Source: Macrostomum lignano (Eukaryota). Taken from it: a stretch of DNA of 64,000 nucleotides. Position numbers and translations under genes: made by a program. The notes beneath the pieces are model-generated. The model had not been told where the DNA came from, did no database searches, and worked only from the letters and a program-made list of their open reading frames with translations. Below, one piece after another: positions 1-64,000 of the stretch; the first letter of the stretch is position 1; each line of letters opens with the position of its first letter. The stretch lies in contig NIVC01001166.1 of assembly GCA_002269645.1 (NCBI GenBank), positions 282,849 through 346,848 on the forward strand, written 5' to 3'.

Positions 1-90
1 CGGCACGTGTTTGACAAAGAAACTTGGCTCTATGCCAGACATCGCTGCACTATCTGCGCAAGCGACAGGCTGATATAGCTAGTCTTGAGT

Positions 91-3000
91 TCAGTGCTGG
101 CTCAACCTGTACTCAGCCATGCCAGTCACTGAGGCGCCGACTGCGAATCGCACAGGAATAGCCGTGCTGTGGCTGCAACTGCTCTTGCTGCTTCCGCCAT
201 TGTAGCCAGAGTCTGGCGGGCTCAACCGGAAGTTAGTTGACGATGACGATGAGGAAGCTGTTGATGAAGCCGAACTGCCAGTTTCATAATCCTCGAGAGA
301 GTCGCAGGAGCTGGCGATGGTGAATTTAGCGGCAGGAGTGACTTTGGACTGAGCGGCGACATGGACGGCGGCTGGCGCGCTGGCCACGGCGGCCACGGCT
401 GGCACGGCGGTGGTGACCAAGTGATCGCCGGAGGAGAACCACGGATGGCGCAGAATCTGCTCGATGGTAGGCCGGCGGGCGGCGTCCAGCTGCAGACAGG
501 ACATGATGAGGTCGCGGCAGGCTGGACTGACATATCGGCGGAAGTACGGCTCGCTGTTGCAGATCTGGTCGTCGCGCTCGAACGGAATGTCGCCGCAGAC
601 CATATCGAATAGCAGGATGCCCAGCGACCAGACCTCGGCCTTCTTGCCATTGTAGCGGTGCCAGCGGATCCACTCCGGTGGGCTGTACACACGGGTGCCT
701 GGAAGGAACGAATAATGTTTTGACTGTAATTATATATAAAGTACAAATTAAAAAAGCTGGTCAATTGTTTGCAGTGCCAAAACAATATACAGTTTTTTTA
801 TTTCTGGTTTCATTCAGCCCGCTGGGTGTGTCGGGACTCGGGGTGGGTCCCGGCTCCCGGACTGCTTGCGAATGTATTGCGTTTAAATCCACCATTAAAC
901 TTTTTGCAAGTTTTCTTGCCACACTGACTGCCGGCTGGCTGCACGGCAAAAGTGCGTTTGCACGAGCCGGCATTGGAATCCTAGCCCCGCTATGGCGCTA
1001 TTGCCTTGTCTACGCCCATTGGGGTGGGGAAATACAAATCGCAATGCAGCCCTGCATGCGTGCGTGTGTGGCCAAAAATCCATTTGAAAGATCTGTTGTC
1101 TGTATCTTAGCAATAGCTCCAAAATAACACCGGCTCCACCCTCACACACATTCATTTGCTCCTATCTCTCAGTGTCTGTCTGTCTGTTGCACTGGAAGCA
1201 AAGGAATGCGTGGGCCAGGGAGGAAGAGACGTGGGCCAAAACTGAGGTGGGGGAGGAGATTGGGGAAGAGAAGTATTTGGTTTCATTAGGAAGATAGGGG
1301 AGGGCAAGGGAGGGTAAATGGCGCTTGGCGGGCAGAATGTGTCCTAAAAATAAAGTGAACACGGGAAGGGCACCGCAACCCACCCTCCCGTCGATAAGCG
1401 TCAGAGCTCTCTCTCACTCCGCGTTGAATTCAAGCCCTCACCCCGCCGGACCCTATAAACCCGACTACCCACCCCCACGCACGCCCACTCCTTTCAGAAT
1501 CTAGTGGGGGGGTTGGGGCTACATTAGCGCACACCCACCCCAACTCCGTGGGTGGGTGAGAGGGGGTTTTGGCTTGGGAGGGCTGAGTCAGCACTGAAAG
1601 GCCAGGCGCACAGTCACACTAAACCAGAACACACACTAAAGCGGCCTATAGAATGACTGTTTCTCCCTCCCTACGTTCTCTTGAGCTGTTAGCTAGGGAG
1701 AGGAGGGGCGGCGTTGCTGGCATTGGAATCCACCCAGTGCGTGTGTGCAGAGCTGCATTGTTTGTTTCCCTTCGTTGAGGACAGTGGGAGGACGCGAGTC
1801 GCGAAACAGCTAGCTAGACTCAAAAAAATGTCCAGAAGAACTTCAAGTCTGGCAGGAAAGCTGTGCACAACAACTCAAGCAACTCTAGAAGAGAGTTATA
1901 CTCGCACACAATTTTGCTAAGCAATGGGGTGGGCAACTGGGCATTGGGCACTGTTAAGCACGCGTCCACACCCACGCGTGCGCAGAAAGCTGGAAGCAAA
2001 CAGAGCTCAGGCTAGCCTATCTAGGAGTCGAAGTCGAACGGAGCGGAGACAGATGTGGGTGGGTTCAGCTTTACCCCGGCTGCTTTGCCGGCACGTGAAG
2101 CAATAAGCATGCATTTCCTGCAGCAGCAGAAGAAACGGGCTAAATGCAATACAGAAATCGAGAGGGTGGAGTCTCCTACAAGCGCGCACACGGCAGTGGT
2201 ACCATATACGCCCATACAAAAATCAATAGCACTGATATTGGCAATTTTCCATGAATTATTTTTTCCAAGCCCTACCCACCCCGCCTCCCCCGACTATTTC
2301 TGCTTTTTCTGTCCTTTCTATGTCCCATGGCATGTTTTTTAATCCACCCACACAGAGGCCTCGCATTCCATTCTAAGCGGCCTACTTTGATAATGGATTT
2401 TTTTATTTCCATTTCTAAGACTTATTCAGCAATTTTATTTTCAAGTGCTTAAGTACCAATTTCCTGGTATTGAAAGACAGACAGTCGCAGACAAGATCAG
2501 AGCAAATGTACTAAAACATTACTAAACAGCTATTATAGCCGGCAACAGGGTCATTGGGCCGAGAGAGACAGGAAAAGTGGCCCAGACTTGGGGACAGTCG
2601 GGCCCGGCTTGCATTCAATGGAATAGTATAATCAAGTATAGCCGAACTGAATGCGGCAGCGTCAAGGTCTACCGGAGACGAGACTGACTGACTGGGGTTA
2701 GCAGCAGCTACGCAGTAATTGAGCGGATGTGCGACATTTAAGACAGAGAGGGGTGAGCCGGAGCCCGAAGGCTGGGGGGGATCAGCTCTATAAGATTGTT
2801 GTTGACCTATTAATAAGACTCAATCACTGGAGCAAGCTAGTATTTTTATTACAGTTTGAATCACCATTCGGCATCATTATGCGTGGGAAGAAGCGGAGAC
2901 CTAGGACTGTAATTTAATATTAAGCTGAGGTCCCAGACAGTGGACACTGGGGGACCGGACAATCCTTCAACTATAAGGATGCTTTTCTCTGGACAAGAAA

Positions 3001-4486
3001 TTCTGCAATTGGATCTCTTTTCCTTAATTCTCTCTATCGAGGATTCGAGTTCCGAGTTGTTCGATGCCTCTGGGGATAAGGAAATTAAGGGAGCTCCGGG
3101 AGGCCGGCGCGGCTGCAAAACCTACTAGGACCCTTGTTACGCAATAAGCAGAGTCGAAATGTGGCCGCAGATGGCTCTGGCTTGTGCAGGAGAGACAGAG
3201 AGAGACGAAATTCGGATGAGGGTGGCTGTGTCTGCTTTGTTCGCGAACAGGAGAGGGGGGCTGTTGGGGTGACTGCGGGGGGTAGGAGTGAAGCCCAAGG
3301 CCCGATGATTCAATAGGGTGCACGGCCCGGTCAGGCTCTGACCTCGCGGGCCCACGCGGGGGTAAAGAGGGTGAGTGACTGGGCCTTGTCTGGCTATGCG
3401 AGGGGATTCAGAGAGCAGACAGAACTCTGAGTGAACTGGGGTGAACTGCTGTACACACACAAGCGCACATTAGTAAGAGAACGAAGGGAAGAGAATAAAG
3501 AGGAAACAAAGACTCTGATATTTAGCTGGTAAGACAGGGGCAAATGAGGTCGTAAACTGAACTGATGGATCCGGGATGCAGGTTGGGGATTATTAAACAA
3601 AGAGCTGACACAAATCCCCAATAAAAAGCTGTCGAACCCGACGACTCACCATCAAAATCGGTGTAGTCGGTGTCCTTCAAGAAGGCGCCGGATCCGAAGT
3701 CGATCAGATGAATGGAACCGTCGCACAGATTAACTAGCAGATTCTCATCCTTGATGTCGCGATGCAGAATCCCGGCCTCGTGGCAGGCTAGCAAAGTCTC
3801 GAGCAGCTGTTTCATAAAGGATTTGGCTTCCACCTCGGCTAGGAACTTCTTATTGGAGATGTAGTCAAACAGGTCCATGCACTTCTTGATCTTCTTCATG
3901 ACAATCACCCACTCGTTTGGGCCTTCGTAATAGGCGATGGGCTGCACGATGCCGCGGATGTGCTGGCACTTCTGCAGCAGGACAATCTCCACTGGCAGCT
4001 TCTGCCCGTTGGGCTGTTGTGTTGGATTTGGGTGAATGAGGCGGGTTGCCAGTTGCACTGATCTTCCTTGATGTCATACAGCCATGGGTTTATCTGATCC
4101 ATGACCAACACTTACCAGGCGGTGCCAGCAGAATTGGGACATCTTGTCCTTCTGGATGACCTTGACGGCCGTCTCCAGATTGTCGCGCACCCGGAGCCCT
4201 TCGAACACTTTGCCGAAGCCGCCGCTGCCGAGCTCTTTGCCTAGCTGGTAGTCGCGTCGGAACTCCTCCAACGGTTGGCACTTCGGATAGGACTCGGTGG
4301 GATGGGCCACCGGAACTGATCGTGCCTCGCCGCCTTGAAAAAAAGGTTTTTAAGAAACAGTACATGATAACTGGACAGTAGAGCATTATGGCAAGTTTTA
4401 TTAAATATTATAACAATATTTCTAAGAAAAATCTTACCAAATCGTTGCGGCAGAGACGTCTGCAGAAAGATGTTTAGCTTGTCCAT
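91..4486 (-). CDS. pim: Pim-family Ser/Thr protein kinase, 4 coding exons (4486-4438, 4333-4116, 4013-3650, 698-91)
   Basis: Joined translation gives [22 protein letters not shown]...[15 protein letters not shown]...AVKVI...[16 protein letters not shown]...DLFDYI...[10 protein letters not shown]...[83 protein letters not shown] and GDIPFE are Pim hallmarks. All three introns are GT-AG and the phases (1,0,1) are consistent. Confidence 0.93.
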
Positions 4487-6440
4487 TGTGATAACGGAAT
4501 ACGACAGTTTAGAGAAAGACTTGTTGCTTCTTCTGTTGGAATAGGGGGGCTGAAGTAGCCGATTGAAAGCAATAAGACCGATGAGGCAATGGGTAGCGAT
4601 CTATCAAGCGTTCTGTCACAGAGACCAGACGACACAGGGGAGTTGAGGGCATGAACACTTGGTATTTATGTGCTATGGAAGCACGTTGCTTGGCAGCGAC
4701 GCCCACCCCAATTGCGCCGGCTCCAACCCTACATTCAATGTGGTTTGTATTCTTGCACGAGAAGTGTACATTGAAATAGAGATCTACTTTGGTTTAATAT
4801 TCAGCAAAACGCCAAAATAAGAGTGGATAAGCTTAAATTTAAACGGAATAAATAATAATTAAAATAAATGTTGCTATAATCGAACTCTTTTCTGCTAAAT
4901 ATTGGCCAAATATTTTGGATCTACTTTGAATCTATTTCGAGGCGGGTGACAAGACCCTTGGCTGGTACGTCCAATAGGAGAGGGGCGCTAAATTAGGAAT
5001 GGAAATAGGGGCTTTCCATTTACAATACGCGACACGCGGGCTGACTGGAGACCCAAAAATAGCATCAACCCCCCCCCCCAAAGGAACCCGCGGATTCTCC
5101 GTGCAAAATAGACAAGGCGGATGTTTCGTTTATCATATTTACTTGGATATTCCTAGGCTAATACGCGGATGCTATTTCCGGGCCCGAGTGAATTGCTTGC
5201 ACACAGCACGCCAGCCAGAACCACGCACACCCGAAATTTCTTTACCCTGTTTATGCTATTGTTAACTCAGAAATATATTTACGAACTTCTTCAACTATAA
5301 AAATTTAACCTTCCGCTTTTGCGGTAATCAAGATAAGAGAGAGAGGGGAAGGTCGAACAGATGGTGAGTGATAAGGGAGATAATCAAGCATTAAGAAATT
5401 GGACTTTGGAAGTGATGTTAGAAGAAAATGAGTAAAAAAGCAATTATTTAACGCCGCAAGCATACCGGTATGTAAGAAGTTAGAACTGCTGACAAGAAAG
5501 GATGCTGAAGGATGCGGATATGTAAGAAAATTCAGAAAACCGCTAAAACACCCCTCATCGCAGTCTGGTTCATGAGGCAGTGAGTGGGTGAGTAATCTCT
5601 GTGAGGGGAAGGCCCGGGGTCAGGCCGGGCTGGCGGGGTCGTGTCCTCGGGATTTGGGCTCCGGGGAGAATCGGGAAAGTTATGTAACTGGGGCTCTTGC
5701 CGCCTGCTCCTTCACGTCACCCCAAGCCAGACAGAATCCCAAATCCCGGGAATGCCTCTCCTCCCTATACACTACACTAACCCTGTCCGCGCTCGCAGCT
5801 CTTTAACCCAATCTCTGTTTGCACAGTAAGCCGACAGAATGCCGAGACTAACTATTCATCTTATAATCCGATTGTCTATGGCAGGAGTTGGCAAACATTT
5901 TGCCGACCCCTGCATGGTCTATGGCCAAGAGTTATGACCGCCCGCTTGCATTTCGTCTGGTTGAATAGGAATCGATTTTCTGATCGATCAAATGGATAAT
6001 ATCCTCATTGCATGCATCTCATACCTATCTTTTTATCTATCTCTCTGTTCTTTCTTCTCTTTTATCAGTGATGGATTCTCTCTTATCTCTCCTATTGACG
6101 GGTCTCGTCCCTCTCTTCGGCTCGCTCATTGGCAGCTCTTATCGCGTAATTAAAATGCAAATTCTTCGATCAGTCAGTTGCCGGTTATTTCTGTCATGAC
6201 TGCATGCCATGACAGCGGGAAGATGCAGGGGCACGTGCTGCATGTGCCAACATCTGGACTGCACCATCTGCATGCTAGTTCGATCTTCGAGATCGTGTTA
6301 AAATCTCGCTAATAATTCTTATGCATTCTTTTGATGGTAAACTTACTTTGAGCTTTCGTCGCCTTTGTGATTGCAATTAGGTTTTTTATATTAAGTGATA
6401 TATACATTAGTAATTAGTAATTGATAGAAGTGTTGTGTAG

Positions 6441-6865
6441 ATTCTTGTAGGGGTCATAGAGTATTCTTGTAGGGGTTATAGAGTATTCTTGTAGTAGGGG
6501 TCATAGAGTATTCTTATAGGGGTCATAGAGTATTCTTGTAGGGGTGACGGGTTATAGAGTATTCTTATAGGGGTCATAGAGTATTCTTATAGGGGTCATA
6601 GAGTATTCTTGTAGGGGTGACGGGTTATAGAGTATTCTTGTAGGGGTCATAGAGTATTCTTGTAGGGGTGACGGGTTATAGAGTATTCTTGTAGGGATGA
6701 CGGGTCATAGAGTATTCTTGTAGGGGACATAGAGTATTCGTTCAGGTGTCAGAGTATTCGTTCAGGGGTCGTAGAGTATACGTTCAGGGGTCATAGAGTA
6801 TTTGTTCAGAGGTCATAGAGTATTCGTTCAGGTGTCATAGAGTATTCGTTCAGGGGTCATAGAGT
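6441..6865. repeat. 22/29-bp minisatellite (GTAGGGGTCATAGAGTATTCTT)
   Basis: Direct tandem units with a sequence shift (CTTGTA to CGTTCA) toward the right end. Confidence 0.95.
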
Positions 6866-6989
6866 CGAATCTATTTACTCGGAAACATAAAAACATGAAG
6901 AAATGTTTTGAATTATCGTTTGCGGAAAAATTACGTCAAGTTCATTGCTTGTTAATAGACGTGCATCTCTGAGCTGGGGGGGGGGGCGA

Positions 6990-7230
6990 TGTTCTGTTCG
7001 AAATGCAAACTGACGCACGCAGCGTGAGAACTTGGATTATAAATGGGGCGAATGAATTTAGACTGCAAAACCTTAAAAATAGCTTCGTCTTTAATGATTT
7101 GGTCTAAATTTAGAAACTGAAAACGACATAAGCCCATGCAGATGGCAATATGTGACCGCTTCTCAGTTTAGCCAAACTGCTTACGAATATGAAAGAAGAA
7201 CTTTGAGAGAAATTCGCAGGGCCAACGTCA
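6990..7230 (-). pseudogene. Possible Tc1/mariner-type transposase fragment
   Basis: LDQIIKDEAIFKV...NPSSH resembles the first catalytic motif IIFSDEAxF...ENPH; short and degraded. Confidence 0.3.
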
Positions 7231-7477
7231 ATTGAACTGAGACTGCCTATTTAAATCGTAGCATGTTATCCATTAAGTAGTCCATGAACTCCCATTCAAT
7301 ATTTTTTCCTGCTTCAAGGTCCACAGGGTGTCAGCCGGGAAGTTTATTAATAAGCAATGAACCGACTCAGGGAAATATTTTTGGTGCAAATTTTTTTATC
7401 CGAAATGAGAGAAGTCAATATTTACGGGTAGATTTTACGTCGGTGATATGAATTATTTTTTCTCAGTTGTATTGTCT

Positions 7478-8695
7478 TAATGAAAGCCCTAATAAATTTC
7501 CTAATGAATGCTCGAATTAATGCACTAATGAATGCCCCAATTAATGTCCTAATGAATGACCTATGAATGAATGCCCTAATGAATGTCCCAATGAATGTCC
7601 TAATGAATGTCCTAATGAGTGTCCCAATGAATGTCCTAATGAATGTCCTAATATATGAATGCCCCAATGAATGTCCTAATGAATGTCCTAATGAATGTTC
7701 TAATTTATTTCTTAATGAATGTCTTAATGAATGTTCTAATGAATGTCCTAATGAATGTCCTAATGAATGTTCTAATTTATTTCTTAATGAATGTCTTAAT
7801 GAATGTTCTAATGAATGTACCAATGAATGTCCTGATGAATGTCCTAATGAATGTCCTAATGAATGTTCTAATGTACTTCGTATTTCTTAATGAATGTCCT
7901 AATGAATGTCCTAATGAATGTCCTAATGAATGTCCTAATGAATGTCCTAATGAATGTCCTAATGAATGTCCTAATGAATGTCCTAATGAATGTCCCAATG
8001 AATGTCCTAATGAATGTCCTAATGAATGTCCTAATGAATGTCCTAATGAATGTCCTGATGAGTGTCCCAATGAATGTCCTAATGAATGTCCTAATATATG
8101 AATGCCCCAATGAATGTCCTAATGAATGTCCTAATGAATGTTCTAATTTATTTCTTAATGAATGTCTTAATGAATGTTCTAATGAATGTCCTAATGAATG
8201 TCCTAATGAATGTCCTAATGAATGTCCTAATGAATGTCCTAATGAATGTCCTAATGAATGTCCTAATGAATGTCCTAATGAATGTCCCAATGAATGTCCT
8301 GATGAATGTCCTAATGAGTGTCCTAATGAATGTCCTAATGAATGTCCTAATGAATGTCCTAATGAATGTCCTAATGAATGTCCTAATGAATGTCCCAATG
8401 AATGTCCTAATGAATGTCCTAATGAATGTCCTAATGAATGAATGCCCTAATGAATGTCCCAATGAATGTCCTAATGAATGTCCTAATGAATGTCCTAAAG
8501 AATGTCCCAATGAATGTCCTAATGAATGTCCTAATGAATGTCCTAATGAATGTCCTAATGAATGTCATAATGAGTGTCCTAATGAGTGTCCTAATGAATG
8601 TCCTAATGAATGTACCAATGAATGTCCTAATGTATTTCTTAATGAATGTCCCAATCAATGTCCTAATGAATGCCCAAATGAATGTCCCAATGAAT
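7478..8695. repeat. 12-bp minisatellite (AATGAATGTCCT)n
   Basis: About 100 units; this is the source of the NECP/MNVL/GHSL ORFs. Confidence 0.97.
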
Positions 8696-9584
8696 TCCAA
8701 AGCTTCAAGGGGGCCATTTCGAAAGCAGGTGCAATATTAGAAGAAAAACATAAATTTGCTGTTCGTTTATCAGTTCCTCACCCAGCGTGCACACGTGCCA
8801 ACCGCCCGACCCTAGCGAAAGTGCACGCCTGCCGCTCGCAAACAAGCTGTCACAGCCCACCAGCTGTCTCGACTGACTGCAAGAACAAAAGCGACCGAGC
8901 AGATAAACAAGCTCAACTGTAAGGCCGTTCGGTGCATTTCTAGGCTGGTACAAAACTACTAATCCGCAATATACTTTTCTATTACATATAGTTTTTTTGT
9001 TATTGTCAATAGCTCGTAGAAATGGGGTTTCCCAATCGGGATTAGTATCCCACTCCCATATATAGCTAGCATGGAGACTCGAGAAGCCCCGGGCGCATGC
9101 AACAGCACAATGCGATTATATCTCACATGCAGAAGTTAATCCTTCACTATCTGACTGTATTAATCTTGCGCGCAGGTTCTTGGAGGGGAAATTAACACAG
9201 ACTTTACCAACTAATGCATTGTTTTTCCCAAGCCTGTGTTTTATTACTAAGCAAGCGACACAATTGCTTTCTCCGCTCAGCTCGGGCAATAAATACTAAG
9301 AATAACAAAACTCGTCAAGAATATTATTATAAATATAAACATATTGCTTGTTTTCTTCAGGTGGACGACTTGCTTACGGCGAGTTGCCAGCTGTCAACAA
9401 TGGAAAGCAGACATGAGAAACGAAAGGTGTGCAGCAGCAGCAGAGCCGCTCTGGCAGGTGCAGAGAAATCCTATGTGAGCTGCTTGCTGCCCAAATGACG
9501 CTTGAGAACAATGGACTGTCGCACTAAGGGCTGAAGTTCTGCATTTTGTATGCTTGAGATTTGTTATGCAGCCTCGCCTGACTA

Positions 9585-9585
<1 letters not shown>

Positions 9586-9666
<81 letters not shown>

Positions 9667-9669
9667 TAG

Positions 9670-9730
<61 letters not shown>

Positions 9731-9761
9731 TATTATCTGTCTGTCTGTCTGTCTGTCTTAG

Positions 9762-9822
<61 letters not shown>

Positions 9823-9850
9823 TAGTGTCTTTCTGTCTGTCTGTCTGTCT
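9586..9850. repeat. (GTCT)n microsatellite
   Basis: Direct observation. Confidence 0.97.
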
Positions 9851-11605
9851 GGGTCCCTGTCTAGATGTATGGGTGTCTTTCCATCTTTCTCCATTAGTTC
9901 TGCAGCACTCACACCTGTGCATTCAGGCGAAGGCGAATAGCTACCAGCACGCGCTGCACAAGCACATCTCACATTGCAGCCTATCTGGGCCAGTCAGCCA
10001 GCGGTTGATAAAATGCAAATTCAATACAAATGTTAGTTTTGCCTAATCTAGGTGCAACTGTGGGACCGGCAGTCGGTCCTCAAATGGGTACCACTCCAGT
10101 ATTTATCTATTTCAACATCCTTGTGCAGCTCTAAGGCTTCAATTTAGAAACAGTGATAGGTGCAGTTGCCTCGGTTTCTGGCTTAGCTATCTAAATGCTG
10201 CTCGCACTTCCGGGTTGCAGTGAAGAGCGGAGTTAAGAAGCGAAAAAACCTTCAGACGTGGCAGGTAGGTGCAAGACTTTGGCACTTGCCCTAATTGCGC
10301 CCAAATACGAGAAAGGTGCAAGCGATTTTGGTACATTTTTCGTGACACAAAAGCTTTAAGGCGAGGGGAACAGAGACTGGCTATAGGGGGGATCATTGGC
10401 AGGTGGGATTAGAGAATAGACAAGGGAAAGTCAGTGGGAGATTATGCAGAACACCAACGACTCTTGCGCTAGGCTTAGAGAACGCAAACGCGTGACGGGT
10501 GGTGTTGGCGACCCTCGGATTTCTTCTGATCTCTCGACGCCACATCATGCAGGTCTCCTGACTCAAGCTGTCAAGAGAATGAAACTCAACCCTGTCCAGG
10601 GGCCTCGGAATCCAACATGACATGCCGCCTGTCGGCTTATAGAGCTCGGAACTCCATGACTGGCGGACTTTAGACTCCAGTAGGGCCAGCGGAGGGTAAA
10701 TTGAGGTCGAAGTGCATTTTGCTGTTTTGTAACGACTTTCTAATCGTCAGGCATGTACAGTCTCTGTGCCTTGGGGGTCGGGACTCATGGCTGCGAATCG
10801 CACGACAAGCCCTAAAAGTTCAGCTTTTCCGAAAAGTTCGTCCTTGAAAGGACCCTCAAATCGGAGCAAAGGCAGAAATCCCCGGATCTTCAAGCTGCGC
10901 CCTCCCTCCCTCGCTTGTCACGTGCTCAATGGGGGCAGGAGCTAACGCTGAAAACAAAGACCCCAATTAATGCTCTCCTTGAGCAAGCGTCCATAGTCCG
11001 CAGAGATCATCTGCTGCTGGCTCTAGTTAATCCAACTGATAAACCATACCCTATTAAACTGCTTATATCTGGGTTACAATAAAGGGCATCACTAAACCAG
11101 CTGACTCTCTTCAACGAGCCGTCATTTCGCTACACCGCTGGGCTTGACAAGAAGCATTCCCGCAGTGGAGTGTAAACAGCCAGAACACTTGCGCAGCAGT
11201 CTGTGCACTATATAGGAAAGGATCTGGCGAGTCGATGACGGATGAGAAGCAGGACAGCTAAGCCGGCTGCTGCGTCTGGTGGCAGTGTCGAGGAGAACCC
11301 CAACGCTACACCCTGTCAATGCGCTTTGCTTCTGTGCTCTGTGTCGCGGAATCGAGGCCAGTCAATGGAGGTCTGATAAATAAAGCACAGCCTGCAAGGG
11401 GAAACTGGGGCTTTACAGAACAGCTGATGGCTGTTTAAGGATGTCTTGTTGAAGGGGAAACCAGATTGAGGAACTAAGAATAGTGAGAGGAGGGGAAGAG
11501 AGCGGAAATTCGAGTTGCTCGCACGACACGGAAATATGCGATGATTTCGCTAGTGCAGACAGACGAAGGAGTGACTGGGGAAGCTTGAAGAGAGAAAGAG
11601 GAACA

Positions 11606-12080
11606 TATGAAGGACGGGCGGATGAAGGAGGGGCGGATAAGCGGCGGATGAAGGGACAGGTGAAGGACGGGGGATGAAGGATGGGGCGGATGAAGGATGG
11701 GGCGGATGAAGGAGCAGATGAAGGATGGGGCGGATGAAGGAGCAGATGAAGGATGGGGCGGATGAAGGAGCAGATGAAGGATGGGGCGGATGAAGGAGCA
11801 GATGAAGGATGGGGCGGATGAAGGAGCAGATGAAGGATGGGGCGGATGAAGGAGCAGATGAAGGACGGGCGGGTGAAGGACGGGGGATGAAGGACGGGGG
11901 GTGAAGGATGGGGCGGATGAAGGACGGGGCGGATGAAGGTAGGGGCGGATGAAGGAGCGGATGAAGGACGCGGCGGATGAAGGAAGGGGCGGATGAAGGA
12001 AGGGCGCATAAGCAGCGGATGAAGGGGCAGATGAAGATGGCGGATACAGAAAAGGACGGATGCAGGACCGGATGAGGAAG
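11606..12080. repeat. Purine-rich 28-bp (16+12) minisatellite GATGAAGGATGGGGCG-GATGAAGGAGCA
   Basis: Direct observation. Confidence 0.93.
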
Positions 12081-13065
12081 TGTTTACTCGGGCGGATGAA
12101 GAAGGGGGCAGTGCTTAGGCGACGGAGGGAAGATTCTAGCAAATAATTTTGAGTACCAGTCCGAGCAAAATACGGCAGCTGCGCACCGGCGACAGTCGAC
12201 GAAGCAGCTGGAAAATCTGGATTTGAGCAGAAAATAAAGATGTGAAATCTTTCTCATCAAAGAGGAACCCTATAAGGAGAAAAAGTCTCTTTGAGCTCAA
12301 AGGCGGGAATCACAGAGGGATAAACTTTCTCGAATAGCAGAATCGCAGCCTGCAATTAAGTGATAATTACTCCATAGCCGAATAGAAAATTGCACCCGCC
12401 AATTTCTGAGCAAGCCTTCTGATCGGCAATCATTTCTGCCGGGCGCGCTATCCGAGACAATAACACGCAGAGCCGCCGCCCGGAAAGGAAAACGGCCCCG
12501 GCAAAAAAGGATAACGAGCGTCGGGTTTCAAAGCGGCACCAGCGGCGGCAGGCGTCGTCAACAAGTTGTTCGCTGTCGGTCCTTGCGCAGCGCGTCTGCC
12601 CGGAATCACGTGCCCTTAACCCCCCCCCCCCCCAGCCCGGCCTCCTCAGATCTGCAGTCTGCCGCGCGGGATCTGGGTAAATAAACAATTTGTTTAACTG
12701 CAGTCAGTTTAGCGGCTGTTGCAGACTCTTGTGCTGTGCGGCAGCTGCTGGGTGACTCATGCAGGCCTAAGTGGGTTCTTTAGGCTGAATTTTCCAGGGG
12801 GGTCGAATGAGATGCTTAATGAAGAGGCCGAGCTGGATGAATGAGGAACGGCTGATGCCTGCTGGAGACAGATGCAAGACAAAATGAGATTCGAGAGATG
12901 GAGATAAAAGGGGACTTGAGACGGAGATAGGAGATCAGAGAGGGATATATAAAGATAAAAGACGAGATAAGAAGAGGTATATTATAAATAAAAGGATATA
13001 GATCTAAATGTAAGAGAGATGGGCTAGGCGATAGGAAAAGGGGACAGGGGAAGGGGACAGGCCCA

Positions 13066-13760
13066 CTAAGAGACAGGGGCGCCCACCAAGAGACAGGGGC
13101 TCCCACCAAGAGACAGGGGCGGCCACCAAGAGACAGGGGCTCCCACCAAGAGACAGGGGCGGCTAACAAGAGACAGGTGCGGCCACCAAGAGACAGGGGC
13201 GGCCACCAAGAGACAGGGGCTCCCACCAAGAGACAGGGGCGGCCACCAAGAGACAGGGGCTCCCACCAAGAGACAGGGGCGGCTAACAAGAGACAGGTGC
13301 GGCCACCAAGAGACAGGGGCGGCCACCAAGAGACAGGGGCTCCCACCAAGAGACAGGGGCGGCCACCAAGAGACAGGGGCTCCCACCAAGAGACAGGGGC
13401 GGCTAACAAGAGACAGGTGCGGCCACCAAGAGACAGGGGCGGCCACCAAGAGACAGGGGCTCCCACCAAGAGACAGGGGCGGCCACCAAGAGACAGGGGC
13501 TCCCACCAAGAGACAGGGGCGGCTAACAAGAGACAGGGGCGGCCACCAAGAGACAGGGGCGGCCATCAAGAGACAGGGGCGGCCACCAAGAGACGGGGAG
13601 GCGCGCACCAATAGATGGGGAGGCGCCCACCAAGGGACGGGGAGGCGCCCACCAAGAGATGGGGAGGCTCCCATCAAAAAACGGGGGGGGCGCCCACCAA
13701 GAGACAGGGGCGCCCACCAAGACAGAGACAGGGGCGCTCACCAAGAGACAGGGGCGCCAA
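13066..13760. repeat. 20-bp minisatellite (CCACCAAGAGACAGGGGCGG) with 120-bp higher-order period
   Basis: The variant GGCTAACAAG...GGTGC recurs every 120 bp. A CAGTGGCGTGTGCAGG-type transposon end (reverse complement) follows at 13855-13876. Confidence 0.93.
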
Positions 13761-14295
13761 CCTAGAAGACAGGGGCGGGGGGCCCACTAAGCGACGGGGC
13801 GCCAACTAAGATACCAAATATTGTAGCCCTTGGGGGTTGCGGCCCCCTCCTATTAAAATTCCTGCACACGCCACTGCGGGTCAGTGGGTATTAGCGTGAA
13901 CTGGACTGGGGTTATTTCGAGACACGCAAATCACATGAATTCATCTTCTATTATAGAAATGACTGACAGCAAGTGGACATGATGATCATCAACAGCTTGA
14001 GAGTATTGTTTATCAACTATTAAATTTGGTGGTAAATCTATACATAGGCAAAAATATTTACATAGAAACTAAACACAGCCTCAGGAAATCGGTTCCTCAT
14101 ATTAAAAAATATTAAATTTGATTACAGGAACTGCACTGAAGACCCAATTTCAGTGCTGTCCCCTGGTGCATCCGTTTGGTCAACACATCCGCATAGAAAT
14201 TCAGTAGGACGTCAGGGATCTGCTAGCCGCATTAGCAGCTGGAATTAAGATTCTTGCTTTGCTGCTCGAACTTGGCACTTCACAGTCCATTTTAA

Positions 14296-15565
14296 TGGCG
14301 CCTTTAACTTCATTCTTGGCGCCTTTAGCTTCATTCCTGGCGCGTCAGTTCCATTCTCAGGGCGCCTTTAGCTTCATTCCTGGCGCCTTTAGCTTCATTC
14401 CTGGCGCCTTTAGCTTCATTCTCGGCGCCTTTAGCTTCATTCTCGGCACCTTTGAACTCCATTCTCGGCACCAGTGGCCGTAGCAAGCCCCCCCCCCTGA
14501 AATTTCGCGCCAATGCAAAAAATCGAGCTATCAGTATACGCGTTAATATAGCCCCAAAAACACCGGAGTGATTCTTTAAAAAAAGGTATTATACTTAACA
14601 AAGATATGGAAAATTCTTATCATTTTTTTGGCTAAATTCCACACCGTACCGTAGGCAATAAAGTCTGCTCCTTTATAATGATCACGCACTCATATATTTT
14701 ATCAAAAAGATGTTGACAGTCACAACATAGTTACGATGTCTAGCAATGTCTGCAAGTCTACGTACTACTTAGTGAGTAGTGACCAAAAATATTCCTATCA
14801 TTATCTAGTGTAACTTGTAAGTCTAGTTCACAGATACTAAAACACTAGATGGTCCACTCCCTACCTTATCTCTGCAGTGCAAACTAATGCTCCTTTATTT
14901 AGCCTGCTCTTTTTTTGGGCACATGGAGCGCGAATTGATATTGAATTTAGTGATGAGTCATCAGATTCGTTGTTGTTGGCCATGGACAGAAGCTCGGAAC
15001 CAATAGAAACCCCTCTTTTCTGTGTAAAAAAAGCAAAAAAATACTTTTAAACGCTTGAAAAATAAGTTTTTTTTCGCGCCTACTGCTGCTGCAATTTTTC
15101 GCGCCATAATCGAAATTTTCGCGTATTCGCGCCATTGTCGCGCCACACTACAGCCACGTACTGCTCGGCACCTTTAACTCCATTATCGGCACCTTTAGCT
15201 CCATTCTTGGCACCTTTAGCTCCATTCTCGGCACCATTAGCTCCATTCTCGGCACCTTTAGCTCCATTCCCGGCACCTTTCACACCATTCTCGGCACCTT
15301 TATCTTCATCCTTGGCGCATTTGAGCTCCATTCTAGGCGCATTTGAGCTCCATTCTAGGCGCCTTGAGCTCCATTCTAGGCGCCTTGAGCTCCATTCTAG
15401 GCGCCTTGAGCTCCATTCTAGGCGCCTTTGAGCTCCATTCTAGGCGCCTTTGAGCTCCATTCTAGGCGCATTTGAGCTCCATTCTAGGCGCCTTTGAGCT
15501 CCATTCTAGGCGCATTTGAGCTCCATTCTAGGCGCCTTGAGCTCCATTCTAGGCGCCTTGAGCTC
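14296..15565. repeat. 20/21-bp minisatellite (GGCGCCTTTAGCTYCATTC..) split by the MITE at 14472-15163
   Basis: Direct observation. Confidence 0.92.
14472..15163. mobile_element. hAT-like MITE (692 bp) inserted in a 21-bp satellite
   Basis: Ends CAGTGGCCGTAG... and ...CTACAGCCACGTACTG (imperfect TIR). Flanked by the 8-bp direct repeat CTCGGCAC (14464-14471, 15164-15171); the satellite resumes on both sides. Confidence 0.7.
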
Positions 15566-15947
15566 CGTATCCGGCTGTGCATGGAAATCAAATCAAAAGA
15601 CGGAAGTAGAATTTCAAGACAACCCATCAGTTTTCGCACTGCGCCAACAGCGAGACGCCAGCAGCCAAACAGATACAAAAAATCTGCTTTAGTTTAAAAC
15701 TTTGGTTAAATTTTGTGAACACGAAAGAATTGCTTTGAGAAAATCAATGAAAACGGTTTCAATAATTGGTGGAATTGGTGCGGTAGTATAAAAGCATGAG
15801 CCACACTGGCAGAAACAGTTTAATAGGGATTATACCCAGTCATCTGGTTGCCAAGCAGACTTGAATCAATTGAGCCATAGGCAGTTGCTTTACTAGTTCT
15901 TCACGGCATCATTTAGGGCTGAAAGTTTGTTTAGGATCTTAACAAAG

Positions 15948-16430
15948 CTGAAGCATTAATCCTTCAGGACAATGATTAGGCCTGAAGCATCAATCCTTCA
16001 GGACAATGATTAGGCCTGAAGCACCAATCCTTCAGGACAATGATTAGGCCTGAAGCATCAATCCTTCAGGACAATGATTAGGCCTGAAGCATCAAACATT
16101 CAGGACAATGATTAGGCCTGAAGCATAAAACATTCAGGACAATGATTAGGCCTGAAGCACCAATCCTTCAGGACAATGATTAGGTCTGAAGCACCAATCC
16201 TTCAGGACAATGATTAGGCCTGAAGCATCAAACATTCAGGACAATTATTAGGCCTGAAGCATCAATCCTTCAGGACAATGATTAGGCCTGAAGCACCCAT
16301 CCTTCAGGACAATGATTAGGCCTGAAGCATCAATCCTTCAGGACAATGATTAGGCCTGAAGCATCAATCCTTCAGGACAATGATTAGGTCTGAAGCAAAA
16401 ATCCTTCAGGACAATGATAAGGCCTGAAGG
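15948..16430. repeat. 34-bp minisatellite (GAAGCATCAATCCTTCAGGACAATGATTAGGCCT)
   Basis: About 14 head-to-tail units just downstream of the FOXRED1 stop; each contains a CTTCAGG-N12-CCTGAAG inverted repeat. Confidence 0.95.
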
Positions 16431-16521
16431 ACTAAAAGAACAACTTAGGCCAGCACACAAGCCTCTGCAAATTCAACAATAAAAACGCCGATCCATCCCA
16501 GACCTTGGGACGCCTCCAGCC

Positions 16522-19500
16522 TCAAATAATGCCAGTCTCCCTAATCCTGGTGGCCGTCTGCAGCCGCTCGAAGCTCATCCGGCTGAGATCAATAGTCTTG
16601 TACTGCCTGAACAGCACCAGCTCGCTGACCGCCCGCCCGATGGCGACCGCGTGCTGAATGCCGTGGCCAGAGGAACCATTGCAGAAGATCAGATTTTCGT
16701 GAAAGGGGTGCCGGCCGATCACCAGGTTCTGGTCGAAGGTGTTGTAGTCGTAGAAGCCTGCCCACGCGTTGCGCACCTTCACCGCCTCCATGCAGGGCAC
16801 GCGGTGGGCCAGCCGGGGCCAGACCTGCTTGTCGAACCAGTCGTAGTCGGGCTCGAGGTCCACGCCGTTGCACTCGGGCTCGTCCTGCGGCCGGGTGGGG
16901 TGAGATTAGATGCGGAATAGATGCATCTGCAGGTTGCAAGTGAGATTAGATGCAGAATAGATGTATCTGCAGGTTGCAAGTGAGATTAGATGCAGAATAG
17001 ATGTAGCTGCTGGTAGCAGGTGAGATTAGATGCAGAATAGATGTAGCTGCTGGTAGCAGGTGAGATTAGATGCAGAATAGATGTAGCTGCTGGTTGCAGG
17101 TGAGATTAGATGCAGAATAGATGTAGCTGCAGGTGAGATTAGATTGAGAAGAGATGTAGCTGCAGGTTGCAGGTGAGACTAGATGCAGAATGCTCTGTTT
17201 ATTGAAGAGCCTTCGCAAAGTATTGCAGAATGCCTTCTTTGAGGATAGCTAAACAAATTGAAATTGTTATAATTGAGGAGCCAATTTCAATTTACTGCAA
17301 AAATCATTATAAAAATTGGCCAATCGACAATTTAGCAAATTGCAGAATTTATAATCCTATAATTGGCCAGGCGGCTCAATCAGGAACAAGGATGATTATT
17401 GAACTAAATAGAACAGACAAGACAACTCGCTTATTTTTAGTAATTGCTAATGATCTAGCCAGCATGTTGGCTTAGCCTTAGATAACTGAGGGTTTGCCTT
17501 TAAACTGCCGCATGGTCGGCAGAGCAGGCCTTGACCGAATACTTCTGAGTTCTAACAGAGCCTTTCCTGCCGAAAATAGCCAAATTAACGCTGACAACAG
17601 TCCTTTAAGATTTTAGTCTGTTAGCAGACTTCTATAAGTGAAACTGCATAGCTGATGGCCACATGGTTATGTACACACTGTAGACAAAGTATCTAAAATT
17701 TGCTACAGGTGATTAGTCTAGCTCGTATGCAGTGTACAGTGCAGTGTACAGCCAAGTCTTACTATAGAAAAAATCCTCATTCTCGGTAGAAAATACTTTG
17801 CATAGCAGAGTGTGAAAGTGGCAGCAATAGTCTATGGCCAGCCCTGCTGATCAAGCCGGCAGGAACGGCTTTGCATAGCAGTGTTAAAGTGGCAGCGATA
17901 GTCTATGGCCAGCCCTGCTGACCAAGCCGGCGAAAAACTAATTTTATTATTTCAGACATATTAAAGAAACAAATATGGCAAAACACTCTGCACACTACTG
18001 AGAATGCTCTTGTTAGTAGGATAAAAAGAGAAAAAGCTCCGAGATGCAATTTCTATGCAGAAATCAGGCAGTTTGAAAGTACCGGAACCGCCGATTCTGA
18101 TAGCTGATCGACAGGTAGAGGCGGTGGCGGATTAACGTAGGTGACAAAATCGCCCTGGAAACCGTCGCGTCTCAAGTGCAGACCACTGTCAACGTCCTGA
18201 ATAAACGGAGCGTCGATGCCGGGGGTGGCGGCGGCAGCCTTCTTGGCGGCGTGCGGCGGCAGGCTGACAACAAAGACTGACTGCCGCCTAAAAGCAGTAG
18301 TATGGAGCGCGAGTTTTGCTGGGGATTTTACTTAGCAAATCTAGTAGAAATCTTGAAGGCGAGATTAAGGTTTCGGCAGATCACCCTGCCAGTCCAGATG
18401 GCTAATTTTAGAACTCCTTGCGCCAGTCAGGGACCCCTGAAATCTGAGACTGGATTGGAAACCAGCGAGCCTAAGAAAACGCCGCAAATTCACATTAATT
18501 CTAGAAATTCTAGAAATAAATAATCAATTTTGATTACTTTAAAAAACCTTCCAATCCAAAGCATTTAGCAGTCCATGCGCATACCTACAATACCCCAGCC
18601 TATATTTGTAACTAAAGCAAAGTTTATAAGGCTTGCCTGCCGTTCGACGAAGCTTTCTATGGGAAACGGCTGGTTTGCGGGATGGCAAAACTGGGAGACT
18701 GGAAAGAAAATAACGGGACGAGGGGCAGACATAGGGAATCGGTTAAAGGGGCTTTAGCAGAGCGGGGGATATTTTGGCGGGAACACGAGAGACAGAGAGA
18801 GAGCGCGGGGAATGAGCGAGGAGCCGCGTGGCCTACCGGCCTCTCTAGGGGGGGGGGGGGGCGGCAGTAAACTCTGGCGGCGCGAAAGATGAATATTTTC
18901 GGGGCCGCATGCTTGGAAGGCAGACGAGCCCTGACTGCAGGGAAGCCAAAAATAGGCCTAGAGACGGGATCCGGGATTCTGGTGGACCTGCGTTTAGCCT
19001 ATAAGCAATACAGCATGGCATACAAAAGTGCGCAGTGCTCGCGCATTAACTCCAGTCTGAACTGGGACAAAAAGCAGTTCTGAGCGCTCTTCAATTATAA
19101 GCTAAGAACTCAACAGAATAGATAAGCTACTTAGCCTAAGGACTGATAGCTTGTACAAGTATTTTACAGGTTCGAAGCTGGAATTTGATAAGGCCAACCT
19201 TAGCTAGTCAGAGGACAAACATATTTGAATGTCACTCTTAATTCTGGCTCTTTTTTACCGATTGGATTGTTCTCATATGAGATCTCATACCTGATTGAAC
19301 AATCCTCATCTGAGATCTCATATCGAATTGAACAATTCTCATCTGAGATCTCATACCCGAATGAATAATTCTAATCTGACATCTCATACCTGATTGAATA
19401 ATTCTAATCTGACATCTCATACCTAATTGAACAATTCTCATCTGAGATCCCATATCTAATTGAACAATTCTCATCTGAGATCTCATACCTGATTGAACAA

Positions 19501-22500
19501 TTCTCATCTGAGATCTCATACCTGATTGAACAATTCTCATCTGAGATCTCATACCTGATTGAACAATTCTCATCTGAGATCTCATACCTGATTGAACAAT
19601 TCTCATCTGAGATCTCATACCTGATTTAACGATTCTCATCTGAGATCTCATACCTGATTGAACAATTCTCATCTGAGATCTCATACCTGATTGAACAATT
19701 CTTATCTGAGATCTCATAAGCAATTAAGTAAATTCTGGGATCTAATAACCGATTGAATAAAATCTCATCTGAGATCTCATACCTAAACGAACAGTTCTCA
19801 CTGAGTTATTATACCTGTCCCAATCCAGCAAATGGTCGGGAAAGAATGCAACAGAGTCGGCAGGGCGTGGCCAGTGTACCAGCTGCATAAAGCACACACG
19901 ATGGAGGGGCAGAACAGCTGGGGGGAGGGGGGCAAAGACAAATCGCAAGCAAAAGGGAAATCAGCGGCGACATTCCGGTGCGATCCTCCCAGGTGAAGAA
20001 AGTGCACCGAAGCCACCCAGAATCTGCCTGCTTCTGTGCAAAATTAACAGGCAGAAAAAGCAAAGGTTTGGTTGGCCAGAGTTTATAAAGTTTCTGTAGC
20101 GAGTCCTCAATACAAAGTCAACAAAATCAGCTGGTTGCAATTGCGAATTGATGCTTGAACAATTTGAAGCTCGATTTCTCATAGCGCTAATCAGGTGCAC
20201 ACGGCAGGCCAAGCAGCGGCAAGCCTTACTCTGAGACCTGGCTCCATTCCAGCCTGAGATTCAGTCTGATTCCAGCCTGAGATTCAGTCTGATTCCAGCC
20301 TGAGATTCAGTCTGATTCCAGCCTGAGATTCAGTCTGATTCCAGCCTGAGATTCAGTCTGATTCCAGCCTGAGATTCAGTCTGATTCCAGCCTGAGATTC
20401 AGTCTGATTCCAGCCTGAGATTCAGTCTGATTCCAGCCTGAGATTCAGTCTGATTCCAGCCTGAGATTCAGTCTGATTCCAGCCTGAGATTCAGTCTGAT
20501 TCCAGCCTGAGATTCAGTCTGATTCCAGCCTGAGATTCAGTCTCATTCCAGCCTGAGATTCAGTCTGATTCCAGCCTGAGATTCAGTCTGATTCCAGCCT
20601 GAGATTCAGTCTGATTCCAGCCTGAGATTCAGTCTGATTCCAGCCTGAGATTCAGTCTGATTCCAGCCTGAGATTCAGTCTGATTCCAGCCTGAGATTCA
20701 GTCTGATTCCAGCCTGAGATTCAGTCTCATTCCAGCCTGAGATTCAGTCTCATTCCAGCCTGAGATTCAGTCTGATTCCAGCCTGAGATTCAGTCTCATT
20801 CCAGCCTGAGATTCAGTCTCATTCCAGCCTGAGATTCAGTCTGATTCCAGCCTGAGATTCAGTCTGATTCCAGCCTGAGATTCAGTCTGATTCCAGCCTG
20901 AGATTCAGTCTGATTCCAGCCTGAGATTCAGTCTGATTCCAGCCTGAGATTCAGTCTGATTCCAGCCTGAGATTCAGTCTGATTCCAGCCTGAGATTCAG
21001 TCTGATTCCAGCCTGAGATTCAGTCTGATTCCAGCCTGAGATTCAGTCTGATTCCAGCCTGAGATTCAGTCTGATTCCAGCCTGAGATTCAGTCTGATTC
21101 CAGCCTGAGATTCAGTCTCATTCCAGCCTGAGATTCAGTCTCATTCCAGCCTGAGATTCAGTCTGATTCCAGCCTGAGATTCAGTCTCATTCCAGCCTGA
21201 GATTCAGTCTCATTCCAGCCTGAGATTCAGTCTGATTCCAGCCTGAGATTCAGTCTGATTCCAGCCTGAGATTCAGTCTGATTCCAGCCTGAGATTCAGT
21301 CTGATTCCAGCCTGAGATTCAGTCTGATTCCAGCCTGAGATTCAGTCTGATTCCAGCCTGAGATTCAGTCTGATTCCAGCCTGAGATTCAGTCTCATTCC
21401 AGACAAATTTTAGAGTTCGGCTGGCAAGGGAATACCTCGTCACTCAGGGGTGACAGGCCGGCAATGTAGTGGCCTCCGGGACCCTCGGCTCGCAGGTAGG
21501 CTCCAGAGGGACAATTGAGCAGAGGCGTGGGGAATAGATCCTCTTTGCAGTGCAGGTGGAAAACGTAACGAAGGCTGGTTGCATGGGATTAAGGGAGAAA
21601 AACAATTATTTCAAAACAACACAGGTGGTCCTTCAGAGGACCGTCACTACCCTCAGGGCCTTCAGTGAACTGCTGCTACCCTCAGGGCCTTCAGTGAACT
21701 GCTGCTACCCTCAGGTCCTTCAGTGAATTGCTGCTACCCTCAGGTCCTTCAGTGAATTGCTGCTACCCTCAGGTCCTTCAGTGAACTGCTGCTACCCTCA
21801 GGGCCTTCAGTGAACTGCTGCTACCCTCAGGGCCTTCAGTGAACTGCTGCTACCCTCAGGTCCTTCAGTGAACTGCTGCTACCCTCAGGGCCTTCAGTTG
21901 GCTGGTCCGCTGCCACCCTGACTTAAAAAATAAGCAGAACTCACCGAGGCTCCACCGGCAGTTTAACTTTGCCAGCAAAATCACCAACGCCGGCCAGGTG
22001 CGCCACGTGACCCGCCCAGGGTCCGGCCGCGTTCACAACCACGCCGAAGTTGATGTTGCGGACCAGGTTGTCCGGGCACTTCACCTGGGATTGGGATGCA
22101 AGCGTATTGAGGGTCTCATTAGCTGTATGTGTTGTTTGTCTGCCCGCCTGCCTGCCTTACCGTCAGTCTACGAGTCTTCAAGTGCCTGTCTTAATGCATG
22201 TCTTAGCGCATGACTTAATGCATGTCCTAGCGCCTGTCCTAATGCATGTCTTAGCGCCTGTCTTAATGCATGTCTTAGTGTCTGTCCTAGTGCCTGTCTT
22301 AGCGCCTGTCTTAATGCATGTCTTAGTGTCTGTCCTAGTGCCTGTCTTAGCGTCTGTCTTAATGCATGTCTTAGTGTCTGTCCTAGTGCCTGTCTTAGCG
22401 CCTGTCTTAATGCATGTCTTAGTGTCTGTCCTAGTGCCTGTCTTAATGCATGTCTTAGTGTCTGTCCTAGTGCCTGTCTTAGCGCCTGTCTTAATGCATG

Positions 22501-25500
22501 TCTTAGTGTCTGTCCTAGTGCCTGTCTTAGCGCCTGTCTTAATGCATGTCTTAGTGTCTGTCCTAGTGCCTGTCTTAGCGCCTGTCTTAATGCCTGTCTT
22601 AGTGTCTGTCCTAGTGCCTGTCTTAGCGCCTGTCTTAATGCATGTCTTAGTGTCTGTCCTAGTGCCTGTCTTAGCGCCTGTCTTAATGCATGTCTTAGTG
22701 TCTGTCCTAGTGCCTGTCTTAGCGCCTGTCTTAATGCATGTCTTAGTGTCTGTCCTAGTGCCTGTCTTAGCGCCTGTCCTAATGCATGTCTTAGTGTCTG
22801 TCCTAGTGCCTGTCTTAATGCATGTCTTAGTGTCTGTCCTAGCGCCTGTCTTAATGCATGTCTTAGTGTCTGTCCTAGTGCCTGTCTTAGCGCCTGTCTT
22901 AATGCATGTCTTAGTGTCTGTCCTAGTGCCTGTCTTAGCGCCTGTCTTAATGCATGTCTTAGTGTCTGTCCTAGTGCCTGTCTTAGCGCCTGTCTTAATG
23001 CATGTCTTAGTGTCTGTCCTAGTGCCTGTCTTAGCGCCTGTCTTAATGCATGTCTTAGTGTCTGTCCTAGTGCCTGTCTTAGCGTCTGTCTTAATGCATG
23101 TCTTAGTGTCTGTCCTAGTGCCTGTCTTAGCGCCTGTCTTAATGCATGTCTTAGTGTCTGTCCTAGTGCCTGTCTTAATGCATGTCTTAGTGTCTGTCCT
23201 AGTGCCTGTCTTAGCGCCTGTCTTAATGCATGTCTTAGTGTCTGTCCTAGTGCCTGTCTTAGCGCCTGTCTTAATGCATGTCTTAGTGTCTGTCCTAGTG
23301 CCTGTCTTAGCGCCTGTCTTAATGCATGTCTTAGTGTCTGTCCTAGTGCCTGTCTTAGCGCCTGTCTTAATGCATGTCTTAGTGTCTGTCCTAGTGCCTG
23401 TCTTAGCGCCTGTCTTAATGCATGTCTTAGTGTCTGTCCTAGTGCCTGTCTTAGCGCCTGTCTTAATGCATGTCTTAGTGTCTGTCCTAGTGCCTGTCTT
23501 AGCGCCTGTCCTAATGCATGTCTTAGTGTCTGTCCTAGTGCCTGTCTTAATGCATGTCTTAGTGTCTGTCCTAGCGCCTGTCTTAATGCATGTCTTAGTG
23601 TCTGTTCTAGTGCCTGTCTTAGCGCCTGTCTTAATGCATGTCTTAGTGTCTGTCCTAGTGCCTGTCTTAGCGCCTGTCTTAATGCATGTCTTAGTGTCTG
23701 TCCTAGTGCCTGTCTTAGCGCCTGTCTTAATGCATGTCTTAGTGTCTGTCCTAGTGCCTGTCTTAGCGCCTGTCTTAATGCATGTCTTAGTGTCTGTCCT
23801 AGTGCCTGTCTTAGCGTCTGTCTTAATGCATGTCTTAGTGTCTGTCCTAGTGCCTGTCTTAGCGCCTGTCTTAATGCATGTCTTAGTGTCTGTCCTAGTG
23901 CCTGTCTTAGCGCCTGTCTTAATGCATGTCTTAGTGTCTGTCCTAGTGCCTGTCTTAGCGCCTGTCTTAATGCATGTCTTAGTGTCTGTCCTAGTGCCTG
24001 TCTTAGCGCCTGTCCTAATGCATGTCTTAGTGTCTGTCCTAGTGCCTGTCTTAATGCATGTCTTAGTGTCTGTCCTAGCGCCTGTCTTAATGCATGTCTT
24101 AGTGTCTGTTCTAGTGCCTGTCTTAGCGCCTGTCTTAATGCATGTCTTAGTGTCTGTCCTAGTGCCTGTCTTAGCGCCTGTCTTAATGCATGTCTTAGTG
24201 TCTGTCCTAGTGCCTGTCTTAGCGCCTGTCTTAATGCATGTCTTAGTGTCTGTCCTAGTGCCTGTCTTAGCGCCTGTCTTAATGCATGTCTTAGTGTCTG
24301 TCCTAGTGCCTGTCTTAGCGCCTGTCTTAATGCATGTCTTAGTGTCTGTCCTAGTGCCTGTCTTAGCGCCTGTCTTAATGCATGTCTTAGTGTCTGTCCT
24401 AGTGCCTGTCTTAGCGCCTGTCTTAATGCATGTCTTAGTGTCTGTCCTAGTGCCTGTCTTAATGCATGTCCTAGCGTCTGTCTTAATACCTGCCCCAGTG
24501 TCCTAGTGTATCATAAATGACTTACTGCCTGTCCTAACACCTGGCTTAGTGGTTGTCTTATCTGTATGACATTACACAAACGGTGCCTCTGTACCTACCA
24601 GAGCAGCCTTCAGCCGCTCCTGTTCAAATTAGGTTAAGCAATTATTTATAATAGATAGATACGAGTACCTATCACTGACTTACAAAAACTTTTTATGACG
24701 TCATTCAATTTTTCCAATCACGCTATATAACCCTAGCTAATTAACCAGAGACAGACAGCTATTTAATGACGTCATCAAACCCTAGCCAATCAGAGACAGC
24801 TTTTTAATGACGTCATCAAATCGACCTCATCAAACCCTGACCAATCAGAGACCGACAGTTTTTAATGACATCATACTGCACTAACTAAATCAGTCAGTGA
24901 CCGGAATCGCCCCAGCAACCATGAATAAAGAAAAGCTACAAACCGAAGGCTCCCAGAGCGATATCGGACACATTCAGCCATGGCCAGGTCTCTTTCATCT
25001 TCTCCGGCGACATGAGGTCCACTTTTGCGCCAAGCTTCCTGACAGGCGGTAAATGAATAAGGAAAAGTTAATGAGAATTCATTAATGGATACTATAGCTG
25101 TTTTAACTGACCTCTGAGCCTGATTGTTCGTACGCAGGGTCTCTGCGTTCGCCTCATCTGCCAGGACCAAGTAGCCATGAGGGGCGTAGCAAATGTCCGG
25201 CGGGTCCAGGTCTGAGGGACAGAGTGAGGGTGGGTTGGGTGGAACGGCCCGTTGAGCTTGAGCAATGGCACCAGAAGCACGTGTGATCAGGATGGGATCA
25301 CAGAAGAAAATGAAATCACAGAATCCAATTATTAGAATCATAGAAGTTAATGAGATCACTGAAGCCAATGGGATCACAGATGCCGATGGGATCACTGAAG
25401 CCAATGGGATCACAGATGCCAATGGGATCACCGAAGCCAATGGGATCACCGAAGCCAATGGGATCACTGAAGCCAATGGGATCACTGAAGCCAATGGGAT

Positions 25501-26700
25501 CACAGATGCCAATGGGATCACTGAAGCCAATGGGATCACAGATGCCAATGGGATCACCGAAGCCAATGGGATCACCGAAGCCAATGGGATCACTGAAGCC
25601 AATGGGATCACAGATGCCAATGGGATCACTGAAGCCAATGGGATCACAGATGCCAATGGGATCACCGAAGCCAATGGGATCACCGAAGCCAATGGGATCA
25701 CTGAAGCCAATGGGATCACAGATGCCAATGGGATCACAGGAAACCCAAGGGGATGAAAAAACTTGACGAAATCAGAAAATCTCGTGGGATCACAGGACGG
25801 AATGGGAAGTCATTAAGTCAAACAGCAGTCTCACCAAACACGGCTAAATTCTCCTTGATGTTGCGCAGAAACTGGGAGCCAAACAGTGACATTTGAATAT
25901 TCTCCGGCTCGGAGAATTGCTGTCGGATGCCACCGCAGGAGAGCGGACTGGCCGCCCTGGTGTAGGCCGGGTCCCGCTCCACCACCACTACGTTGCAATT
26001 GACCTGCCTGCTAAGCCAGTAGGCGACACTGCAACCGATGGCGCCGCCGCCGATCACCAAGGCGTCGCATTCGTCCGGGAAATCTTCGTCCGGATCTGTT
26101 AGCGGAAGCATGCAGAAAGCGTTTAGGATTGAAAGACATTTGAGACTAAGAGCATATAGAAAAGCATCGGGACTCTCAACAGGTGTGGCATCATGAGTCT
26201 CAACAGGTGTGGCATCATGAGTCTTAACAGGTGTGGCATCAGGACTCTTAACAGGTGTGGAATCAGGAGTCTTAACAGGTGTGGCATCAGGACTCTTAAC
26301 AGGTGTGGCATCAGGACTCTTAACAGGTGTGGCATCAGGACTCTTAACAGGTGTGGCATCAGGACTCTTAACCGGTGTGGCATCAGGACTCTTAAAGGGT
26401 TGTTCGTTGGGACTCTGAACAGGTGTAAAATTTTAAACATTATATCCTATTAAATTTGTGGCATCAATGTGGTGAAGAAGAAAAAGAGTAAAAAAAGAAG
26501 AAGAGTAGAAAAACAAATGCAATCTCACCAACAGTATAAGTAGGCCTGTCCTTATTTTCGATTCCTTTCCACGATGGTTGGCTAACCCGCTCCAGGCCCT
26601 GGGTTCGCTTGGGATCGCCGACAAACCTGGTGCCGGTGGGCGTGCAGAGCCGGCGCACTTGGCCGCCCAGCTGCCACAATGCGCGCCCGCTTCGCTGCAT
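16522..26700 (-). CDS. foxred1: FAD-dependent oxidoreductase domain-containing protein 1 (FOXRED1-like); exons 26700-26529, 26095-25835, 25211-25112, 25038-24944, [gap], 24619-24599, 22084-21945, 21574-21436 (or 18287-18083), 16884-16522
   Basis: Arg-rich, acid-poor N-terminus (MQRSGRALWQLGGQVRRL) resembles a mitochondrial presequence. Motifs: GxGxxG (VIGGGAIGCSVAYWL), VVVERDPAYTRAASPLSCGGIRQQFS.PENIQMS, DPPDI...GYLVLA, WPWLNVSDIALGAF, VVNAAGPWAGHVAHLAG...LPVEPR, SGAYLRAEG, VWPRLAHRVP...AWAGFYDYNTFDQN...GHGIQHAVAIGRAVSEL. GT-AG boundaries and phases agree except across 24944/24619. Confidence 0.9.
16900..17190. repeat. ~40-bp minisatellite abutting the last FOXRED1 acceptor
   Basis: Units of CAGGTGAGATTAGATGCAGAATAGATGTAGCTGCTGGTAG. 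Confidence 0.92.
17796..17931 (+). repeat. Dispersed repeat (~70-bp unit in tandem), second copy at 52688-52848
   Basis: GCTTTGCATAGCAGAGTGTGAAAGTGGCAGC.ATAGTCTATGGCCAGCCCTGCTGACCAAGCCGGCAGGAACG occurs at both loci. Confidence 0.85.
18083..18287 (-). CDS. Second, divergent copy of the penultimate FOXRED1 exon (candidate mutually exclusive exon)
   Basis: ttttag|G CGG CAG ... GTT CCG|gtactt. 205 nt, open, phase 2 to 0, the same as exon 21574-21436. Peptide RQSVFVVSLPP...TPGIDAPFIQDVDSGLHLRRDGFQGDF aligns with the FOXRED1 segment [31 protein letters not shown] (recalled from the human protein). Not in the ORF track. Confidence 0.7.
19268..19790. repeat. 33-bp minisatellite (CTCATCTGAGATCTCATACCTGATTGAACAATT)
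   Basis: Direct observation. Confidence 0.94.
20246..21403. repeat. 23-bp minisatellite (TTCCAGCCTGAGATTCAGTCTGA), ~50 units
   Basis: Nearly invariant; the only variant is G/C (TCTGA/TCTCA). Confidence 0.97.
21630..21897. repeat. 29-bp minisatellite filling a FOXRED1 intron
   Basis: Units of CCTTCAGTGAACTGCTGCTACCCTCAGG[G/T]. Confidence 0.95.
22180..24500. repeat. 12-bp-based satellite with 60-bp (and 48-bp) higher-order repeat
   Basis: Five 12-mers (GTCTTAATGCAT, GTCTTAGTGTCT, GTCCTAGTGCCT, GTCTTAGCGCCT ...) recur in order; this is the source of the spurious 818-aa ORF. Confidence 0.97.
24690..24875. promoter_or_regulatory. Repeated CRE (TGACGTCA) and CCAAT-box cluster inside a FOXRED1 intron
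   Basis: TGACGTCA at 24696, 24767 and 24808; TGACATCA at 24866; CCAATCA at 24714, 24786 and 24841; TATATAA at 24724. Function is not demonstrated. Confidence 0.35.
25348..25738. repeat. 18-bp minisatellite (GCCAATGGGATCACTGAA)
   Basis: Direct observation; FOXRED1 intron 2. Confidence 0.96.
26172..26425. repeat. 24-bp minisatellite (AACAGGTGTGGCATCAGGACTCTT)
   Basis: Direct observation; FOXRED1 intron 1. Confidence 0.95.
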
Positions 26701-26787
26701 GAAGCCGAAAGCACAATTTTAATTAAGTTTGTGATATTCGATTTGATGGAATCTGATTGGCGGAGTAGGGAGGGGCAGATAAGCCAC

Positions 26788-27165
26788 TGAAGCTGGCTGG
26801 AGGAGTGGGGAGGGGAAGATAAGGGTAGAAATCAATTGAGGCTGGCTGGAGGAGTGTGGAGGGGCAGATAAGGGTAGGAATGAATTGAGGCTGGCTGGAG
26901 GAGTGAGGAGGGGCAGCTAAGGGTAGAAATGAATTGAGGCTGGCTGGAGAAGTGGGGAGGGGCAGCTAAGGGTAGAAATGAATTGAGGCTGGCTGGAGGA
27001 GTGGGGAGGGGCAGCTAAGGGTAGAAATGAATTGAGGCTGGCTGGAGGAGTGGGGAGGGGCAGATAAGGGTAGGAATGAATTGAGGCTGGCTGGGGGCGT
27101 GAGGGGGGCAGATAAGCTTAGGAATGAACTGAGGCTGGCAGGAAGAGTGGGGAGGGGTAGATAGG
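26788..27165. repeat. 49-bp G-rich minisatellite immediately upstream of FOXRED1
   Basis: Units of GAGGCTGGCTGGAGGAGTGGGGAGGGGCAGATAAGGGTAGAAATGAATT. Confidence 0.94.
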
Positions 27166-28257
27166 AATAGCACTATTGACGATGGCTGATAGAATCGACG
27201 CAAACTGGCCAGGAAATGAAGAGGTTAGAAAGAGTAAATTTTACACACATTTTTAAAGATGGTCAATCAAATTTTATATAATCAATTTTGTGCGCCATGC
27301 AGCTGATTTTTTATTTTCTTATTTCGGTTTCAATTTAACAAAATTAGCTCATTCAGGCAAGCCATTAGTCATGCAAAGTAATCTTTAAAAGCAAACAGCA
27401 AACACGGATGTAGACTCCAAACACAATCAATAAGGGAGCTGCGGACTGTAGGGGGACCAACTAAGCATAAATAAAGGCAAATAACACCTTTATATAAAGC
27501 AGAAACTTGAAATATTTCTAGTTTAAAGCCGACAGATACGCAGATCGATAGAGTATACGCTGTGAAGCAGAGGCAACGACAAATTAATTAATAACAGCGA
27601 AATCGATATCAGTGCAAAACATAAAAAGAAACAAAGGATTTTAATAATAGAAATATGTTAATGCCCGGGATCTGGGCACAGACTTCAAGGCAAGAAGGAG
27701 AGAGAGAGAAAAGAGTTCGTGTATAACCAGAACTCGCACTGCATTCGGTGGCTAGACTTCGGTGATTTGAGTAGTTTATGAATCATAAATATTGCATTTA
27801 AATAAACTGCAGAGTGCAAAACTCATACAGACCCATACTGATACTGATCAGATCATTTCAGGCATGATTGAATCGTTTCTTTAATGAAACAAAATAAAAT
27901 ATATAAATATAAATATAAGCACTTCAAGCATGCAGATCTTAAAATACATATTTATATAGCAACTAAAAACAAGAGACTAGACGCGCCAAAAAAGTACAAA
28001 AAGATAAAAGTACACCAAGAGGTGGAAATACCTACTAATTAAAAAATACTAGCTAGGTAAAAATAATGTTTTTGTATGAACTATATAAGATAATAAAAAG
28101 CATTAAGGATTGCCCATCTAAAATTGAAAACAGCATCGCTAAAAGGAAGTCCCTGTAACTAGGGAATTAGGACGACGGAAATCGGCACAAGGACGAATGT
28201 CCACAGTATTGGAACTTCAAACAGGGTAAACTATCAATAAGGGAATTAGGAATTACT

Positions 28258-28460
28258 CAAAAGGGGAATCCCAAAAGGGAAATCCCAGAAGGGAAATCTT
28301 GAAAGGGAAATCCACAAAAGGGGAATCCCGAAAAGGTAAATCCCACAAAAGGGAATCTTTTAAAGGGTAAATTCCAAATAGGACAATCCCTCAAAAAGTC
28401 GATACCAAAGAGGGAATCCCAATAAGGGTAAATTCCAAATAGGGGAATCCCAAGAATGCA
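28258..28460. repeat. Degenerate ~18-bp repeat (AAAGGGAAATCCC..)
   Basis: Direct observation. Confidence 0.75.
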
Positions 28461-28810
28461 AAGGGAAACATTAAACAGGAGCATTTTCTTCGTTATAGAC
28501 GAGCTATTAATAGTAGTCCTTACACCATTTGCGCCATAAGTATGTCTACTAGTTAATTTAAAATAACTAAACAACTAGTCAAAAACGATTATTTCAAACT
28601 AAAAAACCAATAATTAAACAACAACAGGAATAAAACATCAAACAGACCGGCTACTGCAGGGTGCAGGTTGTGCCAATTCTAATAAACTAAACAGAATATT
28701 TTTAGCTTCAAGCTGTGCAATAGCAGACGATAATACAACCGGTGCGAACACGCTATAAAATCCCGAACAAAGCTGTTCCTCCCCCCCCCCCCTACCAGAC
28801 TGTCGATAGC

Positions 28811-29212
28811 TCAATACCCGGAATTGGTCAGGGCTTCCTTGATTTTAGAGGCGGCGAAGTTCACCCGCTGGCAGCCGGCCATGGAGGCCTGCTCGCCCTC
28901 TTCGGCCAGGTAGCCGCCAACAATGACGGCCTGGCCGGTGCGCATCGCCGACAGGCTGGACGGCCCGCTGCGAGCGTCAATCTCGCCGTCCTGCAAGCGC
29001 AGAGTCATAAACCGGCGGCCCTGGAAGCTGAAGGCGGAGAATTCGCCGGCGCTCGACTTGCCGGTGCCGGCGACCAGGGCCTGCACCTCAGCCTGGCTGG
29101 GGCTGCACTGGCCGGACTGGGCCCACACGGACCCGTCTAGGCCAAATATGGCGGCCGCATTGACGCCCGGATACTGCATCATGTTGTCTACCCACGGTTG
29201 CCAAGAGGACAT
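28811..29212 (-). CDS. Profilin, single coding exon, 133 aa
   Basis: MSSWQPWVDNMM...AAAIFGLDGSVWAQS...FSFQGRRFMTLR...DARSGPSSLSAMRTGQAVIVGGY...KIKEALTNSGY matches the profilin pattern (N-terminal W..YVD-like, G.DGSVWA, C-terminal L..SGY). An acceptor (ctgtag|) lies 49 nt upstream of the ATG, at 29261. Confidence 0.92.
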   Translation of the reverse strand: MSSWQPWVDNMMQYPGVNAAAIFGLDGSVWAQSGQCSPSQAEVQALVAGTGKSSAGEFSAFSFQGRRFMTLRLQDGEIDARSGPSSLSAMRTGQAVIVGGYLAEEGEQASMAGCQRVNFAASKIKEALTNSGY

Positions 29213-30510
29213 GATGTTGGCTTTGGACCGGATTAGGGCATGCAATAAGCAATACTTTTAGCTACAGGAGCAGTTTTTTTACAGGTGTTAAACCTGTATT
29301 TTTTAGATTTTCGATGTTTTGCTAGGCGCCCTAAATTAACCTTTGTCAACTTTTAAACAGCCTTCAATTTAAGTGGATATAATGTAGAGTCATAGATTCA
29401 GAGCATTGGATAGCATCATTATTAGAGACAAAAGGGCTGTGTGCACCCCAGTAAACTTTAATTAACATTGAAACCAGCAAGAGACATGACTGCCTATTCT
29501 GCCAACTCCCTTGAGCAGGCACACAAAGATGCAGATGTGAACTCAATCAGATGCACAGGGGTACATACAAGAATGTACATAGGGACCCAAACTTTTTTTC
29601 ATAAGGCATATACATTTTACTGTGCATTGGGATTGACCCTCAAAGGGCAATAATTGTACAAGCAGACCCAAGCTAGGATTCTAATTTAACCCTGAATATA
29701 AGGTTTAATTTACCTATCAAGAGTAAATTTATTTAAATCAAAGTTAGTTTTAAGTATATTTATAATTGTTAAAAATAGAATTAACCATTTAGTATTTACT
29801 TTAGTTCCATAAACTAATTTGCAGAACTAAAGTAGTAACAATTCTATCTCAACCAATACCATAAATTATACACATGCAATTCTCAGAGATTATATTAGCT
29901 ATACAACTTGGCTTGGAAATGTAAGTTACTTTTGCAACTTTCTAAAAGTGACTTTCTAAAAATATTTAAAATAGTTATAAATTAACTATAAAGATTTTTC
30001 ATCTTTTTCATCTTTTTTTTCATAAGATATTGCATGTCATATAGAGTTATATTGAGATGTCATTAATTTATATATATATATATATATATAATATTGATTG
30101 ATTGCAATATTCCAAAGAAATATAATATATTATATAAGATAAAAATAACTTAATAAAAATATAAATTTTGAGACATGTTTTGAGACAATAAAAGCTCAAT
30201 AATATAGAGGTAAAGTTTGCAATTTAATATGATCAAATAGCTATTATAGAACCTAAACATTGATATGGGCTTTGGCCTTATGCATGATAGCATGATAATA
30301 AAAAATTGTTGTCTCTATAGCAAAGTTTATTAAATAAAAAATTAGTATTATATAAAGATGTATAGAACATATTATTTTTAATTATCATAAGTAAAATTTA
30401 AGTTATTATTTAATTTATTATATATAATTTTATTATACTTTCAAAGATGCAATTTTTGAAAAAAAACATGTAATTTTAACACGTAACAAAGTCCTAAGAA
30501 GTCTAATACC

Positions 30511-31302
30511 ATATGGCTCATTCCATATAAGATAGACATATTTGGAAAATAGAAAAAAGTCAATATTTTTGCTTGCCATTGCCTAATTAGCCTCTTTTTT
30601 ACCAAATGTTTATATTGTGCAATATATACAATCTAAGAATAAAGGAATGGTAAAATGTTGGATTAGTATGTTATCAATTGGCAAAAAGTCATTTTTGTAA
30701 AAATTTGGACATTTTTCGAAGCAAAAGACATCATTAAGATTTTGTACCTTTTAAAAACAAATAGAAAGCTTTTGAAGGTTGAAACAAACTATAGATAAAA
30801 GTATAGTACTTGCATCATCAGATAAAAACATTGGTGACCAAATAATCTATTATATTTTTAATGTATTAGTACCTCAAAGTTACTGAATTGACAGAAAAAA
30901 TATGTTACGACCATAATGTTACGACCATAAGGCTGCCTTTTCTTTTGTATCTTTGTTGACTTTTGAGTTTATATATTCTAATAAAAGAGTATGATTTCTA
31001 AAGATGTTCTTAGTCAAATTTTAAAAATGTATTGCAAAATATCAAAAATGAAAAATGTTATAAGACTTTTACCTTTTAGTTTCTATATGTCAAAAATCCT
31101 GTCGTTACGACCATAAGTGTCATTTAAGGTTTAATAGCATCTATACTAATGATGATATCTATATGAAACTCTATAAATATATTCTAGACAAAATAATCTT
31201 TCATTTAAAATATTGGTTTAGTATATTCTATTATTAGATTTCATTTTATAAGTAAAAATAACCTGTCATGTTACGACCATGCTTATATGGAATGAGCCAT
31301 AT
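30511..31302. mobile_element. MITE with perfect 21-bp terminal inverted repeat
   Basis: ATATGGCTCATTCCATATAAG at 30511 and its exact reverse complement ending at 31302 (the outer AT/ATAT may be the TSD). Four internal GTTACGACCAT motifs. Superfamily not assignable. Confidence 0.8.
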
Positions 31303-31335
31303 ACATAGCATACATTAAGGAGTTAGTGAAAATTT

Positions 31336-31926
31336 TTGGCTTATGCTATCGACATAGATCTGGAAAAGTTGGGAAGAGAGACAGAGAGAGAGGAAGCGGA
31401 GTTTAGGGATGAAATGGCTAGGTTTATGGAGGAGGTGCAACTACATGAAGAAGGGGTTAGTCCCATCAATGGACCAGAAGAACCAATTGAGTACCTACCC
31501 GCGCCTCAGCCAAAGGAAGGTCAGCCTAGGCCAACAGAAGATCTGAGAGGTAGCATCGACCACGGGACGTTTCTGAGGGCAGACACCAATGAGGCACAGC
31601 TCCTGGAAGACAACCCAGTTGAGTCACAACTGAGCCCTTGCGAACGAGAGGCCAAATTCCATAGGTGCCGGCAGGCTCTAAAGCGAAAAATCCTACAGAC
31701 AGGCAAGACTAGTCACTTTGAACAGAACTTGCCGGACACCTGCGTCTTGTTTCTAAGTATGGCTACCAAGGAGGAATCGATCAAGTACCTTGAGATCGCT
31801 TGCAGTTATTGCCTGCAATATGCAGAAGGCAAGGCACAAGGACCAGTGAGCATGCGAGCCACCACCAAGCTACTGGAGTACCTGGCCAAACAATTCGACC
31901 CTTGTAGCGGACACATGTACTTTTGA
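31336..31926 (+). other. Orphan ORF (196 codons, first ATG ~31411), probably transposon-derived, interrupted by the miniature LTR element
   Basis: Open, GC-richer than its flanks, acidic N-terminus. It runs into the LTR at 31903. Removing the element restores FDP-SRKMIPINGLLY... for about 30 more codons. Confidence 0.35.
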
Positions 31927-32990
31927 CAGAGCCAGCCACTGCTGCTCAAACTGTCTATGGCCCAAATAAACTCGAGCCGTAAAAGACCCAGCCGCAGCAC
32001 TTTATTAAAAGACAAGCAGTCTTCATCTTGCCGAACGCGAGCCGCTTCAGTGGTGAGCCCGACTATACTCAGCCGTAGCTGAGTATTTTAAGCTTTTTGC
32101 CTGCTGCCTCGTCACAGTTTTTGCCACCAGGTTTTCCAAGTCCAGCCAAAGCCATCGGCCACCTCGATCCCTGCATCCGGCTCAGCGCTTCTGACTGGAG
32201 CCACATCAAAGTGACCATGACTGATTCCTGGTCACTGCGGTTATGCAGTAGGTGAGCAGTGCACTCCGGGTAAGGGGCTCTCGCCTGCCAAAGTTTGCTT
32301 GCAATGCCCCACCCGACGCTGCGACGTCGATGCGGCTCACCTCGGCAACGCCTTGTCCCAGCAGCACAGGCGGACACGTTGGACGAAGCATCGGTGCACT
32401 TTTCTGCGCTGCAGGCCCTATCACGCTACCGACGGATCACCACAATGCATACGTACCAGCAGCATCATCATCAGCACAACCATCCACTGCTGCCGCTGCC
32501 CTCGGCCTCGAGGATGCTGGTGCCTATGACCTCAACTGGCCCACAACGCCACCGGCCCGCAGCTCGATCTATCAGCAGCGAAGTGCTCACACTTTTGGAC
32601 AGTCCCTGAACACCCGCCATCGAGCCAGCCTCTGCACGCTTTCGATTTCTGTGCTACTAACAGTTTCACATTACCAATTTAGACGCCCCAACCCGGTCAT
32701 CCACTGCCAGTGACCCTTTTCTAACCCAGTCGTTTCCATTGCATTAGTGGCAAAGTTGCAGCCGACCCAGCCATTTGCCACAGCAGCTGAGCTCCCAACT
32801 AGCACAATGCAAGAGCAACATAGTCTGGCTCTGGGGGGAGTTATGTAGCGGACACATGTACTTTTGACAGAGCCAGCCACTGCTGCTCAAACTGTCTATG
32901 GCCCAAATAAACTTGAGCCGTAAAAGACCCAGCTGCAGCACTTTATTAAAATACAAGCGGTCTTCATCTCGCCGAACACGAGCCGCTTCA
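31903..32990 (+). mobile_element. Complete miniature non-autonomous LTR retrotransposon (TRIM-like), 1088 bp
   Basis: 147-bp direct repeats (31903-32049, 32844-32990) with TG...CA ends; 4-bp TSD CCCT on both sides; PBS TGGTGAGCCCGAC (tRNA-Trp-like) one base after the 5' LTR; purine tract GGGGGGAG just before the 3' LTR; no recognisable gag/pol. Confidence 0.88.
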
Positions 32991-33500
32991 CCCTAGCCGT
33001 AAAATGATACCTATCAATGGGCTACTATATCTATCAACACAAAATATGAATAACCTATGTCCAGTGCATACTGATTAACAAACTCAGTAACAGCCTTTTA
33101 TACATCTGATTTTCTTTTACCATCTTTTGGAGCAAAACATTGCTGCCTTAATATGCATTTTTTGTTAGTAGTGTTCTGTTAGTATATCCATTTAAGATCA
33201 TTGTGCAACTATAATACTGTTCATATTGTCTTTTCCTTTTTTCTCTTTTGCATGCGCCAAACATCTCACCTACCAAATGCAATCATGCACCATTGCCTCT
33301 CTTCTTTAATACAAATAGTATGCGTATTACAAAATTCATTAGTACCCATAAACCTTATATCAATACAATCATTATGCCAACTCTATATTCATGCAACCAT
33401 ATTTAGCCAACTATGCCATATCCAGCAGCTTGTCACAACTAATATTCTGATAAATAAATATGATTATCAATGTACAAAAGGGGGTTTTGAACATTTTTGT

Positions 33501-33978
33501 AGCAAGGGGGAGGTGTAATAAGGCATTATTTTAGGAATGGGAATTAGTTGTGGGGAAATATGCTTTTTGCCTACTATCAGTAGTTTTAACCTGGGGAAAT
33601 AATTAGAGCGGGGGTAAATCACTATTTTGGGGGTTTCTTTAGAACTACAGAGCAGTTGGGCTCTTGGGAAAGTATCTCCTGTGTGTCTTGCATTGCAACA
33701 TTTCTAATAACAAGGAATTTGGTAAGAAAAGGGAAATAAAAGGGGGAAAACTAAAACTAGGATTGCACAAGAGGAGTCTCACCTCTAAACTAATCGGAGT
33801 CTTGCCCAAGCACGTAGGAAACAATAGTTAAATGTAAATCAACCTTTTATACATTAAGCATTTTATTATTATCCGCTTATTATTAAAACTTGTGTTACTA
33901 GAAATCTCATTGGTGTCTTGACTCAATTCTTTAAATCTAAATACCAGAATTAGAGAAAGCAGGAACCTGGTGGCAACA
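33501..33978 (+). mobile_element. Possible decayed Gypsy-type 3' LTR with polypurine tract
   Basis: AGCAAGGGGGAGG is followed directly by TGTAATAAGG; a candidate end is ...CTGGTGGCAACA at 33978. No second LTR was found in the window. Confidence 0.35.
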
Positions 33979-35793
33979 AACTACCAAAATTTAAAACCAG
34001 TAAAATCCACTAGTAAAAAATCCTTAGCACAGAAACCAGTAGCCTAAATCGAAGGTACAATGCATATTCCAAATGTATCACTATCAAACATAAGAGCCAA
34101 TATGTGATATGGTTAAATTTAAAATTTATGTGATTTTTTATTTTCAAGTGGTAGTGAATATATTAAGATAATACTAAAGTACAGAATAGAAAATGCATTT
34201 TAGCATTGAATAAAATGAAATAAATTTATTTAAGTTATACAATATAAACACTTTGATAAATATGATAATCAAGAAATATTATAGTTTTTTGGTTTATATG
34301 CTGAGTGCAATCCATTTAAAATTAAGTTTTAAATAAAATATTTTATTGGACCCTATTTTCCCCTGCCCCCTAGTCTATGGACAAACATTATATACTTAAA
34401 ATAACCCTCCCACATAGTATACAAGGAAAAAATTCTCATATACATTATTTAGGATCATGTAATATATGCTCAAAATTCTGTATTTACATTGGCCTAGCAT
34501 GGCAAAAGTTTGCTATGAGATCTTTTCTTAAGATTCTTAAAGTTGTAAATAGAAAAATGTGAATAAGTTCATTTTTAAGCATAAATTCAAGCCTTCTAGT
34601 TGTTTTAAACTTGTAAAAGTGCATTTTATCAAATCTTTATACTTATTAACTTTGTTATAAATTTTATAGCCAAACTCAAAGATAAATTATAAACCATAAA
34701 TTTTTCTAACCCTAAATTAGTTTTAAGATATATTTGTTTTTTGTGCATTTATATTTCCATTGACTAGAATAGCACATTATTCATTTTTAGCTGGCATGCA
34801 CTTGTAATTGTTCCATTTTTATTTAGGCATGCACCTAGCATGATCTAGACTATGGCATGGGGCTTATAGGACTATCCTTGGGACTATGGTTATATAGAAT
34901 ATTATGAGGCTTATAAGTTGTAACTAAAATTATAATTTATTATACTACTATAGATATCAATGCTTTTTGGTACCTAGCATTTTGTACCTTAGTTTGCTTT
35001 TGGTGCCTAAATTATAAATTAAAATTAAACACAAAATAGAAAATAAGCTTGCAAGTTTAATAATAAGTGCTTTGTAGTAGCTATCTTTACTTAAAATAAC
35101 TAAGGTATTACTTATTTTGTTAAGCTGACTTGCTATTTTAATTTTTTGCAAGTCTCATTTCTTTAAAAAATTGTCTTAATTTCTTAAGAAATAAAATATG
35201 GGCATGTGACTCAAGAAATCAATATTTAAATAAGATTGTTAGATTTCATAATTTTGATCAAAACTATATATAGCATTGATGATAGATTTCATCTTAACCT
35301 AACTATTTTTTCTCTGCATGCATGCTTTTTAAATATAACAAATGCCATTGCAATATAACAAATGCAATTAAATCAAATAGATTTTTTAATTAAAGAAGTA
35401 TACTAATTTAACAAAATGGATAAATATTATTTTCATTAGGAAAATAGTTTTTTAATATAGAGTATTTATTACTATAGTCAGAAAGGTGTCTTATGTTCCA
35501 AAATTTTCTGGCATACATAGCCATTTATAACTCTTTGGTATGCATATGTGGGATGCTTGAATCTCAAAAAGTTGTGTTTGGCATACAAAAAGTAGTATAT
35601 AAAGCTATTTAAAAAAAGGTGCAAGTTCTTAGTACAAGTTTTTGCACAAGGTGCAATTTAAAATTTTTATCTTCAACTTTCTGAAACAAAAAATATAACA
35701 ATTTGAAGAAAAAGGCAGTGGCAGTTAAGAGGTGATTTAATTGTACAAATAAAAAAAATAATTGAATAGGCCTATGTTAAAAAATTCTCAACT

Positions 35794-37150
35794 TTGCAGG
35801 CAGCAATGGATAACTTTAAATCCTATGCACTAACTTGCTTTAAACTAAAGATCATTGTCGCTAATTGTTACCAAGAACTTTTTGCTACACATAGGGAGGA
35901 TGCACCTAACAAAGCAACAATCTATTGTTACTACAAGCAATTCCAAGATCTTCCTACAGATGTCAGCAAGAGCAACTGAGCAAATGTGAAAATGACAATA
36001 CTAGAGGTGATTGAGCTAATGCAAGAACTTGTGCAGGAAGACAGCAGGACAAGTGTGCAAGACTAGCAAGAGTTAGCTAAACTAGTTAGAAATTGGTTAA
36101 GACAAGCATACACAAAATCCTCACCAAGAATCTTGGCCTGCAAAATATGGCAGCTGTCAAGGTGCCGCACCAGCTGAGCAAAGAACAAAAGGCTATTTGT
36201 GTGCAATGTGCAAGTAGAATTCACTCTATCTTCTACTAAGAAGGAATCTAGGCAATGATGGAAAAACTGATCATAGTTGATACAACCTGGATGCCATTCT
36301 ATGACAGGTGCCAAAGCAGAATAATTGTTGCTAGTTGGCAATTGGTGATCACTATCCTCATGTTGTGCAATAGCAAGTTAGTGCTTACAAGACAATTACA
36401 AAACAAAGTGGAATTCATTCCAAACAAGCAATTTTCTATTATGCCACAGCCTTACATAAGACAATTGATAATAAGTGACATACATGCGCAACAGTTGGCC
36501 AAGTCAGCCGATCTGGCCAACCAATTTAGCCACCAACCAAGGTAAGTTGCAAAAAATGCCCAGCCAAAAGAATAGACATAGTACTAATTAGATGACAAAG
36601 CATTTAGCCCTTATAAGAAAGTCATAGTTACTCCTGCCGTTTACCCAAAATTGCATTAATTTTGCTTTAGGGTTTCTTTTATAGGTAAGTGACATTTTTG
36701 GCAAAAAAAACTACATTGCATTTTTTGTTAAAACAAAGTTGCACAGCTGACTGAATTTTGGAGGTTGCGCATGTATAGTAAGTGAATTGTCCAATTTGTG
36801 AAATGAACAAGCAATTTGTAGCACTGCTTGCATTTGAAGCTGATCTACCTGAATGAAGTTCTATGGCAATAGTACAATGCCCAACTGCATACAAGCAGGA
36901 CTATATAAGACTAATTTGAATTTTTTAAAAGAGGAGCATTTGAACATTGCTTCAAAGTCCATATAGTCTAGCCTTCAACTTGTGCAATCACTTTCTATTT
37001 AGCTATATAAAGAATGACCTATGCCATAGACAATTTGTTGACCAATCTAAGGTTGAGGTAGCCACATTATATTAGGCAAAGAGCCTAGACAAAAATGCAC
37101 TTGCCATCAAAGTGCATAAGTTTCTAGAACATTGCAATGCTGTCATCAGT
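35794..37150 (+). pseudogene. Decayed mariner transposase, interrupted by a MITE at 36479-36777
   Basis: Fragments ELFATHREDAPNKATIYCYYKQF (HTH), VPHQLSKEQK (WVPxEL motif), IIVDTTWMPFYD (TxDETW), LWQ*YNAQLHTSRT (HDNARPH) and SPYSLAFNLCNHFLFSYIKNDL (YSPDLAPxD) occur in the correct order, with stops and frameshifts. Confidence 0.8.
36479..36777. mobile_element. 299-bp hAT-like MITE (TIR CATACATGCGCAAC)
   Basis: TIR at both ends (one terminal mismatch); TSD ATAAGTGA / GTAAGTGA; it splits the mariner remnant. Confidence 0.8.
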
Positions 37151-38513
37151 ACTGGGAAATGCTATGTTATATTATAGACTGATGCAGTTTCACTATCAGT
37201 GAATCACTAGTTTTTTGGGCTATTTACTAAGTTGCATGATTATCTAGACAACCAAAGTATAGGCCTATACTAGACACCTTTTTGACAATTGGATTTATTA
37301 TATTGGTATTAGATTACTTTTTTATTAGGCCTTTTTATAATTTAAGTACTATAAACTAGGGTAACAAAAAGCAGAGGTACCAAAAAGTATGGATACCTAT
37401 TAATTCTATTGGTTAGGTTAGGCCCCAGGTTGCAGATGGTATGCATGCCAGGTTGCGGATAGTATGCATATATGCCAGAAAGTTCTGGCATACAAAATGG
37501 CCACCCTAAGTCCTTGGCGTACACATTCGGCATACACAACCCCTGGCAAACTTTGTTGGCATAGACTATTGGCGTACATAAGTAACACAGCCACGCATAC
37601 TTTTTTGGCATACAAATTTTGGTGAATAAATTCATGCCATGCTTGAAAATTGTAATGTAAATTAACATTTTTATGTAAAGTAATGGAAAATTTGTATTGT
37701 CAGTGATAAAATTTTTGCTTCTTTTGAAATTAACAATGAATAAAATTAATGTAAATTTTTGCTAAGAGTATCATTTTGCATCATATTTTTTGTAGGTATA
37801 ATTTAGGTTTGTTTAAATTTAAAATATTTTTAATATTTTAAAAACACTTTCATACAAAAGCTTTTCTTAGAAAACTTTATTTATGAAATCTGTATTACCT
37901 TTTTTAGGAATTTTTGGCATACATTTTAGTGCAACATTTTGTTTTTGGTATACATTGGCATACAAAGTTCTTGATGCCCGAATTTGGTCCAGCGTACACG
38001 GATACATGATCCGCACACTGGTATGCATGTATGCCAGAACTTTCTAGAATACAAAATGGGAACCCTAAGTCCTTGGCAATACAACCCCTGCCCTAGTGCA
38101 CCTTGTTGGCATACACAATTGGTGTACACAAGTAATCATACATGCGCAACCTCCAAAATTTGGTTGGCCATGCGACTTAGTTTTAACAAAAATGTGACAT
38201 AGTTTTTGGCTAAAAATATGACTTACATATAAAAAACCCTAAAGCAAAATTACCGCAACTTTGGGTAAACGGCAGGAATAACTATGACTATCTTATTAAG
38301 CATACATGCGCAACTGCTGGCCGACCTGGCCGATCCGGCCACCGTAAATCGTGGCTGACCAGGGGTAAGTCGCAAAATTGAGTCAACCAAAAACAGAAAA
38401 ACACAAGAACCAAGAAAGGCAAGAGGAAAGCGAAAGAAAGAGCAGTTCAGGGAAAATAATGAAGCAAAAGAAAAACAATTCGCAAAAGAAGCAAACTAAG
38501 TTGTAAAAATAAT

Positions 38514-38960
38514 CAGGTAAGTCGCAAAAAGGATCAGGTAAGTCGCAACAGGAATCAGGTAAGTCGCAACAGGAATCAGGTAAGTCGCAACAGGAATCAG
38601 GTAAGTCGCAAAAGGGTTAGGTAAGTCGCAAAAAGGATTAGGTAAGTCCCAAAAAGGATTAGGTAAGTCGCAAAAAGGATTAGGTAAGTCGCAAAAAGGA
38701 TTAGGTAAGTCGCAAAAAGAATCAGGTAAGTCGCAAAAGGATCAGGTAAGTCGCAAAAGGATCAGGTAAGTCGCAAAAGGATCAGCTAAGTCGCAAAAGG
38801 GTTAGGTAAGTCGCAAAAAGGTTAGGTAAGTCGCAAAAGGGTTAGGTAAGTCGCAAAAGGATCAGCTAAGTCGCAAAAGGATTAGGTAAGTCGCAAAAAG
38901 GATTAGGTAAGTCGCAAAAAGAAGCAACTAAGTCGCAATAAGAGGGAAGTAAGTCACAAT
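38514..38960 (+). repeat. 20/21-bp minisatellite containing AGGTAAGT (about 20 units)
   Basis: Units of [C/T]AGGTAAGTCGCAAAA(A)GGAT. Confidence 0.95.
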
Positions 38961-39169
38961 CAGAGGCAATCAGGGGGTAGTAGGTGCAAGTGTGGCAGGA
39001 GAGCAAAAACAGAATAGAAGCCTTCAACCACAGACAAGATCTTTGAAATCAGAAGCCCGCATCATTTCTTTAACTCTGGAGCAGGGGTTGGCAAACTCCG
39101 GCTCGCGAAGCCCCTCTATCTGGCCCTCGCCCCTCGGGTTCTTTGAAACTTCCTAACTTCGAGTAGCAA

Positions 39170-39850
39170 GGTTGGTGTCTCTTCAACTCTCATCTCTCTC
39201 TTCTTCTCTACCTTGCCTCCCCTCTTCTCTCTCTCCCCCCTTTTCCCTCTTCTCTCTTCTCTCATTTTTACTCTCCTCTCTTCTCCCCCTTTCTCTCTAC
39301 CCTTTCTCCTCAATGCCCTCTTCTCTCCTCTTATCTTCAGCAAAAATATGTGCATATTTTCTTACTTCAAAGTAGAGGGAATAGAAGATTAGAGATAAGC
39401 AAACAGAGGAGAGGCGAGCGATGCGATGGGAGAAAAGATAGAAGAGGAGAGAAAAGCTGAGGGAGGAAAAAGAGATGAGAGAGAAGAGGAGATGAGAGAA
39501 AAGAGGAAAGAAAAGATGATGGATAAGATCAGAAGAGAGGAAAGAGGAGAGAGTAGATGAGAGAAGAGAGGATAAAGAGGAGATGAGAGGAGAGTGAAGA
39601 GAGGAGAGATGAGAGAGTAGAAAAGAGAGGAGAGATAATGAGAGAGTAGAGTGGAGAGAGACGAGAGGGAAGATAAGATGAGAGAGTAGAGTAGAGTGGA
39701 ATGGAGAGAGACGAGAGGAGAGATAAGAATGTAGAGAGGAGACAGAAGAGATAGGAGAGGAGAGGAAAGAGAGGAGAGAGGAGAGGAAAGAGAGAAGGGA
39801 TAAGGGATGAGAGAGAAAATAAAAAGAGGATGAGAAGATTGAGGAATGGG
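39170..39850. repeat. CT-rich tract followed by GA-rich tract (low complexity)
   Basis: 39170-39335 is pyrimidine-rich and 39375-39850 is purine-rich. Confidence 0.9.
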
Positions 39851-41055
39851 GAGAATTTGCAAAGGCCTCAAATCTTAGTTTAACATGCATTACTCCCATC
39901 TTTGCCTTTTTCCTAACTGTTAACAAGTTTTTGTTTGAGCATGACTTCAAATTTAGAATCTATGCAAAAATAGTTCCGGGAATTAGAATTCAGTGGTTTA
40001 AAAATCTGTGGGTTTTCACAGCTTGTATCTCTACTGGATTCGTATTCTGCATCTGATGAGCCATCTGAATCAGGGCTCTCATCTTCCATGCCAAATCGTC
40101 TAGCAAATCGTTCTTGAGCTATAGGCCACACTATATTCACTTCACTTACTTCTGGACATTCATGAATCATGACTTTTGTAGTATGCTCACTACACTGTAC
40201 TGACAATTTACTAATTGCTTCATGCCGCCACTAGATGACATACTGATTAGCTATTATAAAAACGCGGAATCTGCACGCAGCACTAATTAGCTGGCGAGGC
40301 ATTTAGCTTTAAAAATATGGTCATAGTTACTCCTGCCGTTTACCTAAAGTTTTTGCTTGGCTCTTTCATAGGTAAGTCGCATTTTTTATCGAAAACTAAG
40401 TCGCACGGCCAGCGTAATTTCAGAAGTTGCGCATGTATGTTATTAAGCCAAAATGCCTTGTCAGCTACTTAGTACTACTACTTGGGTATTTTTGGGTGGG
40501 CATTTTTGCAACTTCCTTGGTTGGCCGCCAAATCAATCGGCCGGATCGGCAAGTAATCCAACCACGCATAATTTTTTGGCATACAAATTTTGGTGAATAA
40601 ACTCATGCCATGCATGAAAATTGTAATGTAAATTAACATATTTATGTAAAATAAAGGAAAATTGATATAGTCTAAAAAAGTCAATGATAAACTTTTTGCT
40701 TCTTAAAAATTAAAAATAAATAAAATTAATATAAATTTTTGCTAAGAGCATCAATTTTGCATCATTATTTCTGTAGGTATAATTTAAGTTTGTTTAAAAT
40801 GAAAATATCTGTAATATTTTTAAAAGACTTTTCATAGGCCTACAAAAGCCTTTCTTAGAAAACTCTACACATAAAAACTGATTGACCTTTTTAGGAGGAA
40901 ATTTTCTATTTTTGGGATACACTGGCATACATTTAGATGAGCTAGGATTCTTGTTCCAGCATACACTACTATACAATCTGCAACCTAGGTTAGGCCTAGT
41001 TAGTGTAAAGCCAAGCCAAGGTAGGGGTATAAACCAAAGAAAGCTAGCATAGGCC

Positions 41056-41739
41056 CCATACTTAGGAAGGTGGCCTGCATGCGGGAATTTTCCCACGTGC
41101 ACAAGCCACGCTAAAATTTTGGCGTGCAAAGTTGGCGTGCAAATAGGGGTCTCAAGCCACGCTTAAATTTTCAGCGTACAAGTTTTTTACTTGGCGTGTA
41201 ACCTTAGCGTGCAATTACAAACTGACAGTATATCAACAAGTCAGATATAGATGTATTATGTATACACTATATATATACAATATATAAAGTTAAACGTGAA
41301 CAATTGAATTTGAATATTGATTAAACCAACTAGTTGAGGCTACAGCCTAGCCTACAGCCAGGCCTACACTCTACAGCCTACATTAAAATTAAAATATCCA
41401 ATAACTTTTAAACACTCTTATTTTGTGACTCTTGTAGACTTTTAGTTTATTTGTTTCTTGAAATGTAAAGAAAAAGTTTTCGATACTTACTATGTTCTTT
41501 GTAGCGAATTTCCTTTTTTTATATAAACTTTGTTTAATGTAAGTAGAAAAGTTATTTAAAAATAGTATCTAATACGGAATACCCAATTTTCGGCGTACAT
41601 TATTTTTGGTATTCAAGATTTTTGGCGTGCAACAGAAACGTCATGTTAAGGGTTTTAAAAAATTGGCGTACATTGGCGTGCACCAAGGATTTTTCCATAA
41701 ATTGATTCCCGCGTGCACTTGCCACCTTCCTGACTATGG
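41056..41739. mobile_element. hAT-like MITE (684 bp)
   Basis: TIR CCATAnTnAGGAAGGTGGC...GCGGGAAT at both ends; exact 8-bp TSD CATAGGCC (41048-41055, 41740-41747); subterminal GGCGTGCA/GGCGTACA repeats. Confidence 0.82.
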
Positions 41740-43999
41740 CATAGGCCTAAGCTAGAGAATGGAGAGATAGGACTCAAAATTATCAAAAAATATTTATTTA
41801 GGCTACAGTCCTACTAATAATATCAGCTCATTTTAACCAATATTAAAATATGTAGGCCTAGTAGGCCTCTGAGCCTAAGAAATGAAGCCCTTATGTATTA
41901 TTAAGTACTTTAATAAAGAACCAAGTGACTTCTAGTCAAGCAAAAAAAGCAACAAAGCAATAATTAATAGGCCTAAAGCTACACTCGTTTTTTAATTCTC
42001 AACATTCTTTAAAAACTAGCCAGCCAGCTTTAGCCTCTAAGTCAAAGCTCTAACCTCTAAGCCTCTAAGGATGTGCAAGAGACTAGCTAGCTCTAGTTTA
42101 CTTTATCTAGCTTAGGCTAAATCTTATAATCCGACGTAGATCGAGATTAGAAACGAGAGGAAATCTTGGCAGGACTTTAAATAAGAGCGAACAAAAATTC
42201 TGTCCTTGGAAATTTTGCACGGAGCTAGTTTAATGTATTCAAACCCGCGCGTAATAATACGAACTCTAACCGATAAATTTGTTCGATTTTGTTATGATTT
42301 TTACAGGAATAAGCTAAACGTTTTAATAAAATATCAAATCAAGTTTTGATTCTAAGAAAAAAAGATGCAAACAAGATGTGATCTTTTGCAAGTTGTAGAT
42401 ATTTTAGTTATTTTTTTCTCATATTTACTAATAATTTATAAAATAAACAAATATATAACGACTTTCATAACATTATTTGCGTTTTCGGGACTTTATCTGG
42501 TGATATTCAAATACAAAAACAAATACAAAATACAAATACTCGTAGTCCGCGTGATTTAAAATTCTCATTGAAAAAACTGCACTTTTTGTTGTTACTTGTC
42601 CCAACGACATGTAGGTATTTGAAACTTTCCGCTTTTTTATTAGAGCGCTGCTCAACTACACTGTGCTAGCTCCTAAATTATCTAAAAGCTATGCAAGGCC
42701 TTTGGCTAATCAAGTCAACGACGACGAAAGCAGTCTGGGGGAATCATTTACTGCTATGGACTCAATATCCGAGAGTTTTTTTACAATATTTGTTTTTTAA
42801 TATAAAATAATGGGAAATTTACATTGATGTACGTTCACTATTTTATGAATTTTTGTGTAAAAATATTTATATGACACCTTACATCTGGCAATCATAAAAA
42901 CTACGCTCGTATCTATTTTTATTGATAACCCTGAAAACTATATTTACATAGTGGCTGTACACGGCAGTATTAATTGTACACGTAATTGATTATTTATCAG
43001 CGTTTTGTGCATGCATTTATTGCATTCTTCAACATCCTACACGCGAGTCCGTTTGAAACAATTAGAAATAAGAAAACTTACTATATGGCAAGCTAAGACT
43101 GCCTTTGTACGGACTAACTATATAGTTAGCAAAATTATTAACATGTAATTGTCATGCGTGAGCTAAAATGAAAACAAGTTGTTGCACAGTTCTATTACAT
43201 TTTTCCAACTCCAGTTAATTGAATGGTTGTGAAAAGAAATTATTATATTAGTTTTATGTGAAAGTTGTTATTGAAAATTACGCTCGTACACACACACACA
43301 CACGTGCGAAATAAATGAGCTGGCATTCCAGACTTATTTTCGTCCCAATTTGCCGCAGATAATAAACAATATGACATCGCGTGCAGAAAGGCCTTTGAAT
43401 GCTGAAATATATTTTTCGAGACCTGCTTGTACGCTGAGGGATTGTTTCCGTACTCGCGCCCTTCAGCAATGTACTCAGCCATTGGGAATACGGATTCAGG
43501 GAGAAAGAGAGAGAGAATATAGCTAACTAAATGTAAAGTGGACGTGCAGATGGAGGCTGGGAGGTACTCGGCTCCGATGGGGTGAAACAGTGTTTGGGGA
43601 GAAAGAGACATGAGCAAAAGAAAGAAAGGGAGAAAGAGATCCTGTAGAGAAAATGCACGGCAATGCATGCGAGCACTGCAGGCTTAGTTCAGTCACAATA
43701 ATCTCCATCGCCCTTGTGGTCTCACCCAAGCTCAAAACTCCAGTCGAACTTCGGAGTGAATTTTGACTGCATGCTGGGGGTGGACAACGCAAGATTTATA
43801 CCCGTCGGACTGCACCTGAGGCGATCTGGAAGCCGATTCAAGCGATTTGCACTTTTTACTATCATTCAAAGGCAGAAATTCTGTTTAAACACCCAACACT
43901 GGCGAGGCGTTCCAGTGGCAAACTACTGGGGCTGGTATGTAAACATTTTTGCCTGCCAGCTCTGTCCGGACTGAACAGAGAGCCGACCCGAGTGCCGGA

Positions 44000-46900
44000 A
44001 TGGCAACTGGCCGTTGCCAAGACGACCTCTGCCTGAGGCCTCGCCGTGGCCAGAGCCGCAACTTCACATCCATAGCAACCAACAGCTTAGCCATGTCGGT
44101 TGACCACGGCCTGGACTCTGTTGTCGGCGACTCAGTCGAGGACGATTTCGTAGAAAACGAATCGCTGCTGAATCGTCGAGCGCTCAGCGAACCAGCCGGA
44201 GACGGCGGCTCAAGTGGAGACGATGAAGACGGTGAAATATACGATGTTGGTGGGGATTTGCCTCATCAAGACGATGGCGAAGCAAGATGGCCAAGCAGTG
44301 GCACATTTAGCATCTCGGCAGAAGTGACAGCAGCTGCCAGCAGCTCCAGCGGCCGCTGCCTGTTTCCCATCGCGGAAGCTGACGCAGCGTCCGGCTCTTC
44401 GGGTGAGGCGCCCAGCTGCTCAGGCGACATCCCTGGAGCAGAATCACTGTCGCCGCTGTCACCGCAGGAAGACTTGGAATTCAAATATCGACTGGTTAGC
44501 GACACCAACTCGGAAATCTTTTTTATTAGTAAGTTTCTCCTAAACTACAACTACAGACCTTAGTCCCTTATAGCTCTTACAGCCAGATGCGGTTTCAGCC
44601 GCCAGGAATCAGCCGCTCCAACGGCCCGTGTGCTTCTCATGCTTTAAGCCTGAAAGGTGAACCCGATCATTGACGACACCCAATAGCTTTGGAGACATTG
44701 GGAGCTTGCTTGGCTTGGCAGCGGCAGTTGCAGTGAAAAATGGGCTTGGCTATGCAAACATTGAAAAGTTGGGAGCTCGCCTTTTTAGAATTCCTTTCGT
44801 AGTTCCAAGTCCCTGTTCTCCCCTACAGCAAAACTGATATATACATGTAGTGCACCTTGACCTGGGCAGGGAGACGCCCATGCAATTTCCCTTTGTCGCT
44901 TTCTCCCCTTCCAGTTCAGCTTACGGGGGGGTGGCAATAAAATGGATTGCCAGTACCAGCAGCCACTCCGAAATCAAGGGAATTAATGATCACTGTGTCC
45001 CCCAGGAGTGGGATTACTGGCTACGCCAGTACCAGTGGGAAAAACATGCTTGTCTAACGCTGCCGGCTGTACACTGCAGAAGTCAGGTGGCATTCTAGCT
45101 CTGAGCATAGTGCCCGATGAACAATGGCTATTGGCGAAGTGTCCCCCCACCCCCGATGTGTATCTGGGCGCCTCTCAAAGCAGCTAAACAACTACTCCAT
45201 GCCGTCCCAGTGCCTTCTTCGCACCGTCCGCCTCATTTTCCCTTCCCCTCCCCAAAGCTGTCACAGTGGAATCCCGCGACCGCAGTTCTGCACTCTCTTT
45301 CTCTCCCAGTCGTTTCGGGGACAAATCAGTCTTTTTCAGCAGACTTATAAGGCAGAGCAAGGTGCCGGCCCCGGCTTAGCCAAGTTCCCACACATTATCA
45401 ACGGGACCGGATAAGGCCGAGGTAAGTCCGCGACTTTTCGATTCTCGCACACAGGGATTATGTTGCAAGTTTGAGTTAATGAAGGCTTACATTGGGAGAT
45501 GACACCGTGTTTAAAAAGTAACTCTCTTGTGATTAACCACGGTTGTTTACGTTGGCCATTGGTATACCTGGAGATTTAAAATGCATAGCAAACTGTATAT
45601 CGCCTTTCCCCAGCCCTGTCTCAACAAGAATTGGATGCGATCAAATTGCACGCTAAGGTAAACAATCCCAGAGACTACAGCGAAACAGTTCACAGAATGG
45701 CATTTTTTATCGTTTCAGACTCTGCGGAGATCGACTGTACAACTGAACAGGACGAGGAGGACATTTTGGTGAGTGCTGCAGTGTCTAACTTTGTTTCAGT
45801 GTGTTGTGTGCGCTCGTAGTAAAAAGAACGGCGTCACAGGGTGCGCCTTGAGGCCTGGGTGCGAACGAAGGCCACGATTCCGACTGAATCCGGGGCGCCG
45901 GCGCAGGCAGTCGACGAAACGTCCTCGCCGGGGTAGGGTTGCCAGAGAGTCAGTTCACCCTGCTGTGATTGGACAGCAGCTTTGAGCTGCGATAGAACAC
46001 AGGGTATAGGGTAGGAGTTGCCATTCCTCAGTCTCAGCGCTCTACCAGCTGTACACAGCCTTCGGATATGGCGCACAATTGCTGCGGCTGTGGCGCTTGT
46101 CAAACTCTGTCTACAATATTTAGTCGTATTGACATGGAATTTTTAATATCAGGGAAAAATCTGGACTACGAGCGTATGCTTCGCTACATTCTTTATTGAA
46201 GTCTCATACAAGTCTCATAGATAACTTCTAGCGAGGCAGGCGTACTTAGACTGTATGTACAGTATTAAAGACGCCCCATGACAATTAACTCACAGAGATT
46301 AGTCTATAGCAACAAGGCACTTAGCAATCTATAGCAATTTTTATACACGAGAAATCTAAGGGCAAAGCAAAGCAGAGATGGAATCCGTCCTATACGCGCA
46401 TGCAGTCCAGGAAATAAGGCAGGCAGCATTGTACGCGCAGCCAAGGTGAGACAGCACGCAATCGACATTCAGCATTCTGTTTCATCATTTCTTTTTCACG
46501 CATATGCATTGGAGCTTCCGTCTTCTGAGCTTTTTCAAAGTCCTCAATAACTTATGAGACCAATTGTAGCCGACCCGGAGGCTTGACTAAATTGGGAACA
46601 GAAATAGTCAAATCGCATTCTCATCAGATTCCGGCATGGCATTGAGTCGTTCATTAGACAGCGGAGCAGAAGAGCTCGCTTAGACTGGCTGCATGCGCTG
46701 CCCCTTGATTCGGTACAGAACTGAATCTCCTCGTTAAGGGTAAAACAGATTAGTTGAACTTATTTATATAAAAGGAGAAACTTTAGAAGCATCTTTGTAC
46801 ATGTACATGCTACGCGTAGATTGAGATGAACCCAGGCGCAAAGCACTCCAGCTTCCTGAATAGTGAACTTTCTAAACACAAAATTTCTGAATAGAATCAT

Positions 46901-49900
46901 GAATAAATTCACTTGAAGTGCCTCTAAAAGCGGTCAGTAACTTCTCAGCGCGCTCTGCAGCATATTGAACACAATCTCCTCCTGATATATTGCCAGGAGC
47001 GGGCTGTGGAAACCACATGAAAGGGCCCAGAAAGAGAAGCCATGCAGGAAATCGGAGACAATTGAACCACGATGAAGGAAAGGCCGAGCCTGAATAAACA
47101 AAAGAGAAGCAGGCAAAGAGCACACAAAGCCAGATGATCGGCTGCTCAGCAGAAAAGACCAAGCCGGCTCCCACAGCCGCCTTCTTCCTGCACAGGAGAG
47201 TTTTCACTCGCTCTATAGTTTTCATTGCTGGGCCATCCAAACAGCAGCGGCAGCAGGCCAAAGGGATTGGGGCTGAGCAGGGATAGGGGCAAGCAGAAAT
47301 AGCTCAGACTGAGTTGAGCCAGACCAGCACGGCTGGGACGGCTGGCAGCAACAGACCCCGGTTGAAGAGGGGAAACTTTTCTCCCCCAGCTCCCAGCGTA
47401 AGCGTATAAAGCAGCCCTCCAGTTAATCTTCTCCCATCTACTAAAAAGCAGATAGCGCGCGTAACAGCAGTTTTCTAAATTGCTATTGTTGCAGAGCATC
47501 GCAGATTGTGATGCTGACGCATCAGATTTTGAGTCACCGATAGCCGAAATGCAACAGAGACGCAGGGACCGAGGCGGCATAGCCATCTGGCACCGTCTGA
47601 GCGCCATCAGCGAGGCTTCCGACGACCGAGCGACGAGTTCAGCCGATGACGAGGAGATCAACACCAGCATTGCCGAGGTGCGAGAGTTTCACGAGCAGTT
47701 CGGCCGTGACAGCGGTGGCAGGAGCAGCGCCAGCCATCGCTCCGGCAAGCGATTCGCAACGCTGATGCGACCCCAACCGGAGGGTCTGGCCGGTGAGCTG
47801 CTCACGCAGCGGGTGACTCAGCTGGATGAGCAGCGCGATTACCAGCCAGCACTGCTCGGCCTTCCAGGACTTCCAGCAGGTGAGCTGAGGTTTCATTTTG
47901 ACCAGCAACTGAGAGCCAATGAAACTAAAAACTGTCGCAGACAGTCTTTTGCTTTCGTTGAATATTTTCCGCTTTCCTAGTTGCTACCTCAGCAAATATC
48001 GATTTCAAGGCTAAGCTAGTACTCACTAAGGGGTTTTCGACGTATTAATTTGCATTATTTATGCGCCCACGAGACCCCAAGTGTTCCAGGCAGTTTCGTG
48101 TGATTTACTCAGAATGTAACTGGACCAACTAGCATTACTAGACCGGCCAATTGGTGTGGGAAAGTCCAAACTAAATGCTCTCGGGGCCCAAAGTATGCGA
48201 GAAAGTTGAGCCTCACCAGCGAATTCTTCCACTCTCTTCTCTCTGCCCTCTCAGGCGGACTCGTGACCGCCGTAGCCTCGTCAAGTGCTCGAATTTTGGA
48301 CTGCACTTCAACCACCGCGCCTGCGGCTGCAGCCTCGGAGGAAGAGGTGGAGGTGCGCGTGACCGCGGAGGCCACGGGGCCCAATCCCAGCGTGGCGCTG
48401 GCCAGGGCGGCCGCCAGGGCAGCCGGAGCTGCTAGTGCGGCAGTGAAAAAGAGCCGCAGCGTTCGAAGCCATTGCGTGAACGCGTCAGAAGCGGAATCGG
48501 AGTACCGCATCTTCATATCAACTTCTTGCACACTGCGAGAGCCGCAGCGCCTAGACGGAGACGGCAAGCTGAAGAACGTAATGAGCTCCACCCAACCTCC
48601 CACAGAGGAAGACATCGTAGAAATTTTTCAAGTGGCACCTGAGCTGCAAGAGTACCAAAGGTGGGCTGTAACTGGGGCCGGCGATGTTGAGTTCGCGTTC
48701 ATATCGGACAGCGAGCCTGGCTCACCGACTCCGGACGTGGAGGAAAATCCACAGCCGAGTTCGCGCTCGCAGCAACAGTCAGCGCTTCTGCAGGCGACTC
48801 AGGCGGCACCAGGTCAACAGCAAGAGCAGCAGCAGCAGCAGCAGAGAGGACGGTTGCCTGGTCCGAATTCGCTGCAGGCTGACCAGCGCAGGCTGCAGGC
48901 TGCTCGAGATGCCTACGCCGCCGTGAAAACGGTACCCACGAGGCCCCGACCAAGTCTATCGCTGCCCCGTCTGAGCAATTCCGTCAGCAATGGAGCGGCT
49001 GGCGCCACTTCAGTGGTAAATAATCAGCGTTGGAGTGACGTCAGCACGAGTTCTGGCAGCCTTCGCCAGCTTCGACGGTTACTGGGTGACGATGAGGCTG
49101 TTTGCGCCTCCCATTCGATGACGGATGGACTGGTGTTGGATCAACAGCAAAGTCGAGAGCTTCAGCAGCGCTCGCAGCCATCAGTAACTGCTCCGAAGTC
49201 GGTGTCCCTGTCTGACCTGTTGGATTCAGACGTCGGAAACAGTGGTAGCATCGATGCTGATGTGTCGCATTCATGCGCTTCTCTGTTGGAAACCGACAAT
49301 GTCAACACATTAACTTCTAAAGAGTCCTTGAAGCAAAGCCTTAAAAGACTAAAATTGCCCTCTAGTCGTCGGGCCGCCGCCGATCAAGCCAAAGTTAGAA
49401 GCGCCAGCTTGTTCTTTGAGTGGTTGGAGCAGAGAGCGAATTCAGAGCGCGAGCGGAGCATCTGCCGTTCTCTGACTCGACTGGAAGCTCCAGTCTGGCT
49501 GGATAACCTTGCTAAAGACGCACCGGAAGCTCCAGTCTGGCTGGATAACCTTGCTAAAGACGCACCGGGACCACTAGATACGTCTCTCCGAGTCAAGGAG
49601 AACCGGAACTCATGGAGACCGTCAGCTACATCAATCGAGCCATCGTCATTGATAAAGGGCAGCGTCGATGAGATTACTTGGAAAACGCGTCCGATACACG
49701 GCAGTCTCAGCTTACCAATGCGCCTGTCCAAGCAAACCAATCGAAGCTCAGATCATGGAAAAGCCAGTAGCACTGATGGAAATTTAAGGATCAAGCAGAC
49801 AAGTGCAGGGACTGATCGAGTCGATGGCAGCATCAGCAACCGAGCTCGCTTCTTTACAGAGAGCAGTCTCAGCCGGCAGGTGCGTCAGGCAGCGGCCGCT

Positions 49901-51631
49901 CAGCCAAGGCCGCCAACACTCTCAGAGCTCGCGGCCAGATTGAACCGGCCGCCACTGTTGCCCGTGACTCTGACGCCTGAAGATTTCCAACCGAAAGCTC
50001 GGGCTCAAACTATGCCTGAGGAGATTCAACCAATGAGCAGCTCCGACGCATCAGCAGGTCAAAAGCGGGACTCGGGCGCTTCTATGGCCTCGGTGACATC
50101 CTCGTCATCAACGACGTCGACATCCTCAAATTCTCAGTCATCGTCTGCGTCGACTAGTAGCGAGACAGGAAATTCGGAAGCAGCAGAGAAGACAGAGGAG
50201 TCCACAGTAGTTCAGACGTCAATAGTGCAGGTGTACACTCGAGTCCTGCATCCCACTGTTAATCACGGCCCAGTGACGCAACACTCGGATGCCGAGCTGC
50301 TGCCGGGGCTTCTAGCGTGCCAGTTAGACCCGACAGGACCATCGACCGAGAACGATCTGATGACGGCACCGAAGCTGTTGAAGCTTGCTGAGGCTCAGAT
50401 CGAGCGTCAACGCAGCAGACTTGCCGAGTGGCAGAACGATGCCGCCGAAGGTCGACCAACAACCGCACGTCAAGAGGAGCTGCTGGCCGTCAATGATGAA
50501 GTGCTGCGCTACTTTCGCGTCAACAGCGGGGGGCCTGACCGTGCCGATCGTCGTCCGGAGTCTCCTTCGCTAGCTGACGATGACGTCTTGCAGGCGCTGG
50601 GTGACTATGAGGCCTCCAGCAAACTTTCTCGTGTCCTCGTGGCCCTCAGCGGAACTAGAGAGCGGAAGTTGCAGCAGCCTCAGAGAAGTCTGGCCGAGGC
50701 CTGCCATGGCGTGATACGAGAAGGTCAGCACTACTTATTGGAGTGCGCAAACCCGTCTTGCGCTCGTCGCTGTGACCTTGACAGACGTCTTGCTAACGGC
50801 TTCCATTCCTGTCGAGAGTGCCGCACATTTTACTGCAGCCAAAAATGCGGCTCCGATCATGCTAGCGCACACGGCCGCTCCTGCTGCTGGAATCGAAGAG
50901 TGGACGCCTGCAAGAGGGTCATCGCTGGCTGCCTTCTTGCCGACACTTCACCTGCAGTGGCGCTACTCTCGCGTCTGGCCCGCGCCTCCTCTCGGAGCTT
51001 TTGTTGGCGCGGATGTCTCCTGTTGGCACTTCGCGATTCAGCCGCGGCTGCCCGATTCGTAACAACCGATGGCAAAGAAGGGCTGATGCGCCCTCCGGCG
51101 CTGCTCGACCTGTCAACTCTCTCCGGCGACCTGGCCGACGCGAGCAAATCCTGCAATCCGGACGCCGCCTTTGTTGTCTGCGTTGTCGTTGGCACCGGCG
51201 TCAAGTGGGCGAAACTCCGTCTGTCGGCGAGGACAAAATCAGACGTGGATACAACCGAGGAGGACGCAGACGCGGACCGCCGGCGCCGCTGGGCCTACCT
51301 GTCGCGGGTGGAGCGATTGCTGCGCGAGCGCGGCGTCAGCCTTCGCCGCCAGTTTCCGCAGCTACGAGAGCGGCTCGTCGCCTACGCGGAGACCGGGGCG
51401 CCGTTCCTGCCAGCCGTGGTCTACCCCACCGACAGGGCCACCGGGCGGGCGTTTGCGTGCCGCCTGGCGCCCGACCGCGAGCCGGAACTCGAATGGGTGC
51501 CTCTCGCCGTCGCCGTTGCGCCTGAGGAACCAGCAAGTTCAGTCGGCGAAGTCGTGGGCGATGCGCCACGAGCAAAGCAGAGGCAGCCGCCGTTTTATCG
51601 TCGCCGGCGGGTTGTGTCCACCGACCTGTAG
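44000..51631 (+). CDS. ajm1: Apical junction component 1 (AJM1/AJM-1)-like protein; exons ~44000-44494/44528, 45719-45768, 47495-47879, 48255-51631
   Basis: The C-terminus has a MYND-like Cys/His cluster (CANPSC...CRECRTFYCSQKC...H...H...C) followed by ERLLRERGVSLRRQFP...Y.E.G..F.P.V.YP.DR.TGR.F.C, which I recognise as the AJM1 family C-terminal region. The N-terminal part is long, low-complexity and Ser/Ala/Gln-rich. The 45768/47495 (phase 0) and 47879/48255 (phase 1) junctions are GT-AG and in frame. The first exon and true start are uncertain. Confidence 0.72.
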
Positions 51632-53066
51632 CTTACAGTTTCCTATGCAGATCATAGTTAATTATGCTTTTGTAGAATAAAAACTCTTATTTTGCTACTA
51701 CTACTAGTAGACTGGCTAGTGAAAATCGAAAAATATTTTAGCATATCTTTGATTCTGATAAAGCAAGAAAATAGTTTGAGAGTTTGATGATGAGGACAAG
51801 GGGGATGGTGACAATACCAGTCATAAAGGTCTTAGCATACTTTGTAAACAAGAGCTCTTAGAATCTCAGAAGCATATGCTTCATTTAAGCAAGGTAGTCA
51901 TAAAAATCCGTAAATATTTATATTTTCGATAGCTGCGTCAAGTTACAAAAGTTTGCTATTTTTTTCTATCGCCGAATTTAGTCTTCTGCCATTTTTCATC
52001 GATCACTGCATCCGAAAGCATGAACTGTTGTAAGATTTTTATTGTTTTCATTTCATCATCTTATCTATATAATTTTCGAGATTCTTTTGCTATGAATAAA
52101 GTCGTTTTTACCCCGCTGTGCGAAGATTAAGTTATCTAAATAACAACATCAGTAATAGCAGGTGGCTAAATCACCATTTAGACTTTCAGCTGTTACGCAT
52201 CAAGAGTGTTGGCTTCATTGAAAACCGTGATATGAAGATAAATAAACTGCGTTTTAAAGGCTGGCCAATTATTCAATATATAAAAAAGGTCTTTTGATTT
52301 AAAAAGCGAGTTTCAGCTCCGTAAAAATGATATCTGATGATTAAAACAAAATGATATGACATTTTACCGATTAACGAGCATTGAAAACAGCCACCAGCTG
52401 GACGAGACTTTTCACAGGTTGAGAACACCCATGAGGCTCACTGTGGGGCTCACGGATATCCAGCTGGTGGCTCGCATTCTGACACATGCTTTTGAAGTTC
52501 TGATAAAGACTACGCATTTTATAATCCTAGTGCAACGCTCGCGACCAGGGATTTCTTTGATGGCAATACTATAGATAAACGCAGTATTTGTCTATCTGGA
52601 GCTCGCTGTGACTAAAAGCCTTAGCTGCTGGTAGCTGATTTTTGTAATCTATAAATGAAGTCCTGCCGGCAATCCCTGAAGTTTGGTCTGACCAAGCCGG
52701 CAGGAACGGCTTTGCATAGCAGAGTGTGAAAGTAGCAGCGATAGTCTATGGCCAGCCCTGCTGACCCAGCCGGCAGGAACGGCTTTGGCTTTGCATAGCA
52801 GAGTGTGAAAGTGGCAGTGATAGTCTATGGCCAGCCCTGCTGACCAAGACAGCAGAAGCGGATTTTTTTTCAGTCTTCGGCGTAAAGGAGATTTATTAGC
52901 ACCATCTAGTCAGTGAAAAAAATATGAACCAGTTTAGACTGGGCATAAATTGTGTTTTGACACATTTTTTCAAACGGGCACCTTAAAATTTCAACAGTTA
53001 TGTCCGCTTTGCATCTCGATTATACTTGGCATCTTCGTAGGCGCTGTCACGAGACTGTCCTGACAC

Positions 53067-53264
53067 CTAGTACGAATCGTCGGGGCTTTCAATGATTTCT
53101 GCGATGACTTCTCCCAGGCTTGAGTTAGTAATCTTCTGAATGCCCTCAGCAGTGGATGACGCTGCTGTTCCCAGCTTGCTGTCTGGTTTCTTCGCTAAAA
53201 AAGCATCCGTAGCTCGTATCAACTTTGCTGCTCGACTTCTCAAACAGGAACAGACGCAACCCAT
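53067..53264 (-). CDS. Putative 65-aa peptide with N-terminal acylation motif (MGCVCSC)
   Basis: ATG at 53264, MGCVCSCLRSRAAKL... then stop at 53067. MG-C-x-x-S fits myristoylation plus palmitoylation. It lies in a locally GC-richer patch. No homology recognised. Confidence 0.3.
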   Translation of the reverse strand: MGCVCSCLRSRAAKLIRATDAFLAKKPDSKLGTAASSTAEGIQKITNSSLGEVIAEIIESPDDSY

Positions 53265-53677
53265 TGCGTTTAACTCGCTTAAATCGCCTTTGCAATGTTG
53301 GATCTGCGCTCGGCTGGACCCAGGTGTAAACAAGACTTTTCAATGCGAGTGCAAGGACAACTTAAGTAGTAGGACGCAACACTCGCGTATCGTGTAATTT
53401 TTATTGGAGGCCTGGTCTTCACAAATATGTAATTCGCGACTAGTTGCACGTAGAAAGCTAATTCTTTCGGTGTTAGGTCCAGAATTTTGTTCTTCGTTAA
53501 AATGTAAGTAAGCAACCTACAGCTATAATAAGTATAAAAATTTTGCTTTGTTGTCTTGGTCTCTTGGTCTCTTGTTGACAATTGTAATATAAAGAAACCA
53601 TGTTTGTCAGCAAAAAAGAAAACAAGAAAACCAGTATTTCACAAATCCAAATAAAAAATGCATAATGTCATTGGCCA

Positions 53678-54414
53678 TTAAAGGCACGTGATATAATTAT
53701 TTTAATTAGTAGGTGAAGTCAGCTTATCAAGTTTAGTAAGAAATGAAAACCTGAATGGTTTACAACAACACACACAGTCCTGTGCTCTATTTGTAGCGGT
53801 CGAATCCTAGGCTTATGTACGTAGAACTTTATACGGCTTACGGGCCTCCAAAAAAAATTCCACGAAAGCTGAGTGTCGCGTCCTATATATAACGTAACTT
53901 CAGTTGTCCTTGTACTAGTGATGCAGCTCCATGGCAGGCTCTTCAAATACAATAAGTCTGACAGTCCTACAAATCAGAATAGGAAATGTACACACTTTGT
54001 GTGACATCAGCGACAAGCTAATTGACTTTTTACTTAGGAAAACAAGTCATGGTGGTCGTGCATTGCGCAATTGCGTACGCGTCCATTTTCACTTGGATTT
54101 TTTGACATGACATTGAAGAACGTTCCGAGACTTATTAGTCTCTTCAAATTAGTTAATTAAAATCTTTTAATCCTTTGTCGAGTAGAAAAAGAAAAAAAGT
54201 CCATTGACTGTAAAATACTCGTTCACACAGCATCCAATTATTTTTAAGCCATCAGCCATCAAATTACACGACTGATATGTAATTAACGACGAAATATAAG
54301 CTGCATTATGACGCGGAATTTGGACTTCTTTGATTGAGGTGTGACGAGGTTCACAAAGTATCACAACGTTTTTTAGATGCACATAACAGTATAGCATTTC
54401 AAGGGGACCTTTAA
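53678..54414. mobile_element. Possible Kolobok-type MITE
   Basis: TTAA-AGG ... CCT-TTAA termini, but little TIR similarity beyond those bases. Confidence 0.35.
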
Positions 54415-54492
54415 ATCGATACGTAAACTTTTTATTTGCAAAAAATCTGTCAAATATTTTTACGGCAGATCCATCCGCATGCTTTTAACCAT

Positions 54493-56415
54493 TTAAAACT
54501 TCTTGAAAACCGGATGAGTAACCTCGACGGCCACTCGACGTCTGCAGCTGCCGTGAGACCTCACCTCGAGCCAGTGCTTGCACCGAAACACGAACCCGAA
54601 GTACCGAAACGTCTTCAACGCTGTCAGAAGTCGCAGCAGGTCGAAGGCCACATCGAAGTCACTGATGCACCGCTGGAACGTCTCCGTGACGAACGCGATG
54701 AGAAAGTTCAGCAGGTTGAGGCCCACAAACACGAAGAACAGCACGTGGATGATGAGAACCATCACGCTGTCCAAGCTGAAGGTGATCATGTTGAGGATGA
54801 CCTTGACCGACGAGTAGAGCGACAACAGGCCGGTCTCGAAGTCGGGCGAGTCAACCAAGATGAAGAAGTCCAGGCTGAAGAGAATGATCCAGTAGAACAG
54901 CAGCGGCAGCGCGGCCAGGAAGCTGGACAGCATGCAGTGGAAGGTGAAGAAGAGCTTCCCGACCGACTTCGTCACGATCTCCATGTACTGCGCAAAGTGC
55001 AGCAGCGTGAACGCGATGAAGAGAGTGTTGGACCCAATTAAAAGCTGTTCCATTACACCTCTTGGCTCAAAGTATTCATAAAAATTTTTGAGTTGCAGTG
55101 CTGAAGCGAATATAAAAAAGCTGATTCCGCTTACGAAAGCCACCGCCTGATAGAAATCAAAAGTCGAGCGGCGCACAAAGCGCCCAGTTGAGCTGTCGAT
55201 GGGCGCCACAGTCTTTGTCTTTCGCTGGCACTCAACAAAATAGAGCACCAACTTGATGAGCATAATGACCATATGAAACACGGAGACAAATGTTATCATT
55301 AAATAGCTCAAAAGCATCGAGTCAAATAATTCACCGCAACTATACTTCTTTACCGTCTGGCTGTTAAAAATCTCATGGTACAGCGTCGCGTTGGAAAGAG
55401 ACGATGTGTTGTAGCCTGCCCGAAAAGCGGCGGCAAAGGTTGCTCGGTTGCAGTGAATGAGGTTGCCAAAACAGGCGACTGTCAGCATGATTGATTCGTT
55501 CACGGCAGTAAGAAGAAATACCGATGTTGGAACGCTCATCACCAGCAGCCTCAGAAATGTGATCGCTCGAGTCTGACGGTACGTCAACCGAAGCCACTGT
55601 CGGATGAGAGGGTCCTCCATCAGCTTGGACTTCTTGAGCGACTCGACCTGACTCGACGCTACATAGGTGAGCAGGTGCAGAGGACTCGAGTTGCACCGGC
55701 TCCCGTGACACAGGTCGTAGTCGGTGAGGTCGTAGAGACGGACGGCCCAGCCGCCGGATCGAGTCTCCGATTTCAACAGGTAGTTCGGCAGGTGCAACAT
55801 CTTGCGGGCCAGTCGGAATGCAGCGAACTTCACGCACGCCTCCAGAGGTCGGAGACCGCTCGAGTCCTCCTGGGTGACCAGCCTGTCTAGCAGACGAGGC
55901 TCTCTACTCAGCGTCGAGAGGAGCGCCGTCTCCAGACGCTTGGCTCGCTTGAACCTCGGCGCGTACATCTGGCAGCGAGCCAGACTGTGTACAACGGTGC
56001 TGCCGTCGAGCTCGAGCTGAGCCGCGTGCTCGGAGCTGTCTTCCAACAGAGCCTCGAACACTCGCACGGACTGCAGCAGAATCGCCAGGTGGATCGCGTA
56101 TCCGAACTGCAGACTGACGAAGCCCCACTTTCGGCGACTTCTCGGCAAGCGACACCGGATCTCGTGGCTTTCGGTCACGTCGACCAGAGGCTGGGCGAGC
56201 CTTCCCGACAGGTCCGGCTTCAAAGCTCGCATGAAGGCGTCAGGGTCGTCATCGACCAGAGCAGCCAGCGCCGCTTCTGCCGATTCCATATTGAACAACT
56301 CTTTCAAGTTTGTATCGTTCTGACTCGGCAGCACCCGATTACCTGCAAGAAGTGAAATTCTGTTGCTGGAGCGAACTCTGATAAAGTCGTTAGTAGCCGG
56401 GATCCCTTCGCCCAT
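54493..56415 (-). CDS. Divergent TRPV-like ankyrin-repeat ion channel, copy 1 (intact, 640 aa; shared MESAE start at 56289)
   Basis: Degenerate ankyrin repeats (GYAIHLAILL, DGSTVVHSLA, DSSGLRPLEACVK), LYDLTDYD (cf. TRPV YDLTEID), SPLHLL, then about six hydrophobic segments, a pore region F.TGLLSLYSSVKVILNM and S6 LNLLNFLIAFVTETFQR (cf. TRPV LNLLIAMMGDTHWR). Uninterrupted ORF. Confidence 0.7.
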   Translation of the reverse strand: MGEGIPATNDFIRVRSSNRISLLAGNRVLPSQNDTNLKELFNMESAEAALAALVDDDPDAFMRALKPDLSGRLAQPLVDVTESHEIRCRLPRSRRKWGFVSLQFGYAIHLAILLQSVRVFEALLEDSSEHAAQLELDGSTVVHSLARCQMYAPRFKRAKRLETALLSTLSREPRLLDRLVTQEDSSGLRPLEACVKFAAFRLARKMLHLPNYLLKSETRSGGWAVRLYDLTDYDLCHGSRCNSSPLHLLTYVASSQVESLKKSKLMEDPLIRQWLRLTYRQTRAITFLRLLVMSVPTSVFLLTAVNESIMLTVACFGNLIHCNRATFAAAFRAGYNTSSLSNATLYHEIFNSQTVKKYSCGELFDSMLLSYLMITFVSVFHMVIMLIKLVLYFVECQRKTKTVAPIDSSTGRFVRRSTFDFYQAVAFVSGISFFIFASALQLKNFYEYFEPRGVMEQLLIGSNTLFIAFTLLHFAQYMEIVTKSVGKLFFTFHCMLSSFLAALPLLFYWIILFSLDFFILVDSPDFETGLLSLYSSVKVILNMITFSLDSVMVLIIHVLFFVFVGLNLLNFLIAFVTETFQRCISDFDVAFDLLRLLTALKTFRYFGFVFRCKHWLEVRSHGSCRRRVAVEVTHPVFKKF

Positions 56416-57402
56416 TACTTTGTGCAGCTGAACAGTTTGCCGCAGAATCAGTCCGGTCTCTGTTAGTTTTCTGGTGCGCTGCTTTTATGAGCTTTGCAAA
56501 GTATAGCCGCCAGAAAATCAATATTCAGGGAATCACTGGTCACAAGCGTACATTTTTCTCCAAAACATTTGACCAGCCTGAACAAACAATGGCCACTGAA
56601 CCAGAGTCAGTTCTAGCGATAAAGTCAGGCAGGTATGGTCTCGATGGCGCAGAGCAAACAACATTATCAAATGAATTGATTTGGCGATGAAAGTAGCCCA
56701 ATAATGCTATGTAACTTATTTCTGCATAGCCTGAGTTTATTGCAGCGAAACTTTTTGGGAGCCACTCTGAAGAGCAACGGCTCTCCAGCAAAAAGGTGCT
56801 CATATATTGATATTAAAAACTATGGTTGAATTTTTTAGCCGTTGAATTGAGTAACGATCCGATTCCAGAAAGGCATCTCCGTGTTTGAGCTTTTTAGCAT
56901 GCAAATTTAAGTTTAAATCTCGATAATCAAGATTCAATCAAGGGAACTGGCAATAGCTCAAGTCTAGCAACAAATTTCTTGACTGTTTTAAAAACCGACG
57001 AAAACTTGTCTACGAGCTCCAATCTCCAAGCCGTGTTTGCAGCCATGGACATCTGTGCTGTGGTCTGCTCTTCCTTTTACTCCAGTCTTGAGGTCACTAT
57101 TGGTGGTCCTGTTTTCCTCTGTCATTTGAGCAAGTCACATGAAAAGCCGTGTTTTCCTGGAGTCCAAAAGTGCAGTAAACATGTTTACTACGCTCGCTGG
57201 CCTGTGTTTACGGGGACCACGACTCCGGCCTTCTCAAAGGCGGGAGGTGACGTCAGTTCTAAAAATAGATACTGAGTCACGCAATCTGGCGCACAATGGT
57301 GCAATGGGGATTCCCAGCATATATGTACGGGCCCCCCTCACCCTTGTTTCCGTCAAGGATTTCACTTTCAGTTTTTAGTTCTTCTGCTACCATGTTTCCG
57401 TC

Positions 57403-57732
57403 TGTAATACGCCTGACTAAACATAGACGCCCAAGTCTAAAGGAGGCCTACATCGCCTTCCCAACCACCCACTGGGCCCAGCTGGATCTGCTGACCAGAC
57501 GCCTTGTTCGTTAATCTTCAAATCTGCACGCGGTGCTGAGTTCGTTTACTTGTTTATTTTGTTCCGACGGGAAGCCCACCTCATCGAAAGCCGAGACCTG
57601 AAGAAACTGGTGGCAGCACTAGCTACGCTACGATTGAAGACTCCCGATCAAAAGGACGAAAAGTCAATTTAACTGTGCTGGCGCTGTCCGAGTAGGTAGC
57701 ACAGGTACAACATTGGTGGCAGCGATGGGATT
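57403..57732 (+). mobile_element. Truncated Gypsy-like LTR plus primer-binding site
   Basis: ...ACAACA (57712) is followed by TGGTGGCAGCGATGGGATT, a near-perfect tRNA-Leu PBS (consensus TGGTGGCAGCGGTGGGATT). The 5' boundary TGTAATAC at 57403 is inferred. Confidence 0.6.
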
Positions 57733-58152
57733 CTGAAGACCTACCAAACCACCCCGAGACAACCATCAATACAACACTTTCGATTGAGTGATGAAGCATA
57801 TTGTATTTCTGTCTCCAGATCCTAGTAACTTTCGACGAAGCCGATGTGTGTTAGTGGTAAATTCTACTTTAAATTTGAAAACGAACTCATTCAATAGCTC
57901 GAGACTAATACGAGTTTAAAACTGAATATCGGACCCGTTCAACTGGAGCGCCTGAGAGGACAGCTGCTAAACTCAAGTCTAAATAGGAAGACAACGCCCA
58001 GGGGTTGCCCAGGAATTCAGGGGAGCACTGCATTCAGAGCCATTTGGGAAGTCAGCTGGGCTACTGACAGACGGGCTGAAGGCCAGGGAGCGGTTCTCAT
58101 AGACCATGACTCTTATTCTCTTACACTGTTTCAAAGTGGAAAGGCAAATATA

Positions 58153-60092
58153 GTGGACGCAGATAAAACACTTCTGGCTGACTTCGGTATGCGAGAAATT
58201 TTAAAGCAAATCGAAACGCAGCAGAAAGAGCCAAAAAGTGCAAACATGATTCGGGAAGGGAAACAAAGCATGGAATCGGCAGAAGCGGCGCTGGCTGCTC
58301 TGGTCGATGACGACCCTGACGCCTTCATGCGAGCTTTGAAGCCGGACCTGTCGGGAAGGCTCGCCCAGCCTCTGGTCGACGTGACCGAAAGCCACGAGAT
58401 CCGGTGTCGCTTGCCGAGAAGTCGCCGAAAGTGGAGCTTCGTCAGTCTGCAGTTCGGATACGTGATCCACCTGGCGATTCTGCTGCAGTCCGTGCGAGTG
58501 TTCGAGGCTCTGTTGGAAGACAGCTCCGAGCACGCGGCTCAGCTCGAGCTCGACGGCAGCACCGTTGTACACAGTCTGGCTCGCTGCCAGATGTACGCGC
58601 CGAGGTTCAAGCGAGCCAAGCGTCTGGAGACGGCGCTCCTCTCGACGCTGAGTAGAGAGCCTCGTCTGCTAGACAGGCTGGTCTCTCAGGAGGACTCGAG
58701 CGGTCTCCGACCTCTGGAGGCGTGCGTGAAGTTCGCTGCATTCCGACTGGCCCGCAAGATGTTGCACCTGCCGAACTACCTGTTGAAATCGGAGACTCGA
58801 TCCGGCGGCTGGGCCGTCCGTCTCTACGACCTCACCGACTACGACCTGTGTCACGGGAGCCGGTGCAACTCGAGTCCTCTGCACCTGCTCACCTATGTAG
58901 CGTCGAGTCAGGTCGAGTCACTCAAGAAGTCCAAGCTGATGGAGGACCCTCTCATCCGACAGTGGCTTCGGTTGACGTACCGTCAGACTCGAGCGATCAC
59001 ATTTCTAATGCTGTTGGTGATGGGCATACCACCAGCAGCATTTTTGTTGACGGTGTTTAGCCAATATGTAATGCTACTTGTATCAAGTTTTGGTTTGCTG
59101 ATTCACTGTAATCAAGCCACCTTCACAGCCGCAGAGAAGCTAGGCTTCAATGAGACCGTGTTGTTGAACTCAACCCTCTTTTGGAAAGTGTTTAATGATC
59201 AGACAGTTAAGCAGACTAAGTGCTCAAGAATCGGCGAGGCAATATTTGTAAACACTTGTGTGATTTTTGCGGTTCTGGTCTTCAAAGTCATCGTAGCCTG
59301 CGTGAAGATTGTTCTGTGGCTCCTGGAGCGGAGTCAGCGGATGAAGCTTCTCACAGCCGACAACTGGCGACCCACGCACCGATTCGTCCGTAGAACAATG
59401 TTCGACGTTTACCTGGCAGTAACTATTGCAGCAGCTCCTGCTTCCTAGTTGTTCTGTTCACCAACTTTTGGGCGAACTACTCAGGGTGGTACCGGACACT
59501 GCTCCCCATCAACCAGCGGTCTGGCTGGGTCACCGAGCAGCTGTTTCTCGGCTCGAATGCTTTATTTATCGCATCCGTTCTCTTGCAGTATTCCCAGTAT
59601 TTGGAGATTGTATCAAGAGGCATTGGGAAACTGTTTTTCATATTTCACAGCATGATGACAAGTTTCCTGGCTTCCATGCCTCTGCTTTACTTTTGGATAA
59701 TTTTGTTTAGTTTGATTTTCTTCATCCTGGTTGACACGCAAGACTTTAGCACTGGTTCTCTATCTTTGTATTCATCCGTGAGAGTCATACTGAACATGAT
59801 CAACTTCAACCTAGACAGTTCCATCGTTCTCATTATTCATTTCGCATTCTTTATGTTTGTCAGCATCAACCTGTTGAACTTTCTCATAGCGTCTGTCACA
59901 GAGACGTTCCAGCGGTGCATCAGCGATTTCGACGTGGCGTTCGACCTGCTGCGGCTTCTGGCAGCGCTGAAGACGTTTCGGTACTTTAAGTTTGTACCCC
60001 GGTGCAATCACTGGCTAGAAGTGAGATCTCATGGCATCTGCAGACGTCGGGTGGTCGTTGAAGTTGTTCAACCGGATTTTAAAAGGCAATAA
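58153..60092 (+). CDS. Divergent TRPV-like channel, copy 2 (one frameshift near 59425-59435; pseudogene or sequencing indel)
   Basis: 58270-59006 is a near-identical inverted copy of 55553-56289. After VTIAAA the homologous frame shifts to SCFLVVLFTNFWANY...EQLFLGSNALF...QYSQYLEIVSRGIGKLFF and continues through ORF 59583-60092 (LNLLNFL-type S6, WLEVRSHG). Confidence 0.68.
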
Positions 60093-61007
60093 TGTCCTAA
60101 TCGTCTAAACCAGCGAATACCTTCGTGGCAAAGTCCTCGAAGCTTCCTTTGTTTGGAAGCTTGATTCGCGATGTTTAGCTGGATTAACTTGATTAGAGGC
60201 AGGCGATTCAGCTTTCCTAATATTTCTCCATACTGCTTAGTCATTGCGCAGAATGCTGTGTCGTTTACCTTGTTTTTCTCCCGTCTCAGTCCGTACATCT
60301 ACGAGTACACTGCTTGAATATTTTGCATTCACGAATAAAACGTACTTTGAGCCAACATACGCTCGTATATTCAACTATTTAATCGTAAGTTTCTGTTGAG
60401 TACTACGAGTAGTTTTCACCCGTGAGTGAAACCAGCTTCATTATAAGTTAACCCTGGAAGGCGAGTGTTCAGCAACTATTGCTACGAGCGTACGTACCGA
60501 CCAATTTGGAAGGTTACAAATGAAGGTTAGATAAAAGGCGGGACGTTCAATATTTATTGGCAGTTTATAGCAATCAATTAAAGGTTGCCCGAAATACTAA
60601 ATGACGAAATTAGCACTTGCTCCTAGCGACTCTTGGATGCTTATCACAGAATCGCGCTTAGAATTTTTATAGTAGATTACGACGCTTGTACAATAATTTA
60701 CCGATTGTAAAGGAATTACACGTAGTACAATAAGGGCCACTTCAAAGCAGCAGAGAAGTTAATCCAAGATTTAAAAGGTTTCCAGAAAAACTTTAAGAAA
60801 GCACATTTGAAAGAGATATGGGATGGGACTTTTGCAAAGGAAAATAGTGTAAAACTAATGACGCATAAATATGAAACTGCAATATTGTTTTGCGCTCTAA
60901 GGTTCATGTTGTACTCGCGACTCTCAGGAAGGGTGCACCTACGAGGGTCAGAGTACGCGGGCCCGTGCTGGCCTGCGTCGGGGTGCGAGTGTCCGCACGG
61001 GACCCTA

Positions 61008-61148
<141 letters not shown>

Positions 61149-61736
61149 CTACCTGGCCTAGTCCCCCTGAGTCGGCGTCAGGACACACGGACTGTCCCTG
61201 CTACAGCTCCCGAAATGAAGAGACAAGGCAGTGACTTACTTCGCGGATAGCTCGCCCTTGCGCGTGCGGTCAATAAATCGTAGCTGAGGTCTGCTCGCGG
61301 CTGGTGGACCCGATGGTCAATGTTTATTGCGTATGTGTTAGGGGAAGGACGGTCTAAAGACGCTGTAATCGGCGCTCTGGGCCTGCGTTGTAGAGTGCGG
61401 CAAACCAAAACAACCACGGGCCGACAGCCACCCGCCCCGGCCGCGCCTTAAAATGCCACGACCCTCCCGGAGCCGGGGCTCCCCCCCGCCCCACCCCCGC
61501 CCCACCCCGGCCCAGCCACCCACCGGCCAATCACGGCGCAGCTGGGGGAGGCCAGCCCGGGAGGAAGGCCAAAAGGGCGGCCCAGCCAACCAGCGCGCAG
61601 ACAACCCAAAGGGCTAAGCGGCTTACACCGCCGAGCCTATCACACCAAAAACAAATACGGAGCAGAGTGCACTTTGGCAGGGCAAGCGCACGGGCACAAC
61701 GTTCAGAAAGTCGTCGAAAATCTCTAAAAGAATGCA

Positions 61737-63648
61737 TTAAATATCCGGCAAAGATTCCATTTCTCGACTACAGGATCTAAAATTTTGCTGCTTCCGCTTG
61801 AATTCACTTTTCGAGTACAGCCTCTTGAACACCGGTTGAACAACCTCAACGATAACCCGCCGTCTACAGCTGCCGTGAGACCTCACCTCGAGCCAGTGCT
61901 TGCACCGAAACACGAACCCGAAGTACCGAAACGTCTTCAACGCTGTCAGAAGTCGCAGCAGGTCGAAGGCCACATCGAAGTCGCTGATGCACCGCTGGAA
62001 CGTCTCCGTGACGAACGCGATGAGAAAGTTCAGCAGGTTGAGGCCCACAAACACGAAGAACAGCACGTGGATGATGAGAACCATCACGCTGTCCAAGCTG
62101 AAGGTGATCATATTGAGGATGACCTTGACCGACGAGTAGAGCGACAACAGGCCGGTCTCGAAGTCGGGCGAGTCAACCAAGATGAAGAAGTCCAGGCTGA
62201 AGAGAATGATCCAGTAGAACAGCAGCGGCAGCGCGGCCAGGAAGCTGGACAGCATGCAGTGGAAGGTGAAGAAGAGCTTCCGACCGACTTCGTCACGATC
62301 TCCATGTACTGCGCAAAGTGCAGCAGCGTGAACGCGATGAAGAGAGTGTTGGACCCAATGAACAGTTGCTCCACAGCTCTACCGTTGCTCTGGTCGCTTG
62401 GATACAAATTTTCATAGAAATTATCGGACCTCAGGAACGTCGCGACAACTAGAAAGCAGATGCCACTCGCGATTGCAACAAAGTGATAAAAATCAAAGAT
62501 GCCCGTCGAACAAATCTGTCAAGCAGCGACCAGTTGTCCGCAGTCAATATTTTTTTCTTATTTTCGTGTTCAAGCGCAGAGAATCCAGTCTTCAGAGCCG
62601 CAGTGACGCACATGAAGGCAGTCACGAGACTAATCACCAGAAAGTTTATGTCGATGGATTGAAGAAATTCTGCACAGCTTTTTGACTTTATTTTTTGCTG
62701 ATTAAAAAACGTAAAATAAATGGTTAAATTGCTCAAAACGCTGGCATTGTATCCTGATGATTTTGCAGCAGAAAATGTTGCTCGGTTGCAGTGAATGAGG
62801 TTGCCAAAACAGGCCACCGTCAGCATGATTGATTCGTTCACGGCTGTAAGAAGAAATACCGATGTTGGAACGCTCATCACCAGCAGCCTCAGAAATGTGA
62901 TCGCTCGAGTCTGACGGTACGTCAACCGAAGCCACTGTCGGATGAGAGGGTCCTCCATCAGCTTGGACTTCTTGAGCGACTCGACCTGACTCGACGCTAC
63001 ATAGGTGAGCAGGTGCAGAGGACTCGAGTTGCACCGGCTCCCGTGACACAGGTCGTAGTCGGTGAGGTCGTAGAGACGGACGGCCCAGCCGCCGGATCGA
63101 GTCTCCGATTTCAACAGGTAGTTCGGCAGGTGCAACATCTTGCGGGCCAGTCGGAATGCAGCGAACTTCACGCACGCCTCCAGAGGTCGGAGACCGCTCG
63201 AGTCCTCCTGGGTGACCAGCCTGTCTAGCAGACGAGGCTCTCTACTCAGCGTCGAGAGGAGCGCCGTCTCCAGACGCTTGGCTCGCTTGAACCTCGGCGC
63301 GTACATCTGGCAGCGAGCCAGACTGTGCACAACGGTGCTGCCGTCGAGCTCGAGCTGAGCCGCGTGCTCGGAGCTGTCTTCCAACAGAGCCTCGAACACT
63401 CGCACGGACTGCAGCAGAATCGCCAGGTGGATCGCGTATCCGAACTGCAGACTGACGAAGCCCCACTTTCGGCGACTTCTCGGCAAGCGACACCGGATCT
63501 CGTGGCTTTCGGTCACGTCGACCAGAGGCTGGGCGAGCCTTCCCGACAGGTCCGGCTTCAAAGCTCGCATGAAGGCGTCAGGGTCGTCATCGACCAGAGC
63601 AGCCAGCGCCGCTTCTGCCGATTCCATGCTTCGTGTGTTAGAAAGCAT
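61737..63648 (-). CDS. Divergent TRPV-like channel, copy 3 (two apparent 1-nt deletions near 62495 and 62280; pseudogene or sequencing indels)
   Basis: 62777-63627 matches 55439-56289 and ~61860-62359 matches ~54540-55038. At 62280 it reads gagcttccgacc where copy 1 has gagcttcccgacc (one C lost). Near 62495 the RFVRRAS-FDFY motif is broken by one missing base. Confidence 0.68.
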
Positions 63649-64000
63649 AAATGATTGACGGCTATATCTTGAACTTTTTAGCTGCTGCGTCAGAAGACGA
63701 GCTGCAGTCTGTCTCCTGAAGAATAACTATACCAACTATACCTAATATATGACAGAAGTGCTCACGGAGCAATTGCTGATTCAGTCTTCCTATCCCTATG
63801 GAACAGCGTTGTTGGAGGATTCGCTGAGTGGGCGCTCTCTAACCGCGTGCCTCCTATTTTGAATAATTCTGCCGGGCCCTGTGCCGATCTCCGCAGCTCG
63901 TGAGCAAACATGCTGTTCTTGTCCCGCTGCGGGGGACGCTTCGAGGCTGTAGTCAACTTTCGATCGCCATGGCAAAAGCATTGATTAATCTGCGCCTGCG

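What the first reader, a model, noticed from the sequence alone, without database searches (positions are those of the whole stretch)
18083..21574. Hidden pair of divergent, mutually exclusive exons in FOXRED1
Two homologous exons occupy the same slot. A (21574-21436) encodes LRYVFHLHCKEDLFPTPLLNCPSGAYLRAEGPGGHYIAGLSP. B (18287-18083) encodes RQSVFVVSLPP...PGIDAPFIQDVDSGLHLRRDGFQGDFVTY. Both have AG/GT ends and phase 2 to 0, so either joins 21945 to 16884 in frame, while including both shifts the frame. That is the signature of mutually exclusive exons. They are highly diverged yet both remain open, implying selection. In this enzyme family the segment belongs to the substrate-side domain (inference), so one gene may make two specificities or two complex-I assembly isoforms. 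I know of no such arrangement for FOXRED1.
Basis: partly seen in the sequence, partly recalled or inferred. Interest (0 to 1): 0.75.

Follow-up and report, generated by a model that had tools for sequence, protein, structure and literature searches.

The report
Duplicated alternative exons in flatworm FOXRED1
A flatworm (Macrostomum lignano) FOXRED1 gene carries two homologous versions of one exon, of which only one at a time keeps the reading frame; the odd-looking version is the one in the public RNA-based gene models and is conserved in another species, while the normal-looking version is unannotated.

Summary
Exon A (21574-21436, 139 nt) and exon B (18287-18083, 205 nt) lie on the minus strand with AG/GT ends and the same phase. 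Either one alone joins 21945 to 16884 in frame; both together, or neither, shift the frame.

The window is Macrostomum lignano contig NIVC01001166.1. B is not hidden. GenBank proteins PAA71416.1 (this locus) and PAA49751.1 (a 97-98% identical paralogous locus), built from RNA data, both use B and skip A. No database protein found contains A, the canonical-looking exon.

B is truly related to this FOXRED1 segment: profile E=9e-4, second only to A among 2516 six-frame segments. A genomic contig from an unidentified species (run DRR639055) has a B-type exon with the same phase and splice sites, under the same constraint as constitutive exons. A scores like canonical FOXRED1 (E=8e-14) and is intact in both paralogs. 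AlphaFold gives both versions the same strand-loop-hairpin.

Best reading: a tandem-duplicated, mutually exclusive exon pair. Use of A in RNA is inferred, not shown.

Caveat: neither assembled copy encodes full-length FOXRED1. This copy lost most of an upstream exon; the paralog has a nonsense codon. This is a new member of a known kind, of moderate interest.

The parts
25835..26111 (-). FOXRED1 exon with the first in-frame Met and the FAD-binding GxGxxG motif (MLPLTDPDEDFPDECDALVIGGGAIG...NLAVF); donor TTG|gtgaga
   Evidence: tblastn to homologues
25112..25211 (-). FOXRED1 exon (DLDPPDICYAPHGYLVLADEANAETLRTNNQAQ)
24944..25038 (-). FOXRED1 exon E3 (RKLGAKVDLMSPEKMKETWPWLNVSDIALGAF). The annotated CDS of PAA71416.1 starts inside it at 24973, in a shifted frame (MCPISLWEPS)
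24599..24625 (-). 27-nt remnant (EQERLKAAL + gtaggt donor) of the middle exon. The acceptor and 149 of its 176 nt are deleted relative to the paralogue (L002 10411-10584)
21945..22084 (-). Constitutive exon upstream of the slot (VKCPDNLVRNINFGVVVNAAGPWAGHVAHLAGVGDFAGKVKLPVEP + CG); strong donor TCG|gtgagt
21436..21574 (-). Exon A: the canonical-type version of the slot exon. It is unannotated, has an intact ORF and AG/GT ends, and is 139 nt
   Evidence: (E=8e-14)
18083..18287 (-). Exon B: the divergent version of the slot exon, 205 nt. It is the one present in GenBank proteins PAA71416.1 and PAA49751.1, and it has an orthologue in the DRR639055 contig
   Evidence: (E=9e-4)
16522..16884 (-). 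Last coding exon (DEPECNGVDLEPDYDWF...GSSGHG...ETGII*), entered in phase 0 from either A or B
20246..21402 (.). 23-nt tandem array (50 copies) filling the first third of the A-to-B intron; about 4 kb long in the paralogue
22181..24470 (.). 48-nt tandem array (47.5 copies) in the intron next to the deleted exon; only about 0.5 kb in the paralogue

Best explanation
The FOXRED1 gene of Macrostomum lignano contains a tandem-duplicated pair of homologous alternative exons. They encode the strand-loop-beta-hairpin that follows the conserved PVEPR strand of the DAO-type flavoprotein fold.

Shown:
- The donor at 21945 can be joined to A (370 nt away) or to B (3.66 kb away), and each then joins 16884 in frame.
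- Both exons are 1 mod 3. Taking both puts a stop codon inside B, upstream of the last junction. Taking neither puts a stop in the last exon.
- B is the exon in the RNA-derived gene models of both paralogous loci, and it is conserved in another species with the same phase and splice sites.
- A is intact and canonical in sequence.

Inferred:
- The A+B product should be a target of nonsense-mediated decay.
- The duplication predates the split of M. lignano from the DRR639055 species.
- Both copies have been kept by purifying selection since then, so both must be, or until very recently were, spliced into mRNA one at a time. B would be the major form in whole animals and A a minor or condition-specific form.
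- The two forms would differ in residues that, in related oxidases, line the substrate side of the flavin (for example A ..GAYLRAEG.., B ..GLHLRRDG..). This point is from memory and was not tested.

At this particular locus the products are truncated anyway, because an upstream exon is deleted.
For: Geometry and frame.

Homology of B to the slot: family-segment profile gives A E=8e-14, B E=9e-4, next 3.1. The same two hits appear in the paralogue L002. B matches 15 of 24 family-conserved columns and A 18 of 25. B keeps a conserved Asp and an Arg-Arg that A lacks, and B is more like the metazoan orthologues (scores 54-69) than like A (41). So B is not a recent copy of today's A.

B is used: PAA71416.1 (this locus) and PAA49751.1 (paralogue) both read ...LPVEPR|RQSVF...SAVP|DEPECNG. 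The GenBank annotation was built from RNA-seq with StringTie/TACO, a de novo transcriptome and TransDecoder, using --isoform-frac 0.75 (PMC5730564). From my knowledge of TACO, that setting drops minor isoforms.

B is conserved: an exhaustive phmmer search of 1.84 billion representative proteins finds B only in P0001 and in P0126. P0126's contig L003 has the exon at 150-324 (175 nt, 1 mod 3, pyrimidine-rich acceptor ...ccgcag|A, donor GAG|gttagc), followed by the orthologous downstream exons. For the B core, pN=0.285 and pS=0.69. For the constitutive downstream exons, pN=0.268 and pS=0.669.

A is maintained: 22-23 of 41-47 aligned residues match vertebrate and insect orthologues, which is at least as conserved as the rest of the protein. 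Its ORF and splice sites are intact in both paralogues. A and B together show 2 differences in 344 nt between paralogues, against 2.1% in unique intron sequence (7.4 expected, Poisson P about 0.02).

Structure: AlphaFold2 models of the C-terminal fragments give the same elements for both versions. B: strands 54-65, 93-98 and 103-108, pLDDT 77-93, with a short helix in the insertion and a disordered tail. A: strands 46-55, 72-76 and 82-87.

Controls: rotifer, sponge and a metagenomic eukaryote each have only one slot exon.
Against: No transcript or protein containing exon A was found. The query included A, and its best hit was the B-containing model at 77% identity.

The RNA-derived annotation chose B at both loci, so A could be silent today.

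The DRR639055 contig starts only 149 nt upstream of its B exon, so it is unknown whether any other species keeps both exons.

Both assembled M. lignano copies carry disabling lesions upstream, so present-day selection on the gene is in doubt.

The paralogue comparison has little power: 1 difference in each exon, both nonsynonymous.

No convincing RNA-structure selector was found. The only flanking inverted repeat is at chance level.
Confidence: 0.6

Rival explanations
1. Exon replacement rather than alternation. B is now the only exon used in M. lignano FOXRED1. A is a recently retired canonical exon that has not yet had time to decay.
For: Both RNA-derived gene models use B and skip A. No A-containing protein exists in the databases searched. 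The gene shows other signs of recent relaxation: a 174-nt exon deletion here and a nonsense codon in the paralogue.
Against: B already existed before the split from the DRR639055 species, across which synonymous sites are saturated (pS 0.67-0.79). An unused A would have decayed over that time. Instead it scores E=8e-14 against the family profile, with an intact ORF, intact AG/GT ends and exon-like GC in both paralogues. Retirement would therefore have to be very recent. The annotation pipeline's isoform-fraction filter would hide a minor A isoform.
Confidence: 0.27
2. A is the only functional exon. B is a non-functional exonised intron piece or splicing noise that was picked up by the transcript assembler.
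For: A looks canonical. B is only weakly similar to the family (16 bits) and carries an Ala/Pro-rich insertion and a tail predicted to be disordered.
Against: B is in the models of two loci. It has an orthologue with conserved phase and splice sites in another species, and its pN/pS equals that of constitutive exons. It keeps the invariant Pro, Arg and Pro and other conserved columns of the slot. Its core is modelled confidently in the family fold.
Confidence: 0.03
3. Chance resemblance: B is an open stretch of intron that merely looks like the slot exon.
For: BLAST of A against B is not significant on its own (E=3.6).
Against: Profile E=9e-4, second best of 2516 segments. It lies on the same strand, in the same intron and in the same phase. 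Shuffle tests give 0 of 3000. The annotated proteins contain it.
Confidence: 0.01
4. The whole locus is a decaying pseudogene copy, so the A/B arrangement has no present function in M. lignano, whatever it did ancestrally.
For: In the window copy, the ORF from the first Met stops after 191 aa because of the deleted exon. The paralogue has TAG in exon E3. The annotated proteins are 5'-truncated (245 and 312 aa) and lack the GxGxxG FAD-binding start.
Against: The two lesions differ between copies, so each is recent. All other exons are intact and more conserved between the paralogues than the introns are. Assembly errors, or additional intact alleles in this partly polyploid line, cannot be excluded (PMC5730564). 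This reading qualifies the main explanation rather than replacing it.
Confidence: 0.4

Closest known systems
Mutually exclusive exons derived from tandem exon duplication (e.g. human ATE1 7a/7b, SCN alpha-subunit 5a/5b, insect Mhc; reviewed in PMC9013439, PMC8373072, PMC9741552, PMC5740500)
   Same: Two adjacent homologous exons in one slot, with identical phase. Each alone preserves the frame. They encode a homologous substitution of one structural element. The pair appears old, and both copies are conserved.
   Different: The lengths differ by 66 nt (139 vs 205), whereas most such pairs are equal or nearly equal in length. The two copies are unusually diverged (about 10 identical residues over 27 aligned). 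The divergent copy, not the canonical one, is in the gene models. No transcript evidence for the second member is available. No competing RNA structure was found. The intron between them is 3.1 kb and largely tandem repeats.
FOXRED1 (FAD-dependent oxidoreductase domain-containing protein 1; mitochondrial complex I assembly factor, DAO family PF01266)
   Same: Best hits are named FOXRED1 at 45-53% identity over the C-terminal half. Also present: the PF01266 domain, the N-terminal GxGxxG, and the conserved NEGWFDP (in the paralogue), PVEPR, WAG.YDYN and G.SGHG motifs.
   Different: No FOXRED1 with duplicated alternative exons was found in the literature searched or in three control loci. Both assembled M. 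lignano copies are interrupted.
Solved DAO-family oxidases (P. horikoshii sarcosine-oxidase-like 1y56_B, dimethylglycine dehydrogenase, monomeric sarcosine oxidase, glycine oxidase)
   Same: The profile matches 1y56_B at E=1e-36, and the slot aligns to its residues about 225-270 in the non-FAD (substrate-side) part of the fold.
   Different: No FOXRED1 structure is solved. The role of individual slot residues is only a lead from memory of related oxidases and was not tested here.

Membership tests
Tandem-duplication-derived mutually exclusive exons | Neighbouring exons in the same gene, on the same strand, in one slot between the same flanking exons | tested here: met
   A 21574-21436 and B 18287-18083 lie between 21945 and 16884
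Tandem-duplication-derived mutually exclusive exons | Sequence homology between the exons | tested here: met
   Both hit the family-segment profile (8e-14 and 9e-4, next 3.1). A vs B shuffles: 4 of 3000
Tandem-duplication-derived mutually exclusive exons | Same splice phase; each alone keeps the frame; both or neither break it | tested here: met
   139 and 205 nt, both 1 mod 3; explicit translations
Tandem-duplication-derived mutually exclusive exons | Canonical splice sites on both exons | tested here: met
   AG/GT on both, identical in the paralogue; both donors are weaker than those of the constitutive exons
Tandem-duplication-derived mutually exclusive exons | Transcripts containing exon B alone | tested here: met
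   The RNA-derived GenBank models PAA71416.1 and PAA49751.1 contain B and skip A
Tandem-duplication-derived mutually exclusive exons | Transcripts containing exon A alone, and none (or only unstable ones) with both | not testable with these tools
   No read-level RNA data. No A-containing protein in the databases.
Tandem-duplication-derived mutually exclusive exons | Both exons conserved across species | tested here: inconclusive
   B has an orthologue in the DRR639055 contig under purifying selection. A is conserved relative to canonical FOXRED1. Whether one other species holds both is unknown, because the contig ends 149 nt upstream of B
Tandem-duplication-derived mutually exclusive exons | A mechanism that enforces exclusivity (frame/NMD, steric, or competing RNA structures) | tested here: inconclusive
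   Enforcement by frame is shown. Steric hindrance is excluded by the 3.1-kb intron. The only inverted repeat flanking B is at chance level
FOXRED1 / DAO family (PF01266) | DAO domain and closest similarity to proteins named FOXRED1 | tested here: met
   PF01266 is precomputed for P0001; hits named FOXRED1 at 45-53% identity
FOXRED1 / DAO family (PF01266) | One uninterrupted ORF from the FAD-binding N-terminus to the C-terminal G.SGHG region | tested here: not met
   In the window copy the ORF from the first Met stops after 191 aa, owing to the 174-nt deletion. The paralogue has a TAG in E3

The most novel reading that the evidence does not exclude
Flatworm FOXRED1 has maintained, since before the split of M. 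lignano from the DRR639055 species, two interchangeable versions of a substrate-side beta-hairpin (canonical ..GAY.R.EG..Y..G.SP versus ..GLH.RR..F.G.FV..). If so, it produces two biochemically distinct flavoproteins from one gene. That would imply FOXRED1 has a real, tunable ligand or substrate pocket rather than being only a scaffold for complex I assembly.
Probability: 0.3. Interest if true: 0.55.

Novelty: new member of a known kind. Interest (0 to 1): 0.38.

Why it matters
The biochemical activity of FOXRED1 is unknown, although it is a human disease gene for complex I deficiency. A naturally maintained swap of one substrate-side element would point to the part of the protein where specificity resides, and it would supply two natural variants to compare.

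For genome annotation, the case shows that an RNA-based pipeline keeping only major isoforms can report the divergent duplicate and miss the canonical exon. It also shows that both assembled M. lignano copies of this gene are interrupted.

For the evolution of splicing, this would be a rare, strongly diverged, unequal-length pair of mutually exclusive exons outside vertebrates and arthropods.

Tried and rejected
(1) Word-index protein searches with exon B alone and with the upstream exon plus A returned nothing, although P0001 contains those sequences exactly. The index is evidently sparse for short queries, so these negatives carry no weight. The exhaustive phmmer search replaced the first.

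(3) dN/dS between the two M. lignano loci has too little divergence: 1 difference per exon.

(4) dN/dS against species X: synonymous sites are saturated, so only pN and pS are reported. My first attempt used wrong exon offsets. The intron-identity figures from free-end-gap alignment are not meaningful and were not used.

(5) Search for docking/selector RNA pairing: only repeat-internal pairs, plus one 15-nt AT-rich pair flanking B (17267-17281 and 19086-19100). About 0.6 such pairs are expected by chance. It is conserved in the paralogue only because the loci are 98% identical.

(6) Literature: no report of FOXRED1 mutually exclusive exons, no mention of Mlig001036, Mlig010647 or DRR639055.

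(7) Third copy of the slot exon: none in the window or the paralogue.

(8) P0053, close to species X in the C-terminus, turned out to be an intronless canonical-type fragment from metagenomes and says nothing about B.

(9) Pfam on the long ORFs elsewhere in the window gave no hits.


Full report
**What the window is.** The region is eukaryotic, with spliced exons on the minus strand. A 28.5-kb stretch fetched from Macrostomum lignano assembly GCA_002269645.1, contig NIVC01001166.1 (locus L001), is 100% identical to window 6522-34973. The gene is the flatworm FOXRED1: it has the PF01266 DAO domain, and its best hits are named FOXRED1 at 45-53% identity.

**The observation.**
- The upstream exon ends at 21945 (...CCT CG|gtgagt). 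The downstream exon starts at 16884.
- The split codon is Arg with either exon.
- Explicit translation shows that A alone or B alone runs in frame to the natural stop. A+B gives a stop inside B. Neither gives a stop in the last exon (the same holds for the paralogue).

**Is B really a homologue of the slot?**
- I built a profile of the equivalent segment from 119 non-Macrostomum homologues and searched all 2516 six-frame open segments of the window.
- A scored E=8e-14 and B E=9e-4, with nothing else better than E=3. The same two hits appear in the paralogous locus.
- Shuffle tests give 0 of 3000 for B against ape, bug and fly orthologues, and 4 of 3000 for A against B.
- B keeps the invariant Pro, Arg and Pro of the slot. 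It matches 15 of 24 conserved columns, and A matches 18 of 25.
- B resembles canonical metazoan sequences more than it resembles today's A. So it is an old, independently diverged copy, not a recent duplicate.
- No third copy exists. Rotifer, sponge and a metagenomic eukaryote have one slot exon each.

**B is the annotated exon, not the hidden one.**
- GenBank protein PAA71416.1 (BOX15_Mlig001036g2, 245 aa), encoded by this very locus, reads ...KLPVEPR|RQSVFVV...SESAVP|DEPECNG.... That is, it contains B and skips A.
- A second M. lignano protein, PAA49751.1 (BOX15_Mlig010647g1, 312 aa), comes from contig NIVC01003797.1 (locus L002). That locus is 97-98% identical, introns included, and has the same profilin neighbour. 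This protein does the same.
- According to the genome paper, the GenBank annotation derives from RNA-seq (StringTie merged with a mapped de novo transcriptome by TACO, using --isoform-frac 0.75) with ORFs called by TransDecoder (PMC5730564).
- So B inclusion rests on transcript data. Minor isoforms would have been discarded; the meaning of that TACO flag is from my own knowledge.
- A homology-based predictor would have chosen A.
- No protein in the searched collections contains A.

**B is conserved elsewhere.**
- An exhaustive phmmer search of 1.84 billion representative proteins with B found only P0001 and an 81-aa ORF, P0126. The remaining hits were low-complexity.
- P0126 lies on a 2335-nt genomic contig from run DRR639055 (L003). 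The organism is unknown to me.
- There, an exon at 150-324 (175 nt, again 1 mod 3) has a pyrimidine-rich acceptor ...ccgcag|A and donor GAG|gttagc. It encodes RRAAFVVRLPPAGTATPGIDAPSLADPSGLHIRRHDFAGHFVVS....
- After 297 nt comes the orthologue of the downstream exon in phase 0, then one more intron and the terminal exon.
- Between the two species the B core has pN=0.285 and pS=0.69. That is indistinguishable from the constitutive downstream exons, with pN=0.268 and pS=0.669.
- The non-conserved tail of B is also the part AlphaFold leaves disordered.
- The contig begins 149 nt upstream of B, so whether that species also has an A-type exon is unknown.

**A is maintained.**
- A is 22-23 of 41-47 aligned residues identical to vertebrate and insect orthologues, no less conserved than the rest of the protein.
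- It has exon-like GC (0.60, against 0.42-0.53 in the introns). Its ORF and splice sites are intact and identical in the paralogue, where its single difference is Phe to Tyr.
- B existed before the split from the DRR639055 species, across which silent sites are saturated. An unused A would have decayed over that time.
- This is the main argument that both exons have been in use. Given the frame rules, they would be used one at a time.
- It is an inference. I could not obtain junction reads.

**Structure.**
- AlphaFold2 on the C-terminal fragments (58-sequence alignments) gave mean pLDDT 81.6 for the B form and 79.2 for the A form.
- In both, the slot forms a long strand, a loop, and a two-strand hairpin. 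B adds a short helix in its Ala-rich insertion and a disordered Pro-rich tail.
- The nearest solved relative is the P. horikoshii sarcosine-oxidase-like chain 1y56_B (E=1e-36). The slot maps to the non-FAD part of the fold.
- That hairpin residues line the substrate pocket in related oxidases is my recollection, not a test.

**Caveat: the gene copies are damaged.**
- Compared with L002, the window copy lacks 174 nt, with a TTT microhomology at the breakpoints. This removes the acceptor and 149 of the 176 nt of the exon that encodes TENEGWFDPYLF.... A 27-nt remnant sits at 24625-24599.
- Exon 25038-24944 is therefore spliced straight to 22084. The frame shifts, and the ORF from the first Met stops after 191 aa.
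- This explains why PAA71416.1 starts at a Met in a shifted frame.
- The paralogue keeps that exon but has TAG in place of GAG in exon E3. This explains why PAA49751.1 starts at MKETW.
- So neither assembled copy encodes full-length FOXRED1.
- These may be real recent lesions in a partly polyploid, redundant genome (180 Mb of duplicated blocks), assembly errors, or alleles beside intact ones. I cannot tell which.

**Verdict.**
- The interpretation as a mutually exclusive pair is the best-supported reading (about 0.6).
- The main rival is that A was retired recently and B is now the only exon used (about 0.27).
- This is a new instance of a well-known mechanism, tandem exon duplication with frame-enforced exclusivity. 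It has three unusual traits: strong divergence, unequal length, and the divergent copy being the major annotated form.
- The functional claims about two specificities remain speculation.

Noticed in passing
window 24599-24625 and the intron 24943-22085: The window's FOXRED1 copy lacks 174 nt present in the paralogue (L002 10411-10584). The deletion removes the acceptor and most of the exon encoding TENEGWFDPYLF..., so the full-length reading frame is broken (stop after 191 aa).
   Followed up: yes
L002 about 9994 (equivalent to window about 25004): The paralogous copy on NIVC01003797.1 has TAG where the window has GAG in exon E3. With the deletion above, neither assembled copy of the gene encodes a full-length protein.
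   Followed up: partly
window 16899-17191, 19270-19817, 20246-21402, 21647-21898, 22181-24470, 25292-25739: Nearly every intron of the gene holds a long tandem array (units of 40, 33, 23, 29, 48 and 18 nt). Copy numbers differ strongly between the two 98%-identical loci: the 23-mer array is 1.2 kb here and about 4 kb in L002, and the 48-mer array is 2.3 kb here and about 0.5 kb in L002.
   Followed up: partly
window about 28811-29227 (-): A profilin gene (PF00235) lies upstream of FOXRED1 and is in the same position at the paralogous locus.
   Followed up: no
window 54493-56415 (-), 58153-59448 (+), 62449-63648 (-): Three long ORFs encode near-identical N-terminal halves (MESAEAALAALVDDDPDAFMRALKPDL...) followed by hydrophobic stretches. 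They look like a local gene family and have no Pfam match.
   Followed up: partly
window 48206-51631 (+): A 1141-codon open frame rich in Ser, Ala, Leu and Arg, with no Pfam match. Not examined further.
   Followed up: no
L003 788-950: In the DRR639055 species an extra intron splits, at ...DQNLIIG|NHPYF..., what is a single last exon in M. lignano.
   Followed up: no
L004-L012 (metagenome and Logan contigs carrying P0053): An intronless, canonical-type FOXRED1 fragment recurs in several metagenome assemblies. It shares the unusual NGSSGHG motif with M. lignano and the DRR639055 species. The organism is unknown.
   Followed up: partly
(tool behaviour): The word-indexed protein search missed exact matches to short queries: P0001 contains both queries' sequence. 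Its negative results for short peptides should not be trusted.
   Followed up: yes

Follow-up and report, generated by a model that had tools for sequence, protein, structure and literature searches.

Three copies of a divergent, intron-less TRPV-type ion-channel gene, referred to as c1, c2 and c3, are found in the 64-kb window (the whole stretch of DNA that was analysed), and synonymous divergence (dS) among them goes from 0.005 to saturation inside one exon. The most probable explanation, at roughly 70%, is that these are three old TRPV/TRPVL-type paralogues of a lineage-specific family in a bilaterian animal that have been homogenised regionally by recurrent GC-biased gene conversion. As an instance of regional gene conversion, the trio is clear-cut but unremarkable.

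Organization of the locus

The copies are spaced 2-7 kb apart in the orientation minus, plus, minus. In the ORF list and its translation, c1 (54493-56289, minus strand) is an intact single-exon gene of 598 codons plus stop, counted from the ATG at 56289. Its frame stays open upstream as far as an ATG at 56415, from which the product would have 640 aa; in the alignment, identity with c2 and c3 starts precisely at the ATG at 56289. c2 (58270-60092, plus strand), recognised by inverted-repeat search, ORF list and translations, lies head-to-head with c1 (1980-bp spacer) and tail-to-tail with c3 (61737-63627, minus strand; ORF list and translations). c3 has the orientation of c1, a C-terminus 26 codons longer, and a boundary 373 bp short of the window edge. 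The repeat search recovers c1/c2 and c2/c3 as inverted repeats of 863-949 nt with 91-94% overall identity, 2.0 and 3.5 kb apart; c1 and c3 are direct repeats of each other. A gene array had originally been predicted; three copies are indeed present, but with c2 on the opposite strand this is not a simple tandem. No extra copies or fragments were found in the 64-kb window by blastn/tblastn. The flanks of the three copies are unrelated and not alignable, so c1 and c3 cannot be a pair of alleles left uncollapsed. The surroundings are rich in minisatellites and hard to assemble, and a 3.4-kb ORF neighbours the trio.

Only c1 has an intact ORF in the list. c2 carries one frameshift in S3, at about 59430 (range 59426-59435), which leaves ORFs 58153-59448 and 59583-60092 in different frames of the three-frame translation; with the frame restored, the corrected translation runs without further stops. 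c3 carries two 1-bp frameshifts, one at about 62500, directly past the RFVRR motif in the S2-S3 linker, and one at about 62279-62281, a 1-bp deletion (GGG to GG) inside a rear block otherwise identical to c1, and is split over three frames (ORFs 62449-63648, 62108-62407 and 61737-62255). With its reading frame intact, c1 most likely codes for a functional channel subunit, and c2 and c3 are most likely recent pseudogenes that may still be swapping sequence with c1. The three 1-bp frameshifts could also be assembly errors. The inversion of c2 and the frameshifts in c2 (one) and c3 (two) had been missed by the original prediction, as had the differing limits of the variable zone described below.

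Affinity with TRPV channels

The c1 sequence alone has no match in Pfam or PDB, and even the best of its relatives share only 22-30% identity with it. However, a family profile made from c1 and 40 distant relatives matches TRPV6/5/3/4/2 (1e-40 to 1e-32), with the alignment to TRPV6 extending from the last ankyrin repeats through the TRP helix (E 8e-40). The AF2 model of c1, computed with the family alignment (pLDDT 80.6, pTM 0.80), has a linker beta-hairpin plus C-terminal beta-strand, six TM helices, a pore helix and a post-S6 helix. In Foldseek the top 39 PDB matches of this model are all TRPV1/2/3/5/6, with TM scores of 0.53-0.62 over about 590-620 columns against 0.36-0.41 for TRPA1. The S6 sequence is LNLLNFLIA..TE, which resembles the TRPV motif LLNMLIALMGET. 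Family profile and predicted fold thus support the assignment of the trio to TRPV-type channels, and the earlier label of TRPV-like holds at this level, although not for searches with c1 by itself.

Compared with known TRPVs, c1 is short (598 aa), is predicted to have about 3-4 ankyrin-like helix pairs where those channels have six repeats, lacks the Trp at the TRP-box position (FDLLRLL), is encoded without introns, and has a predicted glycosylated S1-S2 loop with two conserved cysteines. Those relatives that could be named come from an annelid and a nemertean, and TRPVL and unclassified TRPV-like genes have been reported in taxa such as these (PMC12980990).

Mosaic divergence within single exons

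The copies were compared by repeat search, three-way DNA alignment, 50-nt sliding identity and blastn/tblastn, and dS/dN and pS/pN were estimated per segment by the Nei-Gojobori method. The sliding-window plot called for by the original prediction shows a sharp-edged mosaic. The front block, A, encodes the N-terminal cytosolic domain and is homogenised in c1 (55553-56289, minus strand), c2 (58270-59006, plus strand) and c3 (62891-63627, minus strand); the predicted coordinates of this near-identical block were reproduced, with 5 differences from c1 per 737 bp in c2 and 1 in c3. Block A begins at the ATG (MESAEAAL...) and codes, according to predicted secondary structure, for ankyrin-like helices, the linker beta-hairpin and pre-S1. 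Its dS is 0.005-0.016 for every pair and its GC3 is 0.76-0.77. Beyond block A, c1 and c3 remain about 95% identical over about 125 bp more, to 55429 and 62767, respectively. In this S1 segment (55429-55552 in c1, equivalent to 62767-62890 in c3; minus strand), dS is intermediate between c1 and c3 (0.21) and saturated against c2, suggesting an older conversion tract with another end point.

The variable stretch follows (c1 55048-55428, minus strand, GC3 0.54; c2 59131-59537, plus strand, with an S3-S4 loop 7-8 codons longer; c3 62369-62766, minus strand, GC3 0.47). From the protein alignment and model helices, it comprises in c1 the S1-S2 extracellular loop with its predicted glycosylation and two conserved cysteines, S2, the S2-S3 linker, S3 and the S3-S4 loop. 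For all pairs, DNA identity in the three-way alignment is 40-55%, pS is saturated (0.80-0.90) and pN is 0.40-0.46. GC content is 0.42-0.46 versus 0.55-0.63 in the constant blocks, in agreement with the predicted strongly diverged, AT-richer middle. HCN.ATF, 2-3 N-x-S/T sequons, the second Cys, RFVRR and FD.Y are kept. As pN is about half of pS and the sequons, cysteines and RFVRR are conserved, the three middles have been constrained at the protein level through most of their history. In c2 the true diverged zone starts at 59007 in S1 and reaches early S6, at about 59860, whereas in c3 it extends from the S1-S2 loop to the S3-S4 loop; thus there is no fixed cassette or module.

The rear block, C (about 480 bp; S4, S4-S5 linker, S5, pore helix, S6 and TRP helix), is homogenised between c1 (54565-55047, minus strand) and c3 (61887-62368, minus strand, carrying the deletion at about 62280) only, with about 99% DNA identity and dS of 0.026-0.042. 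The c2 counterpart (59538-60020, plus strand) is not homogenised: from S4 to early S6 it is 64-74% identical to c1/c3 with saturated synonymous sites (pS 0.88), while the remainder of S6 and the TRP helix is about 90% identical (dS 0.64), which would fit an older conversion tract. The final 23 codons have dS of 0.6-1.0. The shared c1/c3 rear block had been predicted, but with S4 assigned to the cassette, whereas it falls in the rear block. Similarly, the proposed constant-variable-constant architecture applies to c1 and c3 but not to c2, the rear half of which is unhomogenised, nor are its cassette limits fixed.

Evidence for gene conversion

Identical runs reach lengths of up to 482 nt for c1-c3 and 233 nt for both c1-c2 and c2-c3. 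With the same differences permuted 2000 times, the maxima were 106 and 53-54 nt, and the observed runs were reached in 0/2000. Divergence tested per segment is neither uniform nor congruent, the dN ratio (c1-c2)/(c1-c3) being about 50 in block C versus 1.25 in the variable stretch. GC3 follows the same mosaic. Block A has a value of 0.76 and block C of c1/c3 one of 0.92, versus 0.47-0.65 in the variable stretch; other ORFs in the window have 0.53-0.74, with a baseline of about 0.6. Within block C of c1/c3, GC3 is 0.92 for codons 415-520 and 0.84 for codons 521-575, as opposed to 0.54 and 0.73 in the c2 counterpart (Fisher P = 1e-10; 1e-5 to 1e-14 across the GC3 contrasts). With mosaic dS, long identical runs and raised GC3, gene conversion is well supported as the source of the sharp identity edges within the exon, as originally proposed. 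The GC3 of 0.92 in block C implies a long history of conversion, which c1 and c3 could hardly sustain as sole partners, a hint that the family has further copies beyond the window. Mis-polishing between paralogues could have inflated the near-perfect identity to some extent.

Recurrent non-allelic GC-biased conversion would keep the first 737 bp near-identical in all three copies, and the same process would keep the region from S4 through the pore and S6 to the TRP helix near-identical in c1 and c3 only. Tracts would end at points of homology loss. Upstream this would be the start codon, since the flanks cannot be aligned. Internally it would be S1-S3, which holds the fastest-evolving stretch of the family and where 40-55% DNA identity may be too low for heteroduplex formation. 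Among the 40 relatives from other organisms, conservation is lowest in S1-S3, the segment that includes the cassette (column identity 0.13-0.16 versus 0.28-0.35), and two relatives arranged in tandem on a metagenome contig likewise differ most in the S1-S2 loop and the helices next to it; thus a passive explanation is sufficient. Tracts of different age and extent would be overlaid, with dS of 0.005, 0.03-0.04, 0.2 and 0.6, in which case the cassette is the residue left by conversion rather than a defined module. A variant in which a foreign middle was imported from unseen family members, instead of the flanks being homogenised in place, fits the three copies in the window just as well.

Alternative explanations

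Selection for different sensor modules would account equally well for the protein-level constraint on the middles. Under an adaptive sensor repertoire, which the original prediction had favoured, selection would maintain differing S1-S3 sensors while the assembly and pore modules are made interchangeable by conversion or selection; paralogues could then form heterotetramers with varied peripheral sensors, and the window would hold three members of a larger family. The retention of fold-defining residues, with pN about half of pS, indicates that all three middles were functional during most of the time over which they diverged. The parts that form the tetramer are identical, and the block C GC3 suggests that more than two genes take part in conversion. 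Invertebrates, moreover, commonly have lineage-specific expansions and local clusters of TRP genes (bioRxiv 10.1101/2021.11.14.466824). However, only three copies are visible, two of them frameshifted, the variable zone is not the same in c2 and c3, the variable region is under the weakest constraint in other species as well, and an adjacent Lineus paralogue pair is ordinary, with near-uniform 94% identity. On these grounds a sensor repertoire seems unlikely.

An assembly or polishing artefact, with reads of similar paralogues collapsed or cross-polished and the frameshifts arising as consensus indel errors, is considerably less probable. One frameshift does lie in a short G-run of a block otherwise matching c1, in a neighbourhood where assembly is difficult. 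Cross-polishing erases differences of a few percent, however, and cannot yield 737 bp and 480 bp of identity beside 45%. Private differences persist in block A (5 in c2, 1 in c3), and the intermediate divergences (dS 0.2 and 0.6), like the GC3 gradient, are of biological origin and not consensus artefacts. Each copy, with its unique flanks and middle, would anchor reads of 5-10 kb, and the intact 1.8-kb ORF of c1, like the neighbouring 3.4-kb ORF, speaks against a high indel error. Programmed exchange, in which c1 would be expressed and c2 and c3 would be silent, frameshifted donors with the identical blocks as homology arms, is hardly credible. Silent cassettes diversify trypanosome VSG, Borrelia vlsE and, as pseudo-V genes, chicken Ig. 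The trio resembles these systems in its constant-variable-constant layout and in having defective copies, closely spaced in inverted or direct orientation, beside one intact gene; in c1 and c3, moreover, the diverged middle lies between arms of about 99-100% identity, 737 (+125) bp and about 480 bp long. It differs in having at most two possible donors, of which c2 is without a 3' arm, and in its unfixed variable-zone limits. The donor frameshifts lie inside the variable segment to be moved, such that a transfer would disable c1. Such exchange has no known precedent among ion channels, and ordinary germ-line conversion would explain the pattern fully.

Comparison with known systems

Arm-to-arm conversion occurs in closely spaced inverted repeats and palindromes, such as the ampliconic palindromes of the human Y chromosome, a geometry in which intrachromatid conversion is efficient and the spacer is not deleted. 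c1/c2 and c2/c3 are likewise close inverted repeats, but with arms homologous only in part, while c1/c3 are direct; a role of the inverted geometry is not implied.

Of the known systems, the protocadherin clusters of teleosts, with their regional gene conversion, come closest. In zebrafish, the variable exons of clustered protocadherins are reportedly subject to such conversion (Noonan et al., 2004, is said to have described it). In fugu, regional conversion acts within single exons of clustered protocadherin paralogues and is accompanied by a rise in GC3, which was taken as a sign of repeated regional conversion (PMC1852091). The trio differs from teleost protocadherins in that the diverged part is central, with homogenised blocks on either side, in comprising three genes instead of dozens, in mixed orientation and with two frameshifted, and in belonging to an ion channel family. 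As in teleost protocadherins, a single large exon combines a stretch that is >99% identical in DNA sequence, synonymous sites included, and significantly higher in GC3 with a diverged stretch by which the paralogues can be told apart; homogenisation affects the cytoplasmic or constant-function portion, and diversity is retained in the recognition portion.

Gene copies and reading frames

Three neighbouring intron-less TRPV-like gene copies, here called c1, c2 and c3, were found in the window, and tblastn and blastn searches of its whole length with c1 as query returned no further copies or fragments. c1 (54493-56289, minus strand) has the only intact ORF, with 598 codons from the ATG at 56289 (MESAEAAL...); its frame stays open to 56415, and the three-way alignment places the start of identity with c2 and c3 exactly at this ATG. 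c2 (58270-60092, plus strand) lies head-to-head with c1 across 1980 bp, and c3 (61737-63627, minus strand) lies tail-to-tail with c2. c2 is split over two reading frames by one base missing near 59430, in S3. c3 is split over three, with one base missing near 62500, directly after the RFVRR motif, and a second near 62280 (GGG to GG), within a block otherwise ~99% identical to c1. With the three bases restored, neither c2 nor c3 contains an internal stop. Small introns were considered as the source of the frame changes and rejected, because only one base is missing at each change and the homologous sequence resumes directly in the following frame. The reading of c1 and c3 as uncollapsed alleles was also rejected, since their flanks and middles are unrelated.

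A 79-bp unit is duplicated in tandem with 90% identity at 52708-52865, ~1.6 kb downstream of the c1 stop codon (54493). Between c2 and c3, a GC-rich block of ~0.8 kb (60900-61700, GC 0.65-0.75) carries repeated GGCGTCAGG(A/G)C motifs and a C-rich tract, CCCCCGCCCCA x2.8, at 61483-61513. It has no match in Rfam or Pfam, and may represent either a repeat element or a region resembling a CpG island.

Relationship to TRPV channels

Neither c1 nor any of five ORF pieces matches a Pfam domain, phmmer of c1 against the PDB gives no match, and a word-indexed homology search with c1 returns nothing above threshold. There is no exact-protein match on record for c1 (640-aa and 598-aa versions) or for the first ORF of c3, and c1 alone finds no relatives among metagenome contigs. 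An exhaustive HMMER scan of 1.84 billion representatives with c1 as query identified 175 relatives at E ≤ 0.001 (best 1e-19, 22-30% identity), most of them ~530-660 aa long; none of the collections searched yielded a close relative. Each of the five relatives with contigs examined is one uninterrupted ORF on a eukaryote-like contig. Some relatives carry Pfam Ank (P0008, P0014 and P0021) and Ion_trans or PKD_channel domains, and those with names are an "uncharacterized protein" of the nemertean Lineus longissimus and an "Ion transport domain-containing protein" of the annelid Ridgeia piscesae. The locus thereby documents an uncharacterised intron-less TRPV-like family in spiralian animals.

A profile of c1 plus 40 distant relatives (alignment A1) matches TRPV6, TRPV5, TRPV3, TRPV4 and TRPV2 at 1e-40 to 1e-32, over a span from the last ankyrin repeats (TRPV6 residue 164) through the TRPV6 TRP helix, and aligns with designed ankyrin proteins as well. 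The AF2 model of c1 built with this 41-sequence alignment has a pLDDT of 80.6 and a pTM of 0.80; the single-sequence model (pLDDT 40) is unusable. In Foldseek, the top 39 PDB matches of the c1 model are all TRPV1/2/3/5/6, full-length, at TM 0.53-0.62, with TRPA1 lower (TM 0.36-0.41); TRPV also ranks well above TRPA1 in the profile search. The model predicts six transmembrane helices with a pore helix between S5 and S6, in a voltage-gated-like fold (helices 227-275, 318-357, 375-403, 411-435, 441-478, 487-498 (pore) and 509-543), together with a linker-domain beta-hairpin (strands 172-178 and 181-187), a TRP helix after S6 (545-579) and a C-terminal beta-strand (586-591). Only ~3-4 ankyrin-like helix pairs are modelled (residues 65-165), compared with six repeats in TRPV1-6, and c1 has no Ank match in Pfam. 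Vertebrate TRPVs carry a conserved Trp in the TRP box (IWKLQ-type) of the TRP helix, whereas c1, which reads DVAFDLLRLLTALK, and its relatives (consensus LQRL) lack it. The TRPV-like identity given in the original prediction is thus supported by the profile and by the predicted fold, and the family could belong to TRPV, to TRPVL or to a separate clade. TRPVL is a sister clade retained in molluscs and annelids (PMC12980990), for which there is no solved structure (bioRxiv 10.1101/2021.11.14.466824).

Mosaic identity among the copies

A three-way DNA alignment of c1, c2 and c3 defines a mosaic of identity within the genes, the flanks of which are unrelated. A 5' block of 737 bp (block A, encoding the N-terminal cytosolic domain) is common to all three copies, with 1 difference between c1 and c3 and 5 differences between c1 and c2. 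Past this block, c1 and c3 remain ~95% identical for ~125 bp, after which identity falls to 40-55% in every pair over a middle stretch of ~380-410 bp. Between c1 and c3, a second block of ~480 bp, from S4 to the TRP helix (block C), matches at ~99% of positions; the corresponding part of c2 has 64-74% identity, which increases to ~90% in S6 and the TRP helix. The last ~70 bp of the genes are diverged. The near-identical block in three copies and the ~500-bp block of c1 and c3 that had been described from the sequence are therefore both reproduced.

Divergence was estimated per segment by the Nei-Gojobori method, with segments given in c1 codons. Across block A (codons 1-245) dS is 0.005-0.016 in all pairs, and in S1 (codons 246-287) it is 0.21 between c1 and c3 and saturated against c2. 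The middle (codons 288-414) has saturated synonymous sites (pS 0.80-0.90) with pN 0.40-0.46. From S4 to early S6 (codons 415-520) dS is 0.04 for c1-c3 and again saturated against c2, over S6 and the TRP helix (codons 521-575) it is 0.026 for c1-c3 and 0.64 against c2, and in the tail (codons 576-598) it is 0.6-1.0 in all pairs. Identical runs extend up to 482 and 233 nt, compared with permutation maxima of 106 and 53-54 nt (0/2000). In block C, dN is ~50 times as high for c1-c2 as for c1-c3, and in the middle 1.25 times; segment histories therefore differ, and uniform divergence across segments, which the original prediction had named as evidence against itself, is excluded. As expected under regional conversion, synonymous near-identity is limited to part of the coding sequence, and longer-than-chance identical tracts occur together with relative branch lengths that are incongruent between segments. 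These results uphold the interpretation of the sharp identity boundaries as gene conversion.

GC content at third codon positions (GC3) is raised in the converted segments, and the contrasts between homogenised and other segments are significant. GC3 is 0.76-0.77 in block A and 0.92 and 0.84 in block C of c1/c3, compared with 0.54 and 0.73 in the unconverted c2 counterpart of block C, 0.54 (c1), 0.65 (c2) and 0.47 (c3) in the three middles, and 0.53-0.74 in other ORFs of the window. Yu et al. relied on the same GC3 signature in fugu protocadherin variable exons, whose >99% identical 3' parts they ascribed to repeated regional gene conversion (PMC1852091). A GC3 of 0.92 implies that biased conversion has been acting for a long time, which hints at conversion partners beyond the window.

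The pattern would be accounted for if non-allelic, GC-biased gene conversion had recurred between paralogues that lie close together in inverted and direct orientation, its tracts ending where homology is lost. On the simplest reading, the fastest-evolving part would have diverged first and become a heteroduplex barrier, while conversion continued in the slower parts, and at least four tract age classes appear to be superimposed. c1 is presumably the working gene, and c2 and c3 are probably recent pseudogenes still taking part in conversion. If the frameshifts were assembly errors, the three copies would all be subunits sharing the same N-terminal module and, in c1/c3, the same pore module, and could co-assemble.

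The variable middle

On the c1 model, the middle comprises the S1-S2 extracellular loop, S2, the S2-S3 linker, S3 and the S3-S4 loop. The original prediction had placed S2 to S4 in a variable cassette; the S1-S2 loop, S2 and S3 do fall in the middle, but S4 belongs to the constant block. The S1-S2 loop contains the HCN.ATF motif, 2-3 sequons and a second Cys. The limits of the variable stretch depend on the partner: in the comparison with c3 they lie in the S1-S2 loop and the S3-S4 loop, in that with c2 in S1 and early S6. Across 40 relatives from other organisms, conservation in the family is also lowest in S1-S3, where column identity is 0.13-0.16 compared with 0.28-0.35 in the N-terminal domain and in S4-S6. 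Consecutive loci of Lineus longissimus (LOC135496281 and LOC135496280; P0018 and P0282) encode 620-aa proteins with nearly uniform 94% identity, in which the S1-S2 loop has only slightly more than its share of the differences and no protein-level mosaic is seen; the pair looks like an ordinary recent tandem duplicate. The partner-dependent limits, the low family conservation and the uniform Lineus pair argue against the middle being a defined cassette.

Three distant relatives of 642, 643 and 671 aa, one ORF each, lie in tandem at 6080-16897 of a metagenome-derived, eukaryotic contig (GCA_013332975.1, JAAUXT010115685.1). The closer pair is ~50% identical overall, with 50-78% in the N-terminal and pore parts and 17-20% around the S1-S2 loop, a contrast that likewise speaks against a defined cassette, and has no near-identical blocks. 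The second and third relatives are separated by exons of an EF-G/EF-2-like gene.

Recent duplication followed by local hypermutation was rejected for the middle on account of its saturated synonymous sites, a pN below pS, and indels. With pN at roughly half the value of pS and key residues retained, the middles of all three copies have evolved under protein-level constraint for most of their history. This constraint leaves room for selection for different sensor parts, and an adaptive sensor repertoire would fit the retention of key residues in all three middles, yet the reading is unlikely. A repertoire or programmed cassette system would have many members with diversified sensor parts, or a single expression site served by many silent donors, with switching observed; neither is seen in the window, which holds only three copies, two of them frameshifted, with no extra fragments, and the receptor-repertoire-like system that had been proposed is not borne out there. 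Programmed exchange of cassettes from silent donors is extremely improbable. It is very unlikely that c1-c3 form the edge of a larger subfamily in which S1-S3 segments are shuffled via identical arms to give combinatorial co-assembling subunits, and equally so that the N-terminal and pore blocks would serve there as homology arms for germ-line cassette exchange. If true, this would be a chemoreceptor-style repertoire on a TRP scaffold, and many members with shuffled middles elsewhere in the genome would make either reading, repertoire or cassette exchange, highly interesting. An assembly or polishing artefact may exaggerate the identity of the blocks but cannot create the mosaic, in which private differences and intermediate-age zones persist, and is very unlikely to be the explanation.

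Other clustered families provide well-known cases of regional gene conversion, and for TRP genes both expansions and local clusters have already been reported (bioRxiv 10.1101/2021.11.14.466824). Among the publications covered, mostly as titles and abstracts and including PMC11526382, none describes regional conversion in a TRP channel cluster. By itself the locus does not establish a new kind of receptor system. It is a clean, quantifiable case of regionally restricted, GC-biased conversion in single-exon ion-channel genes, in which the peripheral S1-S3 can drift to saturation while cytosolic and pore parts stay identical, and the copies are natural chimeras for probing the contribution of the S1-S4 domain to gating.

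Surroundings of the gene copies

Rfam and tRNA scans of the window, and Pfam searches of the neighbouring ORFs including those in spacers, returned nothing. An uninterrupted ORF of 1141 aa (48206-51631, plus strand) is GC-rich and of low complexity (S/A/Q-rich), with no Pfam match; a Cys/His cluster near its C-terminal third has the look, by eye, of a MYND-type zinc finger. Very dense minisatellite arrays with periods of 12-120 nt and up to ~100 copies occupy 6441-27163 and 38497-38942 (for example 7473-8695, 20246-21402 and 22181-24470), and contain long spurious ORFs on both strands. This region may be recombination-active and possibly subtelomeric. A PIM-type Ser/Thr kinase is encoded on the minus strand by two exons (91-690 and 3522-4058) with a ~2.8-kb intron between them. 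Among its named matches the best is from Macrostomum lignano (60% identity), and matches from arachnids, fishes, a nemertean and annelids are 54-58% identical.
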